Positions 1 through 64,000 of a stretch of 64,000 nt of DNA are shown piece after piece. The DNA is from a virus. Positions within the stretch are counted from its first letter, which is position 1. Every line of letters starts with the position of its first letter. The position numbers were made by a program, and so were the translations under genes. The DNA lies in the IMG/VR virus record IMGVR_UViG_3300048074_000120, positions 32,001-96,000 of that record; one strand, given 5' to 3'. Below the pieces are notes generated by a model. The model was not told the origin of the DNA, searched no databases, and saw nothing but the letters and a program-made list of their open reading frames with translations.

Positions 1-845
1 GCTTCCTGCCCCGGCATGCCTTCAGCGTTCGCTGGTTGACCTTGCTGGTTCAATCCACCCGCGCCTGGACCAGCGGCAGCAGTCGCCTCCTGCCCTTCGG
101 TCCCTTCTGCACCCTCGGCGCCTGGCGGGGCACCTGGAGCGGCAGCCGCTGGAGGGGTTGGATTCAACCCTTCGGCGGCATTGCCTTCGGCACCGAGCTC
201 GGGTTCCGTCCCCGGCAGGCCCTGCGCTGCCAGATCGAGGAGCTGACTGCGCAGCTGCTGCTGCTGAATCTTGGCCGAGGTCTCGGTCGTCTTGGCCTGC
301 AGCGCGCGGTTCTCTGCGTCCACAGCCTGTTGCATAGCTGTGGATGCCGCCATGTTGGCGCTCTGCACCTGCTGCATCGCCGCTTGCTGGGCGATCTGAC
401 CTTCCTGCTGAACGGCTGAAAGCTGGCTGTCATGCTCAGCCTGCGCTGCCTCGAGCTGCTGCGTGCGCTCCTCGGCCTCCTGTGCCGCTTGCTGCGCCTG
501 CGCCGTCTCACCCCGGAGTTGCTCGAGCAACTGCTGGTAGTACTCCACTGCCGCTGTATTCTCGGCTTCCAGGCCTTGTGCCTCGTTCGCCAAGTACTCG
601 GACTGCTCAGGGACTCGAGCCGGTGTTGGCGAAGACATAGACGCCCCTTCTTGAATAGGCTCTTCCTGCTCAGCGGCAATCTTACGAAAGCGCTCGAGCG
701 GAGATGCCAGGGCGCTCTCCGCCGCCTGCTTGGCCATCGACAGCTGCTCAGCAGAAGGACGCTGCCACGTCTTCATCCCCACAAAGAAGGAAGCTGCCTT
801 CTCCAGAGGGATCGCTCGGCTCAAACCACGTTGAAATGCGTCCAT
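1..845 (-). CDS. Gln/Ala/Glu-rich coiled-coil putative head-associated protein (partial, runs off window start)
   Basis: Not in ORF track. ATG at 845 overlaps upstream TAA (TAATG). My translation MDAFQRGLSRAIPLEKAASFF...RKIAAEQEE...QQAAQEAEERTQQLEAAQ stays open to base 1; three K-x-A motifs near the N-terminus. Confidence 0.75.
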   Translation of the reverse strand, partial: MDAFQRGLSRAIPLEKAASFFVGMKTWQRPSAEQLSMAKQAAESALASPLERFRKIAAEQEEPIQEGASMSSPTPARVPEQSEYLANEAQGLEAENTAAVEYYQQLLEQLRGETAQAQQAAQEAEERTQQLEAAQAEHDSQLSAVQQEGQIAQQAAMQQVQSANMAASTAMQQAVDAENRALQAKTTETSAKIQQQQLRSQLLDLAAQGLPGTEPELGAEGNAAEGLNPTPPAAAAPGAPPGAEGAEGTEGQEATAAAGPGAGGLNQQGQPANAEGMPGQE

Positions 846-1303
846 TAGTCCACCTCGACAGTAATGTAGATAGCGCCGTACTCGGAAACGAAGCCTAGGT
901 ACTTGGGGTTAGGTCCTGCTGGAGCGTTCAAGAACTGCCCAGCAAGCACCGCGTTATTGGCAAACCCCAAAATGATCCGGGCGGGTTCATTCAAGGCAGC
1001 CAAGCTGATGTTTTCACCGTGGGTCCTTCGATAAAAGACCAACTTGTTGTCGAGCGTTGCCACTACAACATCAGCCAGCGCCGGCACCGCTTCAATTTGG
1101 GACTTCACGTCAGAAAAACGAAGCTGACCCATAGCGGTTGTCGCCGGCTGAGTGAACGTGCACGCGCCCGCTGGGTCTGAAAAAGTAATGGTGAGTCCCA
1201 CTAGGTTCTCAAACCGTTGATTCACCTTGGTGCCGCCAATGATGCCGCCTCGAATCTTGACGTTGGCTTCATCCTTTGTGGCGTACTTATTGATCACAAT
1301 CAT
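845..1303 (-). CDS. hypothetical virion protein, paralogue of 58729-59265
   Basis: GAGG RBS; shares MIVI.KYAT, GGIIGG, LVGLT.TFS, CTFTQP, NEPAR..LGFANN with the 178-aa ORF. Confidence 0.75.
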   Translation of the reverse strand: MIVINKYATKDEANVKIRGGIIGGTKVNQRFENLVGLTITFSDPAGACTFTQPATTAMGQLRFSDVKSQIEAVPALADVVVATLDNKLVFYRRTHGENISLAALNEPARIILGFANNAVLAGQFLNAPAGPNPKYLGFVSEYGAIYITVEVD

Positions 1304-1332
1304 GGCGTTTCCTCGGTAACTTCCAAGACGCT

Positions 1333-1371
1333 AAAATAAAGTGCCAATGAAGGGTCCGCTGGGCACTTTAT
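1333..1371 (-). terminator. intrinsic terminator downstream of HNH gene
   Basis: 10-bp perfect stem ATAAAGTGCC/GGCACTTTAT, 16-nt loop, T-tract. Confidence 0.6.
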
Positions 1372-1379
1372 CCTGCAAA

Positions 1380-2063
1380 TCATAACGATGGATCTTTCAA
1401 TTCTTCAGAAACCACATTGTACGATCCGCAATCACGGCAGCGGAAGACAGATCCCCTACCGTGGTTGCCCACGCAGAGTTGCAGATTACTCAAATCATTG
1501 TTGGATGGATCTCCGTCCTTGTGATGAACGGTCTCATCCCGTGTAAGACAGCGCCCTAGGTGCTTGGCCATTACAAGACGATGCTCTAATACATACTTGG
1601 CATCATCTACTTTTGTTTGTGCCATGGAGTAATAGGGATCATCCGGATGAATTCGTACAAGGACGTAACCCTGCTTATGCGCGATACGGCCCCCTTGCCA
1701 TCCGTGATGATCTTCCCCAAATTGAAAACCTGGCCTTCGTAACTTCACACTAGCGGAAGTCATCCTGTAGGCAATTGTTCCTGCTGAGACTCCGTACTCT
1801 TTTGCTAATTCTTCAGTGCTAGCGCCGGCATCATACTTTGCTATCAGCAATTCCAAAGCTGCGTCATCCAATACCAACTTTCTATATCCAGCCCGCCCAC
1901 GCAATGGGATCCCTGCCCGCCTCAACGCATAACGCACAGTTTTCTCATTCACGCCTAATTTACGCGAGATACTAATGAGGCTACTGTTCGCTTGATACAT
2001 CTGAATGACTTTTTCTTCTTGCGATTTACTAAGTTTGTAGTCAGGACCTGTTCTACTTTTCAT
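1380..2063 (-). CDS. free-standing HNH homing endonuclease with N-terminal HTH repeats
   Basis: GW.GGR...GYV, YVLEHRLVMAKHLGR, VHHKDGDPSNNDLSNL (HNH_3 type); two HTH-like segments at the N-terminus. Confidence 0.9.
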   Translation of the reverse strand: MKSRTGPDYKLSKSQEEKVIQMYQANSSLISISRKLGVNEKTVRYALRRAGIPLRGRAGYRKLVLDDAALELLIAKYDAGASTEELAKEYGVSAGTIAYRMTSASVKLRRPGFQFGEDHHGWQGGRIAHKQGYVLVRIHPDDPYYSMAQTKVDDAKYVLEHRLVMAKHLGRCLTRDETVHHKDGDPSNNDLSNLQLCVGNHGRGSVFRCRDCGSYNVVSEELKDPSL

Positions 2064-2115
2064 CGGTAAAGAACCCTTCCGGAATTCTTATACCTGATAA
2101 TACTACCGTATTCTA

Positions 2116-2634
2116 CTAGAACTGGGCGTATGTGCTGTTGGTCGCCCAGTATTCACTAAACACCCCGCTGTTGGTCGGACCCAGAATGCCCTCGATGTTG
2201 AGGGCAACCTTGACCTGTTGCTTGCGCTGATCCGTGAATGCCCTGAAGTACTGGAGCCAGTTCATCAGGAGCGGTGTCTTGTCGTTGATGCCGACGTTGA
2301 TGCCGCCGGTCGAATAGTTGATGTGGTTCCTGGTCTGGAGCAGGCCGACTTGTTCGATGAGCGAGATTACCGTCATGCGGAGCAGCAAGTACTGCAGGTT
2401 GCGACCCAGCATGTCGTCCAAGGACATCGTGGTGAAGTGAGGAGTGCCGTTGAAGTCGGACACTGCATCCAAAACGGACCAGGCAATCTGCCGATCCGTG
2501 GACTCCTCACCTGCCAGCAATCGATTCAGCTCTGGGAAATCTCGCGTGTACAACCGCACAGCCTGCACGAATGCCCGGAAAGTCGGTGTGACCCCGGGCA
2601 GTCCTTGCAATGTGTCACGGTTCACGTTGGTCAT
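2116..2634 (-). CDS. putative neck / head-tail adaptor protein
   Basis: 172 aa, downstream of the capsid gene; RDFPELNRL and RNHINYSTGGINV segments resemble large-phage neck proteins (recall only, not searched). Confidence 0.5.
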   Translation of the reverse strand: MTNVNRDTLQGLPGVTPTFRAFVQAVRLYTRDFPELNRLLAGEESTDRQIAWSVLDAVSDFNGTPHFTTMSLDDMLGRNLQYLLLRMTVISLIEQVGLLQTRNHINYSTGGINVGINDKTPLLMNWLQYFRAFTDQRKQQVKVALNIEGILGPTNSGVFSEYWATNSTYAQF

Positions 2635-2999
2635 GACCGGTCTTTTCTTCTACCCTTCAACACCACAGGGCGTTCGGTAGTAGGAGCCACAGTGCCCTTA
2701 GGTTCACCCACCACCTGCGTCTCTTGAACGTCAATGTGCCGAACAGGGAGGCTGCCAAAGGTACCCGATTGAGGTGCCAGTAGCTGCTTTGCTCGAAGGT
2801 AAGCCGGGGGTAATTGGTCAATCGACACCGCACCGACCGTAAGCACATGTGATAGCCGTGCCCGCATCGTGGGAGTGTCCTCGACCTCCACAAACTGGCC
2901 GGGCTCGATGACGCGACGGTGCGCCACAATCTGCTGGTTGAGCAGGCTGTAGCGCTCAAGAACCGGCGTTGAAACGTCCGTAAGGTTGTAGACGCGCAT
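2631..2999 (-). CDS. hypothetical protein
   Basis: Translationally coupled to both neighbours (overlapping stop/start codons). Confidence 0.7.
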   Translation of the reverse strand: MRVYNLTDVSTPVLERYSLLNQQIVAHRRVIEPGQFVEVEDTPTMRARLSHVLTVGAVSIDQLPPAYLRAKQLLAPQSGTFGSLPVRHIDVQETQVVGEPKGTVAPTTERPVVLKGRRKDRS

Positions 3000-3910
3000 T
3001 AGCGCCTCCGCTTCTTGCCGTGCGTCGTTGACCGACTCAGGGCAGGATCACTAGACGCCGAGGGTGCTGAAGGCGGTGGCGGAGGTTCCTCCGTTGCCGC
3101 TTCAGTGGATTCCACCGCTGAATTCGAGACCTCGATTTTCTCCTCAACCGCCGGACTTTCCTCAGTAAGTTCGGGTTCATCCACAGCGGGGGTCTCTTCA
3201 GTAGCCCCTTGGCGAATAGCTTCCGTCTGCTTTTCAGCAGTGATGCGCTCAAGCGCACGCTGCGCGGCAGGGTCTCCCGGGTACGTCCCGTCGATGTAGG
3301 TCGGCAAAGGATTGCCAGCGGGCGTGTCGTACGCGAGCGAATCCAAGCGACGATTGTACTGGGCCGGAACTGGCGGGGCTGCCGCAATGACAGGGATGCC
3401 CGCCTTCAACTGCACCAAGTCCAGCCGTCGACCGTCCTTCGTGTGCACGGACAATCTCCCAACCGCTTCATGCTCAATGAAGCTGTCCACGTTTTGAACA
3501 AGGTCACGTGCCGTAACCACCACAGGCCGACGACGGGTCAACCGCTTGTGGGGATCACCCAAAAGGTACTGCTTGAATCGATGCCGCGTGGGGTGCTGCG
3601 TGCGCACCGTACGTGTTGCCACCTTGCGCACTTGGCTATGGACGACGAGAATCTCCGGCAGCCCTAGCTCCTGAATCACCTCGTCAAGTGCGTCTGGCTT
3701 CCTCGGCGCCCTTGTCTCAGCGGGCTTGACCCACTTGGGATTGCTCCAGGCTGGGCCCCAATCTTCGCCAAAGTAGTTCTCGTAGAGCTCGGGTGCGTAC
3801 CCGGCAGCCACAAACTCTTCGAGGCAGGGCCGCTTCAACTTACCGTCAGCCTCACGCGGCTGATTGGGATACTGCTCTCTCTCGTCCATCGTAACCTCCA
3901 CGTCGAGCAT
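2999..3910 (-). CDS. hypothetical protein with acidic/Pro-rich tail
   Basis: 303 aa, AAGGT RBS, in the head operon, coupled to the next gene. Confidence 0.7.
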   Translation of the reverse strand: MLDVEVTMDEREQYPNQPREADGKLKRPCLEEFVAAGYAPELYENYFGEDWGPAWSNPKWVKPAETRAPRKPDALDEVIQELGLPEILVVHSQVRKVATRTVRTQHPTRHRFKQYLLGDPHKRLTRRRPVVVTARDLVQNVDSFIEHEAVGRLSVHTKDGRRLDLVQLKAGIPVIAAAPPVPAQYNRRLDSLAYDTPAGNPLPTYIDGTYPGDPAAQRALERITAEKQTEAIRQGATEETPAVDEPELTEESPAVEEKIEVSNSAVESTEAATEEPPPPPSAPSASSDPALSRSTTHGKKRRR

Positions 3911-3926
3911 ACAACCTTCTCAGAAC

Positions 3927-3963
3927 TAAGAAAGGGCGCCGGGCCCACGGCACCGACGCCCTT
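3927..3963 (-). terminator. intrinsic terminator after major capsid gene
   Basis: 11-bp stem AAGGGCGTCGG/CCGGCGCCCTT (one G-U) followed by TCTT. Confidence 0.65.
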
Positions 3964-3988
3964 CCGCGTTCCTGCTTACTGCTGCAGG

Positions 3989-5107
3989 TTAGAACTGAGA
4001 GACTTGCGGGAACTTCAGCCCATCGCCCACGCGATTGTTGACCGCGCCGAGTGCGTCTTCCGACCTCGGGATGAAGTTAGAAATCAGGCTGTCCGCATCG
4101 GTAGTCGGGTTCGCGTCGCCCGAGTACAGCTCGAGCTTTCGAACTGAAGCGATGTTGATAACCGACATGCCGATGTCTTCCCAGGCCTGGAACGTGATCG
4201 TGTTGGCGATCTTGTCGATGTAGAACTTCGTGTTGTTCAGAACGTAGAACTTCCCGAAGAACTCAGGCTTGGTGAAGATGTAGACGTTGCCAGGACGAAG
4301 AATGTCGGTCTTGATGGTACGAATGTACGAACGACCCAGCAGGGTGTTGTACTTGTACCCGTCGACCGTAGTCTCGGACTGCACGCGGTCACCAAAGTCT
4401 TCCACCGTCCATTGCAGGACGTCGTCCCAATCGACCTCAGTCATGAGCATACGCTCTGACCGCAGTCGGTTCCCGTCCAACATCTTGAAGAGGTTGACGA
4501 GATCGGGGCGCTGAATGGGGAGAACTTCAGCACTGTTGGCCAAGGCATTACGTGCGAGCTCGCCCTTGCGGACGGAGAACTCGACCGTGCTGCCGATGGT
4601 GCCAACGTGCAGGGCTGCCGCCGTGCCACCGTTGGCTTCAGTTTGCAGTGCTTGCACCGCAGCTTCGATGTGGATCGTGAACTCACGGTCCTCGATTTCC
4701 TGGATGTCCTTCACCGAGTTCTCTTCGATGACCTTGGTGATGGGCATTTCGTACGCCAAGAGTTCCTGCTCCGTCTTTTGGAACATCTCAGAACTGATGG
4801 TGTAGAAAGCAACCTCAGCCTTGTCGCCACGGATGAAGCGGGCTTGAGGTGATCCACGGAATGTGATCGCCATGGCGCGAGACTGCGGCTCGATGTCCAC
4901 AATCTTGACCAAGGTGTCGTGGTTGACCGAGCGCTGACAGTCTGCACGCGTGACCTGCTCCGGCGGTATGACTTTGCGGGCAAAGCTCACCTCACGGAGG
5001 CGGTCACGGATGTAGGAACCACCATACTCGGCGATCTTTTCTTTGCCCTCACTCGTACCGAGTTTGGAAGCAAAGAGCTCGTTCATAACACTCGCCGGAA
5101 CTGCCAT
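3989..5107 (-). CDS. major capsid protein (HK97 fold)
   Basis: 372 aa, strong AAGGAG RBS, follows protease/scaffold/decoration genes and precedes a terminator; YIRDRLREVSFARKVIPP and EEN..KDIQEIEDREF are typical large-phage MCP segments. Confidence 0.85.
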   Translation of the reverse strand: MAVPASVMNELFASKLGTSEGKEKIAEYGGSYIRDRLREVSFARKVIPPEQVTRADCQRSVNHDTLVKIVDIEPQSRAMAITFRGSPQARFIRGDKAEVAFYTISSEMFQKTEQELLAYEMPITKVIEENSVKDIQEIEDREFTIHIEAAVQALQTEANGGTAAALHVGTIGSTVEFSVRKGELARNALANSAEVLPIQRPDLVNLFKMLDGNRLRSERMLMTEVDWDDVLQWTVEDFGDRVQSETTVDGYKYNTLLGRSYIRTIKTDILRPGNVYIFTKPEFFGKFYVLNNTKFYIDKIANTITFQAWEDIGMSVINIASVRKLELYSGDANPTTDADSLISNFIPRSEDALGAVNNRVGDGLKFPQVSQF

Positions 5108-5161
5108 TGGGGTATCTCCTTGTAGTATCCCTTGTGTTTTTGCCTACGGGTATTCCAGCGG

Positions 5162-5686
5162 TTAGCTGCGGTATCCCGAGATGAATCTGAGCTTACCACC
5201 GTTGCTGGCAGGAAGCCGAGTGACGTAACCCACTACGGGTGATGCATCTGACGAACCGCCGTGGCCAACAAGGCCAACGTAGTTGCGGCTGCCAACGGTG
5301 ATGGTTGCAACCTTGAGGGGCTGCAGCACGGTTGTGATCGCGGCGCCTGAGCCGAGGGCGACAGAAGCATCGAATACGCGGGTGTCGGCCTCGTACTCAC
5401 CACGGAACAAGCCCGTAGTCTTCTTGTCTGCCATGCCCATACGGTCCGAACGACCGCGCTCGCTGAAGCAAATGAAGCTTCTCACGGTGGCAAGGGTGCC
5501 GGGGGTGGCTACTGCCGCGGCACGAACCCACTTGTAGTTCGTGTCAATCGTCAGCCATTCGCCATCCACGAGGGCAACGGCGTTTGTAGGATCAGCCAGC
5601 GACGCATCTGCGAGCGGGAGGTCTTTCCTCCAGACGGGCAGAATATCGCTGACGGGCTCAAAATTGACCTTCTGAATCGTCGACAT
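5162..5686 (-). CDS. putative capsid decoration/cement protein
   Basis: 174 aa, beta-rich, immediately upstream of MCP, AGGAGG RBS. Confidence 0.55.
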   Translation of the reverse strand: MSTIQKVNFEPVSDILPVWRKDLPLADASLADPTNAVALVDGEWLTIDTNYKWVRAAAVATPGTLATVRSFICFSERGRSDRMGMADKKTTGLFRGEYEADTRVFDASVALGSGAAITTVLQPLKVATITVGSRNYVGLVGHGGSSDASPVVGYVTRLPASNGGKLRFISGYRS

Positions 5687-5714
5687 TGTATTACTTTCCT
5701 CCTGTCAGCCTCTG

Positions 5715-6068
5715 TCAGCCAAGCAAAAACCGCTCAAGGTCGCTGGACCCTGCGGAACCCGAGAGCTCGTCGGACACGGCGGCATGCTTTCCCATGTCCG
5801 TTCCTACGAGCTGCACAGCTTGTTCGATGGCATCGATGTTGACGGAGCCGGTAGATGCCGACTTCTCCAATTCGTTTGCCACGGTCTGAACATCACCATC
5901 ACGAATCCCTTTTTCGATCATCGTGCTGGCAATCTTCTCAATTCGGTTTCGGGATTGTCCCGCCAGGTACGCGTCTCGATAAAAGTCGCGTTCCTGTGCG
6001 AGTTTGAGCAATGTACCGGGAACTTCCGCCAGAACTGCTCTCTGATCTTCTGCACTTAGCTTGTTCAT
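5715..6068 (-). CDS. small scaffold-like head protein (K-x-A rich)
   Basis: Start moved to ATG 6068 (GGAGA RBS); helical; KLAQ, KIAS, KSAS, KHAA. Confidence 0.65.
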   Translation of the reverse strand: MNKLSAEDQRAVLAEVPGTLLKLAQERDFYRDAYLAGQSRNRIEKIASTMIEKGIRDGDVQTVANELEKSASTGSVNIDAIEQAVQLVGTDMGKHAAVSDELSGSAGSSDLERFLLG

Positions 6069-6084
6069 CTTAGGGGTTCTCCAA

Positions 6085-7476
6085 TTACATTGCCGAGCTG
6101 GCCGCGCCGCCAACCTGGGGAGCCTGGAAAGCACCCATGCCGGCGCTTACCTTTTTCTTGGACTTACCATCGGGGCAGGCTTCTGCAGCCAGCTTCTCGA
6201 GGACAGCCCGCGCGGCCATGGCGCGAACTGAGGAGGCGATCTTGACGCCGGCTTTGCCGGTGTTGTCGAACGCTTGCTCCAGCGTGCGGTCATGCGCCGC
6301 CGATAGAGCAGGCTCGGTCAGAACATGTGCCAGCTGTGCCTTCACTGGGGCTTTCGCCTCACGCTTCTGGTAGTTGATGGCCGCTTCATTCGAACCGACG
6401 AGGCCTCGAGGGCCTTCCGGCATGCCACCGGCAGGAGCTCCACCAGACTCGCCCGCCATTGAAGTCTCAGGGGGCACAGCTGCGCCCGCTGAAATCTTGG
6501 CAGGATTGATGGCGTCTTCCGCGGCTTTGACCATGGACACGAAGTAGTCTACCAAGCGGGCGTCAACAGCCGAAGCTTCTTTCTCGCCTTCACCGCCGCC
6601 CGCCTTACGCTCTTTGGCTTCGAGCTTCTTCTCAGCAGCTTGTTCTGCCGCAGGTTCGCGTGTCTTGTCGTCCTTGTTTTCACCCTTACCAATGGGGAAC
6701 TGAGCGACCTTACGGAGAAGCGCAACGTGGCTGAGCTTCACCGGTTGCTCTTTGTGCATCATCGAGGCGTTATCCTCGAGAGCATTGGCGGGGCCCTTCG
6801 GGGTCTCGGCCGGCTTGTGCTCGCCGGGATTCTTGGGGGGTACATGTGCGGGCGTCGCCGTCCCACTGTGGCCCGCTTCAATCTCGTTGTTGGACGAAGT
6901 TGCCTCCAACACTTGAAGCGCGTTAGGGCCAGTTCCGGCACCTTCCTCGGCGACCTTCATGGTGTCCGCGACATAAGCCACGGCCGCCGCAAGCTTTTCG
7001 ACGTAGTTAGTGGGAATGGACTCGATGCCAGAAGCTTGTGCCGCTTTGGCAGAAGCCACCTTCTCGCCAGCGTTGGCGAGTTGCCGATTACCTTCGAGAG
7101 CAACCGACGCATGATCAGAGACGCTTTGCGTAGCCGCCTTGATCATATCCTGAATTGTGAAACGTTGGGTCATCGCAGACATAGGAACCTCATGGTGAGC
7201 TACCTTGGGTGGAAGAAATCCTTGTGGATCTGTAGGAAGCCCCTTTTGAGTTGAGGCACCCAAATCCGCGGGAGGAGGAGAACCGGAATTGACGCGTGAG
7301 TAGTTGGTGCGTGGGGCCAAGCCTTTCGGACCCGAGAGCCCTGGTGCTGGCTTGTTCCCCACCGCCAACTCGGGCAGGGGAGCCGTCGCAGCTGCGCCTA
7401 CTGCCGGATCGGCAAGAGGCACGGAAGGGGCGCCTGCCACCTTCCTGAACTGCGATAAAAGCTCCCATGCTTGCAT
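6085..7476 (-). CDS. low-complexity core/scaffold protein (K-x-A rich)
   Basis: 463 aa, Ala/Pro/Glu/Lys-rich, about 14 K-x-A motifs; possible second in-frame start at 7182. Confidence 0.75.
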   Translation of the reverse strand: MQAWELLSQFRKVAGAPSVPLADPAVGAAATAPLPELAVGNKPAPGLSGPKGLAPRTNYSRVNSGSPPPADLGASTQKGLPTDPQGFLPPKVAHHEVPMSAMTQRFTIQDMIKAATQSVSDHASVALEGNRQLANAGEKVASAKAAQASGIESIPTNYVEKLAAAVAYVADTMKVAEEGAGTGPNALQVLEATSSNNEIEAGHSGTATPAHVPPKNPGEHKPAETPKGPANALEDNASMMHKEQPVKLSHVALLRKVAQFPIGKGENKDDKTREPAAEQAAEKKLEAKERKAGGGEGEKEASAVDARLVDYFVSMVKAAEDAINPAKISAGAAVPPETSMAGESGGAPAGGMPEGPRGLVGSNEAAINYQKREAKAPVKAQLAHVLTEPALSAAHDRTLEQAFDNTGKAGVKIASSVRAMAARAVLEKLAAEACPDGKSKKKVSAGMGAFQAPQVGGAASSAM

Positions 7477-7508
7477 CTTTCGACCATTCCAGAGGGTTCA
7501 ACTCGCTC

Positions 7509-8324
7509 TTACTGTACTTGGCTCCAATCCACCTGGAAGCCGGCTGCGTCACAGATCTCAAGAGCACGATACTCGAGAGCCTTGTTCTCATCAGCCGCCG
7601 ACGCCATCTTCACGCTCTCAGGGAGGCCGAGGACGTACGCGGCATTGACGCGCTCGAAGGCAACCTTCGCATCAACGTTGGCTTGCTTCAGCATGTTGAT
7701 GGCGTGCCACGCGGCAATCTCATCGAAGTTCGGCGTGCTGGTTGAGCCCGGAACGCTTGCAGTCTTCGCCTGCTCAAAAGCAGCGATGATCGCATTGGCG
7801 CGTGCGACGGAAGCTTCCTTCTCACCGCCCTCGTCCTTCTTGCCTTCTTCCTTCTTTTCCTTGCCCTCTTCCTTACACTCTTTGCCTTCTTCCTTCTTGG
7901 CAAAGGGGAAACCGCCCATGGCGGCCGAGACTTTGGCCATCTCGTCAACAAACGAATGCGCCATGATGCGGCCCATCGCTTCGGCTTCGGCACACTTCAC
8001 GGCAGCCGCACGCTTCTCTTGGTACTCAGCGCGCGCAGCAGCTTCCTTTTCCTTGAGAGCTTTCTCCTCGATCTTCTCTTCAGCCTTGGTTTCTTTGGCT
8101 TCGTGCTCGGGCTTGCCCTCGCCAGCGGACTTGATTTGCATGGCAACCTTGAAGAGGTCAGCGACCTTCTCATCGGTAAGCTGCGAGACGTCGATATTCT
8201 CCTTGCGGCAAAGTGCGCCGAAGAATTCGTAGTCAGCCTGCTTCACCAAGTCTTCTTCGGTGTGCGCGGCGGCCGTCTTTGTGTTGAACACGTCTGCGAG
8301 TAGAGAGCTCATGGATTGCGACAT
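7509..8324 (-). CDS. charged helical scaffold/core protein (K-x-A rich)
   Basis: 271 aa, Glu/Lys/Ala-rich, 13 K-x-A motifs, GGAG RBS, directly downstream of the protease. Confidence 0.75.
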   Translation of the reverse strand: MSQSMSSLLADVFNTKTAAAHTEEDLVKQADYEFFGALCRKENIDVSQLTDEKVADLFKVAMQIKSAGEGKPEHEAKETKAEEKIEEKALKEKEAAARAEYQEKRAAAVKCAEAEAMGRIMAHSFVDEMAKVSAAMGGFPFAKKEEGKECKEEGKEKKEEGKKDEGGEKEASVARANAIIAAFEQAKTASVPGSTSTPNFDEIAAWHAINMLKQANVDAKVAFERVNAAYVLGLPESVKMASAADENKALEYRALEICDAAGFQVDWSQVQ

Positions 8325-8336
8325 ATTGATCGACTC

Positions 8337-10103
8337 CTAACTGGAATGCTGTCTTGTTCCTAATCGCGTGGTCTCCAAGGGGAGTGCCCTCTGCACGCTG
8401 GCCGTAGCCGGGTAGCTTGATATCTTTACCACCCCCTGCCCTGAAGCCCCAACAGGTACTTCATCGAGGAAGGCACCTGACAGGTATTGAAATGACAGAG
8501 GAGTAAAGAGCTGTTCTGCAGAAGCGCCAGCAAGCTTACGCAAAGCGACGTCACTTTGTGACATCGAAGACTCCATCAAGTCTTGAGCGTGCGGTACAAA
8601 CTGCATGAGGTTTTCTCGATAGCCGTTGTAGGCTGCCCCAATCTTACGGAGTAGTTCCGAGGAATGGGAAGTACTTGGCTTTGAGGTCTTGGACGAAGAA
8701 CCGTCGATAATCACCACGCGATGCTCAATTATTGGCCCGAATGCAGAACGATCTGCCATCAACGGCGCCAGAATCTGCGCTAACGCGGGGCTAAAAGAAG
8801 CGGTGTCCATCGGTGTATCGGTTTTCTCGTCTGTCCTCGGGAATACCTGACCCATGGATTCTAACTGATCGGCTAAATCTCCCTTGCCGAGACTGATCAA
8901 CGTCACCCGTTGAAACTCCCGGGGACGCAGCACCATGCCTAGGCCTGCCGTCGTCGATAACGCCTGCGAAAGGCCAGAAGATCCAAGAAGACTTTGAATC
9001 TCCTCAGGCAAATCGGGCTCATGCTCAGTGAGAAGGGGGACGGCTTTACCAGCAAGCTGGTTTGGCACCACCTCCTTGTTCATGGCCTCCTTAGGCGCTG
9101 CCACCATCTCGGCCAAAGCCCGCACTCCCCTTTCGGTAAGCAGAGCTGCCGTCTTTTCCTGCACATAGTTAGGAACCCAGAGGCCTGTGTACTCCGAAAG
9201 CTTTTCGGCAAGCTCGGCTGAGCCAATACTGTAGACGCGGCCGTTGTCGGCAATCTTCAGCATGGCCTTGGCGATCTTGTCGGCGCCGATGAACACAAAG
9301 CTGATGTCGAAGAAGCCCGGAAAGTCGTTATCCACCCAGACTTTGCGCCCGTCGGGGAGGATGTGGTTCATCATCGTGCGCGCATACGTTGAATAGTCGT
9401 TGCGCGTAATGCTCAGCCCACGGATGCCAACGCCGTCCTTCTCTTTGAGCTTCTTGTGAAACTCGAGGATGGCTTCGCCCGGGCTCTTGTGCTTCCTTGG
9501 ATCGTAGGTCCCCCACGCCTTCAAGTACAACTCACGGTCTAGCGTGATGGAGCATGTGTCGAAAGGGACCTTAGTGCCCATGCTCACGTCGGGAAAATCC
9601 CCCGCCTTGAGCTTGTCCCAAATGCCTTCGCCCCCGTACTTGCGGCACAGCTGCTGGTCAAGACGCGTCACCAGCTCCACCCGCTTCATGTGGCTGTTCC
9701 ACGCAGCTAGCTCAACAAAACCTAACGCCCGGGTGGCGTCCTTGTTTCTATGGTGGGGAAATACATGAGCACGATAGAACGTCGGAAAGCCGTAGGCCCA
9801 CTTGGCCCCAAGGACCTTATCCACAGCAGGTATCCCCGTCCAGTTTGCCGGCTTATGTACTAACGCCGCCTCAGAGAAACGATCTCCATTGATGTTTGAA
9901 CCGTAGTACTCGCCGGCGCCCATCGCATTGACGAGTACATATTGTGAGTCATTCCGAGGTTGAAGCTGAGCAATGTAGCTTGCTACCTCCGGCAGCAAAT
10001 TTACCGAAGCAGTCTTCTCGAAATACGAGTCGGCGGCTCCAAACAGTGGAACCGCCGCAGGACCATACTCCTCGCTACCTTGGAATAAGCTGACCTTGAT
10101 CAC
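8337..10103 (-). CDS. prohead (capsid maturation) protease, HK97/assemblin-like fold
   Basis: NGD.F, HVFPHHRNKD (His), DVSMG..V..D.CSI (Ser), FFDISFV..GAD..A motifs; upstream of scaffold and MCP; GTG start. Confidence 0.85.
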   Translation of the reverse strand: MIKVSLFQGSEEYGPAAVPLFGAADSYFEKTASVNLLPEVASYIAQLQPRNDSQYVLVNAMGAGEYYGSNINGDRFSEAALVHKPANWTGIPAVDKVLGAKWAYGFPTFYRAHVFPHHRNKDATRALGFVELAAWNSHMKRVELVTRLDQQLCRKYGGEGIWDKLKAGDFPDVSMGTKVPFDTCSITLDRELYLKAWGTYDPRKHKSPGEAILEFHKKLKEKDGVGIRGLSITRNDYSTYARTMMNHILPDGRKVWVDNDFPGFFDISFVFIGADKIAKAMLKIADNGRVYSIGSAELAEKLSEYTGLWVPNYVQEKTAALLTERGVRALAEMVAAPKEAMNKEVVPNQLAGKAVPLLTEHEPDLPEEIQSLLGSSGLSQALSTTAGLGMVLRPREFQRVTLISLGKGDLADQLESMGQVFPRTDEKTDTPMDTASFSPALAQILAPLMADRSAFGPIIEHRVVIIDGSSSKTSKPSTSHSSELLRKIGAAYNGYRENLMQFVPHAQDLMESSMSQSDVALRKLAGASAEQLFTPLSFQYLSGAFLDEVPVGASGQGVVKISSYPATASVQRALPLETTRLGTRQHSS

Positions 10104-10127
10104 AGTAATACAATACCATCTAGGCGA

Positions 10128-10724
10128 TTACCCATAAGTATTGTCCGTCATCTCAGTGTTCTTCCAACCTTCTGTTTGCGGATCGAACTGATGCTTCACT
10201 TGACGCACCAAGTTCTTCTTGCCCTCAGACGGTTTCAACCCAGAGCCAAGAACTTGGCCAAATGCACTTTGAGCGGCGTCTGCGCCGGGGCCCTTGCGCG
10301 GTTGCTTGAGGTCACCCATGGCACGCACGCCCACCATGCCGCGACTCTCCTCGGGAGTCTCCATGGCATTGCGCATGTAAGCACCAGCCACCATTGGCTC
10401 CCGCGTAAAGTCGGGAGCAAAGGTGCGAAGTGAAGTAAACATACGATTGAACCCAGCCGGATCAGCCTGTTGGTGTGCCCGCAGGTCCGGGTTGGCTTCT
10501 AGCATTTGACGAAAGTCATGCGCCTTAGTGGCCGCCAAGTACATCTTCTCCGTAGCGCCTACTGCACCAGCAAAGCCTGCGGCACCAATGCCCGCACCCA
10601 CGGCGGCAACCGCGGCACCACCAACACGTCTTGCCGTAGGTGATGTCAGCGCTGACCGCATCCCTCCGAGATTGAGCCCCAACGCCTGCTTCGTGAGAAA
10701 AAACTCTTCAACGGGATTTGCCAT
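10128..10724 (-). CDS. glycine-zipper putative ejection/membrane protein
   Basis: N-terminal FFLTKQAL, then hydrophobic VGGAAVAAVGAGIGAAGFAGAVGA. Confidence 0.6.
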   Translation of the reverse strand: MANPVEEFFLTKQALGLNLGGMRSALTSPTARRVGGAAVAAVGAGIGAAGFAGAVGATEKMYLAATKAHDFRQMLEANPDLRAHQQADPAGFNRMFTSLRTFAPDFTREPMVAGAYMRNAMETPEESRGMVGVRAMGDLKQPRKGPGADAAQSAFGQVLGSGLKPSEGKKNLVRQVKHQFDPQTEGWKNTEMTDNTYG

Positions 10725-10726
10725 AG

Positions 10727-11989
10727 TTACTGCCCTGTCATGTTACGGTATCGACGATTTTGATACTCTGCGGTACCCGGCACGATTGACTTGACCGCCT
10801 GCAGGCTACCCTGCACTGCAGGGCGGTCGGTAACGTTCTGCAGGGCTGCGTTCCCCGCCAAACCGGCACCGGCCAAACCTAGGATCTTGGTTCCTTTCGC
10901 GAGCGCGGGAGCCACACGCTCAGCATCTTTGGCGCCAACCAAGACATGCGCCACAGGCTTTGCCGCCGCATCGATGCCGCGGCTAACCAACGAGAGGCCC
11001 TTTCTTGCTGCCCCAACAACACCCCCGGCCCCTTGCTTCAGCAGGGACTCCGTTGTGGAAGCGCCTTCCTCGAGCTCAGTCTGCAACGCCCGGATCGAAG
11101 CTAGCTTATTCAACGTCTCAACGAACTCGGCGTAGGTCTCTACAAGCGGGTGCTCAGTATTCACCTGACCACGCGAAGCGCGCTTTTCGAGCGACGCACC
11201 GATGGCATCTAACGACTCAAACAGTCGATCACGCTGAAAACGTGGAGCGAACACATCGAAGGCTACCTTCACGTACACAGGCTCGGTGGTGACCTCCGAC
11301 CATGCATTCACGATGTCGCCTAGGCTGGTCCCGTCAAGCGACGCTTGCTTCACCTGGCCATAAAGCCGATTGCAGACCTCAGCGTAATCGACCTCGAGAC
11401 TATCGATCTCGGCGCTGAGCGCATCGCGCGCGCCCGCCAACTTGTGCCGCAGATCCATGAGAGGACGCATCGGCTCGGCATAAGCCATGCCAACCTCGCG
11501 ACCCCCGCCCAACATCTCCCACAAGTGCTCTTCATACCTTGACGCGGTCTTGGGCGCTTCAACAGAGGCTGTCTTCTCCAATGAAGTTGTGCCACGCTCT
11601 GCACAAGCCCGCTTGGCCATCGATGGCGGCATTGAGTAGTCGAGCGTGCCACGGTCCCACAGGGAGCCGCCGCCTCCATCATTCAAGTCTTGAAGCACCT
11701 GCGAGGGAGACGCCGGTCCGCAATCAAAATGAATGACCTTGTGTCCGCTGGACTCTTTCCTAAATTCCTTCAGGTAGGCATCGCCGTTGGTGAACTCGAC
11801 CACGCGGCACACCTGCTCGGGGGAAAGCTGCTCGCCACGGATGGTATTCACGACCGCATCATTCAGCGAAGCGTACTTCCCCAGCGTCCAATCTTCGGCG
11901 GCCTTCTTCCCAAGAACCTCGAGGTGTTCACCGGAAACGGGTCGCGCGTCTCGTTGCTGAAGAACGGTCTGCAGGGGGGCGTCATTCAT
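10727..11989 (-). CDS. helical head-associated protein (K-x-A rich) with C-terminal Gly-rich hydrophobic segment
   Basis: Start moved to ATG 11989 (GGAGAAAGG RBS); about 10 K-x-A motifs; ILGLAGAGLAGNAAL near the C-terminus. Confidence 0.75.
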   Translation of the reverse strand: MNDAPLQTVLQQRDARPVSGEHLEVLGKKAAEDWTLGKYASLNDAVVNTIRGEQLSPEQVCRVVEFTNGDAYLKEFRKESSGHKVIHFDCGPASPSQVLQDLNDGGGGSLWDRGTLDYSMPPSMAKRACAERGTTSLEKTASVEAPKTASRYEEHLWEMLGGGREVGMAYAEPMRPLMDLRHKLAGARDALSAEIDSLEVDYAEVCNRLYGQVKQASLDGTSLGDIVNAWSEVTTEPVYVKVAFDVFAPRFQRDRLFESLDAIGASLEKRASRGQVNTEHPLVETYAEFVETLNKLASIRALQTELEEGASTTESLLKQGAGGVVGAARKGLSLVSRGIDAAAKPVAHVLVGAKDAERVAPALAKGTKILGLAGAGLAGNAALQNVTDRPAVQGSLQAVKSIVPGTAEYQNRRYRNMTGQ

Positions 11990-12053
11990 GGCACTTGCCT
12001 TTCTCCATTGCAACAATACATCGTCCCCTAGAAGTAACACGCCGGCCGGATCC

Positions 12054-12758
12054 ATGGGAAGGCAAGACACCAACCTCAGTCACACCAAAACGGCAGAGAT
12101 ACTGGGCATATCTCGTCGACACCTATGGAGATTGGTGAACCAAGGGTACATCTTCCCAGCGGAGACTTCATTCTATCGAAAGGAACCTCGCTACAACGAG
12201 GCTGAGGTTTACGCCTTGCTCGAGCTACGCATGCGACGGCTCGATATGCCATCGGTGGCGGCCATGGCGCTTCGAGCACAAGCGGCTAGCCGTACCGCCG
12301 GGGATCGGCTCGCCCAGATCTGTAACCTCCTAGGCATCAACGACACCAAGCTTGGCACCGATGAAGAGTCCATCTTCGACCTATACGTGAGGGTACGGGC
12401 GGCAACACGAGAGGACCATGGCACTTGGGAGACCGGCGCTGTCATGGAATGGGCTGCCACCCTGAACACCATCGACGAGGCCTACCTCGAACTGCTCGCC
12501 CATCACACGATGGGGGATAGCCCCTGGGAGTATTTCCTTCTGCTTGCCAACAAGGTCATGTTGCACCGTGGAACTGCCACTGATGCCAACCTAGACTTTG
12601 CTTTCTCCTGCATGGACGCAGCCCGCCGCAACCTTCGCTGTGTCGCTTACTTTTATGTGCTGCGTCGGCACGGGCATCGCATAGCAAACAAGACCTTTTC
12701 CAAGGATGAAGCGACCAACGCAGTCATCGCCCAACTGTATCCTCAGGCAATTGCCTAG
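12054..12758 (+). CDS. HTH DNA-binding protein (excisionase/MerR-like HTH plus helical domain)
   Basis: LSHTKTAEILGISRRHLWRLVNQGYI = HTH_17-like; start moved to 12054 to avoid overlapping the divergent gene. Confidence 0.75.
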   Translation: MGRQDTNLSHTKTAEILGISRRHLWRLVNQGYIFPAETSFYRKEPRYNEAEVYALLELRMRRLDMPSVAAMALRAQAASRTAGDRLAQICNLLGINDTKLGTDEESIFDLYVRVRAATREDHGTWETGAVMEWAATLNTIDEAYLELLAHHTMGDSPWEYFLLLANKVMLHRGTATDANLDFAFSCMDAARRNLRCVAYFYVLRRHGHRIANKTFSKDEATNAVIAQLYPQAIA

Positions 12759-13323
12759 TCTGTAAATGGGCCCAGCGCTTACCGCCGCAAATACGACTTA
12801 CCTGCATGGTCCCTACGCCAAATTTCACCGACAGTTGCTCTAACGTCCAGCCCTTGCCGCGTAACTTCAGTATTTGAAGTACATTCTTCTCAGTAAGCTT
12901 AGATCTGCCGTGAGCAGATCCTCTGGCCTTATTCGCACGACCCTTGCGCAGCATACCCTGCATGTTGTCTCGCTGTGTACCCAGGAACAGGTGCCTGACA
13001 CAACTTCGAACATCACACCTATGGAGCACCTGCATGCCCGTCGGCACCTCCCCATGCTTCATTTCCCAGGCTGCCCTGTGTACTGACACCTGGTTTCTTG
13101 AGTCCTGACGTTTCACCCTGGCATATCCATTACTTTCCAACTTCCCGGTCCACAGCCAACAGCAAGTCTTCATACCAGGGGCTATTGGTCCGTTCTTATT
13201 GACTCGTGCCCAGAATCTACTGGCAAAGTCTCCACGAAACTCCCTGGCGCAATCTCTAGAGCAGCACACGTTAGAAAGACTGGTTGGGCTGAACCTCACC
13301 CGGCAATTGGCACAAGCTCGCAT
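12724..13323 (-). CDS. free-standing HNH homing endonuclease
   Basis: FWARVNK, CWLWTG, VHRAAW, VLHRCDVRSCVRHLFLGTQRDN, C-terminal HTH, N-terminal CxxC...CxxxC. Confidence 0.9.
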   Translation of the reverse strand: MRACANCRVRFSPTSLSNVCCSRDCAREFRGDFASRFWARVNKNGPIAPGMKTCCWLWTGKLESNGYARVKRQDSRNQVSVHRAAWEMKHGEVPTGMQVLHRCDVRSCVRHLFLGTQRDNMQGMLRKGRANKARGSAHGRSKLTEKNVLQILKLRGKGWTLEQLSVKFGVGTMQVSRICGGKRWAHLQTRQLPEDTVGR

Positions 13324-13329
13324 AACCTC

Positions 13330-13357
13330 ATTCTAACGAGTATTACTTTGGTGTCAA
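13330..13357 (-). promoter_or_regulatory. sigma70-like promoter for the HNH gene
   Basis: TTGACA-N16-TAGAAT, 6 nt upstream of the ATG at 13323. Confidence 0.6.
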
Positions 13358-13366
13358 CCACTAAGG

Positions 13367-16249
13367 TTAGCCCTGGTAGGTTGGGCCCGAGTACGAGGAC
13401 CAGACACTACCCACAGCGTTGGCATCCTTGCTCGGAGCAATGACGTCAGGACGTGGCTTCGTTATCATGGAAGCTAGGAAACAATAGAGGATCGAATGGA
13501 AGGCATCATCAGTCTTGCCTGCCGTATGCCCGTATTGAATCATGCGAATCTTCTCGTTGTACTCACTGAAGATGTTCAGCATGTCCTGCCCGTAGGGGGC
13601 CTTGAATTCCTTCCAGCGAGGGAACTCGAGAACGGTGCCACGCTTGATGGAATTGAAGATGGCGCTCATCACTTCTGTGCGGTGGGTTATCCAGCGCTGT
13701 AGCTTGTTCTCCCAGCGGACCTTGGCTGACAGTCGAGCTGCGTACTGATAACGCATCACACGCTCACGCCCAAAGCGGCGAACCAAAAAATCGTTTGGGT
13801 AATGGCCACCACCATAGTCGGCGCCAATAATACGGACGTTGTACGCGCGCAGCACTTCTTCGATCTTCTGCAGCTGTCGCTCAGGCTCAGTGTCCTCACC
13901 GACAAAACGGTGAATGTAGAAAATCCGAAACTTACTCCCGATGTACGTGCCAAGACTCAGCACCGTGTAGCTATGCTCGCCCGTATTCCCTTGATAAGAA
14001 ATGCAACCATTGCGCTCAGTAACAATATACCCAGTAGGTACGGCACAACAGTAAACTCTGCCCTTGTACGGGACATGCGCGATCGAATTGGATGGGGTAT
14101 TGAACGAGTAATCCCCCGCCATAGACCACATAACTCTCCACCGTGGTTTTCTATTACCCTCAGCGGGCTTGTGCAAACGAACTACAGCGCGCAGCCCAAT
14201 ACGAATACAAAGCTCCTGGAAATCTTCGCAAAGACCCTTTGAGGTTGAGTAGAAAGCCCCTCCAGTGCAGCCTTCACGGGGATCGTCATAGCCATCCCCA
14301 TCTACCAGAGCCCGAAACAATACCCAAAGCTGCTCTGGCGCTAATTCCAAGAACTCCCGGGGTATACGCTTACTATCACAAGAAACTCCGATACTGTCTG
14401 CGTACCACTGCCAATACTGCTTTCCGTAAATTGTCCAATTCACATCACCAGTACTCGCGTTTGGGAACGTGCTGAACTGCACGCCCATCCGCTCCATGCA
14501 GCTTTGCATCTTCAGGTATGTCTCATAGTTGACAGTTTCGCGCTGAGACATTTTCAGACAGGATGGGCGCCCCTTGTCAAAGCACAGACCGCCCTCAGTA
14601 ATCAAATACCCGAGTAGTTCAAGCCAGTCATTCATTTTGAATGTAACGGCGTCAGAGCCCGAATACCCGGAGCTGACAGGTAAGCCTGGCAATACGAAAT
14701 TTTCCCTAAACTCACCAACCCAATTCAGAGCACCTACGAACTTTACGTTTCCGCCTCGATCTGCGAGTTGCCCAGCTGACTCAGTAACCCACTTCTCACC
14801 TTGTGAAGTCCCAACGCGCATGCGGTGAGTATGCGTCACCATCAAGTCCATCCCGCCCTTAGTTTTGAAATGCAGTAGAGGCTGGTCCCACTCTCGAACA
14901 GTCCTAGCCTTGGGTAGTACGAAGGTCATCTCTCGGCTGTCAGGATCCCACTGAGCTACCTTATCCGCATCCGTCAGATCCCTAAAATACTTGAAGCCAG
15001 TCCCTGTAAGTATCCTCGTCTCTTCGTCATGGCAGCCCCAGTCGATCCCAGCAAAGATCTCCTGACCAAAGCCAAGCGCCTGGTACTTGTGGGCGTCGGC
15101 CATGAACACATTCTCGTTGCAACACGCACGAATCTGAGCATTCGTCAGCGGGCGCAGCCCCGTGTCGTAGGAAATCCCAAGGACTTCGTTGTAGAACTTG
15201 TTTCGACCGTAGTGCTCGAAGTTGTAGAGAAGTTCATCCCAGTCGAGCCACGGCACCATGAGCTGAGGGATGCGGAACCCCTCAAAGGGCGTGTGCACTG
15301 GGTCGTACTCAACGGAGCATGCCCACTGGGCATCGTCCGTCATCGGGAAGATCTGTTTGCCGCACTTCTCACAGATGAGGTGGTGCAGCCCAATGTTCTT
15401 CTCGCCAAGAATGTTCCAGAACCTGCCTGCCTCACCGATGGTGCAGTCGCAAGGGACAACCCACTGGTTCTGCGTGGAGCGATTTGCCCAGTAGTCTTCA
15501 ATAACGTTGTCCAGCGTTAGCGGCGTGCCTGAGTAAACGTATCGCTTCAACTCCTCAGGCGAGTGGGATAGGCACTGCTCGATGACGGGGATGTTATCGG
15601 CAAGGATGTTCTGAATCTCGTCGATATCCAGCATGTGCGCGGGGACGCCGCGGGCACGGTCTGCATTCAAGAAGGCATTACGGAGGGTAATCTTCGACCG
15701 ATTGACGAACTGCTTTTCGAAGATGTTCTGCGAGAGCATGTGCGTTGTGAACGCGCGCAGCACCGGGCTTGTCTCGATGGGCTCCTTGATACGGTCATTC
15801 GAAAAGGTCTTCGTCTGCGTCGCCGACGGACTGACGTAAAGAACTTTGTAAGAAGGGATGAGGCAGCAGTAGCTCAACGAGCGGTTACCAAGCAGCGTGG
15901 ACTTCTCCACCTGGCGACCACACATAAGAAGGATTCTTCGAATCGGCGTGTCGTAGATTTGACGGAGGTGCCGACGGCCTTCGAACGAGAAGTTCTCATA
16001 CCCATCCGGCGTGGGCATGCGAAAGGCATACTCGGTAAACGCCGAGGGAAGTATCTGAGGCATGACGTCGTTTTCGACGTAAGGATCAAACTCATCCTCA
16101 AAGCAGTCCTGGTATTCCTCTGCCTCGGGAACCCAGTAACCCCCAAATTGTATTTTCTGTAGCTCCTCATCTGAAAGCGGTGTACCCTCAGCACCAGTAT
16201 CGTCTGGATGCTCAGAGATGTCTGACGGGTAAACCTCAACGGCGGCCAT
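13367..16249 (-). CDS. terL: terminase large subunit (lambda gpA-like) containing an intein
   Basis: GGAGG RBS; GRQVEKST Walker A, DIDEIQ Walker B, SGTP, CxC...CEKC, FYNEVLG, GIDWG nuclease motif; about 610 aa after splicing. Confidence 0.92.
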   Translation of the reverse strand: MAAVEVYPSDISEHPDDTGAEGTPLSDEELQKIQFGGYWVPEAEEYQDCFEDEFDPYVENDVMPQILPSAFTEYAFRMPTPDGYENFSFEGRRHLRQIYDTPIRRILLMCGRQVEKSTLLGNRSLSYCCLIPSYKVLYVSPSATQTKTFSNDRIKEPIETSPVLRAFTTHMLSQNIFEKQFVNRSKITLRNAFLNADRARGVPAHMLDIDEIQNILADNIPVIEQCLSHSPEELKRYVYSGTPLTLDNVIEDYWANRSTQNQWVVPCDCTIGEAGRFWNILGEKNIGLHHLICEKCGKQIFPMTDDAQWACSVEYDPVHTPFEGFRIPQLMVPWLDWDELLYNFEHYGRNKFYNEVLGISYDTGLRPLTNAQIRACCNENVFMADAHKYQALGFGQEIFAGIDWGCHDEETRILTGTGFKYFRDLTDADKVAQWDPDSREMTFVLPKARTVREWDQPLLHFKTKGGMDLMVTHTHRMRVGTSQGEKWVTESAGQLADRGGNVKFVGALNWVGEFRENFVLPGLPVSSGYSGSDAVTFKMNDWLELLGYLITEGGLCFDKGRPSCLKMSQRETVNYETYLKMQSCMERMGVQFSTFPNASTGDVNWTIYGKQYWQWYADSIGVSCDSKRIPREFLELAPEQLWVLFRALVDGDGYDDPREGCTGGAFYSTSKGLCEDFQELCIRIGLRAVVRLHKPAEGNRKPRWRVMWSMAGDYSFNTPSNSIAHVPYKGRVYCCAVPTGYIVTERNGCISYQGNTGEHSYTVLSLGTYIGSKFRIFYIHRFVGEDTEPERQLQKIEEVLRAYNVRIIGADYGGGHYPNDFLVRRFGRERVMRYQYAARLSAKVRWENKLQRWITHRTEVMSAIFNSIKRGTVLEFPRWKEFKAPYGQDMLNIFSEYNEKIRMIQYGHTAGKTDDAFHSILYCFLASMITKPRPDVIAPSKDANAVGSVWSSYSGPTYQG
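13985..15034 (-). mobile_element. intein with LAGLIDADG endonuclease in terL (350 aa)
   Basis: GIDWG|CHDEETRILT ... ERNGCISYQGN|TGEH; LLGYLITEGG and LFRALVDGDG motifs. Confidence 0.92.
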
Positions 16250-16295
16250 GTTTCCTCCAGAACCTACAAAGAACCCCCAAGTGCTGACTCAAAAC

Positions 16296-16646
16296 ATGTG
16301 GGGATCTCTCAAGCGAGCAGCAGATGGGCATTGGGGGGATGAAGCAACCGTAAACCCAGAGGGCCAAGGGTTCAAGATTACATTACGACTCTCGCAAAAG
16401 ATTGAACCCTCAATTTGGAAGATTGCCTCCAAATACATCCAAAGATACTCTCGAGCATCCCACTGGAAAGTATCGAGGCTGTCGCATCGACGTGGCTATA
16501 TCGAGCTGTACGCGGAGTATTCGCCACCCAAACCTAAGAAGAAGTGGGATGGGCGTAAGCGGCGTCGATTGCCTGGTCCAGTTGAGCAAAAAACTTCAGA
16601 ACAAAAGACTCCGGGTCCAGCTGCCGGGCAAACCCGCCAGCCTTGA
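16296..16646 (+). CDS. possible antisense hypothetical protein
   Basis: Fills a 285-nt gap that has no minus-strand ORF; no RBS; 3' end overlaps the opposite gene. Confidence 0.35.
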   Translation: MWGSLKRAADGHWGDEATVNPEGQGFKITLRLSQKIEPSIWKIASKYIQRYSRASHWKVSRLSHRRGYIELYAEYSPPKPKKKWDGRKRRRLPGPVEQKTSEQKTPGPAAGQTRQP

Positions 16647-16974
16647 AGTACCAACTGGTCATCTCCACGATGTACTGGGCCATGATGACAGGGAGCGTGG
16701 CCTTGAAGTAATGCTCTGCCACGGGGCTTAGTACTTGCGGGAATGCCCGCTGCCAACGCAGCAGATGCTCTTCAATCATCTTGAAACCATCCCCCACTTG
16801 CACGTACTGCTCCCGCGGCGGGAAGAAATGAATGATGATGTCGCCGTCTACGAAGGCGTACTCTGCAAGAAATGTGGTGTACTCCTCAACCTTGGTGAAC
16901 TTCACCGTGGCATCCAGCACATTGGCAACGGCCACAGGTATTCCACCTAGTTCTTCTTTAGTCACGGTCTGCAT
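16534..16974 (-). CDS. hypothetical protein
   Basis: Start moved to MQTVTKEE at 16974, overlapping the upstream gene end; protein-like composition. Confidence 0.65.
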   Translation of the reverse strand: MQTVTKEELGGIPVAVANVLDATVKFTKVEEYTTFLAEYAFVDGDIIIHFFPPREQYVQVGDGFKMIEEHLLRWQRAFPQVLSPVAEHYFKATLPVIMAQYIVEMTSWYFKAGGFARQLDPESFVLKFFAQLDQAIDAAYAHPTSS

Positions 16975-17977
16975 CGGCTGGATCCATCCCTTCGAATTCT
17001 GAGGCATCCACACCCTCAATCACATCTTCCTCATCAAGGTCATCCAAGATGTCTTCTTCGGGCTTGGGCTCAGGCTGTACGTTGATAGTATGGTTACCAG
17101 CAGTGAGCTGGCGCAAGGTAGGAACCACATTAGGCGTTGTAGCCACCGTGATTCGTTTCAGGTCTTCCCTCAAATTGGTCTCGGGATTGACCACGGCTTC
17201 CTTCAAACGGGACATCGTCTCGGCGACAGCGCCATATCCTTGAGAAATCTGTGCGCCGTTCTGACCGCCCATGATCGTGCCCTCTAGCGTCTTGAGCGTT
17301 GAGGTAATCATCGTGGCCTGGACGACGTTCTCCAGGTTGAGCCGCTTTGGCATCACGCCAAGGCCAAGCTGTGCGATGACAGAAGAGATGGGGGAAGCTG
17401 GCAGGCGAGCGGCGATTACCCGGGGGTCGTTGTGACGATTCTTGGATAGCGCAGGGAACTGCGTCATGTACTCGCTGCCCTCGGACCCATGATGAAAACC
17501 CCCGGTGTAGCGGAGTTCCAACAGCGAACGCAGCTGTGTGCTGTCGAGCAGGTCAATATTCCAATAGAAGAAACGATAGAGACGGATGGTGTCAGCATCC
17601 GCAACAAATCGATGGCGCACGCGAAGCGCATGCACCACTGCCTCGAAGGGGGCCTGTGCGATCAGAAGCGTCTCTACGAGTTCCCGCCAACGTGGTCGAC
17701 TAAGAATCCTGTTGGCCTTCTGCATTGACTTACCCGGGAGAAAGGCCTGCACCAAGTTCTCACGCAGCAGGTACTGGTACGACTTGATGTGTGACTGATC
17801 CTCTGGGTAGAAAGGCACCGGGGGACGCATCCGGTGCCTCAACCATTGGATGTACCAGTCTCCAAGGTAATCGAGGCCAAGCTCCATGGCCACATCTTGG
17901 ATGTGACCATCGGTGTAGCACTCGGGGTGAATGATCAGATACTTGAAGTAGTTCTCTGCGGGAGAGTGTCGGATCAT
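16958..17977 (-). CDS. hypothetical protein; terminase small subunit candidate by position
   Basis: 339 aa, helical, acidic tail, two genes upstream of terL; function assigned from synteny only. Confidence 0.6.
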   Translation of the reverse strand: MIRHSPAENYFKYLIIHPECYTDGHIQDVAMELGLDYLGDWYIQWLRHRMRPPVPFYPEDQSHIKSYQYLLRENLVQAFLPGKSMQKANRILSRPRWRELVETLLIAQAPFEAVVHALRVRHRFVADADTIRLYRFFYWNIDLLDSTQLRSLLELRYTGGFHHGSEGSEYMTQFPALSKNRHNDPRVIAARLPASPISSVIAQLGLGVMPKRLNLENVVQATMITSTLKTLEGTIMGGQNGAQISQGYGAVAETMSRLKEAVVNPETNLREDLKRITVATTPNVVPTLRQLTAGNHTINVQPEPKPEEDILDDLDEEDVIEGVDASEFEGMDPADADRD

Positions 17978-20133
17978 CCCTGGAAAGCTATCACCTTCAG
18001 GCCCTCGATGACATCCTCGAGCGCACGAATAGCGCGTTCGATGGAGCCCTCCGGTACTTCACGTAGCCCAATCCTTGAACCAATCAGAAGCTCACAGAGG
18101 CGTCGTTGCGCCTCATCGAGCGTCGGAAGGTAGCCAACATACGTCGCCAAGTTCTCAGGATTGATGAAGCCGAGGGAGAGCACGGTGTCAACGGCAACCG
18201 GGTCCGTAATGGCTGCCGCTTCTTTCCACAGGCGGTGCCTAAATACCGGCGTTGACTCAAGAAATGCCTGAGCCGCCGTGTAACTCTCTCCACGCAGTTC
18301 AGACGCCAGCTTCAACTGATGCCCCACCCGCACGGTCTCCACACGGCTTGCGCCGGCGCAGGCCGAGGCGAGCTTCTGCTGGGCATAGCTGGGGTTGGCC
18401 CCAAGACCTACCAAAACAAATAGCGCACGGTCCTGGGTCAAGAACTCACGATCATCCGAAGCCAACTTCTCCACAGGAAAGCCGCGCAACGAGAAACAGT
18501 CGGCGCCGCCCGAGCGAACTTCCACCGAGGCAAGCTGACGCTGCACGGACGCCGTCTTACCCACATCCGCAGGGGACTCCGCCAATGAAATCTCAGCAGC
18601 CTGGTCCAAAGGGATCCAGCACCATCCGTCAGGGATGATCATCGTCCCATCAACGCCGACCACCGTCGCGACATAGGGCTGCACGCTCACCTGCACCTGC
18701 CGGCCATCAAAGGTCTCCGCCTGAAACCTGGGCTGATCATCCGTGCCTGGGCTCTGCATCGTGGCGCCAAGGGTCAACGGGAGCGTTGCGCACGGAACGC
18801 CACCGGCATCCGTGAAGAACACTCCGTGACCACTAGCCTGCCCGGCCGGCACTGAACCGGGAGGAGTGAACTCACCCACGGGCACGCCGGAGATATCCGA
18901 CTGCACCGCGGCATGCACACCATCGGTAAAGAGCGCGATCGGCAATGAGCTGCCATCAGTGTCGAGGAGATTAGGCAGCACCATGCCCGTCAGCATCTCA
19001 CCGTCGACGGCCTGCACCTGGTACATCCCCGGGGCCGAAATGGGACCAGCACCGGTGCCAAGAGGCGCACCCATGCCCGCTTCCGACACCCCTTCGCCGT
19101 CTGCCATCGTCACAGCGCCGGACATATCTGCGGCAAGCGCCACTTTGCCCCCGTAGCGTCGAACCACTTCACCACGATCTACGGTTTCAGACGTGGGCTC
19201 CCACGCATGATGACTCGCCGTCTTGACGGAGTAACCTTCAGCGAGCTTGACGACCTGCGTCACGCTAGGACGAATGTGGCTTTGTAGCGCTGAGGCTCGC
19301 TTCTCAATCGTGGTTGGAGTCGCAGAGCCAATACGCAAAATGGATCCGTGCGCGGCAACGTTCTCGGCAAAGGCCAACTTGATGTTGTGGTCACGAAGGC
19401 TCTCTTTGAACGCCTGCAAGTCAGTCACATTTGCCGTAGGCAGCACGGCATCCAGGATGGACGCAGTCTTGGTGGGCGACTTAGCCACCGCGGCATCTAG
19501 CGCAGCCAAGCGCATTCCGTGCAGCTGCTTTGATGAAGTGGCGGCTGCCGTCTTCTCAGACGAGCACTCACTTTCTAGCCATTGCTCGAGCGAAGCCGTC
19601 TTTGACGCGGTCTTTCCACCCATACCGGCACCAGCGGCAACACCGCCTCCGCCGAAGCCATAGTTCTGGCGGTAAGGCGGGTACAACTGCCCAATCATGG
19701 ACTGGTCGCCGGGGGTCTTACTGGTGACGTCAAAGTTCTGCGGGCGGAACATCGCTTGGCGCAAGCGCCCTTCCGTCAACGGCAGTGCCCGCGCATCATC
19801 CGTGAGAACTACATCAAACGGAGAGAGTTTTCCGTCCTTGATGATGACAGGAATACGCGCCGTGCGAATCCCCGCTGCCTTGAGCTGCTCTGGAGGAGAT
19901 GTCATTGGAGCCTCTGTCTTGTTCGTCACTTCAACGTGACCAAGGCCATACCCGCGCTCCCCATCAACCGTCTCCATGTTCACGTGCATGTCGAAGTCGG
20001 CCAAGTAGGGGACCTGCTTATATAGCTCCTGCAGCACAGCATCAATCCACTGATTGGGATCTTCCGGCAGCGCGGTCTCCGCAGCTGTCTTTTCAAATAC
20101 AAGTTGCGGAACGGTGTAGAGTGCCTGAGTCAT
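17974..20133 (-). CDS. large head-associated structural protein (K-x-A rich)
   Basis: 719 aa, GGAG RBS; 16 of about 25 lysines lie in K-x-A motifs. Confidence 0.8.
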   Translation of the reverse strand: MTQALYTVPQLVFEKTAAETALPEDPNQWIDAVLQELYKQVPYLADFDMHVNMETVDGERGYGLGHVEVTNKTEAPMTSPPEQLKAAGIRTARIPVIIKDGKLSPFDVVLTDDARALPLTEGRLRQAMFRPQNFDVTSKTPGDQSMIGQLYPPYRQNYGFGGGGVAAGAGMGGKTASKTASLEQWLESECSSEKTAAATSSKQLHGMRLAALDAAVAKSPTKTASILDAVLPTANVTDLQAFKESLRDHNIKLAFAENVAAHGSILRIGSATPTTIEKRASALQSHIRPSVTQVVKLAEGYSVKTASHHAWEPTSETVDRGEVVRRYGGKVALAADMSGAVTMADGEGVSEAGMGAPLGTGAGPISAPGMYQVQAVDGEMLTGMVLPNLLDTDGSSLPIALFTDGVHAAVQSDISGVPVGEFTPPGSVPAGQASGHGVFFTDAGGVPCATLPLTLGATMQSPGTDDQPRFQAETFDGRQVQVSVQPYVATVVGVDGTMIIPDGWCWIPLDQAAEISLAESPADVGKTASVQRQLASVEVRSGGADCFSLRGFPVEKLASDDREFLTQDRALFVLVGLGANPSYAQQKLASACAGASRVETVRVGHQLKLASELRGESYTAAQAFLESTPVFRHRLWKEAAAITDPVAVDTVLSLGFINPENLATYVGYLPTLDEAQRRLCELLIGSRIGLREVPEGSIERAIRALEDVIEGLKVIAFQG

Positions 20134-20143
20134 TCGCTAGCTC

Positions 20144-20788
20144 CTAACTGATCTTGATAATACCGCCCATAGCAGCAAAAACGGCAGGGTCTTCAGTCAC
20201 GAGGATAACCCCACTGACTATTCTGCTCGGGGGAATGGGGTCGTCCGGACCAAGTCCCACCGCAAAAGCCGCTGCGATCTCATTTCCGGTCAAACCCAAT
20301 GGGTCTCCTGTAAAGGACAGAAGATGTACTGGGCCTGCCGATAGCGCTGCCGTAATCTGGGCTACAAAACGCAACGCTGGAATCTTCACGGCAACTCCCG
20401 CAGCTAAAAGGGCACTGATGCCACCGAGCTTTAGGGCAAGACTTGCTTGTAGCGCTGCCATCGCTGAGATCTGTGCGCTGACTTGAAGCGACACCATGGG
20501 CAACCCCAAGGACAGGGCAAGCGCCAAAGATGCCTGCAGATTGGCAAGCGCCATGATAGTGGCTTGTATTGCCAGCGCCGGAGAAGACAAGCTGAGTGAC
20601 AGCTGAAGTTGTGCTGATATCGCCGCGGAGAACTGCGCCTGAAGGTCCGCCATAAACGGACCAAGGCCAAACTGCCCTGTAAGAAACAAGTCGAGTTGTA
20701 GCAACAATGGGTTTAGCAAACCGATGCCGGCAAGGAGACCAATATTGATCTCACCCAAGGTAAAACTACCAACGCTCGTCAATGCCAC
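20144..20788 (-). CDS. very hydrophobic Leu/Ala-rich baseplate-adjacent protein
   Basis: 214 aa, long uncharged core, directly downstream of the spike gene. Confidence 0.65.
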   Translation of the reverse strand: MALTSVGSFTLGEINIGLLAGIGLLNPLLLQLDLFLTGQFGLGPFMADLQAQFSAAISAQLQLSLSLSSPALAIQATIMALANLQASLALALSLGLPMVSLQVSAQISAMAALQASLALKLGGISALLAAGVAVKIPALRFVAQITAALSAGPVHLLSFTGDPLGLTGNEIAAAFAVGLGPDDPIPPSRIVSGVILVTEDPAVFAAMGGIIKIS

Positions 20789-20790
20789 GG

Positions 20791-22062
20791 CTAGCCACCA
20801 TTCCCTAACAGCGTCGCATCACCAGATGTGACTGAACCAGCAATCTGTAGCATCATAGGTACTCCGCCAATCGGGGCAAAGCCTGGAGGCCCCGGTACCG
20901 CCATGAGCAAGTTTGGTGGAAGGGTACAGGTAACGGTGGACCCAAGCGTGGCAATGGGGGTCTTACCTCCATTGAACTTGATGACCTTGCCCGTCAGCTC
21001 AAACGTACCGCCTACGGTGACCTTGGCGTCGTTCTTCACGCTCATGTTGAAGGTGTTGTCAGCAAAAATCTCCATCTCCTGCTTTACGCGAAGCCGCAAC
21101 TTCTTTGTGCAAAGGAGCCCCACGTTGCCATTGAACTTGAGAAAGGCATTACCCGCTCTATCAAAAGAAAACTTCAGCTTCACAAGAGATCCGGTGTTTG
21201 GCAACAGCGAGCTGTCTTCCCCGTTGAACCCGCCACGGGCCAGTGTCAGCTCGTACACGATGGGCTCGGTCTTGCCGAGCTCTGCAACCTGTTGATCAAC
21301 GAGGGCATCCTCATCGACCTCAGGCACAGGATCATGCACACGCCCCGCCGCGATACGGATATCGGCGTACTTGTCGTTCGCGTACACACGCAGCGCCTGC
21401 TTATACTCCGTTGGCAGGTTTGTAATGCCTTCCCCCTCCTGAATGCCCCATCGAATGGAACCCCCAGCCGTATGCATCGCATAGTTCTCAGCAAAGTCCA
21501 TCACCATGTTGTTGAGTGGCACGTAGATGCGCTGCGACAGCTCATTGGCACCTATCTGCAGCACACCTCCACGATGAAGCACGATGAAGTTCCCATCGCG
21601 CCCCCGCACGAACATATCGCCGGGCTTTGCCGTAGGACGCCCGCCAGCAAAGCTTGCGTTCGTCGCAGACTGGTTGTCGCTCCCGTGGCTTGTAGTCCCA
21701 TCGGGGGCGTCCGGGCTCGTTGCCATAGGGATCGTCTCGTGCGGCATCACAAACGCCAGCACGAAAGGAGGAGAGCTATCCCCTGGCCAACACACAGCAC
21801 ACTTGGCGCCGACCTCGGGCATGACGCTAAAGCCATCCCCACGATTCGCATGCAAGTAAGGCGAGCCAACAGGGATCTGAAAGCAGCGCTGCTGGTCGAA
21901 CTGGCTAAAAACGTCTACGGTGTAGTTCACCAGATCGACGTTCACCACGCGACCGAGGAAGATATCCGTTCTGCCCAGGCCCTCGGGGGACGTCATGGAA
22001 GAGCGGAACTCTGTCCGCGGCATCCGTGCCCCACGGGCTGCACTAAGTCCTTGCCTGGGCAT
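20791..22062 (-). CDS. baseplate central spike (Gp5/GpV/VgrG-like)
   Basis: N-terminal OB-fold pattern GRVVNVD...MPEVGAKCAV; C-terminal beta-strand repeats (FELTGKVIKFNGG...VTSG). Confidence 0.7.
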   Translation of the reverse strand: MPRQGLSAARGARMPRTEFRSSMTSPEGLGRTDIFLGRVVNVDLVNYTVDVFSQFDQQRCFQIPVGSPYLHANRGDGFSVMPEVGAKCAVCWPGDSSPPFVLAFVMPHETIPMATSPDAPDGTTSHGSDNQSATNASFAGGRPTAKPGDMFVRGRDGNFIVLHRGGVLQIGANELSQRIYVPLNNMVMDFAENYAMHTAGGSIRWGIQEGEGITNLPTEYKQALRVYANDKYADIRIAAGRVHDPVPEVDEDALVDQQVAELGKTEPIVYELTLARGGFNGEDSSLLPNTGSLVKLKFSFDRAGNAFLKFNGNVGLLCTKKLRLRVKQEMEIFADNTFNMSVKNDAKVTVGGTFELTGKVIKFNGGKTPIATLGSTVTCTLPPNLLMAVPGPPGFAPIGGVPMMLQIAGSVTSGDATLLGNGG

Positions 22063-25000
22063 TAGTAGGCGTGCCTCGGTACATTGTGCAGGTGCGACAA
22101 AGCCAATCGTCCTTTAGCGTGCTCAGCGTTCAATCCAAACTCGCTGCCCACAGCCATGCCTGGGATCGGGTGCAAGCCATGCAGGTTCGACCTAGCACCA
22201 ACATTGGCGGCATCAAGCAGCGTGTCCGTTAGTCGCTCGTGCTGAAGCTTAGCCATCCAATCTTCCTGCAGCGACAACGGCATCATCTCCACGCCCTTCA
22301 AAACGGGCTCATGCTCGATTAGCCGCTTGCCGCTTCTGGCCAAATCCCGATTGACCGCACTAATGACTGAGGTGGGATGAAACTCACCCCGAAGTATACC
22401 CTCACCGTCACCAGGGTCCCGAATCTTGGTGAGGTTACTCATGGCCTTGACGACGGTCTCGATGTGACCCCGCTTGATGCCTTCGTCCTTGTACAGGCGA
22501 TGAATCTCATCGGCCATATAGTTCTGGACGGACTCAATGCTGCCCGTGGCCTTGTAGAGATCGTGTGGATTCACGATAGTACGGCGCGGATCGCTCAACA
22601 GCTGACCACGCTCCACATGCATCCCCACATGCGGCGGGGCCCAGCCTGCCACGGGTTCATCAGACGCCGGTCGCCACAGCGGCGTACCGCCAACGTCTTT
22701 GCCCACATGGTGCTTCTTGCCGCCGACGAAGACGTTCACACCCGTAGAGTCCTTCTCGACTCGCTCGATAGTGCCTGACTTCATGGCAACCGCGGCCACC
22801 GTCGGATCACCAGGCTTTGGCTTCGGTAGCGTCATCAGCTGATTGAACCGGTCAAATCCGCCAAGCACTTTTGAACCGCCACCTGTGTCGACGGAGCCAC
22901 CCGTATGGAAAACGCGCAGCGTCAGCTGCATAGCGCGCTCGCCTAACGACTGGGCCGCTACAACGCCAATATTCTCACCGATGTCGTGCATGTGACCGTT
23001 CGCTGAAATGCCCATACACTTTTGGCAAACGCCCTTGGCATGCTCGCACTTCAAGGGGCTACGTACCTCAATCTTAGCGGTCTTGTCCGCTGCCCGCATC
23101 TTCGAAACAACATCAGAGGTAAGCAGCGTGCCGGCAGGTACATGCATGCCCTTGGCGCTGAAGTCCTTCTGCAAGAACCGATCGTGGACATCATTGTCAA
23201 CAACCGGAAGCACAATCCCTCGAGCCGTCCCACAGTCGTGCCCTGACACCACCATGTCCATGGTGTTAGCCATCATCAACTTCGATAGGTAACCAGGCTC
23301 GCGCACCTCTTGTACTTTCATCACGGCACCGTGCCGGGCTCCGTGCATCTGCGTCCAATACTCCCCGGTATCCAAGCCCTCCGCATAGCTCTTAGTAATC
23401 GGCGTTGGAATGACCCTGCCCGACGCATCCTTCACGAGCATAGGTGCTAACGTGAGCTGCTTGTATTGGTTCCAATCCGGCTTTACCCCAGCAAGGTGCA
23501 TGGTCATCAGGTTACTCGGGCCGCCCGCATGCCGCAGCAAATGCTCGTGCTGCATCTTATCGGTGGCTTCCTTCCAGATGCGAACGAGCTCTCTGTCCCC
23601 CTTGGCGCCCTGCATGTGCTGATTGTTGGTGACCGCGTCTGCCTCTTTCCTAGCAGCCGAAAGCACGCGCTCTCGCGTTGCAATGTCAGGCGCTAAATCC
23701 GCAAGGCTCAAGGTGTGCACCCCAATCGGGATGTACATACGCTTTGACGGGTCAAGTCGATCAGCACCTACGTAGCCATCGTGCTCAACCGTAATGACGC
23801 CGCTTGCCGCACCGTTACCAATATCTTTCAGCTTGTCAGCCACAGCACCGTAGTCGCTGCTGTGCTCTTTGCCCACTTGCGTGAGTACCTTGTCCAACCC
23901 CTTCTTGTTCAAACGAAGGCTGAGATCGGTCAAGAACTTCCCCTGCATGGGTTCTGGCAGCGCCGCCGCCATGAGGATTCTGCCGGGGGTTGTTGTCTGC
24001 GACCCGATACGTATCTTGTCATTCACGGACAACTTACCCTTTTGGACGGCAATCAGCGCGTCTGCTGGGTGAGCCATGTCGTGAACCTTCGACTCCTCAT
24101 TTACTCTCGAGAGCTTGTAAAGGCCTAGCGCCGCCTCTAGCGTTGGCTGGTACATGGCCCTTCCGGAGGCCTCACTGAAGAGGTTATGCGAAGGGAACAT
24201 CTTACGGGCCTCGGCCACAGCCTCGTCACTGACTGGTACAAACACGCTCATCGTATCGCCATCGAAGTCCGCGTTGTACCCACCAGTAACTAGCGGATGA
24301 ATCTTGACAGCATTACCTTCCACGACGCGCGGCTTGAACGCCTGCACGCTGTACTTATGAAGCGCCGGATCTCGCTTCAAAAGAACAGGCCGCTCCTCGA
24401 GTACGGTCCGAAGTGCCCTCTGCGCCGCAGGCGTGTTCTTGGTAACCATGCGCTGCGCATCTAGCACCGTAGCGGCCATGCCAGACTTCTTCAACTGCCC
24501 TACGACAAACGGGGCAAACAACTTCATGGCGTGCTCAGCAGGCAGCCCCACCTCGTCCAAAGACAAGGAAGGCTCGGGCACGATGGTTGAGCGCATGCTC
24601 AAGTCTTGCTTACGGCTAATCAGCGTGCTCTGGAAGTACCCGGTCTTTGGCTGCGCGCCTTTGATCTGGTGCAGTAGCCCTTTATGCTTTGCATCCGCGT
24701 ACGGGATACCAACCCCCGTCAGCGCCTTGACGCCGTCATAGAGACCGGCCCGGAGCGAGGACTTAGCCTCTTCCGTGAGGTTGCCGACCAGGGTGGGATC
24801 CTTCAGCTGCATATTCAACTGGGCAAACTGTGAATAGAGCTCGTTGATGTCCGAGACCTTGAAGTTCCCATCCGGCAAAACAGGGATTGGGCGCATTGCG
24901 GGGGGAAGCACAGGAATGCTGTGCAGCACATAGGCCTCCGCTGGAGAGAGACCCGCCTGCTGCAATGCCTGCAGACGCTTCACCTTCTTCAAGATGGAGT

Positions 25001-28000
25001 CCACCTTAGAGGTAGGCGCCGAGTCCAACTGGCGCTTTGCCGACTTCAACTCGCTGTCCACATTTACGCCAGACAGTAGATGGTAGATAGCCGAGCCACC
25101 CGTAAAGCCTTTGCCCAAGGCAACCGGTTTACCCGCCGCATCGATGGCCTTTCTGCCCTCAACTAACCCGGTGTAGTCCTCTGCACTCAATCCCGTGATG
25201 GCTCGGATAGAACTCTCAAAGACTGGGTTCGGCACTGGCTCTGCTAGCTCGATGCGGCTCCACTTCTTGCCGCCGTGCCCACCCGTTAGCTTCTCGTCAA
25301 AAAGGCCCCCGGGCTTTGGCTTAGGCTCACCTGACTTTGGGTCAAGCTTTGCATAAAGCATCTCAGCGGGCTTCGGTAACACGCGATCTTCCGTCAACGC
25401 CTTGATGTGAGCGTCCGTCAACGGAGAGAGCACAAACTCATGCCCCTTCTTCTCAATGTTGATGCCAGCACCGATGAGCATGTCGGTGAACTTCTTGAAG
25501 GCAAACGTAGGCTTTGGTACCGGCAAGGGATCCCCATGCTGAATGGCGTCCCACACATCATGGTGCTGGCTCTGCCACTGCTTCTGGGGACTTGCCGACA
25601 TGTCCGGGCCTTCGCTCTTCCAGGTCTGCATTTCCCGGATATTCGCGCGGGCGCCATGGGCGAGCATCGCGTAAAGGCCCAGAGGATCCATGGACTGACC
25701 ACCGGCGTGCCCGCCGCCTGACGGCTGCAAGTTGATATCGTACTTCCCGGGCTCCTGCCCAGGCAGGTTCAACCCAGAACGCACCGAGACTTTCTTGTCC
25801 ACCTGATGGTGCAACTTGATCATGTGCTGGTAACCAACCAGCGCTTGACCCAAATCTTGGCCCGTCGTGGGATCAACCAGATGCTCGGTGTCACTGATGC
25901 CGTGCTCTTTCAACTCACGCTGCACCTTGGCCAATTGGTTTTGTACACCGAAGTTGTTCACCACGTAGGGCTTACCAGTCTTCTTGGCAATCTTGCTTGC
26001 TGCCGTCTCGAGCACTTGTCCCACATTCATTCGACCTGGTACACCAGATGGATTGAGCGCCACCTCAATGTGCTTGCCGTCCTTGGTATGCGGCATCTCC
26101 TTGTCAGGAACTACCTTCGTAACGATGCCTTTGTTGCCGTAGCGGCCCGCTATCTTGTCGCCCACCTGCATGGGCTCAATAGCCTTGATGTGAACAATGA
26201 CCTCGCCACCTTTACGAAAAGCCCCAACAACTTCACCGGGACCTTCCCCGTGCCACACCAAAGAATGGTCAGCGTACTGATCCCCGAGGCTCTTACGAAT
26301 CGCAGACAAGCCCGTTCGATCTTGCGTACTCGTCTTCTTCATCGCTAGGATCAGCGGGTCACCGGGTGACACACGAGACCCAACTCGAATGACGCCGTCG
26401 TCACCTATCGAGCTGACCTGGTCCCTGTTATAAATCCCGATATGCTGGGTCAAGTAGCGACCCTTGGCAAGCACAGTGTCGTCGTCCACCGCCAGGTTGT
26501 GCTTATGCAAATGGACACTGCTCAGCTTCTTGGCGGCGCTTTCACTAACAACGACGCCGTCTTCGAAGTTGTAACCCTTGTACGGGATATAGGCCACTCG
26601 CAGGTTTGTGCCGAGCGCAATCACACCCTGCCGTGAGAAGTTTGTATCAGCCACCACTTGGCCCTTACGGACGTGGTCACCAACCTTCACCAAGGGAGTT
26701 GAGTCGAGCACTGACTTGGCGTCATTCAGTGGGTAGTTACGATAGATCTGAACCTCATGGTCCCTACCGTCATGACCTGCGATAACAACTGAGTCGTTTC
26801 CTACCTTCTTCACGGTACCAGCGGCGGGGGCATGGTGCGAAGCCTGTGTCCCGATAACTTCTTCGAAGGTGCTTGCCCCTTCCCAGTCGCGGCCCGTCCC
26901 TACCCGCACGAGCGGTGCCTCTCGATGTTCGAGTGAAATGGCCTGTTCCATGTGGCGCGTCGCCATGGAGGCACGCCCGCCAGAGGTGTTGTTGATGAAC
27001 GGAATGAGGTTACTTGTGACGTTGAAGAATTGAGACGGATGCCTCATCACATAGTCGGCATCCTTCAAGTGCCCCTCGGCAATCTCATTGCCAGGCGCTG
27101 ACCACTTCACCGTAGAGGACTTCGGGGTTGGGTGGTCATCGTGCCACTCCACCTGGTCAGGAAGTACAACCTTGGACTTCAGGAACTTGGCCGGGCCCAC
27201 GTACTCAATCTGTCCGGTCGACATATTGTAAAGAGGCACCTGCGGCTCGTTGCCGTGTTTTCGCACGCCTAGTGGCATGCGCAGCGTCACTCCCGTTTTA
27301 CTTCCTTCCGGTGTGTGGATGGGATCCAGGAAGCACATGTGCGACGGGTTGACGAACTTGACCTCGTCCAAGATGGCATTCTCTGACTGAATACCGCCCG
27401 GGCCCATCACCGTGGTCTGTTGCGCGGCAGAGACCATCTCGACGGGATTCACCTGCTTTGCTACCTGCGCGGCCGAGTTCTTGTGAAAGGTCTCTCGGAT
27501 GGGCTTATTGAATGCCTCAAGACGAACGACGTCCCTAGGATTACTTGCCTCGTTGATCTGTCGCATCATCTTGCGGCGGATTGCTGGGCCTTCCTGCATT
27601 AGCTTCTCGTAGGAAAAATCACCCACGCTACGCAGATCCTTGAACACCAAAGAGTCTCGATCATCGGAAGGGGCACCGCCGTGCACATCGAGCATCTTCT
27701 TAGTCGCCCGCAGCATTACATCGCTATCCACGTGATCCGCAGGCTTACCAAGGGTGAGGGCGGTGGCATCCGGACGCATATCGAACTCTTTGAAGTGCTG
27801 AGTCACATTGGCCACAGCCGCTGCGTGCGAAGGAGGGTCTACCCTGCGCGTTGTTCGATAGAAGCTGTCCACGGCGCCTGCCACATTGCGGGCACCTTTG
27901 TTGGCAGCCAAGATGTCCTTGCCCCAGGACTTCTCTAAATCGGCGTCGGAAACGCCAAGGGTCGTTAGCAGCGGATAAAGCGGGATGCGTGCCTTAGTGC

Positions 28001-28469
28001 CGAACTCGACACGGAACTCTTTCGAGTCGTCGTCGAAGGTCACCTTGAAGGAAGGCTTTTTGGAGGATTGAAACTGGGTCTCGATCTGCCCTGTCTGCCT
28101 GCGTCGTACATAAGCTCCGGGCTTGAGCTGCCACTGGTTGTCTACTTGGTACTCCTGCCCAGAGATAATCTGGCTGTGCCGGCAAGTGACCTTGGGTAGC
28201 TCCGCAATTCGCGTCTTCGCCCGAGTCTCTTTGCCGCTCACTTTGTCCCGAAGAACCAAGTGTGCAATCACAGGCACTCCCCAGGTCTGCCCGGTCACCT
28301 TGGCCTGGTGTTGGCTGCGGATGTCATCCGGGTCAAGGCTGTCCTGCACCTCGAGGTGCTCCAACTCCAGTACTTGATTTCGGCCGTCGACTGGAAACTG
28401 CTTCCTAATCGCTTCAAGCGAACGGTCACGGTAGTGGTCAAAGGCTTCGGTTGGGTCCAAGTACGACAT
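22062..28469 (-). CDS. rpoBC: single-chain fused beta-beta' DNA-directed RNA polymerase (2135 aa)
   Basis: beta motifs GPGG, TPEG, GYNFED, GDKIAGRYGNKG, LNPSGVPGRMNVGQVLE; beta' motifs VLPP.MRP, KRDPALH, NADFDGD (24255-24275), HGARHG, C..GVCQKCMG, QLTLRVFHTGG; start MSYL at 28469 with GGAGA RBS. Confidence 0.95.
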   Translation of the reverse strand: MSYLDPTEAFDHYRDRSLEAIRKQFPVDGRNQVLELEHLEVQDSLDPDDIRSQHQAKVTGQTWGVPVIAHLVLRDKVSGKETRAKTRIAELPKVTCRHSQIISGQEYQVDNQWQLKPGAYVRRRQTGQIETQFQSSKKPSFKVTFDDDSKEFRVEFGTKARIPLYPLLTTLGVSDADLEKSWGKDILAANKGARNVAGAVDSFYRTTRRVDPPSHAAAVANVTQHFKEFDMRPDATALTLGKPADHVDSDVMLRATKKMLDVHGGAPSDDRDSLVFKDLRSVGDFSYEKLMQEGPAIRRKMMRQINEASNPRDVVRLEAFNKPIRETFHKNSAAQVAKQVNPVEMVSAAQQTTVMGPGGIQSENAILDEVKFVNPSHMCFLDPIHTPEGSKTGVTLRMPLGVRKHGNEPQVPLYNMSTGQIEYVGPAKFLKSKVVLPDQVEWHDDHPTPKSSTVKWSAPGNEIAEGHLKDADYVMRHPSQFFNVTSNLIPFINNTSGGRASMATRHMEQAISLEHREAPLVRVGTGRDWEGASTFEEVIGTQASHHAPAAGTVKKVGNDSVVIAGHDGRDHEVQIYRNYPLNDAKSVLDSTPLVKVGDHVRKGQVVADTNFSRQGVIALGTNLRVAYIPYKGYNFEDGVVVSESAAKKLSSVHLHKHNLAVDDDTVLAKGRYLTQHIGIYNRDQVSSIGDDGVIRVGSRVSPGDPLILAMKKTSTQDRTGLSAIRKSLGDQYADHSLVWHGEGPGEVVGAFRKGGEVIVHIKAIEPMQVGDKIAGRYGNKGIVTKVVPDKEMPHTKDGKHIEVALNPSGVPGRMNVGQVLETAASKIAKKTGKPYVVNNFGVQNQLAKVQRELKEHGISDTEHLVDPTTGQDLGQALVGYQHMIKLHHQVDKKVSVRSGLNLPGQEPGKYDINLQPSGGGHAGGQSMDPLGLYAMLAHGARANIREMQTWKSEGPDMSASPQKQWQSQHHDVWDAIQHGDPLPVPKPTFAFKKFTDMLIGAGINIEKKGHEFVLSPLTDAHIKALTEDRVLPKPAEMLYAKLDPKSGEPKPKPGGLFDEKLTGGHGGKKWSRIELAEPVPNPVFESSIRAITGLSAEDYTGLVEGRKAIDAAGKPVALGKGFTGGSAIYHLLSGVNVDSELKSAKRQLDSAPTSKVDSILKKVKRLQALQQAGLSPAEAYVLHSIPVLPPAMRPIPVLPDGNFKVSDINELYSQFAQLNMQLKDPTLVGNLTEEAKSSLRAGLYDGVKALTGVGIPYADAKHKGLLHQIKGAQPKTGYFQSTLISRKQDLSMRSTIVPEPSLSLDEVGLPAEHAMKLFAPFVVGQLKKSGMAATVLDAQRMVTKNTPAAQRALRTVLEERPVLLKRDPALHKYSVQAFKPRVVEGNAVKIHPLVTGGYNADFDGDTMSVFVPVSDEAVAEARKMFPSHNLFSEASGRAMYQPTLEAALGLYKLSRVNEESKVHDMAHPADALIAVQKGKLSVNDKIRIGSQTTTPGRILMAAALPEPMQGKFLTDLSLRLNKKGLDKVLTQVGKEHSSDYGAVADKLKDIGNGAASGVITVEHDGYVGADRLDPSKRMYIPIGVHTLSLADLAPDIATRERVLSAARKEADAVTNNQHMQGAKGDRELVRIWKEATDKMQHEHLLRHAGGPSNLMTMHLAGVKPDWNQYKQLTLAPMLVKDASGRVIPTPITKSYAEGLDTGEYWTQMHGARHGAVMKVQEVREPGYLSKLMMANTMDMVVSGHDCGTARGIVLPVVDNDVHDRFLQKDFSAKGMHVPAGTLLTSDVVSKMRAADKTAKIEVRSPLKCEHAKGVCQKCMGISANGHMHDIGENIGVVAAQSLGERAMQLTLRVFHTGGSVDTGGGSKVLGGFDRFNQLMTLPKPKPGDPTVAAVAMKSGTIERVEKDSTGVNVFVGGKKHHVGKDVGGTPLWRPASDEPVAGWAPPHVGMHVERGQLLSDPRRTIVNPHDLYKATGSIESVQNYMADEIHRLYKDEGIKRGHIETVVKAMSNLTKIRDPGDGEGILRGEFHPTSVISAVNRDLARSGKRLIEHEPVLKGVEMMPLSLQEDWMAKLQHERLTDTLLDAANVGARSNLHGLHPIPGMAVGSEFGLNAEHAKGRLALSHLHNVPRHAY

Positions 28470-28556
28470 GCGTTCTCCAGAGTATAGCCGCACAGGCTGG
28501 CCAAATGCTCATGGAATGTGCGCAAGGACAACGGAAACACCGAGATAAGAGCTTTG

Positions 28557-28739
28557 ATGGAAAAACGCAACCGAGCTCCGGAAGACACCAGAGCTCAAAA
28601 GGCACAAGAAAAGCCCGAGCCCACCCAAAGCTCAGGCCTGCGCTACGAGAATCTAGTAGCCAGCTTGTTCTGCGGTAGGGACAAAAGCCAGCCGGTCTAT
28701 GCGGACCCTGGTGCAACTACAACCGGCAAGAAGAGATAA
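28557..28739 (+). CDS. small hypothetical protein
   Basis: 60 aa from ATG 28557, first ORF of the plus-strand block; weak RBS. Confidence 0.4.
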   Translation: MEKRNRAPEDTRAQKAQEKPEPTQSSGLRYENLVASLFCGRDKSQPVYADPGATTTGKKR

Positions 28740-28746
28740 GAAATAC

Positions 28747-28866
28747 ATGAGAGCTCTCATGATCTGGGCGTTCATCACCGGGCTGCTGAATGGAGTCCTG
28801 ATGCGGCTACAAGACTTTTTCAGGGAGATGGAGGAGCTAGATGCTAGTGAACCCGTATGCCGCTAA
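28747..28866 (+). CDS. small single-TM protein (39 aa)
   Basis: My translation MRALMIWAFITGLLNGVLMRLQDFFREMEELDASEPVCR; below the ORF-track cutoff. Confidence 0.4.
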   Translation: MRALMIWAFITGLLNGVLMRLQDFFREMEELDASEPVCR

Positions 28867-29452
28867 TAGCGGTGAACTAGCAGCAATACCAGGCACGAAT
28901 ATCCTAGTAGAATCGTGGGGGGTGGTTGGGACGACGTTCATCGACCCAGCCTACCCCGAGCGAGAGTGGACAGTCCAGGGGCTGTATCTCCCAGTGACAG
29001 GCAGAGCACTCGGGGGAATTCGGGCAAGAGTGATGGACCAAAAGGGGTTCATGAGCTTCTGCAACCAGCGGGATCTCGAAGTCCTCATTGAAGAGTCCAC
29101 CCCTGGGACATTCTGCCGATGGCTAGGAGAGGAGTACCTGGAGCCAGGTGATCCTGGCTGGTGCGGTCTTTGTGTAGACAGTGAAGACCTCGTTGACGAC
29201 CTGTTCGAGCGAGAGCTTGAAATGCGTGCGCAGTACCCCGAGGGGGCGCAATTGCCAAATGGCCTAACCATTGAGAGGCGAGTACACGACGGCAAGTACA
29301 ACGACTACATAGAAACTCTGATGCTGCTGTGGGATTACAACACGGAAGAGAACTTCGGCCCAGACCCACGGCTGGAGACAGTGCAGCAGCGCTGGAGAAG
29401 CGTGGAGCGCACTAACGGAAGGGAACGAATGCACTTATGGAGCAGGCTGTAG
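28841..29452 (+). CDS. hypothetical protein
   Basis: 203 aa, GGAGGAG RBS. Confidence 0.75.
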   Translation: MLVNPYAANSGELAAIPGTNILVESWGVVGTTFIDPAYPEREWTVQGLYLPVTGRALGGIRARVMDQKGFMSFCNQRDLEVLIEESTPGTFCRWLGEEYLEPGDPGWCGLCVDSEDLVDDLFERELEMRAQYPEGAQLPNGLTIERRVHDGKYNDYIETLMLLWDYNTEENFGPDPRLETVQQRWRSVERTNGRERMHLWSRL

Positions 29453-30027
29453 ACGACTACGAGGATGACCTCGAAGACGAAGAAGCAGTAGTGCTTGAAG
29501 AGCCAACCGGCTGCCAGTGCGTGCAATGCACAGACGAAATTGAGATGGTGGCTGAGGTATTCCTTCTGCGAATAGTTCAGCCATACTTCGTTGATGGGCA
29601 GCTACAACACATTGACGTTGCTGGTCCAGACGGCGGGTACGCCTATGACCCGGCGTTCTATTGTTTCGACTGCTGGGAGGAAGTACAAGAGCAGCTAACT
29701 GAGCAGATGGAAGATGCCCCGCCGCTGCAACACCCGGCTGGGCTTCTGCTGTGCGATATCTGCCAGAGCGATGTGCTCCAAGGCGAGATAGTCGGAATGG
29801 TGAGCTTCGGAGAAATACACTGGTCGGAGCGAGCCCCCAACCACGAACGAAGCCCCGTGTTCGTTGACATGGACAATGGCGAGCCAAAGCACATCTGCAT
29901 TGGCTGCCTATACCACCTTGAAGAGAATAGAGATCACCCACTCTGGGTAAATGGGGTAGAGCCCATGCCCGGAGTCACTGCGCCAACCCTTGACGATTTG
30001 TTTGGACGAACCTGGAGAACACGCTAA
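29437..30027 (+). CDS. acidic double zinc-finger protein
   Basis: Four CxxC pairs (CVQC, CFDC, CDIC, CIGC). Confidence 0.7.
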   Translation: MEQAVDDYEDDLEDEEAVVLEEPTGCQCVQCTDEIEMVAEVFLLRIVQPYFVDGQLQHIDVAGPDGGYAYDPAFYCFDCWEEVQEQLTEQMEDAPPLQHPAGLLLCDICQSDVLQGEIVGMVSFGEIHWSERAPNHERSPVFVDMDNGEPKHICIGCLYHLEENRDHPLWVNGVEPMPGVTAPTLDDLFGRTWRTR

Positions 30028-31284
30028 ATGGCCACTAGAAAAACTGCCGCAACCACAGCCGACGCACTCACCGCTGCCTCCCTGCGGAGCAGCGAGATTG
30101 ACGAAGTTATCGAGGTATCAGTCTCAGCGCCCATGGATGGGTACCCCGGGCAACCTGACTGCAAGTGGGGGTTGCCGCTGCTCATTGAAGGGGACTCTGG
30201 CATCGCCAAGACTGCCCGAATCAAAGGGGTAGCTACATCGCTTCAAACGACGTTGTCCACCATCTACGCCGCGCCCCATCCGCCAGAAGACTTCGGTGGC
30301 GCACTCATCCCCGACGGCGAAGGCGATGCCAAGCAAATCGCACCGCTGCCACAGATCCGAAAGATGGTCAAAGAGAAGGCAGGCATCCTCTTCTTCGACG
30401 AGATCAACGGCGCCATGCCTGCTACGCAGGGCGCGCTCATGAGTCTCATCCACGAGCGGCACACAGGCGACGTAGATATACCTCCACGCGTACGCATCCT
30501 CGCCGCCATGAACCCAGAAGAGATTGCGGCTTGTGGCTTTCGGCTATCGCCACCCTTGGCGAATCGCTTCATCCACGTCACCGACCCTGGGCCAGATGCC
30601 CGCGAGTGGATCACCTGGCTGATGGGATCCTCTGCGACAAAGCTGCAAGGATCCCTTGATGCCATCGAGAAAATCGTCATTGAGGAATGGCCCAACCGGT
30701 ACCCCGAAACACAGAGCCTGTTTGCCGGCTTCATCGAGAAGATGCCCTCGCTGCTGCATAAGCGGCCACCCATGTCTGACCCCCAAAGCGGTAAAGCTTG
30801 GCCCTCCCACCGTACGTGGGACTTTGCTACACGCGGCTGGACTACGGCCATCATCCTAGAAAAGAACGACTCCATTCGAGACGCCATGGTGGAAGCTGCC
30901 GTTGGGCCCGGTGCCGCTGAAGAGCTCATTCGCTACTTCAGGGAGGCAGACATCCCTAAGCCCTTGGACGTACTCAATGGTAAGTGGAAGATCAACATTG
31001 ACCGGCTCGATGTTGTACTTGCAGCGTACACAGGCGCTGTTGCCTACGTTCGGCAACGGCCCAGCCGCGAGGAAAAAGAAGACCTAGCACCACTCGCCTG
31101 GCAGTCTATTGCAAAGCTGTTCAACGCGGGCCTTGCCGATATCGTCATCCCCGCCGTCGAAGGTCTCATCAAGGAAAGACTCGGGCACAACTCCGGGAAT
31201 AAATCCATCAAGGAAGCAGCCAACCTTGTGCTGGTCCCTCTATCAAAGAGCAAACTCGCCAGTCACTTAGACGCAAGGGTATAA
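30028..31284 (+). CDS. MoxR-like AAA+ ATPase
   Basis: GDSGIAKT Walker A, LFFDEIN Walker B, AAMNP sensor I, LSPPLANRF arginine finger. Confidence 0.9.
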   Translation: MATRKTAATTADALTAASLRSSEIDEVIEVSVSAPMDGYPGQPDCKWGLPLLIEGDSGIAKTARIKGVATSLQTTLSTIYAAPHPPEDFGGALIPDGEGDAKQIAPLPQIRKMVKEKAGILFFDEINGAMPATQGALMSLIHERHTGDVDIPPRVRILAAMNPEEIAACGFRLSPPLANRFIHVTDPGPDAREWITWLMGSSATKLQGSLDAIEKIVIEEWPNRYPETQSLFAGFIEKMPSLLHKRPPMSDPQSGKAWPSHRTWDFATRGWTTAIILEKNDSIRDAMVEAAVGPGAAEELIRYFREADIPKPLDVLNGKWKINIDRLDVVLAAYTGAVAYVRQRPSREEKEDLAPLAWQSIAKLFNAGLADIVIPAVEGLIKERLGHNSGNKSIKEAANLVLVPLSKSKLASHLDARV

Positions 31285-31287
31285 CGC

Positions 31288-32724
31288 ATGACTCTCACAC
31301 CAACGAAGAAGGGTTGGGCGGCGCAAGACAAGACGTCCAACCTCACGTTGGCCCGTGCCTATGTGAAACAGTACGCCCCGTACATGAGCTCAACTCTGTA
31401 CGGGCTTGTACCTTCACCGGTGCCCGGGCTAACCGCACTTGTGCACGGACCCATGGCTGTCTCGGAGCGACTGGTCCTGTACTACGACCCAGATTGGGTT
31501 GAAACAGTCAGCATGCTCATCGTGGCCACAGGGCTCATGCACGAATGCATGCACGCCCAGCTGCTCCACATCAAGCGAGGAAAGGCATTCGCAGACTCCA
31601 AACGGTTCAACCGCGCTGGTGACCTTTTCATCAACAGCTCCATGCGCCGCCAGCAAAAGCAGGTCAGGGTCACTAAGGGGACTACAAGCTCAAGCGGCGT
31701 CATTACCGAGGACATGTGGGAATTCCCTGACTGGGCACTCATGCCAGAGCGGTATGGGTTTCCAGAAGGGCTCACGGCTGACGAGTACTACGCGCTGCTC
31801 GAGCAATTCGAGAATAAAGCGAAAGGGCAAAGCCAAGAAAAAGGATCAGGGAAGGGCCAATCCAAAGACGGGCAAGACCCGTCCGAAGACGGCGAACCCA
31901 GCCCCGGCGAGGGCGACTCAGGGAAAGGAAAGATACTTGCGGGCTGCTGCGGCGGCATTGCGGGTAACCCCGTCAGCAAGGAACTAGAAAAAGCCCATGA
32001 CGATGAGAAAGGACGATCTGAAGCCGACTGCAAAGGCATCGCCCTAGAAACCGCTCGGGCCATCAAGAAGCACATGGAATCGCAACAGGGGCGTGGAACT
32101 CTTCCAGGCTCCTGGGCAGAGCTCGTTGACATCAGCGAAGCTCAGTTCGAAGTACCTTGGCGCACCAAACTGGCAAACCTAGCAAGGCTTGCCATCGGGC
32201 GGGTAAGAACCGGCGGGCTCGACTACAGCATGCGCCGACCATCGAAACGCTCCTACCTGCGTGGAATCAACCTGCCTGGACTGATTGCCTATGACCCGAA
32301 CCTCATGTTCATAGTGGACAGCTCAGGATCCATGGGCACCAGTCAACTGGCAGACGCCCTAAAAGTGATGTCCGACGTCATGGTGCAAACAGGCATTCAA
32401 CGCGCGTGGTTTCTCGACGCGGACACCGAGGCAAAGCGAGCCCCTATCCTGGTAAGCCCACAAGACCTCAGGTCTCTTGAATTCCTTGGACGAGGTGGAA
32501 CTGACTTTCGATCAGTCATCAACTACATCGACACGGACTTCATGCCTAGGCCAAACATGGTCATCTACCTCACGGATGGCGCAGGTACCGCACCAGAGCG
32601 CTGCCCGAATGGGATTCAGTTCATCTGGTGCATCGTGCCTACCCGGTTCAAAGCAAAGCCCGCGGACTGGGGTGAACTCATTGAGCTCGATGACTTGGTC
32701 GTTGATGAGGAGGCTCTTGAGTGA
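31288..32724 (+). CDS. metallopeptidase-like + vWA protein (DUF2201 type)
   Basis: LMHECMH (HExxH), VDSSGSMG MIDAS, GRGGTDF, YLTDG. Confidence 0.9.
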   Translation: MTLTPTKKGWAAQDKTSNLTLARAYVKQYAPYMSSTLYGLVPSPVPGLTALVHGPMAVSERLVLYYDPDWVETVSMLIVATGLMHECMHAQLLHIKRGKAFADSKRFNRAGDLFINSSMRRQQKQVRVTKGTTSSSGVITEDMWEFPDWALMPERYGFPEGLTADEYYALLEQFENKAKGQSQEKGSGKGQSKDGQDPSEDGEPSPGEGDSGKGKILAGCCGGIAGNPVSKELEKAHDDEKGRSEADCKGIALETARAIKKHMESQQGRGTLPGSWAELVDISEAQFEVPWRTKLANLARLAIGRVRTGGLDYSMRRPSKRSYLRGINLPGLIAYDPNLMFIVDSSGSMGTSQLADALKVMSDVMVQTGIQRAWFLDADTEAKRAPILVSPQDLRSLEFLGRGGTDFRSVINYIDTDFMPRPNMVIYLTDGAGTAPERCPNGIQFIWCIVPTRFKAKPADWGELIELDDLVVDEEALE

Positions 32725-32794
32725 AAACTTCCACAAAAGTCCGGGATAAGAAAGGTAGAGGAGAAGTAGCCATCTTGGCTACGACAAGAAGAAC

Positions 32795-32956
32795 ATGTCA
32801 AAAACCTGGACAATCATTGTGTACTCGGCCGTTGGCCTCGTCTCGAGTGCTGCCATCTTCGTAGCTGGTCATGTCGTCGGCGCTCGCCGCGCACGCAAGC
32901 AGGACGAAGAGCAACAGCAACCGAAACGACAAACGTCCGAAGTCGCACAAGCGTAA
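32795..32956 (+). CDS. small single-TM protein (53 aa)
   Basis: My translation MSKTWTIIVYSAVGLVSSAAIFVAGHVVGARRARKQDEEQQQPKRQTSEVAQA; TM helix then a basic stop-transfer segment. Confidence 0.6.
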   Translation: MSKTWTIIVYSAVGLVSSAAIFVAGHVVGARRARKQDEEQQQPKRQTSEVAQA

Positions 32957-32966
32957 TCAGTATCGG

Positions 32967-32997
32967 AAAAGCTCCTCCACTCGAGTAGGAGCTTTTT
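32967..32997. terminator. bidirectional intrinsic terminator
   Basis: AAAAGCTCCT-loop-AGGAGCTTTTT between convergent genes. Confidence 0.8.
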
Positions 32998-33009
32998 CGT
33001 AGCTCCTCG

Positions 33010-36000
33010 TTAGACCGTACCAGCCGCGCGCCGTGGCGGCAGCTTATTGGGGAGCGGTCGCATATCCACTTGCGTTGCTGCAGCACCATTGGCGCCCAAG
33101 CCTGGCATGCCCCCCTGCGACTGCCCTGTCTGAGGCACTGCATTGCCCGGCATCGTCTGCAGGTATTGAAGCACCAAGTCAGCAAGTTCAGGCGACTGCG
33201 CGCGCAGCTTCTTGATGGCAAGGATCTGGCTAGCCGGATCTTGCTGTGCAAGCTGCATGGCTATCGTCTGCGCCATCGCTAGGATGTTCGAACCACCCAG
33301 CATGGCCTGACCCTCGGGGCCTGAACTTGTACCCATGCCCATGTTCTGCCCCAGTCCAAGCGGGCTTTGCATAGAAGACATTGGGTCGTTCGCCGCCTGC
33401 GACGCACCACCACCAAGAGGCATCGGCATTCCGCCCTGACCGCCGGGAGGTGCCGCGGCAGCTTCGGGACCACCAGGCTCGCCAGGCGCGGCAGGGGCAG
33501 CCAGCGCCGCCTGCGCGTCTTGCTGTGCCTTGGCCTGCATCTTCATCATGATGGCCTGCTGCTTGCCTTGAAGCTCGGCCATTGCCATCTGCTGCTTTTC
33601 CGTGGCCTTCATGCGAGCGGCCGTCTCCCGCTCCATGATCTGATCTTCCTTCTCCTGACTAAGGTCGGAATCTGCCAACAGCGTTGTGTCGCTGACCTTG
33701 TTCGCCTGGTTGAGCTGGAACAGGTAGGCCTTGCGCTGAATGTCGTCCGCCATCTTGAATGGCTTGAAACGAATCTGCGCCATAGGCCAGTCCATGAAGT
33801 CTGCCACTTGTCGCATCACCCAATTGGCCATGCGCTCATGCCGCGACAAGTACACAATGAACTGGTTCTCAAGCATGCGCATCGACACGTTAGTGCCGGC
33901 ATAGCTGAGGCCACCCTTGATGAACTCAAGAGGGACCTGCATACCATTGATGAGCTGCTCGCTAAGCGTCTGCATCTCCTGCACCATGAGGAGAGCTCGA
34001 CCATCGCCACCAATCGTTTGGTTCCCTACGGGCAACGGCAAGATCGGAATGTAGTTCGGGTCCATGCGCCAACGGGCAATCTCAGTTGCCACATGGTCAC
34101 GCCAGTCCACGAGGTTGATGGTCGTGTTGTGTGTGGCTACACCGGCCACGCAAAACGATTTATCACCATGCATTTGAAACCCAATAACCTCGGGCACGTC
34201 ATGCACGTCTTCAATCTCGGAGATGCGCAGAAGCACGTGGTCTCCACGAAAGAGACCACTCTTCTGAGTTCCGTACGCCTCTAAACCTCTGGCTGGCACC
34301 TCGCCAGCAAACAACGAGCGCAGATGGTTGGCGGCCTCCCCATTGAAGTTCAGATGGTACGCAACAGCCCTGTTGATACTGGCCTCTGTGGGTTCCTCAC
34401 ATAGCACCCCGCCAATCAGACCAAAGGATAGTAAAAGACGGCGTGCCTCCATGATCAGTGACGGGTTAGCCAACTTCAACGCTACTCGATTTGTGCTGGT
34501 CTGGAAATCGCAGCCATCGCCTGCGAATAGCGCGCGTAACGCGCACAGCACAACCTGCACGCTGCCCTCAGAAACCTCCGCTGGCATTCGTTTCTCCGCA
34601 AACCCCTCACCGCACAAGGAGAATAGCAGGTCGGACAACAGCACGTCCTCAATAGTCACACTGCGTCCATTCTGTTCTGATCGCTCATGTACAGATACAC
34701 CACGGAACCCTAGACCCTTGACAGCCGCCTCTATCGCCGTTTCAATGTCGACTTCATTCAAGTGCAATGAGAACGACGCCAAGCCGCCCTTACTACTTCC
34801 CTCGGCCAAATAATACCCAATCAACTCGGCCAATCCAAGACTCATGGGCAGGTAGCGACTAACGCGGTCAATCCCATTACCAGCCCGGTGCATGCTGTAT
34901 GCCGTGGCGTAGTCATCTTCGGACCAACCCATAGAGAGCAACAGATCTTTACGCTCACCATGACCGTGCCTTACAGCTGGATGCTGCTCCAGCCATTCGT
35001 ACGCTTCCGCTGCCCCTTGACTCAGCCTGCGGTATACCCAGTGCTCGGTGGCGGCTCTCGACGTGTGCTCAGACAAGTCCAATAGCTCGCTCGGACGTAC
35101 AATACGCGTTATCGGGTACGCAACGTAGTCGCCTTTCCTTAGCTGTGCCGCTGGTATAAAGGCTGGGTCTACAAGTCCTTCTCTAGGTTTCTTCCTACCA
35201 CCCGCCCTTGGTACTGCCAAAATAGGGTGGTCCTCTGACACTACAAACGGAAAGGCTGGCAACGACGCTACCTTGAACCGGTACACTTTCTCTGCAGGTG
35301 CAATACGCCCAGGGATAGTACATGCTGGGTTTACCCCCCTCCGCTTGACCGCCTCTACTCGGCGCCAAGCACCGGTATGACTTCTAAGGTAATCACCCGT
35401 ACTAACTTCTGCTGCTCGAACCAACCCGCCTATGGTTTCTACTAACGTGTCAGGAGACACGCAGTATGGATCAGACGTGCCAGAGCCCGCCTGCGGAAAT
35501 AGAACACGCAACGGAAGAATATGCTCAAGGAGAATCGACTCCTGCGCCTTCTTCATGATCTGCAGATAAAACGTATCTTTCAAACAGGGCAGCAGCAGGG
35601 GCAACCCCCAGCCTCGATCTTGGTCGGCAAGCGTAGGCCGGCGCAGATGAAAGAACATGTCCTGATTGAAGACCACACCCTTTTGCTGACGAAGCGCCTG
35701 GATGAAAACCTCGGGGACCTGCTCAACAGCGTCCTTCTTACCAATGATGACGTCGTTACGAATGGTCGGTGGGATGTTGTAGAAGTAGGTGTAGTTCCCC
35801 GTGAGGTCCGAGTGTGTGACCTCAACATCCTCCGGGTTCCAGCGCATGACGCGCACGCCCGACTCATTCTTGAAGTAGATGTCCTTCGCGCGGGCAGTTC
35901 CTAAATGGCCACAACGCGGGCAGCTCAGCCTGAACTCGAAGTTCGTAAACACCCAGTGTGGGCGTATCCGCTTGGCCTCCGCCTGGTGCCCGCACCCCGC

Positions 36001-36417
36001 ACAGGTCAAGTACTTCTTGAACGGGAAGCTCAAACTCGATAGGCAGTTGCCGTACGTATGGTAGTCAAGACCGCACTCAATCTGGTACGCGCGATAGTTC
36101 AAGTGATCTTCGAAGTACTCCTTCCATTTGGAGGCAACCCTGCTGTCCTCATGGTCAATGAGAATCTCGGTGATGGGGTACTCGGAAAGCTTGAAGACCG
36201 TCGCGTTGATGATCGGGTTGGTGAGGAAGTAGTACCTGCACCACCGAAACATGTTCTTGACCGTAACGGGCAAGTACGTGTGCGCGATGTCGAAGAATGG
36301 GCTTGGGTAGTTGACACCCTGATTGAAGCCATTGTTGATGCGCCCACGTGTGGCAGCAAAACGCAGGCCTCCACCCGCGCCCACGCCACCCATACTCATC
36401 GCGCCAGGGATACTCAT
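33010..36417 (-). CDS. portal protein containing an intein and a zinc-ribbon insert
   Basis: Portal-like segments CRYYFLTNPII, GLDYHTYGN, RWNPE, GWGLPLLLP, GMQVPLEF; about 689 aa after splicing; Gln/Pro/Gly-rich tail. Confidence 0.8.
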   Translation of the reverse strand: MSIPGAMSMGGVGAGGGLRFAATRGRINNGFNQGVNYPSPFFDIAHTYLPVTVKNMFRWCRYYFLTNPIINATVFKLSEYPITEILIDHEDSRVASKWKEYFEDHLNYRAYQIECGLDYHTYGNCLSSLSFPFKKYLTCAGCGHQAEAKRIRPHWVFTNFEFRLSCPRCGHLGTARAKDIYFKNESGVRVMRWNPEDVEVTHSDLTGNYTYFYNIPPTIRNDVIIGKKDAVEQVPEVFIQALRQQKGVVFNQDMFFHLRRPTLADQDRGWGLPLLLPCLKDTFYLQIMKKAQESILLEHILPLRVLFPQAGSGTSDPYCVSPDTLVETIGGLVRAAEVSTGDYLRSHTGAWRRVEAVKRRGVNPACTIPGRIAPAEKVYRFKVASLPAFPFVVSEDHPILAVPRAGGRKKPREGLVDPAFIPAAQLRKGDYVAYPITRIVRPSELLDLSEHTSRAATEHWVYRRLSQGAAEAYEWLEQHPAVRHGHGERKDLLLSMGWSEDDYATAYSMHRAGNGIDRVSRYLPMSLGLAELIGYYLAEGSSKGGLASFSLHLNEVDIETAIEAAVKGLGFRGVSVHERSEQNGRSVTIEDVLLSDLLFSLCGEGFAEKRMPAEVSEGSVQVVLCALRALFAGDGCDFQTSTNRVALKLANPSLIMEARRLLLSFGLIGGVLCEEPTEASINRAVAYHLNFNGEAANHLRSLFAGEVPARGLEAYGTQKSGLFRGDHVLLRISEIEDVHDVPEVIGFQMHGDKSFCVAGVATHNTTINLVDWRDHVATEIARWRMDPNYIPILPLPVGNQTIGGDGRALLMVQEMQTLSEQLINGMQVPLEFIKGGLSYAGTNVSMRMLENQFIVYLSRHERMANWVMRQVADFMDWPMAQIRFKPFKMADDIQRKAYLFQLNQANKVSDTTLLADSDLSQEKEDQIMERETAARMKATEKQQMAMAELQGKQQAIMMKMQAKAQQDAQAALAAPAAPGEPGGPEAAAAPPGGQGGMPMPLGGGASQAANDPMSSMQSPLGLGQNMGMGTSSGPEGQAMLGGSNILAMAQTIAMQLAQQDPASQILAIKKLRAQSPELADLVLQYLQTMPGNAVPQTGQSQGGMPGLGANGAAATQVDMRPLPNKLPPRRAAGTV
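34126..35463 (-). mobile_element. intein with LAGLIDADG endonuclease in portal (446 aa)
   Basis: SDPY|CVSPDTLVET ... SFCVAGVATHN|TTIN; LIGYYLAEGS and LRALFAGDG motifs. Confidence 0.92.
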
Positions 36418-36420
36418 GGG

Positions 36421-37464
36421 CTATTCCAAACCTCCGCTACCACCACTATAACCTGAGCCAAACACCCGTTCGGTGGCGACTTGCCCCGTGTCCCCTGGCT
36501 CAGTTGCAGGGGGACGTGCTGGTTCGTGCGGCACATGCGAAGGAACCGGCTGCTGCCCACCGCGTCGCATGCGGTCGACACCCTTTCCGATCGCACCGCC
36601 TCCTCGCTCGAGCGCACTGCTCAAAGCGAGACTACCTGCCAACGACAAGGGGGCCGCCATGGTGCCCAAGGTGCCACCTGCCAAACGACCAATGCGCTCA
36701 CCCTTGCCCATGCCCTGACCGTTCTCTCCACCCGGGGCACGCAGCGCCTGCACGGCTTGCATCGCGGGGAGACCCACCATCAAGGCCTTCATCCGTGGAC
36801 TCGCGCCAGCCCAGCCCGCGTGCAGTCCTGCCTTAGCCGTCGGCAATAATCCTTCTCGGCCAATGGATTTGGCAATGCCCGGGAGACTAGTAAGGCCCAT
36901 CTCCTGCGCCTTTTCCGTAGCCCCTAACGTGGCTTTTGCTCGAGCAACCTCAACGGGATTGCCCGCCTCCATGGCCTTTGCCAACGCCGCACGCGGACCT
37001 GCTGCGCCGGCGCCAATGCTCTCGACGGACTTTGCCGTGCCGCCTGGAGCCCACCCCGTCAAACTGTGCACTTGCCGCTGACCGAACCGAGAGAACGATC
37101 CGGCAGTGTTGTTCTTGGCCGCCAAGCCCTTGGTCAAATCCTGCACGGCTTGAGGACGCATGCCGCCCGCGGCCGCACCAAGTGCCCCACCCGCCAATGA
37201 ACCAACCATGGCGCCCCGCGCCGCACCACCAAGACCACGCTGCAACCCATGCACAGCAGAAGCGCCAATGCCCTGGCCCTGCCCGCGTGCTTCCCGGTAC
37301 CCTTTGACCAATCCATGGGCGCCACCGACGGCGAGCCCCGCACCAAGGCCAAGTCCGAGCCCACTGCCGAGCCCGGCCTGAATGGCATTGCCTGCAAGCG
37401 CTTCCTTGCTGAGCTGCTCAACAAAGCCGCGCATGACGGGTTCAGTAAGAGTCGGTTCATACAT
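36421..37464 (-). CDS. multi-glycine-zipper putative ejection/membrane protein
   Basis: Start moved to MYEP at 37464 (ATGTATGA overlap); GFVEQLSKEAL, then several GxxxG-rich hydrophobic segments. Confidence 0.7.
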   Translation of the reverse strand: MYEPTLTEPVMRGFVEQLSKEALAGNAIQAGLGSGLGLGLGAGLAVGGAHGLVKGYREARGQGQGIGASAVHGLQRGLGGAARGAMVGSLAGGALGAAAGGMRPQAVQDLTKGLAAKNNTAGSFSRFGQRQVHSLTGWAPGGTAKSVESIGAGAAGPRAALAKAMEAGNPVEVARAKATLGATEKAQEMGLTSLPGIAKSIGREGLLPTAKAGLHAGWAGASPRMKALMVGLPAMQAVQALRAPGGENGQGMGKGERIGRLAGGTLGTMAAPLSLAGSLALSSALERGGGAIGKGVDRMRRGGQQPVPSHVPHEPARPPATEPGDTGQVATERVFGSGYSGGSGGLE

Positions 37465-38254
37465 GACGAAGCACCTGCAGCTGCAGCTCAAGGCGTTGAC
37501 GAGACGCCTCTAAGTATACGTTGGACACAAACATCCGCCGAAGCTGCTCATCCTCAATGCTGTCCCCTCGAGGGGGCCTACCGGCGGCCTTCACTAAGGG
37601 CCACTTCGACTGCACGTATGCGGCATCCACAGGATAGTCAGAAACGTCCACGGTCACAAAATCCATCGGGGCTGTGGGAAAGAGCTCACCCCGATAGCGA
37701 TACACCTGCTGCAGGTAAGTCTTGACCTCGAGACTCCACTGCATGTCGTCGCGAATGCGGTTGGCGATGTCAACGGCAACCATACACTCGGCAATCTCGG
37801 GCACCTGCGCACTGTGAAAATCGGCAAAAGAGCCGTTGAACGCCGCACAGCAATGCAGGAAAATCTCCCACTGCAGCCAAAACGTATCAACCAAATGGAG
37901 CGTTTTGCAGGCCTGCACCTTCTCCAGATTGACCTCAGAGACGGTGGGCGTTCGAAAGTCCTGCTGCACGTGCGCAACCAACGTCTCGAGCTCCCAACCA
38001 AGCCAGTCAGCCCCATACCGATTCAACAGGGCCAAATCCAGCGTGAGCGGGTGTGTGTCGGGGTTCCGAAACAGGTTATCCAGCGCCACGCTGGACACCT
38101 TCGACTTTGGGTAAAGCGACGCTACAGTCGTAGGATTTACCCGCTCGTCACCCTGCGTGGTCTCAACCACGATGGTCGGTTCCTCTTCAATCAGCTGGGC
38201 GGGGTCACGAACTTTGGAGAGGACTTGCTCGTAGATGCCGTTACTGGACGTCAT
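37457..38254 (-). CDS. hypothetical protein
   Basis: 265 aa, overlaps both neighbours in the portal block. Confidence 0.7.
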   Translation of the reverse strand: MTSSNGIYEQVLSKVRDPAQLIEEEPTIVVETTQGDERVNPTTVASLYPKSKVSSVALDNLFRNPDTHPLTLDLALLNRYGADWLGWELETLVAHVQQDFRTPTVSEVNLEKVQACKTLHLVDTFWLQWEIFLHCCAAFNGSFADFHSAQVPEIAECMVAVDIANRIRDDMQWSLEVKTYLQQVYRYRGELFPTAPMDFVTVDVSDYPVDAAYVQSKWPLVKAAGRPPRGDSIEDEQLRRMFVSNVYLEASRQRLELQLQVLRHV

Positions 38255-39692
38255 GGAGACCCGTGGCGCTGTTGTCCGAAGCCGCTCGAGCCATTCTTCG
38301 CTGCTGATCGAGCGGCAGCGACATGAAGATGCCCCAAGGGTCCTTCTTGAATTCCTTCTTGAAGTCAGGTCCGTAATCGTCCGCCAAGGTAATGCCGGCA
38401 GTCACTGAATAGTTGGCAATTTGACGCTTGGTGACGTAATCGTTGCCGCTCAGCCAACTGTCCCCGTCGTCGGCTGCAGTCTTTTCCACGCCAAACGTCG
38501 AGGCATAGGGGTCTAGCACTGCCTTATCGTAAAGGTGGTCAATCTCCGCGAGCTTATCGAACTCACCGAGCGTCTCACAAAATAGGTCTGGGCCGAGCTC
38601 CTCACGGTGCGCGTAGAGCACCTCAAGCACTGCGGCCTGCTTTTCCAGCAGGTGGGGCAAGCGCATGTCGTAGGCCATTTGACTCTGCTCTTCGGGGGCA
38701 AACGTTGACGACGCATACGCCGCGGCTGTCTTACTGAACTCGATACCAAGCTCCGCTGCCCGGGGCACCAGGTTGACCGCGAACTCGCGGCGCATGGCCG
38801 GCTCCATCTGGTTCGAATGCGTATCGAAGTAGGCCGAAGCCATCTTGACTTGGTCATAGCTGTCCAAGGGGAATACACCCCCGACGGCGTAGCGTGACGC
38901 AGCCTTTTCCTTGATCAGCTTGGGCGGCTCCTTATTGAGCACGCCGATGTGGGGACGAAGTGCTGCAACAGGGGCCTGCGGCGCCTTATCGTACTGCTCT
39001 CCAGCTGTGCCCCGCGTGGTCTCGAGCTCGGGCGGCACATCACCGCGGTGCCCGTCTACCAAGTGCCCCACAGCGGCCGACTTCATCACGCTCGTATTGC
39101 TGCTACCAGGCTTGCCGCGGGCACCCGCCGCTGCCAAATCCCCAGGAGGCTGGCTAGGCATGAGGCTTGTCCCTGTGAGCTCCGCACCCTTCAGCATGCC
39201 ACCGAGCGCGCGCTGATTCTGGGGAGTAAGTACCTGACCACCAGCGGCGCTGTTCGCAGCAAGGTTCTGGCTGAGCGCGCCCGCAGCCCCTTTGATTTGA
39301 GACGGAGCCGTGAGCGCTGTGAGCACTGTGTTGACGCCAAGCGCAACCTTCTCAAGCGCTTCAGGAACTTCAATCCCGTACCAGGCGCACGCGACCTTGA
39401 GGTTCTCTGCAGCAAGCTTTTGGGCCTCGGGGGGCAACTTGTGCCCGTGCTTGAAGAAGTACGCCACGTTGAGCTCGGTGTTACCGGCATCGACACACGC
39501 ATACTTTCGAAGACGATCATCCCCGTTCATCAACACCAGGGCAAATACATCATCGGGCAACGCGTCTCGCACATCGGAGGTCAACACCTGCGCGGTCTTC
39601 ACCGTCTCAGGCACTACATCCAACGAGGGGAAGATGCTCTTGAGATCGCTCGGGTTGTCGTACAGGTCCAAAACAAGGCCGGTAGTTTGCAT
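38241..39692 (-). CDS. head-associated structural protein (K-x-A rich)
   Basis: 483 aa, GGAGA RBS, 14 K-x-A motifs. Confidence 0.8.
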   Translation of the reverse strand: MQTTGLVLDLYDNPSDLKSIFPSLDVVPETVKTAQVLTSDVRDALPDDVFALVLMNGDDRLRKYACVDAGNTELNVAYFFKHGHKLPPEAQKLAAENLKVACAWYGIEVPEALEKVALGVNTVLTALTAPSQIKGAAGALSQNLAANSAAGGQVLTPQNQRALGGMLKGAELTGTSLMPSQPPGDLAAAGARGKPGSSNTSVMKSAAVGHLVDGHRGDVPPELETTRGTAGEQYDKAPQAPVAALRPHIGVLNKEPPKLIKEKAASRYAVGGVFPLDSYDQVKMASAYFDTHSNQMEPAMRREFAVNLVPRAAELGIEFSKTAAAYASSTFAPEEQSQMAYDMRLPHLLEKQAAVLEVLYAHREELGPDLFCETLGEFDKLAEIDHLYDKAVLDPYASTFGVEKTAADDGDSWLSGNDYVTKRQIANYSVTAGITLADDYGPDFKKEFKKDPWGIFMSLPLDQQRRMARAASDNSATGLHDVQ

Positions 39693-39801
39693 TGAGGCTT
39701 CTCCAATAGCGCAATCAGACAGTTATACCATTGAAAGGATACGAGAACATCAGGGAAAAGAGAACTGAGGCAAAGGACAGATAGCTAGCGTTAGGAGAAC
39801 T

Positions 39802-40329
39802 ATGCTGAAAACCAACTACACCACAGAGGAAAAACCAAATTGCTTCGGGAAAATGTACGCAGCCTCAGCGCCAGAATGTGTCGGAGGACATGACCCAGCA
39901 TACCTCAATGAGGAGAACGGAACGCGGGTAAGAGATCGTTGCAACTTCGCGTCATCCTGCGCGGTACAAATGCAAGCCTACAGAAATGCAGGCTCGCCAG
40001 TACATGTGCCGGTTACAAACTTGACAAGACCGGTGACTTCGTTCACTCCAACAAGTCCAGTAGCCCGCCCGCCATGGACTCCACAGCCGCCACAAGCCCC
40101 GATGCAGCCTCAGCAGTGGCAACACGGCGCCCAGCAAATGATGCCCATCAACCACTACATGCCGCAGTACCTGACCGCACGACAGCCCGTCGTCCCCGGT
40201 CAAAGCATGGCCAAGCGCCTACTCATCGAGGCAGGACGCTCTATCGGCAAATCCCTCGGGCATACGATAGCCCACTTCTTCGATGTGGAGATCTTTGGTG
40301 CCGGAGGTAATAAGCCGAACGGGGGATAA
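39802..40329 (+). CDS. hypothetical protein (Cys-rich N-terminus, Pro/Gln-rich linker)
   Basis: AGGAG RBS; C...C...C...C N-terminal cluster. Confidence 0.7.
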   Translation: MLKTNYTTEEKPNCFGKMYAASAPECVGGHDPAYLNEENGTRVRDRCNFASSCAVQMQAYRNAGSPVHVPVTNLTRPVTSFTPTSPVARPPWTPQPPQAPMQPQQWQHGAQQMMPINHYMPQYLTARQPVVPGQSMAKRLLIEAGRSIGKSLGHTIAHFFDVEIFGAGGNKPNGG

Positions 40330-40337
40330 GGAATCGA

Positions 40338-42170
40338 ATGAAGCTCATCAAGCGTGATCCAAACCTCGCCTACCTAGACAACACGCTCTGGATACCCAAG
40401 AGCCAGATCAATGTGGAAGGCGTAAAGCACGCGCTCGAGTTTGAGCTTCCAGAACGCAACATGATCAAGGTGCTTCAGCTTTGGGAGGAAGCTGAGCACC
40501 ACCTGATCGTCCCCCGCGCATTCTGGAAGCCAGAAGACTTGAGCTTCCCGTGCATCGACTGCCGCCCCGAGTACTTCCCGAGAGCGGACATCCGCAGCAA
40601 CATCTGCCTCGACATGAAGCCAGGCCCTGGTGGGCTACTACAACAGACGGGCAGCGACCTGCAAAAGAGAGCCATTGAAGCACTCCTCAAAGCCACAGGA
40701 GGGACGCTTCAACTGGCTTGCGGCAAGGGCAAGACAGTGGTTGCTCTTCACTTAGCCTCCCTTCTCAAAGTACCCGTCATCATTGCCGTGGACAACACGC
40801 ACTTGCTACGGCAATGGCAAGAGGAAATAGCCAAGCACTTGGTTGTGCCGGGCGGGGTTGGGCTAATACAAGGGCAGGTCAAGGACTGGAAGAAAGACAT
40901 CGTGATGGCCACCTACCAGACGTTGGCACGGTGGGCGGACACGATGCCGGAACACATACGCCGTCGCTTTGGCCTTGTCATCTGGGACGAGGGGCACCAC
41001 GTCAATGCCCCTACCTTCTCGAAGTCAGCGCCTCTTTTTTACGGTTATCGTTTGGCGCTGACGGCAACGCCCGACAGATTGGATGGCTCGCACGTCATCT
41101 GCCAGCACCACGTGGGCGACATCATCTTCAAGGACGTCATCCAGGACTGCCCGCCCAGCATCACATTCAAATGGACCGGGTACCGCCTCGACCTCGAAAG
41201 TGATGAAGTCAAAAAAGAGGTCTGCGACAAGAACAGCGAAATCCACCTCGGCAAAATCGCCAGCCACTTCGGAGGCAACCGCGACCGCCTCGTCAACATC
41301 GTGCTTCCCGAGGTAGCCCGCCTAGTTGCCATGAAGCACAAGGTACTTGTCCTCTCGTACTCGGTCGATGAGGTCATCAACCTCATGACCCTGTGGACCC
41401 GGCAAGACCCAAACACTCTGCTGTATTCGGAGATACCCTACCCAACTCCGAATGAAGTCGGGGAGACGCTAACCCCCGTCGAGCTAAAGCCAGTGGCGGC
41501 AAAGCGACTGGAGGATACCGCAGCCGAAATTCGCCGAAACCTCAATCGCCAGAATCTCCCAGCGGCTAAACGCACCGCGTTCACCGAGCGCCTAAAAAAC
41601 TACACGACGCTCCTCAAGCAGTTCGAGGTCTGGAAAAAGACCGAGAAGGTCTATCGCCAAAGACAACGCCAGTTCATTCAGGCATTGCTCACCGCCCCAA
41701 GCGACTCTGGCCTATTCACAGAAGCAGTCAAACCAGAGGACAGGTTTCAGATGCTGCGCGAGCGACAGGTCATCTTCGCCATCATGAAGTATGGCAAGGA
41801 AGGCCTCGACGACAAAAAGCTCTCAGCCATTGTCGTCAGCGAGCCTATGTCCGACAGAAACACCCTGCAGCAGATCATGGGGCGTCCGCGGAACAAGAGT
41901 AACTCAGAGCTCGTGTTCCTCGAAGACGACATCGCACCGCTAATTGGGCAGTGCCGCAAATTGAGAAGACACCTCCGAGAATGGCCTGTCGAAGAAGGCG
42001 GGCCTTTTAGATACAACCTAGTTGGACACCCAGCGACATTGAGACGGCAAGGAGCCACTACATGGAATCAATTGAGTCAGCAAACAACGGATCGGTGGGA
42101 TCCGCAGAGCAAGAGGCAACCTGGGTTGCGATCACCTGTGGCCCCAACCGGTACATTGCACTCGCGATAG
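40338..42170 (+). CDS. superfamily 2 DNA helicase (UvsW/XPB-like)
   Basis: LACGKGKT, WDEGH, LTATPDR, GKEGLD, QQIMGR. Confidence 0.9.
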   Translation: MKLIKRDPNLAYLDNTLWIPKSQINVEGVKHALEFELPERNMIKVLQLWEEAEHHLIVPRAFWKPEDLSFPCIDCRPEYFPRADIRSNICLDMKPGPGGLLQQTGSDLQKRAIEALLKATGGTLQLACGKGKTVVALHLASLLKVPVIIAVDNTHLLRQWQEEIAKHLVVPGGVGLIQGQVKDWKKDIVMATYQTLARWADTMPEHIRRRFGLVIWDEGHHVNAPTFSKSAPLFYGYRLALTATPDRLDGSHVICQHHVGDIIFKDVIQDCPPSITFKWTGYRLDLESDEVKKEVCDKNSEIHLGKIASHFGGNRDRLVNIVLPEVARLVAMKHKVLVLSYSVDEVINLMTLWTRQDPNTLLYSEIPYPTPNEVGETLTPVELKPVAAKRLEDTAAEIRRNLNRQNLPAAKRTAFTERLKNYTTLLKQFEVWKKTEKVYRQRQRQFIQALLTAPSDSGLFTEAVKPEDRFQMLRERQVIFAIMKYGKEGLDDKKLSAIVVSEPMSDRNTLQQIMGRPRNKSNSELVFLEDDIAPLIGQCRKLRRHLREWPVEEGGPFRYNLVGHPATLRRQGATTWNQLSQQTTDRWDPQSKRQPGLRSPVAPTGTLHSR

Positions 42171-42556
42171 GCACCAGGAAGGACATAGACGTCATTCACA
42201 CCTGTGGGGGCGTTCTTCGCTGCACCGAAGCCTTTGAGTTCGGTAACCCTGTGCAGACGCACCAAGGGCCGCAAGGGATAGAAATCGGCAAGATCCACTA
42301 CTCGACGAGGCTCGACTCCACCCTCTTCAAATGCCCAGTCCAGTTCAACCTGGCCGGATCTACGCTCTACTACATCGAGGACCTCGACAAAAGAGGCGGA
42401 GACTACGACCAATACATGCGGTTCATCCGAAGCGCTAAGATGTCGGCAGAGCAAGCGTACAAGGACCGGGTTAGTCGTTCATCAGGGATCATAGCCGCTA
42501 CAAGCGGGGCGGTAAGTCGTGGAGGAGCTAATGGGCCAGGAAACCGCGGGTACTGA
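42062..42556 (+). CDS. hypothetical protein
   Basis: Own AAGGAG RBS inside the helicase 3' end. Confidence 0.65.
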   Translation: MESIESANNGSVGSAEQEATWVAITCGPNRYIALAIGTRKDIDVIHTCGGVLRCTEAFEFGNPVQTHQGPQGIEIGKIHYSTRLDSTLFKCPVQFNLAGSTLYYIEDLDKRGGDYDQYMRFIRSAKMSAEQAYKDRVSRSSGIIAATSGAVSRGGANGPGNRGY

Positions 42557-43439
42557 TCCCAAGCCAGGGGTCGTGGTCAAGCCAGACTTCAGCAAGCCTC
42601 TGCATGAGCTAGAGCAGGAATGGAACAACTGCTCCAAGTGTGATCTCGGCAAGTACCGACAGGCTAACGGCGGCGATGTGGTCTTTGGGGAAGGAAAGCC
42701 CCGAGGCATTCTATTCGTTGGCAGAAGCCCATCGTCCGTTGATGAAAGACATGGCCGCCCGTATATCGACGACCACGGGGGCAGGCTTCTGCGTAAGTGC
42801 CTGGCCCATTACCGCATTCGCACCTACTACATCACCAACGTCACTGCTTGTAGAGCCTGCGCGCCAGTGCTGGACAACGATGGCCAGCCTCGGATGTATC
42901 CCGAGCGCAACGGAAGACCTGGCGGGATCATCTACCAGGATCAGGCACCTACGACGACGCAGCTCACCACCTGCTCCCCACGCCTGTACCAAGAAATCTA
43001 CAGCATCGACCCCATTGTCATTGTGGCTATGGGGCAATCTGCCGCTTCATTTCTGGCACGGGGCAACGTCAACATCAAAAAGCTTCGAGGCACTCCCATG
43101 GAAATAGAAGTTCCAGGGGCAGGCCACCGAGCGGTGTTGACCTCCAAGAAGAGGGAATGGATACACTCCGTCAAAGGAGTGACAGTACTTCCTACGGAGC
43201 AAAACCAAGTCAGGTACCTCATGGTGCCGACCTACGACGTAGCGACCGTCTATGACAAACGCCACGATGCAGCAGAGGGGAGTCTATTTCAAGACTTCGC
43301 TGGTGATGTATTTCTGGCAAAGGTCATCTACGATCGATACTACGAAGAAACCGAAGGTATGATCCCAGAGGCTTATACGGAAGACGTACCGACGGACATT
43401 CTCGACGAGATGGAATTGGAGGACAGCGAAAATGGCTAA
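42531..43439 (+). CDS. family-4 UDG-fold protein with altered catalytic residues
   Basis: CSKCDL, VVFGEG, YITNVTAC, CSPRL, IVAMG, LRG, PTY; GGAGGAG RBS before 42531. Confidence 0.8.
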   Translation: MGQETAGTDPKPGVVVKPDFSKPLHELEQEWNNCSKCDLGKYRQANGGDVVFGEGKPRGILFVGRSPSSVDERHGRPYIDDHGGRLLRKCLAHYRIRTYYITNVTACRACAPVLDNDGQPRMYPERNGRPGGIIYQDQAPTTTQLTTCSPRLYQEIYSIDPIVIVAMGQSAASFLARGNVNIKKLRGTPMEIEVPGAGHRAVLTSKKREWIHSVKGVTVLPTEQNQVRYLMVPTYDVATVYDKRHDAAEGSLFQDFAGDVFLAKVIYDRYYEETEGMIPEAYTEDVPTDILDEMELEDSENG

Positions 43440-43908
43440 CAAGAAAAGAACACCATCGACCGGCGGAGTTGCCAACGTGACCAAAGCTCCACGGCTCCCA
43501 ATAGCGGAGATACCACAAGTACAAAAGGTGGTTGACCTAAAGCAGGAGATAGACGCGCTCAAAGCCGAACACCCCGGCATCTTCATGAAGCTTGCCGACC
43601 TAGTTGACCAGTACAACACAGCCCTTGAAGAAGCCACCAATGAGGTGCGGTCCCGCGGGGTAACCTGTGGGCCCTTCGAAAACTTCTTCGTGAGCACCAA
43701 GTACGATGCAACGAAGATGTACGAAGAGATTGGAGAAGAGCTGTTCCTGCAGTGTGGCGGGACCAAGGCCAAAGTCCAACAGCTCAAAGTGGATCCCAAC
43801 TTGGTCGAGGCTGCCATCGCATCGGGCAAGATTCCAAAAGAGTGCGTGGACCACTTCCGCACGATCTCCCGCGGCTACCACAAACCTGACCCCATCAACA
43901 TCACATGA
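43432..43908 (+). CDS. hypothetical protein
   Basis: 158 aa, GGAGG RBS, coupled to its neighbours. Confidence 0.7.
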   Translation: MANKKRTPSTGGVANVTKAPRLPIAEIPQVQKVVDLKQEIDALKAEHPGIFMKLADLVDQYNTALEEATNEVRSRGVTCGPFENFFVSTKYDATKMYEEIGEELFLQCGGTKAKVQQLKVDPNLVEAAIASGKIPKECVDHFRTISRGYHKPDPINIT

Positions 43909-44204
43909 GCGGAAACAACTTCACGCGTGTCCGAGAATCTTCCACAGGCAGGCATTCAGAGGCTGGGCAAGTCGTAGGGGACAACTACTCAAAGCTGCTC
44001 TCTAAGACCACGAAGGACCCAGCTAAAGTCGCCATCAGCCTATCTGAGAGCTTGGACTTTGGCGCCATGAAGGTGTCGGCCACCGTAAGCTTGGCTTGCG
44101 ACCAAAACGAACCCACCATCAACAAGGCTGGAGAGCTAGCCTTCAGCAAAGCGCTCGAGCTCTTGCGAGATAGCTGGGCTGAATTCAACAAAGGCGGAGG
44201 CTAA
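43905..44204 (+). CDS. hypothetical protein
   Basis: ATGA overlap with the upstream gene. Confidence 0.65.
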   Translation: MSGNNFTRVRESSTGRHSEAGQVVGDNYSKLLSKTTKDPAKVAISLSESLDFGAMKVSATVSLACDQNEPTINKAGELAFSKALELLRDSWAEFNKGGG

Positions 44205-44206
44205 CC

Positions 44207-44545
44207 ATGCCAGTAAAAGGGATACCTGACTTCGACGGGATAGCGCTACTACAAATCGACCCCATCGACTTCAGCTCTACCGACGTGCGACTAGTGGCAC
44301 ACGGCGCTTTCATCAACTTGACCAACGGCAACACGTACGGAGAAACGACGCTCTCACGCTGGTCAAAAAATACGTTGAACCTGTTGGCACTCCTGCGGGA
44401 AAGTATGGAGCAAGACATGGCTGACGTAGTATTTGTTGCAGACACCATTGGCCAAGATGCCGGGCGGGGAGGATCGCTAGTAAATAAGCCTCCCACCGGC
44501 ATCGGAGAGCATGCCGCTTCTACACCAGAAGCCGGATCCATCTGA
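44207..44545 (+). CDS. hypothetical protein
   Basis: GGAGG RBS. Confidence 0.65.
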   Translation: MPVKGIPDFDGIALLQIDPIDFSSTDVRLVAHGAFINLTNGNTYGETTLSRWSKNTLNLLALLRESMEQDMADVVFVADTIGQDAGRGGSLVNKPPTGIGEHAASTPEAGSI

Positions 44546-44579
44546 CACGCCAGTTCTTGGTGCCATACGTGACCGTATG

Positions 44580-44634
44580 CACAACATGTTGTGGTGCATT
44601 GCGATTGGGTTGACTTATGCGCGACCCAATCGCA
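44580..44634. promoter_or_regulatory. 14-bp palindrome plus 11-bp inverted repeat upstream of helicase
   Basis: CACAACATGTTGTG at 44580-44593; TGCGATTGGGT-N13-ACCCAATCGCA at 44600-44634. Confidence 0.55.
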
Positions 44635-44672
44635 GTATCATTCCCCCCTTTTGCCAGATGGAGATCATTTGA

Positions 44673-46103
44673 GTGGCCAACACGGAGCATGCTTTACTGA
44701 GCCACATCATTCGAAAGAGAGAGCTAGAGAAGGCGTTGGAGTGGGGCATAGAATCAGAGGATTTCAAGACAAACGAGGGGGCCGCCATTTTCAAGATGAT
44801 GATGGGCATGTACCGCGATCCGCGAAACATGGGAGGCCTGCTCGGTGAGTACGCTGTAAAAGAGCAATTCCCTGAATTCATCTTCTGCAACGACGAAGGG
44901 ACAAATCTAGACACCTACTGCATGCTGGTGCGCCGCCAGCGGCACCTGCGTAGCAATGCCTCGATAGCTCAGGCGCTGGTAGACACGCAAGACGACCCCA
45001 TAAAGACCGCATCCTCCTGTGCCCATCTGATACAGCAAAAAGTACTTTCGATTGGGTACGGGTCAAGGGACGACGTCAGCTTCGCAGATGCCCTAGGAAG
45101 AGCCATCACCGACCATGACCTCAGGCAGTCCGGTGTCGATCTATCGGTATGCCGCTGGCCTTGGGATCCCTTCAATGAGTCCTCAGGCGGCGTCGAGAAG
45201 GACGACTACATCGTTTTCTACGGCAGACCAAAGAGCAAGAAGTCTTGGGTACTCGCTGAGTTCATCGCCAGCGTGTTCAACCAGAACAAGGTGCCGCTGA
45301 TCTACACAAAGGAGATGACCGCTGACAACATCTTCAAACGCGTCGGCGCCTGCCTGCAAAGACTCCCTTACCAAGAATTCAGACTAGGTCGCCTCTCAGA
45401 AGCTGAACGTGCACGGCTAGCCCAGCTACTAGACTTGGCGCAAGACATCCGACGCTACGCCAAGGACATGGTCTGCCTCGATGGCAAGGACACGGACAAT
45501 GGCGACACCATCGAGTGGCTCACCTCCAAGGTGAAACGGTACAAGCCGGATGTAGTGTTCATCGACGGGCTCTACCTCATGAGCGATAACCGTGGCTCAC
45601 GCGGACAGAAGGACAACTTCCGAGTACAGAACATCTCACGAGCTGCTCGTCAGATGGTGCTAGAGACAGGAGTCCCCCTCGTTGCCACCATGCAGGCTAC
45701 GCGCTCCGCTGCAGCACACAAAGGAGCAAACCTAGACGAGATTGCCTATTCAGACGCCATCGCCCAGGACGTCACAGCAGCAATCCGCGTCATCAACGAA
45801 GACCCCAAGGAGGACGACCCCGACCGTCGCCCCAAAATCACCATGGTAATGGGCGGCGCACGCGAGTTCCATTTCGCAGGGTGCCAAATCTCTGGAATCC
45901 CAGCCACGGACTTCAGCTTCATCCGCAACCTATCCGCCAAGGAGGTCAATAACGCCAAGCAGCGGGATGATCGCCAAGATGAAAAGGCCAGCGGCCAAGC
46001 ACCTGCGAAAGGACCGAGCAAGAAAGAACTGAACTCCATGGCAACTAAGGGCGAAAAGCTCAACTACGCCAAGAGCCCATCACTAAGGGGGCACATCAAA
46101 TGA
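44673..46103 (+). CDS. dnaB: DnaB-like replicative helicase
   Basis: YGRPKSKKSW Walker A variant, KEM, VFIDGLYLM, QATR, IAYSDAIAQD; GTG start with GGAG RBS. Confidence 0.85.
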   Translation: MANTEHALLSHIIRKRELEKALEWGIESEDFKTNEGAAIFKMMMGMYRDPRNMGGLLGEYAVKEQFPEFIFCNDEGTNLDTYCMLVRRQRHLRSNASIAQALVDTQDDPIKTASSCAHLIQQKVLSIGYGSRDDVSFADALGRAITDHDLRQSGVDLSVCRWPWDPFNESSGGVEKDDYIVFYGRPKSKKSWVLAEFIASVFNQNKVPLIYTKEMTADNIFKRVGACLQRLPYQEFRLGRLSEAERARLAQLLDLAQDIRRYAKDMVCLDGKDTDNGDTIEWLTSKVKRYKPDVVFIDGLYLMSDNRGSRGQKDNFRVQNISRAARQMVLETGVPLVATMQATRSAAAHKGANLDEIAYSDAIAQDVTAAIRVINEDPKEDDPDRRPKITMVMGGAREFHFAGCQISGIPATDFSFIRNLSAKEVNNAKQRDDRQDEKASGQAPAKGPSKKELNSMATKGEKLNYAKSPSLRGHIK

Positions 46104-47074
46104 GCAACGATACGTCATCCACGGCCCACATAAAGGACACCGTCTACAAGCACCTATCCAAAGTGCGTCCGGCAGGTCCAGACAACTTGGTGGCAGTCTG
46201 CCCATTTCATGATGACTCAAACCCCTCCTTTGCCATCGATATCCACACAGGACTCTGGCTTTGCTACGCCTGCGGAGAAAAGGGTAACTTCAGGAGCTTT
46301 CTAAGTAAGCTCGGGATGAGCCGTGACGAGATCCGGTTTCATTACGGCAAAACGTTAGAAGAGCTCAAGCAGAATGCGCCTCCACCTCCAGACCCCGGCA
46401 GGCCCGGCGTCGTCATGGAATCAAACCGTCGTATACCGGAGGAATTGCTCGGCATCTTTCACAGGTGCCCGCGATCTCTTTTAGCTGATGGTTATTCACG
46501 AAAGACTCTGAAGAGCTTTGGGGTGGGGGTAGACCTGCTGCACAAGCGGATCACCTACCCCCTGCGTGACCTCATGGGCCATCTCGTGGGGATCAGCGGC
46601 AGGTCCATCAACAATGCATCCCCGATGCGGTACAAGGTCTACAAGGAAGAATACAAAGCGTGGGACCTACCTCCCTACGAGACCGACAAGAAGTGCCTCC
46701 TCTGGAACGCGCATAGGGTGCTGCCGGCAGTAATGAACCAAGAGCTTCCGGAAATCGTCATTGTTGAAGGGTTCAAGGCTTGCATGTGGCTAACACAAGC
46801 TGGTATCCCTAACGTCGTGGCACTGATGACCAAGACCATGAGCTGGGAGCAGCAGTGGATTTTGGAAAAGCTAAGCAGCAGCTATGTCCTCATGTTGGAC
46901 AATGACGAGGCGGGAATGGATGGCTACGTGACCATCAGCAGAGAACTGGCAAAATGCTCACCGCTAGTGAAGATCGTAGAGTACGACAAGCCACAACCAA
47001 CAGATGTTCCTTTAGAAGAACTTCCTCAACTCATAGCATCGGCAGTCAATTACAACGAAATCATGGTTACCTAA
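46100..47074 (+). CDS. DNA primase (CHC2 zinc finger + Toprim)
   Basis: CPFHDDSNPSF...CYACG, IVEGFKA, DNDEAG. Confidence 0.9.
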   Translation: MSNDTSSTAHIKDTVYKHLSKVRPAGPDNLVAVCPFHDDSNPSFAIDIHTGLWLCYACGEKGNFRSFLSKLGMSRDEIRFHYGKTLEELKQNAPPPPDPGRPGVVMESNRRIPEELLGIFHRCPRSLLADGYSRKTLKSFGVGVDLLHKRITYPLRDLMGHLVGISGRSINNASPMRYKVYKEEYKAWDLPPYETDKKCLLWNAHRVLPAVMNQELPEIVIVEGFKACMWLTQAGIPNVVALMTKTMSWEQQWILEKLSSSYVLMLDNDEAGMDGYVTISRELAKCSPLVKIVEYDKPQPTDVPLEELPQLIASAVNYNEIMVT

Positions 47075-47109
47075 GTGAGGCCCTGAGCGGCCACAGAAAG
47101 TGAAACGCA

Positions 47110-48357
47110 ATGGCATTCGGTAAGAACAACGCAAATCTCCAAGGCATGAGCCTTCGTCAAAAGATGAAGCAAGGCGCCCGGAAAGCTCCGAAGGGCGGGG
47201 GTGGAAGAAGCACACCCTATTTCGTCAATCGGTATGAGCCGCCCACAACGGGACCGGCCGACATCATCCGTCTAATCCCGGGGGAGTATGAGGCACCCGT
47301 TGTCGACTACGACAACAAGGACTTTGCCTTCGACGAGAATGGTCAGCCCATCACGGCGGTCTACCCGTTCTACCGCTACATCAACTACTTCCACGGGGGT
47401 AAAAAGCAGGGCTGCATTGGGTCAGAAGGGCCCCTAGGAGAGTTCAAAGGTAAAGGGCAACCCTGCGTTGCTGCTGACTGGTTCTGGTGGGAGTGGCGTG
47501 AGCGCCAACGCCACAGCGTCAACGGCAAGCCCGCAGCCAAACCCAAGGCAATGAGCCGCAGTGATAAGTGGGCCTTTACCGTTGTTGTAGAAGCTCCCTT
47601 CTACCAGGTCCCACAGATCGACAAAAACTCTGGGCAGATCCGCGTCAACCCCAACACGAAAGAGCCCTACTACGACTGGCGCAAAGGCTCCGTACGCGGA
47701 AACGACGAGTACGCCGCAGCTGGATACAAGAAGAAGGATGGTCACCGGCAGCACTGGTCTATGCCGTATGCTCACTTCAACGTGCTCACTGAGTACGGGG
47801 ACAGCCTCGCCAAGCACTGCCGAAGCTGCGGTGGCAACAACACCATCGAGGAACTGGCCCTCGTCTGCCGCAGCTGTGGAGAGGCTATTGTCATCTTCGA
47901 CGAAACAACGCTATCGGACGACGACATCCTCCGCATGCGTGATGAACCCGTGCAATGCCCCCACTGCAAGTACCACGGCTATCTGGACAACGTCATCCAG
48001 TGCACCAACTGCGATAAGCCAGAGGCGGCAACGCTCTTTGACTTTGACCTCGAGGTAAAGCGCATCCCCGGCTCGGACGACGCCAACAACAAGACAACAA
48101 CGCTCTCAATCCTGCGAGCGATCGGACCACGCCCCTTGAACCCAAAGTTTGGGGAAGACCTGCGCAAACCGCTAGACCTACCCAAGATCTTTGCCCCCAC
48201 ACCGCTCGCACAGCAAGAAAAGATGTTTGGCACTCCACCAGACGACAGCGATGAGCCGTTGACAAGAACACCCGTCACCCGAACACCTGAGCCGCCCGCT
48301 GAAGAAGAGGAAGAGGCTCCGTTGGACGAGGGCGAGTACTCTGATTACAACAGCTAA
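47110..48357 (+). CDS. putative single-stranded DNA-binding protein (gp32-like) with zinc fingers
   Basis: Between primase and polA; IIRLIPG, aromatic-rich core, four CxxC, acidic tail EEEEEAPLDEGEYSDYNS. Confidence 0.6.
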   Translation: MAFGKNNANLQGMSLRQKMKQGARKAPKGGGGRSTPYFVNRYEPPTTGPADIIRLIPGEYEAPVVDYDNKDFAFDENGQPITAVYPFYRYINYFHGGKKQGCIGSEGPLGEFKGKGQPCVAADWFWWEWRERQRHSVNGKPAAKPKAMSRSDKWAFTVVVEAPFYQVPQIDKNSGQIRVNPNTKEPYYDWRKGSVRGNDEYAAAGYKKKDGHRQHWSMPYAHFNVLTEYGDSLAKHCRSCGGNNTIEELALVCRSCGEAIVIFDETTLSDDDILRMRDEPVQCPHCKYHGYLDNVIQCTNCDKPEAATLFDFDLEVKRIPGSDDANNKTTTLSILRAIGPRPLNPKFGEDLRKPLDLPKIFAPTPLAQQEKMFGTPPDDSDEPLTRTPVTRTPEPPAEEEEEAPLDEGEYSDYNS

Positions 48358-48372
48358 CTAACCAATGAAAGG

Positions 48373-48401
48373 AGAGGGCCTCTTTACTAGGGGCCCTCTT
48401 T
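48373..48401 (+). terminator. hairpin (terminator/attenuator) between SSB and polA
   Basis: AGAGGGCC/GGCCCTCT stem followed by TTCT. Confidence 0.55.
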
Positions 48402-48407
48402 CTACTT

Positions 48408-50462
48408 ATGGGCTGGAATATTCAGTTACCGGATGCCGAGTACTACGATCTCCAAAGCCCTGGGCTAGATGGGATTGTTCGTGAAATCAGAGACCAAAAG
48501 AGTGTCGCCATCGACACTGAAACCGACGGCCTCTCCATTGTCCGTTGTCGTCCCTATTACTGGTCGTTGAGTTGGACGAGTAAGAACGGGCGTGACCGTA
48601 GGCTTTCCCTCAAGGCCGATGCCTTCCCCGCATTCAAAGAAGTCTTCAACGACTACAACCGCAGCTGGGTCTTTGTAAACGCCAAGTTCGACGCACACAT
48701 GATGGCCAATGGCGGGTTCCCTTTGAAGGGAAAGCTCGTCGATGTCTCGGTCATGCATGCACTGCTGTACGAGGAAGATCCCCACGGGCTAAAGGACATG
48801 GCTCGCGTCCATCTCGGATGGAAGTGGACCGACTTCTCCGATACCTTCGGGAAAGTTCGAGCCAGGACGTGCATCTGCGGCGGCACGGAAGCCTCACACG
48901 GCCCCAACAGGAACTTCTGCAAAAAGACGGGCTGCATGCAGTTTCGCCAGGTCAACTCGCTCGACATGCTGGAGAGAGCCGAACGAGAGAACCCAGAGCT
49001 CCTGGTGGACTACACCGCCAACGACGCCTACGGCACCTGGAAGCTCAAGCAGCTGCTCGACAAAGAACTTGCAGAAGCACAAACGCACAGCCTCTACACA
49101 GACCAGTGGCCTTACATCCACACAATGTACGACTACTTCTACAAGACAGAGGTGCCCTTCACCAGAGTCCTGTGGGGCTGCGAGCGCAATGGCCTCAAAG
49201 TAGACCGGGGGTATCTCGAGCGCATCTCACCGACCATCCTCAGCGATTTAGAGAAGCTTCGCTTTGAGATCAATAGGCTCACCGGGCGCATCATGAAAAC
49301 AGCCGGGCCCGACCTGGTGAAGTACTTCATCGATGAATGCCGACTTACCCCGCACAAGATGACCAAAGGCGGTAAGAGCGGCGTCAAGAAACCCTCCATC
49401 GACGCAAAGTACCTCGGTTGGGTAGCAGAGGAGTATTCCGACGAAACCGTAGGAAAGGTTGCCAAGCTCCTCATCGAGCACGGCGCCATCTCAAAGCAGT
49501 TCAGCACCTACATCGAGAAGATGCCAGGAAGGCTCGACCCTAACGACTGCGTTCACATGAAGCTGAACCAGGATGTGGCCCGCACGGGGCGCCTCTCCTC
49601 CAGTGATCCGAACATGCAGAACGTGACCACTGGCGAGAAGGATCGCTTCCATCTGCGAAACGCCTTCATCTGTGAGGCAGACGAAGACGTTGTAGTTGCC
49701 GACTACTCACAGCTGGAAATGCGGCTACTAGCCGCTGCTGCGCAAGAGCCGGCCATGATGGACATCTTCCACAAGAACTGGGACATCCACACGGGCAACG
49801 CTGTGCTCATGTACGACATCCCCTACGAGGAAATCGTAGAAGCAACGGCGATTGCTAAGCAGGTCAAGAAAGGCAAGCTCCCCGAAACAGCCCTTACGCC
49901 CCGCGTCTGGGAATGCCTCAACGCACGCAGCGATGTGAAGAACATCGGGTTTGGTCTCAACTACGGGATGAAGTCCAAAGCCATGGCCGCCCGCATGGGC
50001 TGCTCTGTCGCCGAAGCCGAAGCCAAGATCAAGCGGTACATGGAGACCTACCCTGCCGTTCGAGCTTACTTCGACCAGGCCATCGTCGAGGTTCGGGATT
50101 GTGGCTATGCCTTTACCCTCATGGGGCGCCGTCGTAGCCTCCCTGACATCTGGGCAAGGCGCGACTACCAACGCTTCAGGGCTGAACGTCAGGCATCCAA
50201 CCTGCCCATTCAGGGCACGGCCGCCGAAGCGTGCAAGATGGCCATGACCAGCATCTTCGAGGACGGAGAACTCGAACGCAAGTACGGCTACAAGATGCGC
50301 CTGCAAGTCCATGATGAAATCCTCGGCACCTGCCCCAAGGAGCACACGGACATCGTGAAGTCCTACATCAAGGAATGGATGGAACACCCATTCCCGAGCG
50401 ACATAGGAGTCCCACTAACCATCGACATTGGCTCAGGCCCCTCCTGGGGTGCCGCCAAGTGA
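48408..50462 (+). CDS. polA: family A DNA polymerase with 3'-5' exonuclease
   Basis: AIDTET, NAKFD, YTAND; GRLSSSDPNMQN, ADYSQLEMR, KNIGFGLNYG (Phe at the 762-equivalent position), LQVHDE. Confidence 0.95.
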   Translation: MGWNIQLPDAEYYDLQSPGLDGIVREIRDQKSVAIDTETDGLSIVRCRPYYWSLSWTSKNGRDRRLSLKADAFPAFKEVFNDYNRSWVFVNAKFDAHMMANGGFPLKGKLVDVSVMHALLYEEDPHGLKDMARVHLGWKWTDFSDTFGKVRARTCICGGTEASHGPNRNFCKKTGCMQFRQVNSLDMLERAERENPELLVDYTANDAYGTWKLKQLLDKELAEAQTHSLYTDQWPYIHTMYDYFYKTEVPFTRVLWGCERNGLKVDRGYLERISPTILSDLEKLRFEINRLTGRIMKTAGPDLVKYFIDECRLTPHKMTKGGKSGVKKPSIDAKYLGWVAEEYSDETVGKVAKLLIEHGAISKQFSTYIEKMPGRLDPNDCVHMKLNQDVARTGRLSSSDPNMQNVTTGEKDRFHLRNAFICEADEDVVVADYSQLEMRLLAAAAQEPAMMDIFHKNWDIHTGNAVLMYDIPYEEIVEATAIAKQVKKGKLPETALTPRVWECLNARSDVKNIGFGLNYGMKSKAMAARMGCSVAEAEAKIKRYMETYPAVRAYFDQAIVEVRDCGYAFTLMGRRRSLPDIWARRDYQRFRAERQASNLPIQGTAAEACKMAMTSIFEDGELERKYGYKMRLQVHDEILGTCPKEHTDIVKSYIKEWMEHPFPSDIGVPLTIDIGSGPSWGAAK

Positions 50463-50463
50463 C

Positions 50464-50784
50464 ATGAACAAGTTCGAGCTAGACCGCATGGTGGCCTTCG
50501 ATATGGACATGGAAATTCAAGAAGTAGCCAGGGTAACCTCACTCTTCTTGGAGCTTGCCGTCAAAGACATAGCAAAAGGCCACCCGCTAAATCTACGTTG
50601 CTTTGGCAAGTTCAAGCTTGCTATCCAAGGTGGTGCACCTCCCCCACATCAACGCTACGGGGGAGGGAATAACAGCGAAGACGGACAACAACGGCGCTTT
50701 CGAGTACACTTCAGAAAGTCGGTCACCCTGGCTAAAGCAATCAGGGCCCAACAGGAGAAGAAGCATGGACAAGTACGCCGTTGA
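50464..50784 (+). CDS. HU/IHF-like DNA-binding protein
   Basis: Start at 50464; LNLRCFGKFKL and RVHFRKSVTLAKAI match the HU pattern. Confidence 0.75.
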   Translation: MNKFELDRMVAFDMDMEIQEVARVTSLFLELAVKDIAKGHPLNLRCFGKFKLAIQGGAPPPHQRYGGGNNSEDGQQRRFRVHFRKSVTLAKAIRAQQEKKHGQVRR

Positions 50785-50944
50785 TGAATCAGTCGATCAA
50801 AACGTGATGGAAAAAGCGGCAGCGCAAGGCTGCCCCGAGTGTGGTGCCAAATGCGAACGGCATGGCAACCTGCTCTTTTGCCCGGTCCATGGCAGTTCGC
50901 CGTTCGAGAAGCAAAGAGACGATGGCAGCCAAAAAGGTCAGTAA
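50765..50944 (+). CDS. small zinc-ribbon protein (59 aa)
   Basis: AGGAG RBS; CPECG...CPVHG. Confidence 0.6.
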   Translation: MDKYAVDESVDQNVMEKAAAQGCPECGAKCERHGNLLFCPVHGSSPFEKQRDDGSQKGQ

Positions 50945-52265
50945 GAAAGTCCAAAAGAAGAAGCCGGTACACCGCCAGCCCAGCACAACCAAGGCTGCCC
51001 CGACGCGGGTAGTGACCGATGAAAGTAGACGGCCCGTAGTAGCTACGCGCGGCCGTCTACTGGGTCTCCCCACCGTCACCGCGGCGCAACGAGCTGCCAA
51101 GCTCCGCGCGACAATGAGTAAAATCAACGAAAAGCACAAGGGCAACGTTGTAGTACCCGCAGACAAAGCGAGCTCAAACTCATACCTCCGACGACCCTGC
51201 GGCGTCATGCAGATCGACATCGACACCGGAGGCGGCATGCCAGCGCAGTCCTTCGTGACCATCGGGGGACCTGATAACTCTGGCAAGTCTTCCTTGCTCT
51301 ATTGCTACTTTGCGATGCACCAGCGCCTGTACGGCGATGACGCGTACATCGCTCTGGCCAACTCTGAGGGGAACATCGACTACCTACAGGCACGCCGCTG
51401 CGGCTGGATCGTCCCAGTCCCCATGGACTACATAAAAGCGCAGCAACAGGAGCGAGAGGCAAGGGGGGTACCACTCCTTACCCAAGAAGAAATCACAGAA
51501 CTTCGCCGTAGCGTTGGCACCAACACCATCGTTGAGGCCACCACAATGGAGGACATCCTCGACATCACCGAGGAGCTGCTCGCGACAAACCTCTACGGCA
51601 TCGTCGGCATTGACTCCTATGAAGGGCTGTCCCCCAAGGCTGAGCTTGCTTTAGACTCCCTCGATGATCATGCCCAGCAAGCGCTCAGAGCCAACAACAT
51701 CACCCGCTTCTTTCAGCACTACGGCCCCATCAAACGGGACCCAGGCCACTTCACCACGCTGATGATGACCACCCAGGTGCGCAGCAATCGTAAGAAGGGT
51801 GAGCTGCCTGGGCCCATGGCAAAGTACGCCAAGGACTGGTCCGACGACACAAGCGCCTGGGCACTCAAGCACTGGCGGTCCATTCACCTAAAGGTCTATA
51901 GCGGCGGCAAAATCTACGAGGGGCCCAAGAGCAGCCAACACGTCGTTGGCAAAGACGTCAACTGGGACATCAGCAAGGGCAAAGACGGAACCCACGACGG
52001 CATCAAGGGCTCAACCCCGTACTACTACGACAGCCGGTGCTTTGACACCCTGCGGTCCGTCATCGTCGCAGGCTTTCGCTACGGCATTGTCGTAGAAAAA
52101 GAGGGCCTGCTCACCTTCATGAACAACGGCGAGCCCGACCAATACCTGTGCCGCATTGCGGGACCTGAGCAGTTCATCCAAGCCATGCAGGAAGAACCCA
52201 AGAGTGAATGGCAGCTGCGTGCGGCCATCTTGGCTGCCGCAGGCGTCTCTGGAATCTATCGATAA
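50922..52265 (+). CDS. recA: RecA/UvsX-like recombinase
   Basis: IDIDTGGGMP, GPDNSGKS, IDSY, TTQVR, GKDV...ISKGK; start MAAKK at 50922. Confidence 0.9.
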   Translation: MAAKKVSKKVQKKKPVHRQPSTTKAAPTRVVTDESRRPVVATRGRLLGLPTVTAAQRAAKLRATMSKINEKHKGNVVVPADKASSNSYLRRPCGVMQIDIDTGGGMPAQSFVTIGGPDNSGKSSLLYCYFAMHQRLYGDDAYIALANSEGNIDYLQARRCGWIVPVPMDYIKAQQQEREARGVPLLTQEEITELRRSVGTNTIVEATTMEDILDITEELLATNLYGIVGIDSYEGLSPKAELALDSLDDHAQQALRANNITRFFQHYGPIKRDPGHFTTLMMTTQVRSNRKKGELPGPMAKYAKDWSDDTSAWALKHWRSIHLKVYSGGKIYEGPKSSQHVVGKDVNWDISKGKDGTHDGIKGSTPYYYDSRCFDTLRSVIVAGFRYGIVVEKEGLLTFMNNGEPDQYLCRIAGPEQFIQAMQEEPKSEWQLRAAILAAAGVSGIYR

Positions 52266-52606
52266 TGAAACAGCTCTCCGCGAAGGCGACCCGCCGACGC
52301 TCCCAGAGGCAAGAACGAGAGCTCGCTGAGGACACGGGAGGCAAAGTCCAAAAAGGCTCAGGCTGCCTCCCGTGGGCCAAGAGCGACGTCACCAATGTCT
52401 TTGGGAGATTCAGGGCAGAGTGCAAGTTCACCCGCGCTCGCTCATTTACCATCACCCGTGAACTCATCTATAAGCTCCGTGGAGAGTGCGATTTTCACGA
52501 GATACCCGTCATCGACGTTTCATTCGTATCCGCCACAGGGAAGACAGACGAGCGCTGGATTTGCATGCCCTACGCCGAGTGGCTCAAGCAAAACGGCAAG
52601 GAGTAA
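52265..52606 (+). CDS. PD-(D/E)xK Holliday-junction resolvase-like nuclease
   Basis: QERELA, GSG, KSDV, AECK motifs; TAATG overlap with recA. Confidence 0.7.
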   Translation: MKQLSAKATRRRSQRQERELAEDTGGKVQKGSGCLPWAKSDVTNVFGRFRAECKFTRARSFTITRELIYKLRGECDFHEIPVIDVSFVSATGKTDERWICMPYAEWLKQNGKE

Positions 52607-52608
52607 CT

Positions 52609-53526
52609 ATGGGATTAGTCCACGTTTCGGACCTCTACACCCAGCCCAATGACGTGATCGCTAACTACATCCTCTGGGCTGGGGACTTAGGGTCTATCTA
52701 CGAGAACTTCATCAAGGAGGACGACGAAGACGTATCCTTTATCGCCGGCTGGCATGGGTCAAAAGCTAGGTCCCGTGGGATCCATGCCTCCGAGATGTCC
52801 GGCGAATGCCGCCTACCTGTCTGGTACTCCCTCAAGGGCGTGCAGCGGGAGGACAAGCAAAGCGATGCCTCCTGGAAGAAGCGCTTTCGCGCCGGGCACA
52901 TGTTCCACGCCATGCTCCAAGAGGACTGGCGGCGCATCTGCGAAAAAAGCGGCGGGCTGATGTCGTTTACCCGAGAGGTTCGCATCGATCCGTCGCTACA
53001 GGCCATTGCTGCCGAGTACGACATCCACTCGAGCTGCGACGGGGTCATCGAGTTTCGGGACGAGCCCTGGGGCGCTGCCGTCCTTCGGGTGGGGCTCGAG
53101 ATAAAGAGTGAGTCCGCCAAGCAGTTCGAGAAAAGGACTGGACCCGAGGACACGCACAAGAGGCAAACCTGCGTGTACATGAAGTGCCTTGACGTGCCGC
53201 TGCTCTGGACGCAGTACATCAACAAAAGCAACTCAAACATCTCACCAAGCAAACCCCCCTACCTGTTTACGTTCGACCATGACCTCTGGAACGTCATCGA
53301 AGCCGAGACTCAGGAGGTTATCCATCTGGCGACCATCAACGAGCAGCCCCCTAAGAAAGAGGGCATCGTGTGCGAATTCTGCGGCTATGCCTGGAAGTGC
53401 AAACCAGACTACCTGGCTCGAAAGCACAGCAGAGACGCAGCCAGAGCCGATCGCGAAAACATGCGCAAGCGCCGCGCCAGGATAAACAATGGCATAGGGA
53501 TGCGCGTACCGAGGAGTCAACCATGA
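52609..53526 (+). CDS. Cas4-like / RecB-family exonuclease with predicted Fe-S cluster
   Basis: IHASEMSGEC, GHMFH, CDG, EIKS, QTCVYM, CEFCGYAWKC. Confidence 0.8.
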   Translation: MGLVHVSDLYTQPNDVIANYILWAGDLGSIYENFIKEDDEDVSFIAGWHGSKARSRGIHASEMSGECRLPVWYSLKGVQREDKQSDASWKKRFRAGHMFHAMLQEDWRRICEKSGGLMSFTREVRIDPSLQAIAAEYDIHSSCDGVIEFRDEPWGAAVLRVGLEIKSESAKQFEKRTGPEDTHKRQTCVYMKCLDVPLLWTQYINKSNSNISPSKPPYLFTFDHDLWNVIEAETQEVIHLATINEQPPKKEGIVCEFCGYAWKCKPDYLARKHSRDAARADRENMRKRRARINNGIGMRVPRSQP

Positions 53527-54170
53527 ACGACAGCACAATCCACGGCGGTCTTTACGTCCCGCCCGGCATGGATAGCGTAGGTGAGCAAGCCGAAGAGAAC
53601 ATCCACAAACGCTGGGAATACTCAGAGGAAGTATCGGACTACTTGGAAAACGAACTGGGCATCTCTCCCCCCTCAGAGCCTCAATTCGCCTGTCCCACGC
53701 TGTCCTCAGAAGATCTCACAAACCCAGACAGCACGGCGTACTCCACACGCTACGCAGAGTTCATGGCCTGGTACACCTACCTCACCGAGGTGCTGTCCCG
53801 CCACGAATCAAAGCTCCTCGAGTACGAATACGAAATGGAGGACATCGCATCGAACATCCGAGAGTCCCTGCGCAAGAACAGCACTCGGAAGACCAAGGAC
53901 GGAGAAACCAAAGCCCCGTCTGCTGGGGAAATGGAAGACCGCATTCAGGTCAACCCCCGCTTCATCGAACTCAAGCAGAGAAAGCTCAGATCGACTGAGA
54001 TCATAAAACGCCTGAGCGCCAAGACCGAGGGGTTGTACCGGCAAATACAACTACTATCCCGACAGGTTGAAATCCGCCGTCAGAATTTCGATGGCAACAA
54101 CCGCGGAGGTACTGTACAAGGACGAGGCGGCTTGCCTTACGGGATGCGCACGCCGGCAAGGCCCACATGA
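53523..54170 (+). CDS. coiled-coil protein, UvsY-like recombination mediator candidate
   Basis: GAGGAG RBS; helical pattern Y..W...L...E.K...E.R...NP.F..L in the recA cluster. Confidence 0.45.
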   Translation: MNDSTIHGGLYVPPGMDSVGEQAEENIHKRWEYSEEVSDYLENELGISPPSEPQFACPTLSSEDLTNPDSTAYSTRYAEFMAWYTYLTEVLSRHESKLLEYEYEMEDIASNIRESLRKNSTRKTKDGETKAPSAGEMEDRIQVNPRFIELKQRKLRSTEIIKRLSAKTEGLYRQIQLLSRQVEIRRQNFDGNNRGGTVQGRGGLPYGMRTPARPT

Positions 54171-54631
54171 TCCACCTCACGCTTCCCTGGCTGCCACCTT
54201 CCGTCAACGACCTCTATAAGCCCGTGATCAAGGGCACTGGCTTCAAGAAGATAGCCATCCAGACACTCTCGGCAGCCGGAAGGAAGTTCAAAAAGGAGGC
54301 CATTGCCTACCTAGTCAAAAACTGCCAGCCCCAAATGCGTTGGTTCAAACCCAACGGGACCTACGTCATGTTCACCCTGTTCGGGGTACAAAATCTAGAG
54401 AACAAGGGCTGGCCAAAAACGGCCAAGGCTAGGTATAAGAAGGCCGACGTCACCAACCGAATGAAGGTCCTCGAAGACGTCATCGCTGAGGCCAGTGCCG
54501 TAGACGACTCCGCCTACCTACTGTCCATCTGCCAAAAACGGTCCAGCGATACGGCCGTCACTGACGTTTGGATCTGGAACCTAGACGAGGAGGGTTGCCC
54601 TTTCTATGCTGCCGCTAGCAGCCTTCGATAA
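54167..54631 (+). CDS. rusA: RusA-like Holliday junction resolvase
   Basis: LPWLPPSVNDLY, ADVTNRMKVLED, VDDS. Confidence 0.8.
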   Translation: MIHLTLPWLPPSVNDLYKPVIKGTGFKKIAIQTLSAAGRKFKKEAIAYLVKNCQPQMRWFKPNGTYVMFTLFGVQNLENKGWPKTAKARYKKADVTNRMKVLEDVIAEASAVDDSAYLLSICQKRSSDTAVTDVWIWNLDEEGCPFYAAASSLR

Positions 54632-54995
54632 GTACAACTTCTCAGAGCTGTACCAACTGTGCATTCGGGCAGAACTCCCAGTGCTACCAACAACCCCCAG
54701 GGAAAAGCTCATTGCGTACCTGACCGGGGATGAAGAACCGCCCGAACTCGAGGAAGACGACCATCCCATTCATTCTTGGAGAAACGCCATCATTGGCTTT
54801 CTGCTCGATCAGTGGAAGAAGATGGCAACTCAAATCACGTGCCCAGCCAAAGCACTCAAAGACCCCATCAACCCCAATCCAAGGCCGTGCTTCGGCTGCG
54901 TCGATACGCAAGTGATCACGTGCCTTGTCCAAAACCACAAAGCTGAAGCACTCATCTCACCCTATCGTTTACTAAGGAGACCCGTAACAAAATGA
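54606..54995 (+). CDS. HeH/Rho-N-like domain protein with Cys-rich C-terminus
   Basis: FDKYNFSELYQLCIRAELP...REKLIAYL; GAGGAG RBS. Confidence 0.6.
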   Translation: MLPLAAFDKYNFSELYQLCIRAELPVLPTTPREKLIAYLTGDEEPPELEEDDHPIHSWRNAIIGFLLDQWKKMATQITCPAKALKDPINPNPRPCFGCVDTQVITCLVQNHKAEALISPYRLLRRPVTK

Positions 54996-55663
54996 CCACA
55001 GCGAAACTGAGCTTGGAAACCGCCCCCACCACCCTCGAAGACATGATGAAGATCGGTAGGTTCAACCTCCGACTTCTCGCGCAGGAGTTTGGCCTGTTCA
55101 ACACCGAGGAATCAAAGGCAGCCTTCATGCAGCTATCAAACGAGGGTCAGGCAAAAGCCCTCCTCGATGCTGCTACAAAACTCCGCGGGGGCGGCAAAGG
55201 CAAAGCCACTGCTGCAACCGGGACCGGTGCCGCCCAGCGCACCCCCGCCACCGGAAAGGGTGCCGGCACCGGCAGAAAGCCAGCCACCAAAACGGAAGAA
55301 CCCCCAGAGGAGACGCCCGCGGACCCGGCCGCAGCCAGGGCTCCGGCGACCGCAGCAGCCGCTGGCGCAGCCAACACCGTAAAGCTCATGCAAGGCATTG
55401 CCGCTGCTTGCGAAGGCATCAAGGGCGCCGTCGAGACCACGGACGGCTCCATCGTGGCCGTACAGAGCACGCTCGAAGCCATCAATATGGCCCTGTGGTT
55501 CAACACCGCCCTGACCGTGCTTCAGATCGAACAAACCATCCAGATTGACCGGGCCGAAATCATCGAGATGGCCATGCAGGAAATCCCGGGCCTCAAGGAT
55601 GCCCTCAGCGCCGCCCAGCCCGCCAGTGGCGAAGAGGAGTACGCCGAAGAGGGAAACGCGTAA
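54992..55663 (+). CDS. HeH-like protein with Ala/Thr/Pro linker; candidate -1 frameshift extension to 55851
   Basis: RFNLRLLAQEFGL; ends G GGA AAC GCG TAA. Confidence 0.75.
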   Translation: MTTAKLSLETAPTTLEDMMKIGRFNLRLLAQEFGLFNTEESKAAFMQLSNEGQAKALLDAATKLRGGGKGKATAATGTGAAQRTPATGKGAGTGRKPATKTEEPPEETPADPAAARAPATAAAAGAANTVKLMQGIAAACEGIKGAVETTDGSIVAVQSTLEAINMALWFNTALTVLQIEQTIQIDRAEIIEMAMQEIPGLKDALSAAQPASGEEEYAEEGNA

Positions 55664-55851
55664 AGGTCGAGACTTGGCCCAGCTGCATCCGTGCCAGGAT
55701 TCAAGACACGATTGAAATCGACGAAGGCTACCTACTGAGCCTCGACTACAATCAACTTCGAATCCTGGCCATGCAGCTCGGCGTGCTGGTCCAAGATGAC
55801 CCGAGTCTCGACCTATTGCGACAGAGAATTCGCCAGTGCCAACTGGTGTAA
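55657..55851 (+). CDS. start-less 64-aa ORF (HeH-like), reachable by -1 frameshift
   Basis: RVKVETWPSCIRARIQDTIEIDEGYLLSLDYNQLRILAMQLGVLVQDDPSLDLLRQRIRQCQLV; no ATG/GTG/TTG before the conserved helix. Confidence 0.6.
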   Translation, partial: RVKVETWPSCIRARIQDTIEIDEGYLLSLDYNQLRILAMQLGVLVQDDPSLDLLRQRIRQCQLV

Positions 55852-55891
55852 GGCACTGCGAAATTGCACTCAAGTACGCAGTAAGGTCAAC

Positions 55892-56086
55892 ATGAGTGCA
55901 TCGTGCAAAGGGGAACTGATCTGGCAGGGCATGCGATGGTGCTGCGTCAACTGCGGCTGCGAAAGCACGTATTGGGAGACTACCCATCAGCCCATCCAGT
56001 CCAAAGCAGATCACTTCCTAGGGTGTCTGCTCGTGCTGGCTGAAAGCTCGACGGCGCCAACTGCGACTACAAGCTCCTCAATGTAG
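55892..56086 (+). CDS. small Cys-rich protein (64 aa)
   Basis: TAAGGT RBS before 55892; C...CCVNCGC...H. Confidence 0.55.
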   Translation: MSASCKGELIWQGMRWCCVNCGCESTYWETTHQPIQSKADHFLGCLLVLAESSTAPTATTSSSM

Positions 56087-56093
56087 TCGTGGG

Positions 56094-56130
56094 AAGTGGG
56101 AACCAGCGGAGGCTGACTTCCCACTTTTTA
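56094..56130. terminator. terminator at the end of the replication block (convergent junction)
   Basis: AAGTGGGAA/TTCCCACTT outer stem, CAGC-GGAG-GCTG inner stem, T-tract. Confidence 0.8.
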
Positions 56131-56221
56131 GCGTCTTACTACCAGCATCGAGCAGTGGATGGTCTGCCGGGTTTGGGTTGTCTGCGAGACGGCCATGGTG
56201 CACCCACTTCAGCGAACAATA

Positions 56222-56371
56222 TCAGGATATCCCCAACTTAACCCCGGGCTCAGCGATGCATTCAGCGAGCGTGTCGCAGTGGATTGTCTGCCGCGACTGC
56301 GAGAATTTCGAGACCTCGGCGGAGGCGAGAGAGGCGACGAGTAGCGCGGATAATATGATGGCCTTGTTCAT
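56222..56371 (-). CDS. small signal-peptide protein (49 aa)
   Basis: MNKAIILSALLVASLASA|EVSKFSQSRQTIHCDTLAEC...; classic n/h/c regions ending A-S-A. Confidence 0.55.
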   Translation of the reverse strand: MNKAIILSALLVASLASAEVSKFSQSRQTIHCDTLAECIAEPGVKLGIS

Positions 56372-56382
56372 TGATATCCAAG

Positions 56383-58716
56383 TCATACAGGTGCCAATGC
56401 TTTGATTGCTGCGGCGACCAGTGGAGCCAGAATCGCGTGCAGGGCGCTCGTTGGGTGAGTACCATCAACAAAGTACGTTGCGTTCCCCGGCGTCTGTGCT
56501 TCTGTGACTTCGTCAAATCGCACAATTCCGGACGCGTGAATACTGTAGTCGGTCGGGGCTGCTTTCAGTGCTGTGTTTACGACTTGCCTGGCCGCCTCGC
56601 CACCGCCAGTTAGCGCTGAGCTTGACATGCATGTGTTGATGATCGGTATAACTCCGATGGTCTTGCATTTGTCGCAAAGTGATCTGACGTATCCGAGTAC
56701 AGTGTTGGACGTTTCGCTGGCGCCAAGCGAATTTAGGATCTCATGAAACACAACAACATCGCCGCGGCGCAGGCGCGGAAGGGTTTCCGAGTCAAACCGC
56801 GCTAGCATTTCCCCCGTACGCTGCGCTGGTATGCATTGATTTTCTACCGAATACCGCGCGCCAAGTTGCTGCTCGACAAACCAAGGAAACGATCCGCTAG
56901 GCGGCCCTGTGATGATGTTTCCTAGAATCGAATTTCCAACGAACACTACCTTGCGCACTGTCCCGCGTCGCATGAACCGCTCAAATCTCTGCAGGTCCGC
57001 AAGCGTTGGTATGCCTTTGCCTACAATCACGCTGCGGATCGAACCAGTGAACCCGCTGCTCTGGCCTAGGCAATTGGAGCCTGACGTAAAGCTAGCGGGA
57101 GCCGCGGCGTACTTGACCAATCCGTCCAAGTACACGCCAACTTGTGTGCCTGAAAACAGCAACCCCTCAACGTGCGAATTCATGGCGCCCGGGTAGCGCA
57201 CCTCGGCAGACATCGAATTAGCGACAATTCCGCGTCTGGTGATTGTCGCGGTATTTCCGCCGGTTCCAGTGACCGCATTCTCGACGTAGCAATACCCACG
57301 CTGGCCACCGGCTAAAATGCTACCAGCGCCTCCGCCAACATTTGCCCCAACATTTTGGTAAATGTAATTCGTCGCCGGTTGATGAGTGCGGCAATAAAAC
57401 AACATAAACACGTTGCCAAACCCGGTCGCGGACGAAAGCGCGGTTCCGACAAGCGATGGCAAATTCATCCAGCTGCCTGAAAAATTGAGCCATTTTTGGT
57501 TGTTCCACAGCCCACATGTCGGGCGTGACCCCGACGTGATTTGCGTGCACCCACCATACGGGCCGCCGCTGTAACTTCGGTGGTCGTTCCAGTATTGCGT
57601 GAGACCTTCCTCCAAATCGTCCGCCTCAAGCCATAGGGAAATGTCGGAATCTCCAGCGCCCCAACTGAGCGGAGAGAAGCCGTCGTCACGAGGAGCTGAT
57701 GGCAAGGTTACAAGTTCAAAATCCACTCCTGATCCAGGGCGAACTGTGGTACCCAGCGCGGCTGCTCCAGTTGGGACTGCGCGCCAATCGACGCGAGCGT
57801 CCAGCTGTCGGATGACTTTCCCAATCGCCGTCGATGCTGTTGCCAGTTCACCAACCACTGCTACCGATGGGCCTTTTTCGACAAATGCTGGGGTTGCGCT
57901 CCCCGTCGTCGCCGTCTGCTGGTACACCGGGCTCCCCGAACTCCGAACGCACCGCACGGTAACATCTTCGATGACCGAGAAATGCAGATCCTTGTCTGCT
58001 GCGGTGGGCGACGAGGCGACCCAAATCCACGCGTTCGACCCGCTCGGGCAAAGTATGCGATCGCCTTGCCGTAGCGTCGTGCAGCCGTCGAGGGCAGCTG
58101 CGGATGTCTCAGCGGGGTTCCAGGTTGAAGGCGATTTGACGACGTAAAGACAGGAAGGATATTCCTGCGTCAACGCGACAGGTGTGTACACCAAAGTCGC
58201 CAAAGAATCCCCAAACTGGGTGAAGCTATTTCCCCCAGGACCCGCGTGGCGCACAATTACAACACTAGAGAAAACTTGATCATCAGCGGCCAAGTCCGGA
58301 GCACGGGATAAGTCCCAGTTCGCCCCGTTACTTGCCAACACAAATATGCCTACGAAGCCACCTGGTGCGGCGGAAAGAACGCGCTTGCCAGCGGCAAGCA
58401 CACCACTGCCCGGGATGAATGTAGAGGACGGAAGATTAGTCAGCGAAGAAAGAACACCTAACACCAAAAAATCTGCCGTGTAGTCGTTAGGCCCTTCATC
58501 ATCGAGATCCCATGCCGGAGGGTCAAATCCAGTCATTCGCCAGACTTGCTGGCAATCGCTCAAAAGGGCTAACTTCTCGAGGTCATTTGCGTCAAAAGCT
58601 GTCTTGCCTGGAAACGCAGTAGCTGCTGAGAGGGCGGCATAACTTGCCACCGTCATCGCGATTGACCGCGGTATCCCGTCAGTTTCAGACCAATTGGCTA
58701 AAGGTTTGTTTGCCAT
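56383..58716 (-). CDS. virion appendage protein with LamG-like domain and C-terminal SGNH/GDSL esterase
   Basis: VVFVGNS, EILNS, DGTHP (SGNH blocks); SLWLEADD...W LamG-like start; N-terminal module shared with 62813-63418. Confidence 0.75.
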   Translation of the reverse strand: MANKPLANWSETDGIPRSIAMTVASYAALSAATAFPGKTAFDANDLEKLALLSDCQQVWRMTGFDPPAWDLDDEGPNDYTADFLVLGVLSSLTNLPSSTFIPGSGVLAAGKRVLSAAPGGFVGIFVLASNGANWDLSRAPDLAADDQVFSSVVIVRHAGPGGNSFTQFGDSLATLVYTPVALTQEYPSCLYVVKSPSTWNPAETSAAALDGCTTLRQGDRILCPSGSNAWIWVASSPTAADKDLHFSVIEDVTVRCVRSSGSPVYQQTATTGSATPAFVEKGPSVAVVGELATASTAIGKVIRQLDARVDWRAVPTGAAALGTTVRPGSGVDFELVTLPSAPRDDGFSPLSWGAGDSDISLWLEADDLEEGLTQYWNDHRSYSGGPYGGCTQITSGSRPTCGLWNNQKWLNFSGSWMNLPSLVGTALSSATGFGNVFMLFYCRTHQPATNYIYQNVGANVGGGAGSILAGGQRGYCYVENAVTGTGGNTATITRRGIVANSMSAEVRYPGAMNSHVEGLLFSGTQVGVYLDGLVKYAAAPASFTSGSNCLGQSSGFTGSIRSVIVGKGIPTLADLQRFERFMRRGTVRKVVFVGNSILGNIITGPPSGSFPWFVEQQLGARYSVENQCIPAQRTGEMLARFDSETLPRLRRGDVVVFHEILNSLGASETSNTVLGYVRSLCDKCKTIGVIPIINTCMSSSALTGGGEAARQVVNTALKAAPTDYSIHASGIVRFDEVTEAQTPGNATYFVDGTHPTSALHAILAPLVAAAIKALAPV

Positions 58717-58728
58717 GTGCTCTATGCC

Positions 58729-59265
58729 TCAGATTGACGCAGCGTGGGTTGTTCCATCGTTTGCTGTGGCCAAGCTGCCGTCTAGCGATGCAGCAAAGAG
58801 TTGAACATCTCCTGCTCCGATCTCGACAGACAGATATACAGCCCCGCATTCTGTGACGAATTCGATCAACCGAGGAACAGGATCAGGAGACGAATTCAAG
58901 TAGTAGCCGGATAGGTCCACATTGTTGGCAAAACCAAGCAGGGTCCTCGCGGGCTCATTCGCAGCAGGAAGCGCAACGGGCATACCGGTAGACGCTGCAT
59001 GGAATGCGATCATGTTGTTGACCGTCGAAACCTCAAGGCGTGGAATCGCCATCTCAAGCTGACGCTTGATCTCGGCAAAATGGATCTGGCCTGACGGCTT
59101 TCCACTGGGCTGGGTAAACGTGCACGTTCCACTAGGGTTGCTGAACGTGAGCGTTAGACCAACCAGCCCCTCAAAAGGCGAAGAAGTGGCCTTCCCGCCA
59201 ATGATACCTCCTTTGATCTTGTAGTTTTCTTCAGCTAGCGTGGCGTACTTCAGGATGACAATCAT
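58729..59265 (-). CDS. hypothetical virion protein, paralogue of 845-1303
   Basis: About half of the residues identical to the 152-aa ORF in a by-eye alignment. Confidence 0.75.
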   Translation of the reverse strand: MIVILKYATLAEENYKIKGGIIGGKATSSPFEGLVGLTLTFSNPSGTCTFTQPSGKPSGQIHFAEIKRQLEMAIPRLEVSTVNNMIAFHAASTGMPVALPAANEPARTLLGFANNVDLSGYYLNSSPDPVPRLIEFVTECGAVYLSVEIGAGDVQLFAASLDGSLATANDGTTHAASI

Positions 59266-59338
59266 GGCGGCTCTCGATCGAGCCTATCGTACCATGCGAA
59301 ATGAGCTAATCACTAGCCACGGCAAACTGGAAAGTAGC

Positions 59339-60487
59339 TCAAATACTCTCCAAATCCCTCATTTCATACCAGCCATTTCCCCAAAGGGCATACAAGCGGC
59401 GAAAGTACCGTTCATACATAGGGGCCACAGCTTCAAGAGAATACAACCCCAGCGCTCTATCTCGAAGCTTCTGACGATCGGCCTCGGTCAAACCCAAGGC
59501 GGCTGTGGCCGCCTCACAAAACTCTCTGTGTGATGCACAGCGCCACCGAGGCTCCACCGTTTCCATAAAAGCCCCATAGTCCGTCGTAATGCACGGGGTG
59601 CCGCAGATTTGGCTCTCAACAGCAACGCCCCCAAAGGGCTCTCGATAACGAGTCGGCGCGAAGCAAGCAATGGCATTTGCCATCAGCTTGGACCGCTCTT
59701 CGACCGTAGCGTGGCCCCAGTTCAATACGTGTGTCCATTCGCTCTTGAACGGCCCTTGCCCTGCCACAAGAAGCTTAGCCCCAATGGTTTCAGTGGCTTG
59801 AACTGCTGTCATCCACCCCTTACCGTCAATGAGCCGCCCCATGAACAAGTAGTACGGCTCGCTGAGTATCTGCTGCAGCTTTGGATCATCCGAAGTCTGC
59901 TTACCAAAGCAAAAGTCTGCGGGATCAAAGTAGTTCGGAATCACCGCGTCAAAGTAGTCAACGACCGTGTTGTCTAATCTGCCATGAACCCACTCCCGGT
60001 GCCCATGGCTCTCAAAAACTCGGTACTTGCTGAACGTCCCGTAGTAACCGATACCAAACTCAACCAGCATCACCTTGGTAGCAATGTCGCTGTAACTCCC
60101 TGGGAACATGTCACCAATCGGCTGATGACAGTTTCTGCCAGCGGGGGTCAAGATGAAATCGCGTTGCTGCGAACGAAGAATGATACCTGCCCCAGCACGT
60201 CGATTGAACAAGTCCCAGTAGGGCTCGGAGGCATCCCACTTCAAGTTGTAAAGCGCACCCCTAGAGTGAGGCCCAAACCACTGCTGGCGTTCCGCCTCCG
60301 TGAGAATCTGAACGAACTCAACCCCGGACGGGACGTAAGAGCCCTCGTTGGCATACAGAATAATCTCGTGGCCACGTGGGGCCATCATGTCCATAAACTT
60401 CAACACCTTCTGCGTATAGGCGCAAGCGTTGTACTCATGATTGACCACGGTATGTGGGAGCCCGAGCAGATGAAATCGAAACTTCAT
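59339..60487 (-). CDS. GT-B glycosyltransferase (GT4-like)
   Basis: FMGRLIDGKG, EPFGGVAVESQICGTPCITTDYGAFME. Confidence 0.9.
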   Translation of the reverse strand: MKFRFHLLGLPHTVVNHEYNACAYTQKVLKFMDMMAPRGHEIILYANEGSYVPSGVEFVQILTEAERQQWFGPHSRGALYNLKWDASEPYWDLFNRRAGAGIILRSQQRDFILTPAGRNCHQPIGDMFPGSYSDIATKVMLVEFGIGYYGTFSKYRVFESHGHREWVHGRLDNTVVDYFDAVIPNYFDPADFCFGKQTSDDPKLQQILSEPYYLFMGRLIDGKGWMTAVQATETIGAKLLVAGQGPFKSEWTHVLNWGHATVEERSKLMANAIACFAPTRYREPFGGVAVESQICGTPCITTDYGAFMETVEPRWRCASHREFCEAATAALGLTEADRQKLRDRALGLYSLEAVAPMYERYFRRLYALWGNGWYEMRDLESI

Positions 60488-60523
60488 GCTCGAACAATTA
60501 CATACTAATCGGGAAATACAAGG

Positions 60524-61786
60524 TCAGGCCGGGGTTGGAGGAGGAGAATCCACCTGCAGCAGGTGACAAACCCTGGCAGAAAAGACCGTAGTCCCAGCAG
60601 GAACCAAACCAGAATTGTTGGTGTTATCGATCTGAATGCCCCACCCAGTCAACGTTACCGGGGCGCCAAAGGCAGGGGCCCAGCCGGAGGCAGAGTGTAT
60701 TCGTGTCCAATGCAGGCGATCATAAGAAACGTCAATGGTGTACGTGGCGCTCGGAGTTGAGGTGTACCCAAAACGTAAAAACCTCAACTTCGCAGCCTCC
60801 GTCAAAACCATATTGTTCGATGACGAAGAATAACCTGGGATTGCCGCATAGTAATGCGCACCTAAGGCAGGGAACCGGGTATCTGCCGTGAAATGAAACA
60901 CGCTGAATCCAGTCGAAGTACTAGCAGGGACGCTCTGTGAGAAAAATAGGCCAAACGCGGCGTAGTATGTCAAGTACATGTTGCTCAAAGAGTCAATGCC
61001 CAGCTCAACGTAGTACTCACCATTGCCGTTCTTACTCATCGAGCCAACCAACCACGCACGCAGCACAGTACCCAGCGTCTCTGTGGTATTGAGCCGCCAG
61101 AACGGCCCTTCTTGCGTGAGCGTGGTCCCGGCGTTGCTGTTTATGGCAGCGAGCGTAGACGCATCCACAGGGGGCGGCTGAACAAGAATTCCTTGGCAGA
61201 AAGGCCGCCAGGCGGCACCATCCGAAATGAACGTACAGGAAGGAACATCAGAAACAATCTGCTGCGAGCCTGCCCCTGCAGTCGCTGCTGCCGGCAACGT
61301 CGCGTACGTATATGTGCCCGGGTAAGTTCCGCCGCCGCTGCCCGGAGCACCGGAGGCACCAGTAGCGCCGGGGGATCCCGATGCCCCTGTTGCTCCTGGT
61401 GGACCAGATGCCCCGGGTGTCCCAGAAACGCCCGTTGCACCGGGGGTACCAGCTGCTCCCGGCGTTCCCGAGGCACCGGGGAGGCCAGGTGTACCGCTGG
61501 CGCCAGGCGTGCCAGAAGCGCCCGTTGCTCCAGGGGGACCGGGCACACCAGGATCGCCAGGTGTACCTGGAGTGCCACTTGCTCCCGTTGCTCCACGCTG
61601 GCCAGAGGCACCGGGAGTTCCCGAAGCTCCGGGCGTGCCAGACGCCCCGGTGGGTCCGGGGGGACCACTTGCGCCCGTTGCACCAGTTGCTCCGACATCA
61701 CCTGGCCCAGGCCCAGGCCCACCGCCGTATGGCAGCATTTTAGGACCGGTCGAAAACCAGACCAGAACTTCACCTGTCTCAGCCAT
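60524..61786 (-). CDS. collagen-like fibre protein with C-terminal beta-sandwich head
   Basis: 41 uninterrupted Gly-X-Y triplets, then an aromatic-rich lectin-like domain. Confidence 0.85.
61334..61702 (-). repeat. Gly-X-Y coding repeat (41 triplets; GAS/GTP/GAT)
   Basis: 369 nt = 41 x 9 nt, from GDV to GSG. Confidence 0.9.
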
Positions 61787-61801
61787 GCTGGATCAACTCT
61801 A

Positions 61802-62800
61802 TCACCAGATGGGGAACACAAGGGAATTCCACGGATGATCGAAGTAAACGCTCGAAATAGGACTTCCTGCAGTCCAGAGCTTTGTGCTTCGTGAATACGT
61901 CAATGGAGTAATCGTATTGCCACCGTAGTCTGAAACCAACGCCGTATCACCAATACCGTCGTTAGCAACAACGACCGCACTCACGTTAGTAAAGCCCGTC
62001 AACGTCTGCCCAGGCGTGAACGTCTTCGTTGCCGGATCATAATCGATGACGCGCACGTTATTGCCGAACCCACCAATCAAAGATCGTCCGTCGGGCCTCC
62101 AAGTGGCGCTGAGAAGCGTAACGGGAATGGATACACGATCCCAAGAAGAACCGTTCCAAGTGAGGCCGTCTGATTCAACGCCAGTTGTATTGCTGCCAAT
62201 GAGGATGGCATTGCCATCAGGGGAAAAGCCTGCACCAAAAAAGCGCTCACCACCTGCGTTTATGGCAATCCCCGCAGCGGCAGACCAAAGCCCCGTACCA
62301 GGGTTTCGGAACAGCGGGAACGCGTAATCATCATACTTAGGGACAGCTATTGCGCGCAACCCATCCACAGACATCTGCACCGTATTGAAATGCGTCGACG
62401 AGAGGCTGATACTCGATCCCGCCACCCAGAGACCCGTTGCCGTGTTGTACTCGTAAGGTGTTACCGCCGTCGCAAAGTCCCCCGAAGAGAGTGCGTGCAG
62501 ACCATCCCCTGACATCGTTACGGCCGCACAATTGCCACTCCCTTGTGAAACGGGAGTACCCGGAGTCCAAGTGCCGCCGGCGTAATCGAGTGGCACAACA
62601 GCGCCCGACACGTAGTTGGCATACAAGACCCGCGAACCCTGCGTATTAGCTGCCAATGAGGAAAGGTTGTTTGACGTCGGCCCTGCCGTAATGTTCTCAA
62701 ACGGGGTCCACACGCCACCGGTGTAAAGCAAGTGCGTCACTTGGTTGGTAGAGTAGTTCTCAACCAAGGCGTGCATCGAATAGAGGAACTTACGCGGCAT
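61802..62800 (-). CDS. beta-propeller protein
   Basis: Repeats of about 43 aa ending WTPGTPV / WVAGSSI / WSAAAGI / FTPGQTL / WTAGSPI. Confidence 0.7.
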
Positions 62801-62812
62801 ACCTAATCAACC

Positions 62813-63418
62813 TCACGGAAGACCCTGCCACAATAGGTAAGCGGTCACTGTCCCCGTTGTCGGACTGCCAGTCACTGCCACGTTGGCATAAGTGCTCTGC
62901 CCGGCTGGGTACATCGCCTCAAAGCCAGTGGCTTGAGACAAAGCTGCTCCCAAGGAGGTAAGAGCAAAACCTCCCACGATGGTCCCGGCCGCTACCGAGC
63001 TATCAATGACTTGATCAAGAATTATCTGCGTGCCACCCGAGGTCGAACCGATAGACAATTGAGCCGTCGGGGTTGTACCTCCCGACAGAGCAACCTTCAC
63101 CCGAAGGTCAATAGAGACCAACTTCCAACGATTGTTCCCTGTGGGAGTCGCCGGACGGGTGTCAATGATGGGGTTCCCTGCTGTCGTCAGATCGATGTCA
63201 TACGTCACTAGCTTCAAGGGACTTGCGCTGAGCTCGAGCCAAGAAAGGGGACCTACGCCAAGAAGAAACCAGACGGAGCTATTGTCCGTCTGGATAGCAA
63301 TCTTCCCGATATCGGCAGCTACAAGCGAGCTGTCTCCAAGCCGCGCGGCGGCATTGGCGTACTCGAATGAACGCGTGGTGTGGATGCCTTCTTCTTTAGT
63401 GCAATGTCCGTGGTCCAT
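62813..63418 (-). CDS. virion appendage protein
   Basis: YANAAARL...DIGKIAIQTD...VW module followed by a beta-rich domain. Confidence 0.7.
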   Translation of the reverse strand: MDHGHCTKEEGIHTTRSFEYANAAARLGDSSLVAADIGKIAIQTDNSSVWFLLGVGPLSWLELSASPLKLVTYDIDLTTAGNPIIDTRPATPTGNNRWKLVSIDLRVKVALSGGTTPTAQLSIGSTSGGTQIILDQVIDSSVAAGTIVGGFALTSLGAALSQATGFEAMYPAGQSTYANVAVTGSPTTGTVTAYLLWQGLP

Positions 63419-63439
63419 TCGAATACGCCGTAGCCTCTC

Positions 63440-64000
63440 TCACATCACTAGAGCCAACGCCTTTTGCAGCTCGTCTAACTTGAATCCCTGTACCGACTGC
63501 CCCACCGTGTTGACCCAGTGATGACTGACGATCACAAAGCACTCTGGCATGTAGATATCAGCACCCTCGGGGGTGATTATGTAGGAAGGGTCTCCCCAGG
63601 ACACCGCCGTAAGATTCAATGATGAATCGTAATCCGGGGAATACACACAATGCCCGCCCCAGGTGTTTGGACGCCAAATACCTGATTGGTTCGGGCCAGC
63701 TCCCCACGTCGTCGTATTCTGCCAAGCCATCGGCATGTACAGAATTACGTAGAGGCCACCAAAAAGGTTGTGCCCCCTGGCGATGCTTGCCGAGTCAAAA
63801 AGGTTGACGCGTGCATACGCAGCAATCTCCTTGATTCGAACAAAGTAATCCAAGGCCTCAACCGCGTTAGCACCATTGTCCGTGGACGGATCATCCTTAC
63901 GGAAGCCCGTCACATCGCTGTACCAGCCAAGGACTTGGTCGGTGGTAACTACCTCTTGCGTACCCGTGGCATTAGCACTAGCACACTGCTTGTAGTGACC
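63440..64000 (-). CDS. papain-like (C1-type) cysteine peptidase-fold protein (partial, 5' end outside window)
   Basis: Frame open to base 64000; DPSTDNG, WGGHCV, YD, VSWG; the catalytic Cys region would lie beyond the window. Confidence 0.6.
   Translation of the reverse strand, partial: GHYKQCASANATGTQEVVTTDQVLGWYSDVTGFRKDDPSTDNGANAVEALDYFVRIKEIAAYARVNLFDSASIARGHNLFGGLYVILYMPMAWQNTTTWGAGPNQSGIWRPNTWGGHCVYSPDYDSSLNLTAVSWGDPSYIITPEGADIYMPECFVIVSHHWVNTVGQSVQGFKLDELQKALALVM

Follow-up and report, generated by a model that had tools for sequence, protein, structure and literature searches.

A single-chain beta-beta' RNA polymerase of bacterial type encoded by a large phage

Introduction

One long reading frame in a phage genome appears to hold both large subunits of a cellular RNA polymerase (RNAP). 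Is this fusion genuine, and if so, what kind of enzyme would it give, and with which partners would it work? We analysed a stretch of 64,000 nucleotides (the window, positions 32,001 to 96,000 of IMG/VR record IMGVR_UViG_3300048074_000120) together with the rest of the genome. Fused rpoBC genes occur as one ORF in Helicobacter and Wolbachia, which are ordinary members of bacterial clades, and the products work with alpha2, omega and the host sigma. The YonO and crAss-like gp66 proteins are akin to RNA-dependent RNA polymerase-like enzymes, with most of the beta and beta' domains missing. The phiKZ/AR9-type RNAPs are made of 4-5 polypeptides in two paralogous sets, one of which is packaged in the virion, and use no sigma (PMC7598289, PMC7824862).

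Results

Gene and domain order

The ORF listing gives a lone minus-strand ORF at 22062..28493, of 2143 aa when counted from a GTG. Since the N-termini of the homologues all read M-[SA]-Y-L-D-P, the actual start codon is the ATG at 28469, which gives the same coordinates and the same length of 2135 aa as the first-pass annotation had reported for a single ORF.

22062..28469, minus strand: complete single-chain RNAP gene, 2135 aa plus stop, 232.9 kDa
25446..28469, minus strand: beta module, residues 1 to ~1008, with the lobes, the fork/Rif-pocket region, the flap, the double-psi beta-barrel (DPBB) with GDK..GR.GNKG, and the C-terminal clamp part
22065..25445, minus strand: beta' module, residues ~1009-2135, with the clamp, the NADFDGD DPBB, the bridge helix, the second zinc site, the trigger loop and the C-terminal module

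The ORF contains a complete and ordered set of bacterial-type beta and beta' domains in one polypeptide. Pfam matches follow each other as Rpb2_3 and Rpb2_6 (residues 343-906) and then Rpb1_1, Rpb1_2 and Rpb1_5 (1145-1886), and among PDB sequences residues 30 to about 1000 match bacterial beta (E 5.5e-76) and residues 1129-2108 match bacterial beta' (E 1e-108). This bears out the annotated order, all beta blocks and then all beta' blocks with a junction near 25450. The description of the enzyme as phage-encoded, single-chain and clearly of cellular, bacterial type also holds, the beta part matching the 665-aa chain 7s00_C, which we take to be the AR9 polymerase, and archaeal Rpo2 much more weakly (E 5e-23 and 7e-22, respectively).

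The junction

25422..25469, minus strand: beta/beta' junction AGINIEKKGHEFVLSP, residues 1001-1016, from the alignment with E. coli and the family

At the junction the alignment runs to the very end of E. coli beta and then continues directly at about residue 20 of beta'. These two parts, the beta C-terminus and the beta' N-terminal region, lie side by side in the clamp of bacterial RNAP structures. An AF2 model of the junction region (residues 860-1330) reached a pLDDT of 91.3 and a pTM of 0.87, and its fold matches the N-terminal parts of bacterial beta'. The dN/dS ratio at the junction (residues 901-1050) is 0.036; over the whole length dN is 0.12 and dS is saturated, with an omega of about 0.04 in every measurable segment.

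The fusion is unbroken in more than 230 independent database clusters, among them 146 of 2000-2250 aa and 83 longer ones, and a stop codon at the junction was found in none of them. The longer homologues have insertions at TPEG, GDK/GNKG, NADFDGD and the trigger loop, and an ORF that stays continuous across clusters with insertions at such motifs implies continuity at the protein level and strong constraint.

Phylogeny and distribution

A phylogeny with cellular enzymes, as the first-pass annotation had proposed, placed the phage family in one distinct clade outside the sampled bacterial clade, on a long branch away from the 30 bacteria sampled, which represent about 10 phyla. The split between phages and bacteria had a support of 1.0 in this tree, which was unrooted, had no archaeal outgroup and contained no Helicobacter or Wolbachia sequence. 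The protein of the window is equidistant from all 30 bacteria sampled, with 27-29.5% identity, and nests in no bacterial clade; the node that joins it with phages Arash and Vibrio D69 into one monophyletic family had a support of 0.83. A recent bacterial origin was rejected on the long branch, the support of the split and the uniformly low identity.

The single-chain fusion is not unique to the present genome, it is the most common form in a very large phage family with at least 150 clusters at 50% identity and a diversity greater than that of the bacterial phyla sampled. Megablast with the region as query had no match among 50,697 phage records, relatives being found at the protein level only. 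The "moraphages" (PMC12619734) were considered and set aside as a lineage without RNAP.

Retained, lost and altered features

26127..26162, minus strand: beta active site GDK..GR.GNKG, residues 770-781
24255..24275, minus strand: catalytic NADFDGD, residues 1399-1405, the commonest intein site in homologues
25236..25304, minus strand: scar of the deleted beta' zinc-binding domain, from the alignment with E. coli and the family
23016..23243, minus strand: second zinc site of beta' with four Cys, retained, from the alignment
27390..27482, minus strand: counterpart of rifampicin cluster I; substitutions D516K, H526A, R529Q and S531T in E. coli numbering
24714..24854, minus strand: beta' clamp helices, coiled coil present
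26283..26321, minus strand: beta flap-tip-like helix, from the alignment

The protein is indeed much shorter than E. coli beta plus beta', as annotated, and the alignment gives the cause: the difference comes mostly from the lineage-specific inserts (beta SI1, SI2 and bi11; beta' SI3) and the beta' zinc-binding domain, all of them absent here, and not from a loss of core blocks. Where E. coli beta' 64-95 has four Cys, every member of the family has T-G-G-x-x-G instead. In the second zinc site all four Cys align, each at least 90% conserved in the family, and the motif alignment with E. coli showed that all catalytic elements are retained (GDK..GR.GNKG, NADFDGD, bridge helix and trigger loop). 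Changes in the rifampicin pocket lead us to predict that the enzyme is insensitive to rifampicin. The clamp helices of beta' are the main sigma dock in bacteria; in the phage protein both R275 and E295, which we take to be sigma70 contact residues in E. coli, align with Leu.

Genome context and sigma genes

The genome that carries the gene is that of an uncultured phage, complete at 188,971 bp (240-bp end overlap, CheckV 100%). It has a single beta' locus, which lies between the portal and terminase (TerL) genes, and no T7-type RNAP was found in the complete genome. From its position in this morphogenesis block the enzyme is probably made late.

Proteins of 423, 214 and 719 aa are translationally coupled to the RNAP. 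None of the three had a Pfam or PHROG match, and by BLAST none resembled the genes after beta'C in Arash. For the 423-aa protein the Atlas lead was to baseplate-hub proteins, and no accessory RNAP subunit was recognised among the three. In Arash an SNF2 helicase, gp217, is coupled to beta'C, and a homologue of it was not detected in the present genome.

The first-pass annotation had found no alpha, omega or sigma gene in the window. This is correct for the 64 kb, and in the rest of the genome alpha and omega are still absent, but there are two sigma genes:

168251..169012 of the genome, minus strand: sigma253, a 253-aa sigma70-family factor, orthologue of gp10 of Salmonella phage Arash
127261..127839 of the genome, plus strand: sigma192, a 192-aa FliA-like sigma, genome-specific

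The profiles PF01000, PF01193, PF03118 and PF01192 for alpha and omega had no real match in the complete genome, and control profiles matched in 14 of 14 genomes; alpha (PF01000) is likewise absent from the genomes of all five relatives. That all six genomes lack alpha fits the suggestion that the fusion may have removed the need for it. Sigma253 is 27.6% identical to Arash gp10 over the full length (E 2e-22), and searching of the five whole related genomes showed that an orthologue accompanies the polymerase in six of six genomes, spanning the deepest split of the family. The two sigma genes outside the window make it most likely that the enzyme is sigma-dependent.

Promoters

28470..28560, minus strand: conserved 5' region, TTGCGCA .. 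CGGYTATACT .. GGAGA .. ATG, kept in relatives at 84% and 71% protein identity

The sigma28-like promoter motif RGRGATAAG occurs 18 times in the genome as compared to 3.2 expected, mostly 15-25 nt upstream of the ribosome-binding site. It is enriched in relatives too, and close relatives that keep the GATAAG motif lack the FliA-like sigma. A scan for sigma70-type promoters upstream of the RNAP gene gave no site, the minus strand there has no GATAAG-type motif, and no repeated promoter motif was found ahead of the gene. CGGYTATACT, which is present there, has just one further copy in the genome and is thus not a repeated late promoter.

Discussion

Proposed function

We consider it likely that the protein is the functional core, in a single polypeptide, of a phage RNAP with bacterial architecture, which most likely starts with a phage sigma and is possibly carried in the virion. 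Its activity, sigma use, packaging and independence from host subunits are what we infer from the sequence comparisons. The beta C-terminus, joined straight to the beta' N-terminal region, would make a one-chain catalytic core with two double-psi beta-barrels and both of their active-site motifs, and with bridge helix, trigger loop, second zinc site, clamp helices and flap all in place. Transcription would be started with phage sigma70-family factors, the family-conserved sigma253 and the genome-specific, FliA-like sigma192. Being the product of the only RNAP gene of the genome, and with late synthesis probable from its place in the morphogenesis block, the polymerase may, by analogy with Arash, be carried in the virion and start transcription on the injected DNA. 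We found no paper that describes this design, a single-chain RNAP with its own sigmas and without alpha and omega.

Need for host alpha

It is also possible, if somewhat less than an even prospect, that the enzyme is a hybrid, in which the fused chain still has to be assembled on the host alpha dimer, perhaps with omega as well, and the fusion only secures a 1:1 stoichiometry of the two large modules. The bacterial core fold is kept throughout the phage protein, and natural (Helicobacter, Wolbachia) as well as engineered E. coli beta-beta' fusions still assemble with alpha. The neighbouring genes, without matches and with the baseplate-hub lead for the 423-aa protein, offered no phage-specific replacement subunit either. 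However, alpha genes are absent in six of six genomes and omega from the present one, and hosts as diverse as Vibrio and Salmonella, together with 27-29.5% identity to bacterial cores, mean that conserved alpha contacts are not guaranteed. The multisubunit RNAPs of phiKZ and AR9 also work without alpha (PMC7598289).

Presence in the virion

The suggestion that the polymerase is carried in the virion comes from Arash. In its virion preparation Gp206 (beta plus beta'N) ranked first by spectral count, ahead of the major capsid protein, and both Gp216 and the sigma Gp10 were detected as well (PMC10585845). The same proteome contains ribonucleotide reductases, kinases and pyrophosphatases, and the authors allow for carry-over from the lysate (PMC10585845). 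The preparation is evidently impure and packaging is therefore not established by it. It is quite conceivable, though we would not expect it, that the enzyme is made only after infection, for middle and late transcription, and that the host RNAP reads the early genes. The conserved TATACT about 13 nt ahead of the start codon could then be a host-type -10 box, but the sigma70-type scan of the same region found nothing. Besides the count of Gp206, the location of the gene in the morphogenesis block, beside the portal in both deep branches of the family, argues for the virion.

Use of the phage sigmas

The phage sigmas could instead redirect the host core, like T4 gp55 or SPO1 gp28, while the fused enzyme initiates in some other way. 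Sigma genes are found in many phages without an RNAP of their own (PMC7824862). The loss of the zinc-binding domain and of the contact residues R275 and E295 would agree with such a sigma-independent polymerase, and since the sigma70 contact residues are not conserved on the clamp helices, it is the co-occurrence alone that points to sigma docking. Yet all six genomes, which span the deepest split in the family, have sigma253 together with the polymerase; the coiled coil of the clamp and the flap-tip-like helix are retained, and the Arash sigma was in the same particle preparation as the polymerase. We regard sigma-independent initiation as improbable.

The possibility that a chimeric contig carries a bacterial rpoBC operon here, or that a sequencing error at the junction made a false fusion, has practically no likelihood and was rejected: no evidence for it was found, the phage protein is 27-29.5% identical to each sampled bacterial enzyme as compared to 50-86% among the bacteria themselves, the phage clade is monophyletic, synteny is shared with relatives on phage contigs of 186-200 kb, the open junction is repeated in hundreds of independent assemblies, and the GC content of the gene (56-58%) is close to that of the genome (55.4%).

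Comparison with known systems

The closest known systems are Salmonella phage Arash (Gp206 and Gp216, sigma Gp10; PMC10585845) and the Vibrio phages D69, D181 and D148, which form a sister clade with about 31% identity over the whole length. They have in common with the present phage the junction of beta and beta', the T-G-G-x-x-G scar where the zinc-binding domain is deleted, an orthologous sigma, the lack of alpha and an RNAP gene next to the portal. In these phages, however, beta' is cut after about residue 1510-1525 into proteins of 1525 aa and about 606 aa, whereas the present chain is unbroken. The two split genes are separated by ten genes in Arash and by a homing endonuclease in D181 and D148. 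The Arash paper annotates the RNAP genes without going into the fusion, the lack of alpha or the pairing with sigma (PMC10585845).

As in the Helicobacter and Wolbachia rpoBC genes, the beta C-terminus is joined to the beta' N-terminus in one ORF and the core architecture is bacterial. Unlike them, the phage protein falls outside the sampled bacterial clade and lacks the zinc-binding domain, and its genome has neither alpha nor omega. With the phiKZ/AR9 type it has in common that it is a phage-encoded two-barrel RNAP related to cellular enzymes, without alpha and of a rifampicin-insensitive type, the last being predicted here. That type is far more divergent, and differs from the present enzyme with its one chain, one copy and phage sigmas, and its match to bacterial beta at E 5.5e-76 as compared to 5e-23 for chain 7s00_C; PHROG matches to phiKZ-type families were weak and partial. 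Two families of unknown function, phrog_25354 and phrog_24349 (about 1200 aa), matched the protein roughly as well as bacterial beta' and beta do and were left out of account. YonO and crAss-like gp66 also have both barrels in one phage polypeptide (PMC7824862), but in the present protein the bacterial beta and beta' domains are all there and in order.

Significance

The family represents a third phage route to a cellular-type RNAP, beside the split enzymes of phiKZ type and the distant ones of YonO/crAss type, and the Arash-like fused RNAP is the only one of the three that is paired with sigma factors. It bears on how often and when RNAP has been transferred between cells and viruses. If the enzyme is active alone or with one small sigma, it would be the simplest known bacterial-type polymerase, two proteins as compared to six chains. 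It would then be a good subject for structural studies of how little a two-barrel fold requires and of the actual roles of alpha and the zinc-binding domain, and it may serve as an orthogonal transcription module, probably insensitive to rifampicin.

A further proposal, which we make tentatively and hold to be rather unlikely in its full form, is that the 233-kDa chain and one 29-kDa sigma are a self-sufficient machine that needs no alpha, omega or host factor. It would be packaged in the capsid, pass through the tail with the DNA and make the phage independent of the host RNAP from the first minute, and the fusion would be the adaptation by which a two-barrel enzyme can refold and reassemble after ejection. 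With Arash and the Vibrio phages in culture, these questions can be put to the test.

Gene and architecture of the RNA polymerase

The longest open reading frame in the window lies on the minus strand, from a GTG at 28493 to 22062, and since all close homologues of the RNA polymerase (RNAP) begin with M-[SA]-Y-L-D-P, we place its start at the ATG at 28469. This gives the same coordinates and the same 2135 aa as the first-pass annotation had proposed from the sequence. The gene and its surroundings are as follows:

13367..16249, minus strand, large terminase
22062-28469, minus strand, RNAP of 2135 aa, 232.9 kDa, pI 8.9
28470-28840, divergent region separating the RNAP gene from the plus-strand cassette
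28841-32724, plus strand, four-gene cassette between the portal and RNAP genes
33010..36417, minus strand, portal

In Pfam the protein shows Rpb2 domains 3 and 6, then Rpb1 domains 1, 2 and 5. In a search of solved structures, residues 1-1030 matched bacterial beta (E 5.5e-76 at best), with single alignments to an 1100-aa cyanobacterial beta extending from residue 30 to about residue 1000, and residues 1129-2108 matched bacterial beta' (E 1e-108). The proposed order, beta blocks followed by beta' blocks in one reading frame, is thus confirmed. The beta part matched the 665-aa PDB chain 7s00_C, which we take to be the AR9 phage polymerase, at E 5e-23, and archaeal Rpo2 at E 7e-22. Because of this gap in E-values the RNAP is much nearer to bacterial enzymes than to these two, and the claim of a cellular type holds.

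The genome is a single contig of 188,971 bp with ends overlapping by 240 bp and a completeness rated 100%. The RNAP gene sits between the large-terminase and portal genes and has a GC content of 56-58%, as compared to 55.4% for the genome. The same gene order around the RNAP is found in a relative (186-kb contig, RNAP 84% identical), which also has the four-gene cassette of two unknown proteins, a MoxR-like AAA+ ATPase (AAA_5) and a DUF2201 metallopeptidase/VWA protein. In the Salmonella phage Arash the portal and RNAP genes are adjacent, whereas here this opposite-strand cassette intervenes. The divergent region holds two minus-strand terminator-like hairpins (28571-28639) and the beginning of a possible small plus-strand ORF (near 28555), and the block directly before the RNAP start is conserved in relatives. 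Compared with the 84% identical RNAP, dN was 0.12 and dS was saturated; dN/dS (omega) was about 0.04-0.07 in every stretch with computable dS, among them residues 901-1050 with the junction. This is a real, strongly constrained single-chain RNAP of bacterial architecture in a phage. It is related to two known kinds, the multisubunit-type RNAPs of phages and the beta-beta' fusions of bacteria.

Reviews of phage multisubunit RNAPs cover only the split, sigma-less phiKZ/AR9 type and YonO-like enzymes (PMC7598289, PMC7824862), and the RNAP genes of Arash were annotated without comment (PMC10585845). Full-text searches, in a library with few subscription journals, brought up no description of a bacterial-type beta-beta' fusion in a phage.

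Anatomy compared with E. coli

In a MAFFT alignment of E. coli and 51 family members, the E. coli beta end ..SLGINIELEDE aligns with ..GAGINIEKKGH, and directly after this the chain continues as the equivalent of beta' from residue about 20 onward. The beta part lacks E. coli beta 221-357 (SI1), 935-1038 (SI2) and 1127-1180, and the beta' part has no equivalent of the four-Cys zinc-binding domain (E. coli beta' 64-95), of SI3 (948-1098), of a portion of the jaw (1138-1187) or of the C-terminal tail. Together with smaller gaps these segments amount to about 600 aa, the entire length difference, which accounts for the earlier remark that the protein is much shorter than its E. coli counterparts. 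In place of the beta' zinc-binding domain all members, including Arash, have T-G-G-x-x-G. Conservation is high in the motifs GDK..GR.GNKG and NADFDGD, the bridge helix, the trigger loop (N-terminal arm), the second zinc site with its four Cys, the lid/rudder region, the coiled coil of the clamp and a helix resembling the flap tip. At the main sites of rifampicin resistance the sequence is altered (D516K, H526A, R529Q, S531T), and Leu replaces both R275 and E295, which contact sigma70 in E. coli. An AlphaFold2 model of residues 860-1330, made from a 56-sequence alignment, had a mean pLDDT of 91.3 and a pTM of 0.87 with no low-confidence linker, and its top structural matches were the N-terminal parts of bacterial beta' chains.

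Phylogenetic position and forms of the fusion

Across 185,579 species genomes, a pattern scan matched ordinary rpoC genes only; the best reached 33-38% identity in the 366-aa stretch of highest conservation, with equal scores from many phyla, and no prophage copy was seen among the best 80 matches. An unrooted tree (FastTree only, LG+gamma, 1947 columns) was made with 27 sequences of the phage family and the concatenated beta+beta' of 30 bacteria, a sample without Thermus, cyanobacteria, CPR and archaea. The phage family and the bacteria formed two clades separated by a long branch (split support 1.0), so that the RNAP falls outside the sampled bacteria and does not nest in a bacterial rpoBC clade, the alternative raised in the first-pass annotation. 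Bacteria shared 50-86% identity with one another, members of the phage family 28-65%, and pairs across the two groups 23-29.5%; the window protein was 27-29.5% identical to each of the 30 bacteria. Arash and Vibrio phage D69 were sister to all unbroken fusions.

The family is very large and little studied, and the unbroken single chain is its commonest form. A word-indexed protein search gave more than 120 clusters (90% identity) of 2120-2160 aa covering 100% of the RNAP at 55-90% identity, many of them from 185-200 kb contigs. With the beta' half as query, an exhaustive search gave at least 150 representatives (50% identity), all with E <1e-159. Among the 269 matches listed, 146 were 2000-2250 aa, 83 longer and 40 shorter, most of the last being fragments. 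A stop codon hidden at the junction, the artefact considered earlier, can be dismissed: the open junction is widespread across the clusters, and the fusion is real. The longer proteins (83 clusters, including P0013 and P0026; the longest 4739 aa) are interrupted by insertions exceeding 120 aa, which concentrate at a few sites:

about residue 390, TPEG
about residue 775, GDK/GNKG
about residue 1408, NADFDGD, 44 cases
about residue 1860, trigger loop, at least 19 cases

The insertions that were read had typical intein ends and LAGLIDADG domains. Inteins or other large inserts thus occupy the most conserved motifs (TPEG, GDK/GNKG, NADFDGD). The trigger-loop site lies, by the E. coli alignment, in the element that bears SI3 in bacteria.

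Split forms also occur. In the cultured phages Arash and Vibrio D69/D181/D148 one protein of 1525-1527 aa comprises beta and the N-terminal half of beta', and the C-terminal half is a protein of its own (about 606-609 aa); in the window protein the chain is unbroken. In at least one lineage (on contigs of 125 and 185 kb) beta (1524 aa) and beta' (1036 aa) are encoded apart, 4.3 kb from each other, with nine small genes in the gap and a LAGLIDADG-like gene after beta'. The gaps at the splits hold homing endonucleases or extra genes. The fusion is older than the radiation of the family, because the junction and the zinc-domain scar are common to both deep branches; the splits, whether inside beta' or between beta and beta', look secondary, a direction of change that we infer.

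Partner subunits and sigma genes

Only one beta' locus was found in the genome. A T7-type polymerase gave no match there, in a search whose control was uninformative. There was no real match in the genome to alpha NTD (PF01000, PF01193), alpha CTD or omega, with controls matching in 14 of 14 genomes, and PF01000 was not found in three complete relatives, Vibrio D69 or Arash. The phage itself encodes neither alpha nor omega. The first-pass annotation had reported no alpha, omega or sigma; this stands for the window, but genome-wide it fails for sigma, as two sigma70-family genes lie outside the window:

genome 127261..127839, plus strand, 192-aa protein, regions 2 and 4, FliA/WhiG models closest
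genome 168251..169012, minus strand, 253-aa protein, region 3, weak regions 2 and 4

The 253-aa protein aligns over its full length with the Arash sigma Gp10 (27.6% identity, E 2e-22), and counterparts of it occur in all five related genomes. No counterpart of the FliA-like protein was detected in these, including the relative with the 84% identical RNAP; other small region-4 proteins occur in some relatives. It may be a variable accessory gene, or evolve very fast. The RNAP is most likely sigma-dependent, to judge from these genes.

A promoter-like element, RGRGATAAG(A), occurs in 18 copies in the genome against 3.2 expected. It is usually preceded by an NCAA-type tetramer at a distance of about 15 nt and is similar to the promoters of sigma28 (GCCGATAA). 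The plus strand carries 14 of the copies, as a rule 15-25 nt ahead of a ribosome-binding site, and clusters lie at genome 124-138 kb and 182-188 kb; none of the 18 stands ahead of the RNAP gene. The element is enriched and strand-biased in three relatives as well. Copies in the window lie at:

28732, plus strand
40322, plus strand

Possible virion association

In the Arash particle preparation Gp206 (beta and the N-terminal half of beta') had the top spectral count, 3516 as compared to 1333 for the capsid protein, and Gp216 (the C-terminal half of beta') and Gp10 were also detected (PMC10585845). The same list has ribonucleotide reductases, a kinase and pyrophosphatases, and its authors allow for carry-over (PMC10585845). 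In both deep branches the gene lies beside the portal gene in the morphogenesis block, a position consistent with late synthesis and packaging of the RNAP; the chances that it is packaged in the virion seem to us about evenly balanced.

In Arash the gene overlapping the beta'C end (2262-3680 of the extracted Arash locus), annotated only as DNA helicase, is an SNF2-family helicase, of which no homologue was detected in this genome. The arrangement recalls the pairing of RapA with RNAP in bacteria. The helicase is abundant in the Arash particle preparation (PMC10585845).

Inserts in the flanking genes

The large terminase is 960 aa, as compared to 603-609 aa in a relative with 91% identical flanks. 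Its insert of 350 aa (residues 406-755; 13985-15034, minus strand) starts with Cys and ends with Asn followed by Thr, as inteins do. The portal is 1135 aa, as compared to 579 aa in Arash, and its large insertion, which starts with C-V-S-P-D-T-L-V at residue 318 and has a LAGLIDADG-like domain at residues 626-668, is probably an intein.

Follow-up and report, generated by a model that had tools for sequence, protein, structure and literature searches.

The open reading frame (ORF) considered here encodes a 223-aa protein (positions 54992 to 55663, plus strand) and belongs to an uncultivated phage, present in bioreactor samples, whose complete genome was recovered as a single contig of 188,971 bp (55% GC; CheckV, 100%). 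All coordinates refer to the window, i.e., the 64,000-nucleotide stretch of this genome that was analyzed. The 223-aa gene is the last of a plus-strand block comprising, in this order, genes for a DnaB-like helicase, a DnaG-type primase, a family A DNA polymerase (PolA), a UvsX/RecA-like recombinase, a Cas4-like exonuclease, a RusA resolvase, and a 129-aa ORF (54606 to 54995, plus strand), the stop codon of which overlaps the start codon of the 223-aa gene (ATGA). On the 3′ side lie a small Cys-rich ORF and then a GDSL-domain gene, in convergent orientation. The 129-aa ORF displays 43 to 49% identity with the N-terminal parts of proteins P0091 and P0044, and some relatives have it joined in frame with the family gene. 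The succession of RusA, an ORF of ~125 aa, and the family gene is kept in relatives. The gene does not lie in a tail module upstream of a tape measure gene, its neighbors being recombination and replication genes, and the phage genome contains no tRNA gene able to modulate a shift of the reading frame.

The 223-aa protein starts with a helix-extended loop-helix (HeH)-like helical domain (about residues 14 to 65), which is followed by a disordered, basic linker rich in Gly, Ala, Pro, and Lys that carries a conserved RTPxTGK motif, by an alpha-helical hairpin (~119 to 182), and by an acidic tail ending in EEGNA. The 3′ end of the ORF reads GAA GAG GGA AAC GCG TAA and contains the heptamer G_GGA_AAC (55651 to 55657, plus strand) in the X_XXY_YYZ phase of the 0 frame, one codon ahead of the 0-frame stop TAA (55661 to 55663, plus strand). 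Starting at 55549, the −1 frame stays open up to a TAA at 55849 to 55851. Its part downstream from the slip, referred to below as the extension (55657 to 55851, plus strand), consists of 64 codons plus TAA; it starts with RVKVETWPSC and continues into an HeH-like domain. A slip on the heptamer is predicted to give a trans-frame product of 222 + 64 = 286 aa. In the window, the −1 frame contains no ATG, GTG, or TTG between its upstream stop codon and codon 41 of the extension.

The original prediction for this locus was that a dnaX-style −1 frameshift appends an HeH-like domain to the product of a replication-block gene. Its anatomical basis was re-found in the sequence in its entirety (the ORF, the in-phase heptamer, the GAGGAG and hairpin on either side, and the positions of the −1 frame), and the predicted products of 223 and 286 aa agree with the ORF ends and the heptamer position. 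The −1 frame indeed lacks a start codon ahead of its conserved helix, codon 41 being the first ATG, GTG, or TTG, and the assignment of the gene to a replication block is borne out by the DnaB, primase, PolA, UvsX-like, Cas4-like, and RusA neighbors. The mere occurrence of the heptamer is not above chance: both strands of the whole 189-kb genome contain 20 copies of GGGAAAC versus ~20 to 22 expected. An apparent scarcity of GGGAAAC in the window (2 copies versus 8.3 expected) was rejected as a candidate feature, as it disappears genome-wide (20 versus 20 to 22). On the comparison of sequences given below, it is the conservation of the heptamer jointly with the −1 ORF, across all homologues examined, that is above chance.

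Distribution of the gene family and conservation of the heptamer

A protein search identified 5 close homologues of 220 to 226 aa (46 to 75% identity), which were traced to contigs. All five carry an identical GGGAAAC, one further codon, a stop codon, and a −1 ORF, the product of which in this close set reads GKRVxVE(T/V)WPxC...LRILA.Q.GVLVQDDPSLDLL... A profile search of 1.84 billion representatives enlarged the family to 154 representatives (E ≤ 0.001; mostly 190 to 240 aa), i.e., at least 154 clusters at 50% identity. The dipeptide G-N or G-K is present within the last 5 residues of 107 of these 154 proteins, versus a mean of 4.1 and a maximum of 10 expected from random internal windows of the same proteins. 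The diversity of two wide alignments (A5 and A6) precluded pattern scans. Neither the main ORF nor the extension has a family in Pfam, PHROGs, or NCBIfam, and scanning 81 family members against profile libraries afforded low-complexity matches only. Searches of 50,697 GenBank phage records with the locus, the ORF, and the extension (blastn and tblastn) gave no match, and a search of IMG/VR with the single protein gave no relative. The mechanism is classical; what is new is the gene family, together with its setting in the genome and the domain that is appended.

DNA was available for 19 distinct loci, which combine the close set, distant members, and loci retrieved by a cassette scan, and in which identity of the main ORF falls to about 25 to 30%. 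The heptamer is present and in phase in 19/19 loci, as G_GGA_AAC in 12 and as G_GGA_AAA in 7, which extends to each of these homologous loci the conservation by which the original prediction was to be checked. Every locus also has the 0-frame stop 0 to 1 codon past the heptamer and a −1 ORF of 66 to 68 codons with the HeH-like core. In the −1 ORF, residues V6, W9, and P10 are invariant, and E7, C12, and D19 are nearly so. The full arrangement is kept in P0142 even though its profile match reaches only E = 2e-4. The extension is more conserved than the main ORF, with identities of 76 to 97% versus 52 to 84% in the close set and of 71% versus 29% between locus L011 and the window. One match to the cassette pattern in a CPR metagenome-assembled genome, found in the scan of 185,579 prokaryote genomes, was discarded as a chance occurrence unrelated to the family.

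Codon choice at the shift site departs from that of the remainder of the genes. At other positions of the 19 ORFs, GGA accounts for 51/313 Gly codons (16%), fewer than any other Gly codon, yet it occupies the shift site in 19/19. The preceding codon is GAG, CAG, AAG, ACG, CCG, GCG, or TCG, thereby specifying seven different amino acids with a 3′ base that is always G. The invariable G and the choice of GGA match the X_XXY_YYZ rule and are not required by protein coding. Stop codons moreover delimit where the reading frame can change. A stop codon closes the −1 frame 1 codon ahead of the heptamer in L025, 3 codons ahead in L018, and 5 codons ahead in L002, L003, L005, and L007; in L011, L012, L013, and L015, the heptamer is immediately followed by the 0-frame stop. 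Since both frames are bounded in this manner, a change of frame is possible only on the heptamer.

These observations bear on two alternatives that also place the change of frame at this site. Recoding could take another form, either slippage of the P-site tRNA only, next to the stop codon, or passage of the stop by a +2 shift or a hop. So-called shifty stops are known to promote single-tRNA slippage (PMC5009743), and the 0-frame stop is never more than one codon away, which fits this possibility. Against it stands the conservation of both halves of the heptamer, including AAA[C/A] in 19/19 loci, which is the signature of two-tRNA slippage. We regard this alternative as improbable, although only the junction peptide would tell it apart from tandem slippage. 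Equally improbable in our estimation is transcriptional slippage or RNA editing at GGGAAA(C/A), by which some mRNAs would gain or lose one base. The same two products would be obtained, and transcriptional slippage is known from some IS elements and from dnaX of Thermus (reviewed in PMC5009743). The runs of 3 G and 3 to 4 A are, however, far shorter than known slippage tracts, and the strict X_XXY_YYZ phasing, including the preceding G, corresponds to a requirement of tandem tRNAs rather than of the polymerase. Two contigs from RNA libraries, X5 (55611 to 55982) and X7 (55498 to 55726), are colinear with the DNA over the site and reveal no indel, with the reservations that rare variants are not visible in contigs and that DNA may be present in RNA libraries.

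Coding evidence for the −1 ORF and routes to its translation

The pattern of substitutions was examined in the three frames. In the alignment of the close set, variable columns of the −1 frame are distributed as 23/8/42 over the first, second, and third codon positions. Pairwise comparisons afforded 285 synonymous versus 142 nonsynonymous codon differences in the −1 frame, versus 88:364 and 35:411 in the other two. Extension codons 6 to 20, located ahead of any internal start, have a synonymous fraction of 0.37, versus 0.17 and 0.15 in the other frames. Judged by these sequence comparisons, the −1 ORF is under purifying selection.

The −1 ORF is never joined in frame to the main ORF. In-frame fusions were found neither among protein-search matches of 122 to 391 aa, nor in a search for longer proteins with the extension as the query, nor when the extension profile was run against the 154 representatives. 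An artefact or decay, i.e., a sequencing or assembly indel or a pseudogenized fusion gene, has to be considered at this point, as an indel error in one assembly would likewise leave two conserved coding parts offset by a single base. A sequencing indel is excluded because the arrangement is shared by 19 loci assembled independently from different samples. In addition, the independent DNA runs X3 and X4 display zero differences across the site, no search returned an in-frame version, and both parts are under purifying selection. We attach next to no weight to this explanation, the least probable of those considered.

The HeH segment might alternatively be a separate small gene, with an internal or noncanonical start codon at which translation would begin either independently or by coupling to termination. 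Gene callers report ORFs of 44 to 52 aa in 13 relatives, starting at an internal ATG or GTG. At about extension codons 17 to 23, some relatives possess an in-frame Met or Val from which a short HeH-only product could be started, and codons of the ATA, ATC, or CTG type occur sporadically near the stop. Against this explanation, the positions of the internal Met and Val codons vary among relatives (~17, 21, 22, and 23), and the first ATG, GTG, or TTG of the window and its nearest relatives, at codon 41, lies inside the HeH core. The segment ahead of the internal starts is itself conserved as protein, as indicated by V6, W9, P10, and the synonymous fraction of 0.37. In 16/19 loci, the stretch from the upstream −1 stop to W9 is devoid of ATG, GTG, and TTG; the other three have nonconserved GTGs 81 to 156 nt upstream. 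A profile search for a full-length stand-alone extension ORF retrieved only the 44- to 52-aa fragments produced by gene callers. A separate gene would also leave unexplained why the heptamer is conserved in its nucleotides. We consider this explanation unlikely, although marginally less so than other recoding or transcriptional slippage. The original prediction had named in-frame fusions, a start codon belonging to the second ORF, and loss of the heptamer in homologues as observations that would speak against it; no in-frame fusion, no conserved start, and no lost heptamer were found.

The rival explanations taken together retain a small share of the probability, and we estimate at roughly 0.86 the probability that a programmed −1 ribosomal frameshift at G_GGA_AAC adds the HeH-like domain to the 223-aa protein. 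According to this mechanism, the majority of ribosomes would decode GGA AAC GCG and terminate at the TAA at 55661 to 55663, releasing the 223-aa protein. A minority would slip one base back on the heptamer (55651 to 55657), the P-site tRNA-Gly re-pairing from GGA to GGG and the A-site tRNA-Asn from AAC to AAA. The slipped ribosomes would translate 64 more codons in the −1 frame, yielding a 286-aa isoform that would end with the conserved V-E-x-W-P-x-C segment followed by the HeH/SAP-like domain. The adjacent 0-frame stop may aid slippage.

Sequences flanking the shift site

In the window, an SD-like GAGGAG (55634 to 55639, plus strand) precedes the heptamer by 11 nt; it is not conserved. SD-like 4- to 5-mers are present at positions −20 to −5 in 8/19 loci and absent in 11/19, and the element appears to be a side effect of the Glu-rich tail that characterizes one subfamily. 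Downstream, at a distance of 7 nt, a small and weak hairpin (GGUCGA-GAC-UUGGCC; 55665 to 55679, plus strand) overlaps the conserved V-E-x-W-P codons. Its 4-pair core is found in nearly all loci; it displays no compensatory changes and is not better than shuffled sequences. RNAalifold predicts an alternative, larger, and irregular hairpin (55666 to 55707, plus strand), with no covariation beyond that of shuffled controls. The folding energy of the 30 nt past the heptamer ranges from −1.8 to −11.9 kcal/mol, and the z-scores of single-sequence folds range from −2.07 to +0.94, most of them near 0. The sole conserved flanking feature is the 0-frame stop located 0 to 1 codon downstream. The bases GTC...TGGCC are invariant, and this is compatible both with an RNA element and with the mere conservation of the V..WP residues.

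G_GGA_AAC and G_GGA_AAA are low-efficiency heptamers in E. coli, which may not be the host of this phage, yet they are among those used by IS1 and IS3 elements (PMC4066793). Because these heptamers are weak in E. coli and no conserved stimulator was found, we infer that slippage occurs at low efficiency and generates a minor long isoform. G_GGA_AAC, a recognized shift heptamer, is also listed for the g-t genes of the haloarchaeal virus HCTV-1 (PMC5009743), and it is predicted for the tail chaperone of Burkholderia phage KL1 (PMC3483164).

The stimulators invite comparison with E. coli dnaX, which likewise undergoes a −1 shift in a gene of DNA metabolism and which the window resembles by its SD-like element 11 nt upstream and its hairpin 7 nt downstream. 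Frameshifting in dnaX, however, involves A_AAA_AAG, a strong stem-loop, and a functional SD, with a shift efficiency of ~50%, whereas the heptamer is weak here and the flanks are not conserved. The outcome also differs, since the dnaX shift leads to a shorter product and the shift considered here would lead to a longer one (286 versus 223 aa), following the logic of lambda G/GT and IS3/IS911. In the OrfA-OrfAB system of IS3 and IS911, an X_XXY_YYZ heptamer likewise gives access to a longer fusion protein. There, stimulators have been demonstrated (an upstream SD and a downstream stem-loop or pseudoknot), neither of which is conserved here, and the second ORF encodes the catalytic domain of the transposase rather than a domain of 64 codons. 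The dnaX-style label of the original prediction, with the stimulators that it implied, was therefore not retained, with an SD-like element in only 8/19 loci and weak hairpins devoid of covariation. Its other part, a −1 frameshift appending an HeH-like domain in a replication and recombination block, held.

Predicted fold of the extension and proposed roles of the two isoforms

The AlphaFold2 (AF2) model of the extension has a mean pLDDT of 65, rising to 74 to 85 in the core, with helices at residues 25 to 30, 33 to 43, and 53 to 64. The helix-extended loop-helix (HeH/SAP-like) core corresponds to residues 25 to 64 of the model (55723 to 55842, plus strand). The top match of this model by VIA-align was the N-terminal domain of Rho (1a62; Z of 5.2, rmsd of 1.7 Å over 44 residues), on which the modeled helix at residues 33 to 43, the extended loop, and the helix at residues 53 to 64 superpose. 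Further matches were the C-terminal domain of T4 endonuclease VII and SAP and LEM domains, including those of DEK, Hcc-1, Ku70, SLX4, FAN1, and PIAS1 (SAP) and of emerin and LAP2 (LEM), with Z of 3 to 4.6. The list as a whole spans Z of 3 to 5.2 and rmsd of 1.3 to 2.5 Å, i.e., low Z values, as expected for a domain of ~40 residues. Other comparisons with the extension afforded no assignment: Foldseek retrieved nothing from the PDB at E ≤ 0.001, no Pfam profile, SAP, HeH, and Rho_N included, matched at E ≤ 1, and a PDB sequence search gave no significant match. The ESM Atlas was uninformative, its best lead being a SAP cluster with a score of 0.83. The extension thus differs from HeH, SAP, and LEM domains by the lack of a significant sequence-profile match, and its binding to nucleic acids is putative. 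Because the list of structural matches is coherent despite the low Z, it is reasonable to regard the extension, as modeled, as an HeH-like fold. The domain originally proposed for the −1 frame is thus supported by the AF2 model and the VIA-align search.

The extension also resembles the N-terminus of the protein to which it would be appended. Comparison by hhalign matched extension residues 24 to 50 with residues 14 to 40 of the N-terminus (E of 1.8e-4, probability of 48%). From this weak likeness between profiles, the long isoform may carry HeH-type modules at both of its ends. The 223-aa protein was modeled poorly by AF2 (pLDDT of 43.5). The parts other than its N-terminal domain are a basic linker, which is disordered, and a helical hairpin of considerable length; the VIA search with this model for structural relatives returned generic helical hairpins only.

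Lambda G/GT (G_GGA_AAG) is a close parallel to the mechanism proposed here. In both cases, the −1 slip takes place on G_GGA_AAN near the 3′ end of a phage gene and is kept across a diverged family with no strong stimulator required, and the minority long isoform comprises the whole short protein plus a C-terminal binding domain that can be reached only by the shift. The settings differ, as G/GT belongs to the tail module upstream of the tape measure gene and the present family, whose proteins are unrelated, to a recombination/replication block. The added domain also differs, i.e., the tail-tube-binding T domain for lambda and an HeH/SAP-like domain here. Annotated phage frameshifts are in their vast majority those of tail assembly chaperones, which make up 2397/2476 joined genes in the SEA-PHAGES set (PMC10885494). 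The proposed shift of the present family is conserved as deeply as that of G/GT, yet it is found in a DNA recombination/replication module.

Both isoforms are predicted to bind DNA and to act in the recombination/replication module of the phage as architectural or adaptor proteins. One N-terminal HeH-like domain would be combined with an oligomerizing helical hairpin in the short form, and the long form would have a second, C-terminal HeH. By analogy with lambda G/GT, in which the shift fixes the ratio of the two chaperone forms, frameshifting would then set the ratio of one-HeH to two-HeH subunits, and this ratio would matter for a DNA-handling assembly of the recombination module. This functional model, comprising both the DNA-handling roles and the subunit ratio, is tentative, and we consider it more doubtful than not.

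A broader proposal is that this large unannotated family never encodes its C-terminal HeH in frame or with a start of its own, the only access being an anciently conserved G_GGA_AAN shift. The family would thereby represent a nonstructural counterpart of G/GT, in which a ratio of one-HeH to two-HeH proteins that is essential for a DNA-handling assembly is obtained without a classical stimulator, perhaps by virtue of the abutting stop codon. We rate this proposal at slightly under even odds.

As to annotation, gene callers systematically miss ~64 conserved coding codons across the family. The missed extension appears as "gaps" of 200 to 400 nt after the gene or as the fragments of 44 to 52 aa. 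The family also provides a clean natural system in which to study how −1 frameshifting on G_GGA_AAC/A, poor in stimulators, proceeds beside a stop codon. Finally, the 129-aa ORF, the N-terminal domain of the family protein, and the frameshift extension would together make up a set of HeH-type domains in large uncultivated phages.

Upstream ORF and its fusion to the frameshift gene

The start of the frameshift gene is overlapped (ATGA) by a 129-aa ORF on the plus strand (54606 to 54995 of the window). In some relatives (P0044, P0091, and other members of 340 to 358 aa), this ORF and the family gene form a single in-frame fusion, to whose N-terminal part the 129-aa ORF displays 43 to 49% identity. 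The existence of these fusions suggests that the two proteins act jointly. The 129-aa ORF opens with a further HeH/SAP-like motif (..SELYQLC..A.L.V.P.TP..KLIAYL) and contains a Cys cluster (CPAK...CFGCVD...C).

Linker variation and genes downstream of the extension

The family member of locus L015, encoded on the reverse strand of a 187,857-bp IMG/VR contig (heptamer at position 1879 once the locus is reversed), reaches 281 aa because its linker carries a very long insertion rich in Asp and Glu. Despite this insertion, the extension is conserved, and the C-terminal end of the protein is still ...AAKGK, with G_GGA_AAA TAG.

Shortly 3' of the extension lies a small Cys-rich, zinc-ribbon-like ORF on the plus strand (MSASCKGE...W.C..CG; window 55892 to 56086), which is kept at the same position in L001, L005, L006, L007, L009, and L011 and matched none of the Pfam-type and NCBIfam families. 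In two relatives, this ORF is replaced by an HNH endonuclease gene directly after the extension (L002, 3860 to 4324; L004, 3949 to 4422); L002 carries a second HNH gene upstream (2115 to 2630).

Other heptamers and the phage group

Elsewhere in the complete phage genome (188,971 bp), outside the window, GGGAAAC occurs in the X_XXY_YYZ phase within two other long ORFs, of 300 aa (position 110225) and 209 aa (position 122610). The cassette pattern also matched one site in a Candidatus Colwellbacteria MAG (L027, 1545 to 1573), where the matching bases fall within an unrelated ORF (...VGKRIVVEDWPVRE*); this was judged to be a chance match.

ARAGORN found no tRNA genes in the complete genome. Since several relatives are contigs of 186 to 190 kb, this phage and its relatives make up a cohesive set of large uncultivated phages, originating from bioreactor, wastewater, and other metagenomes.
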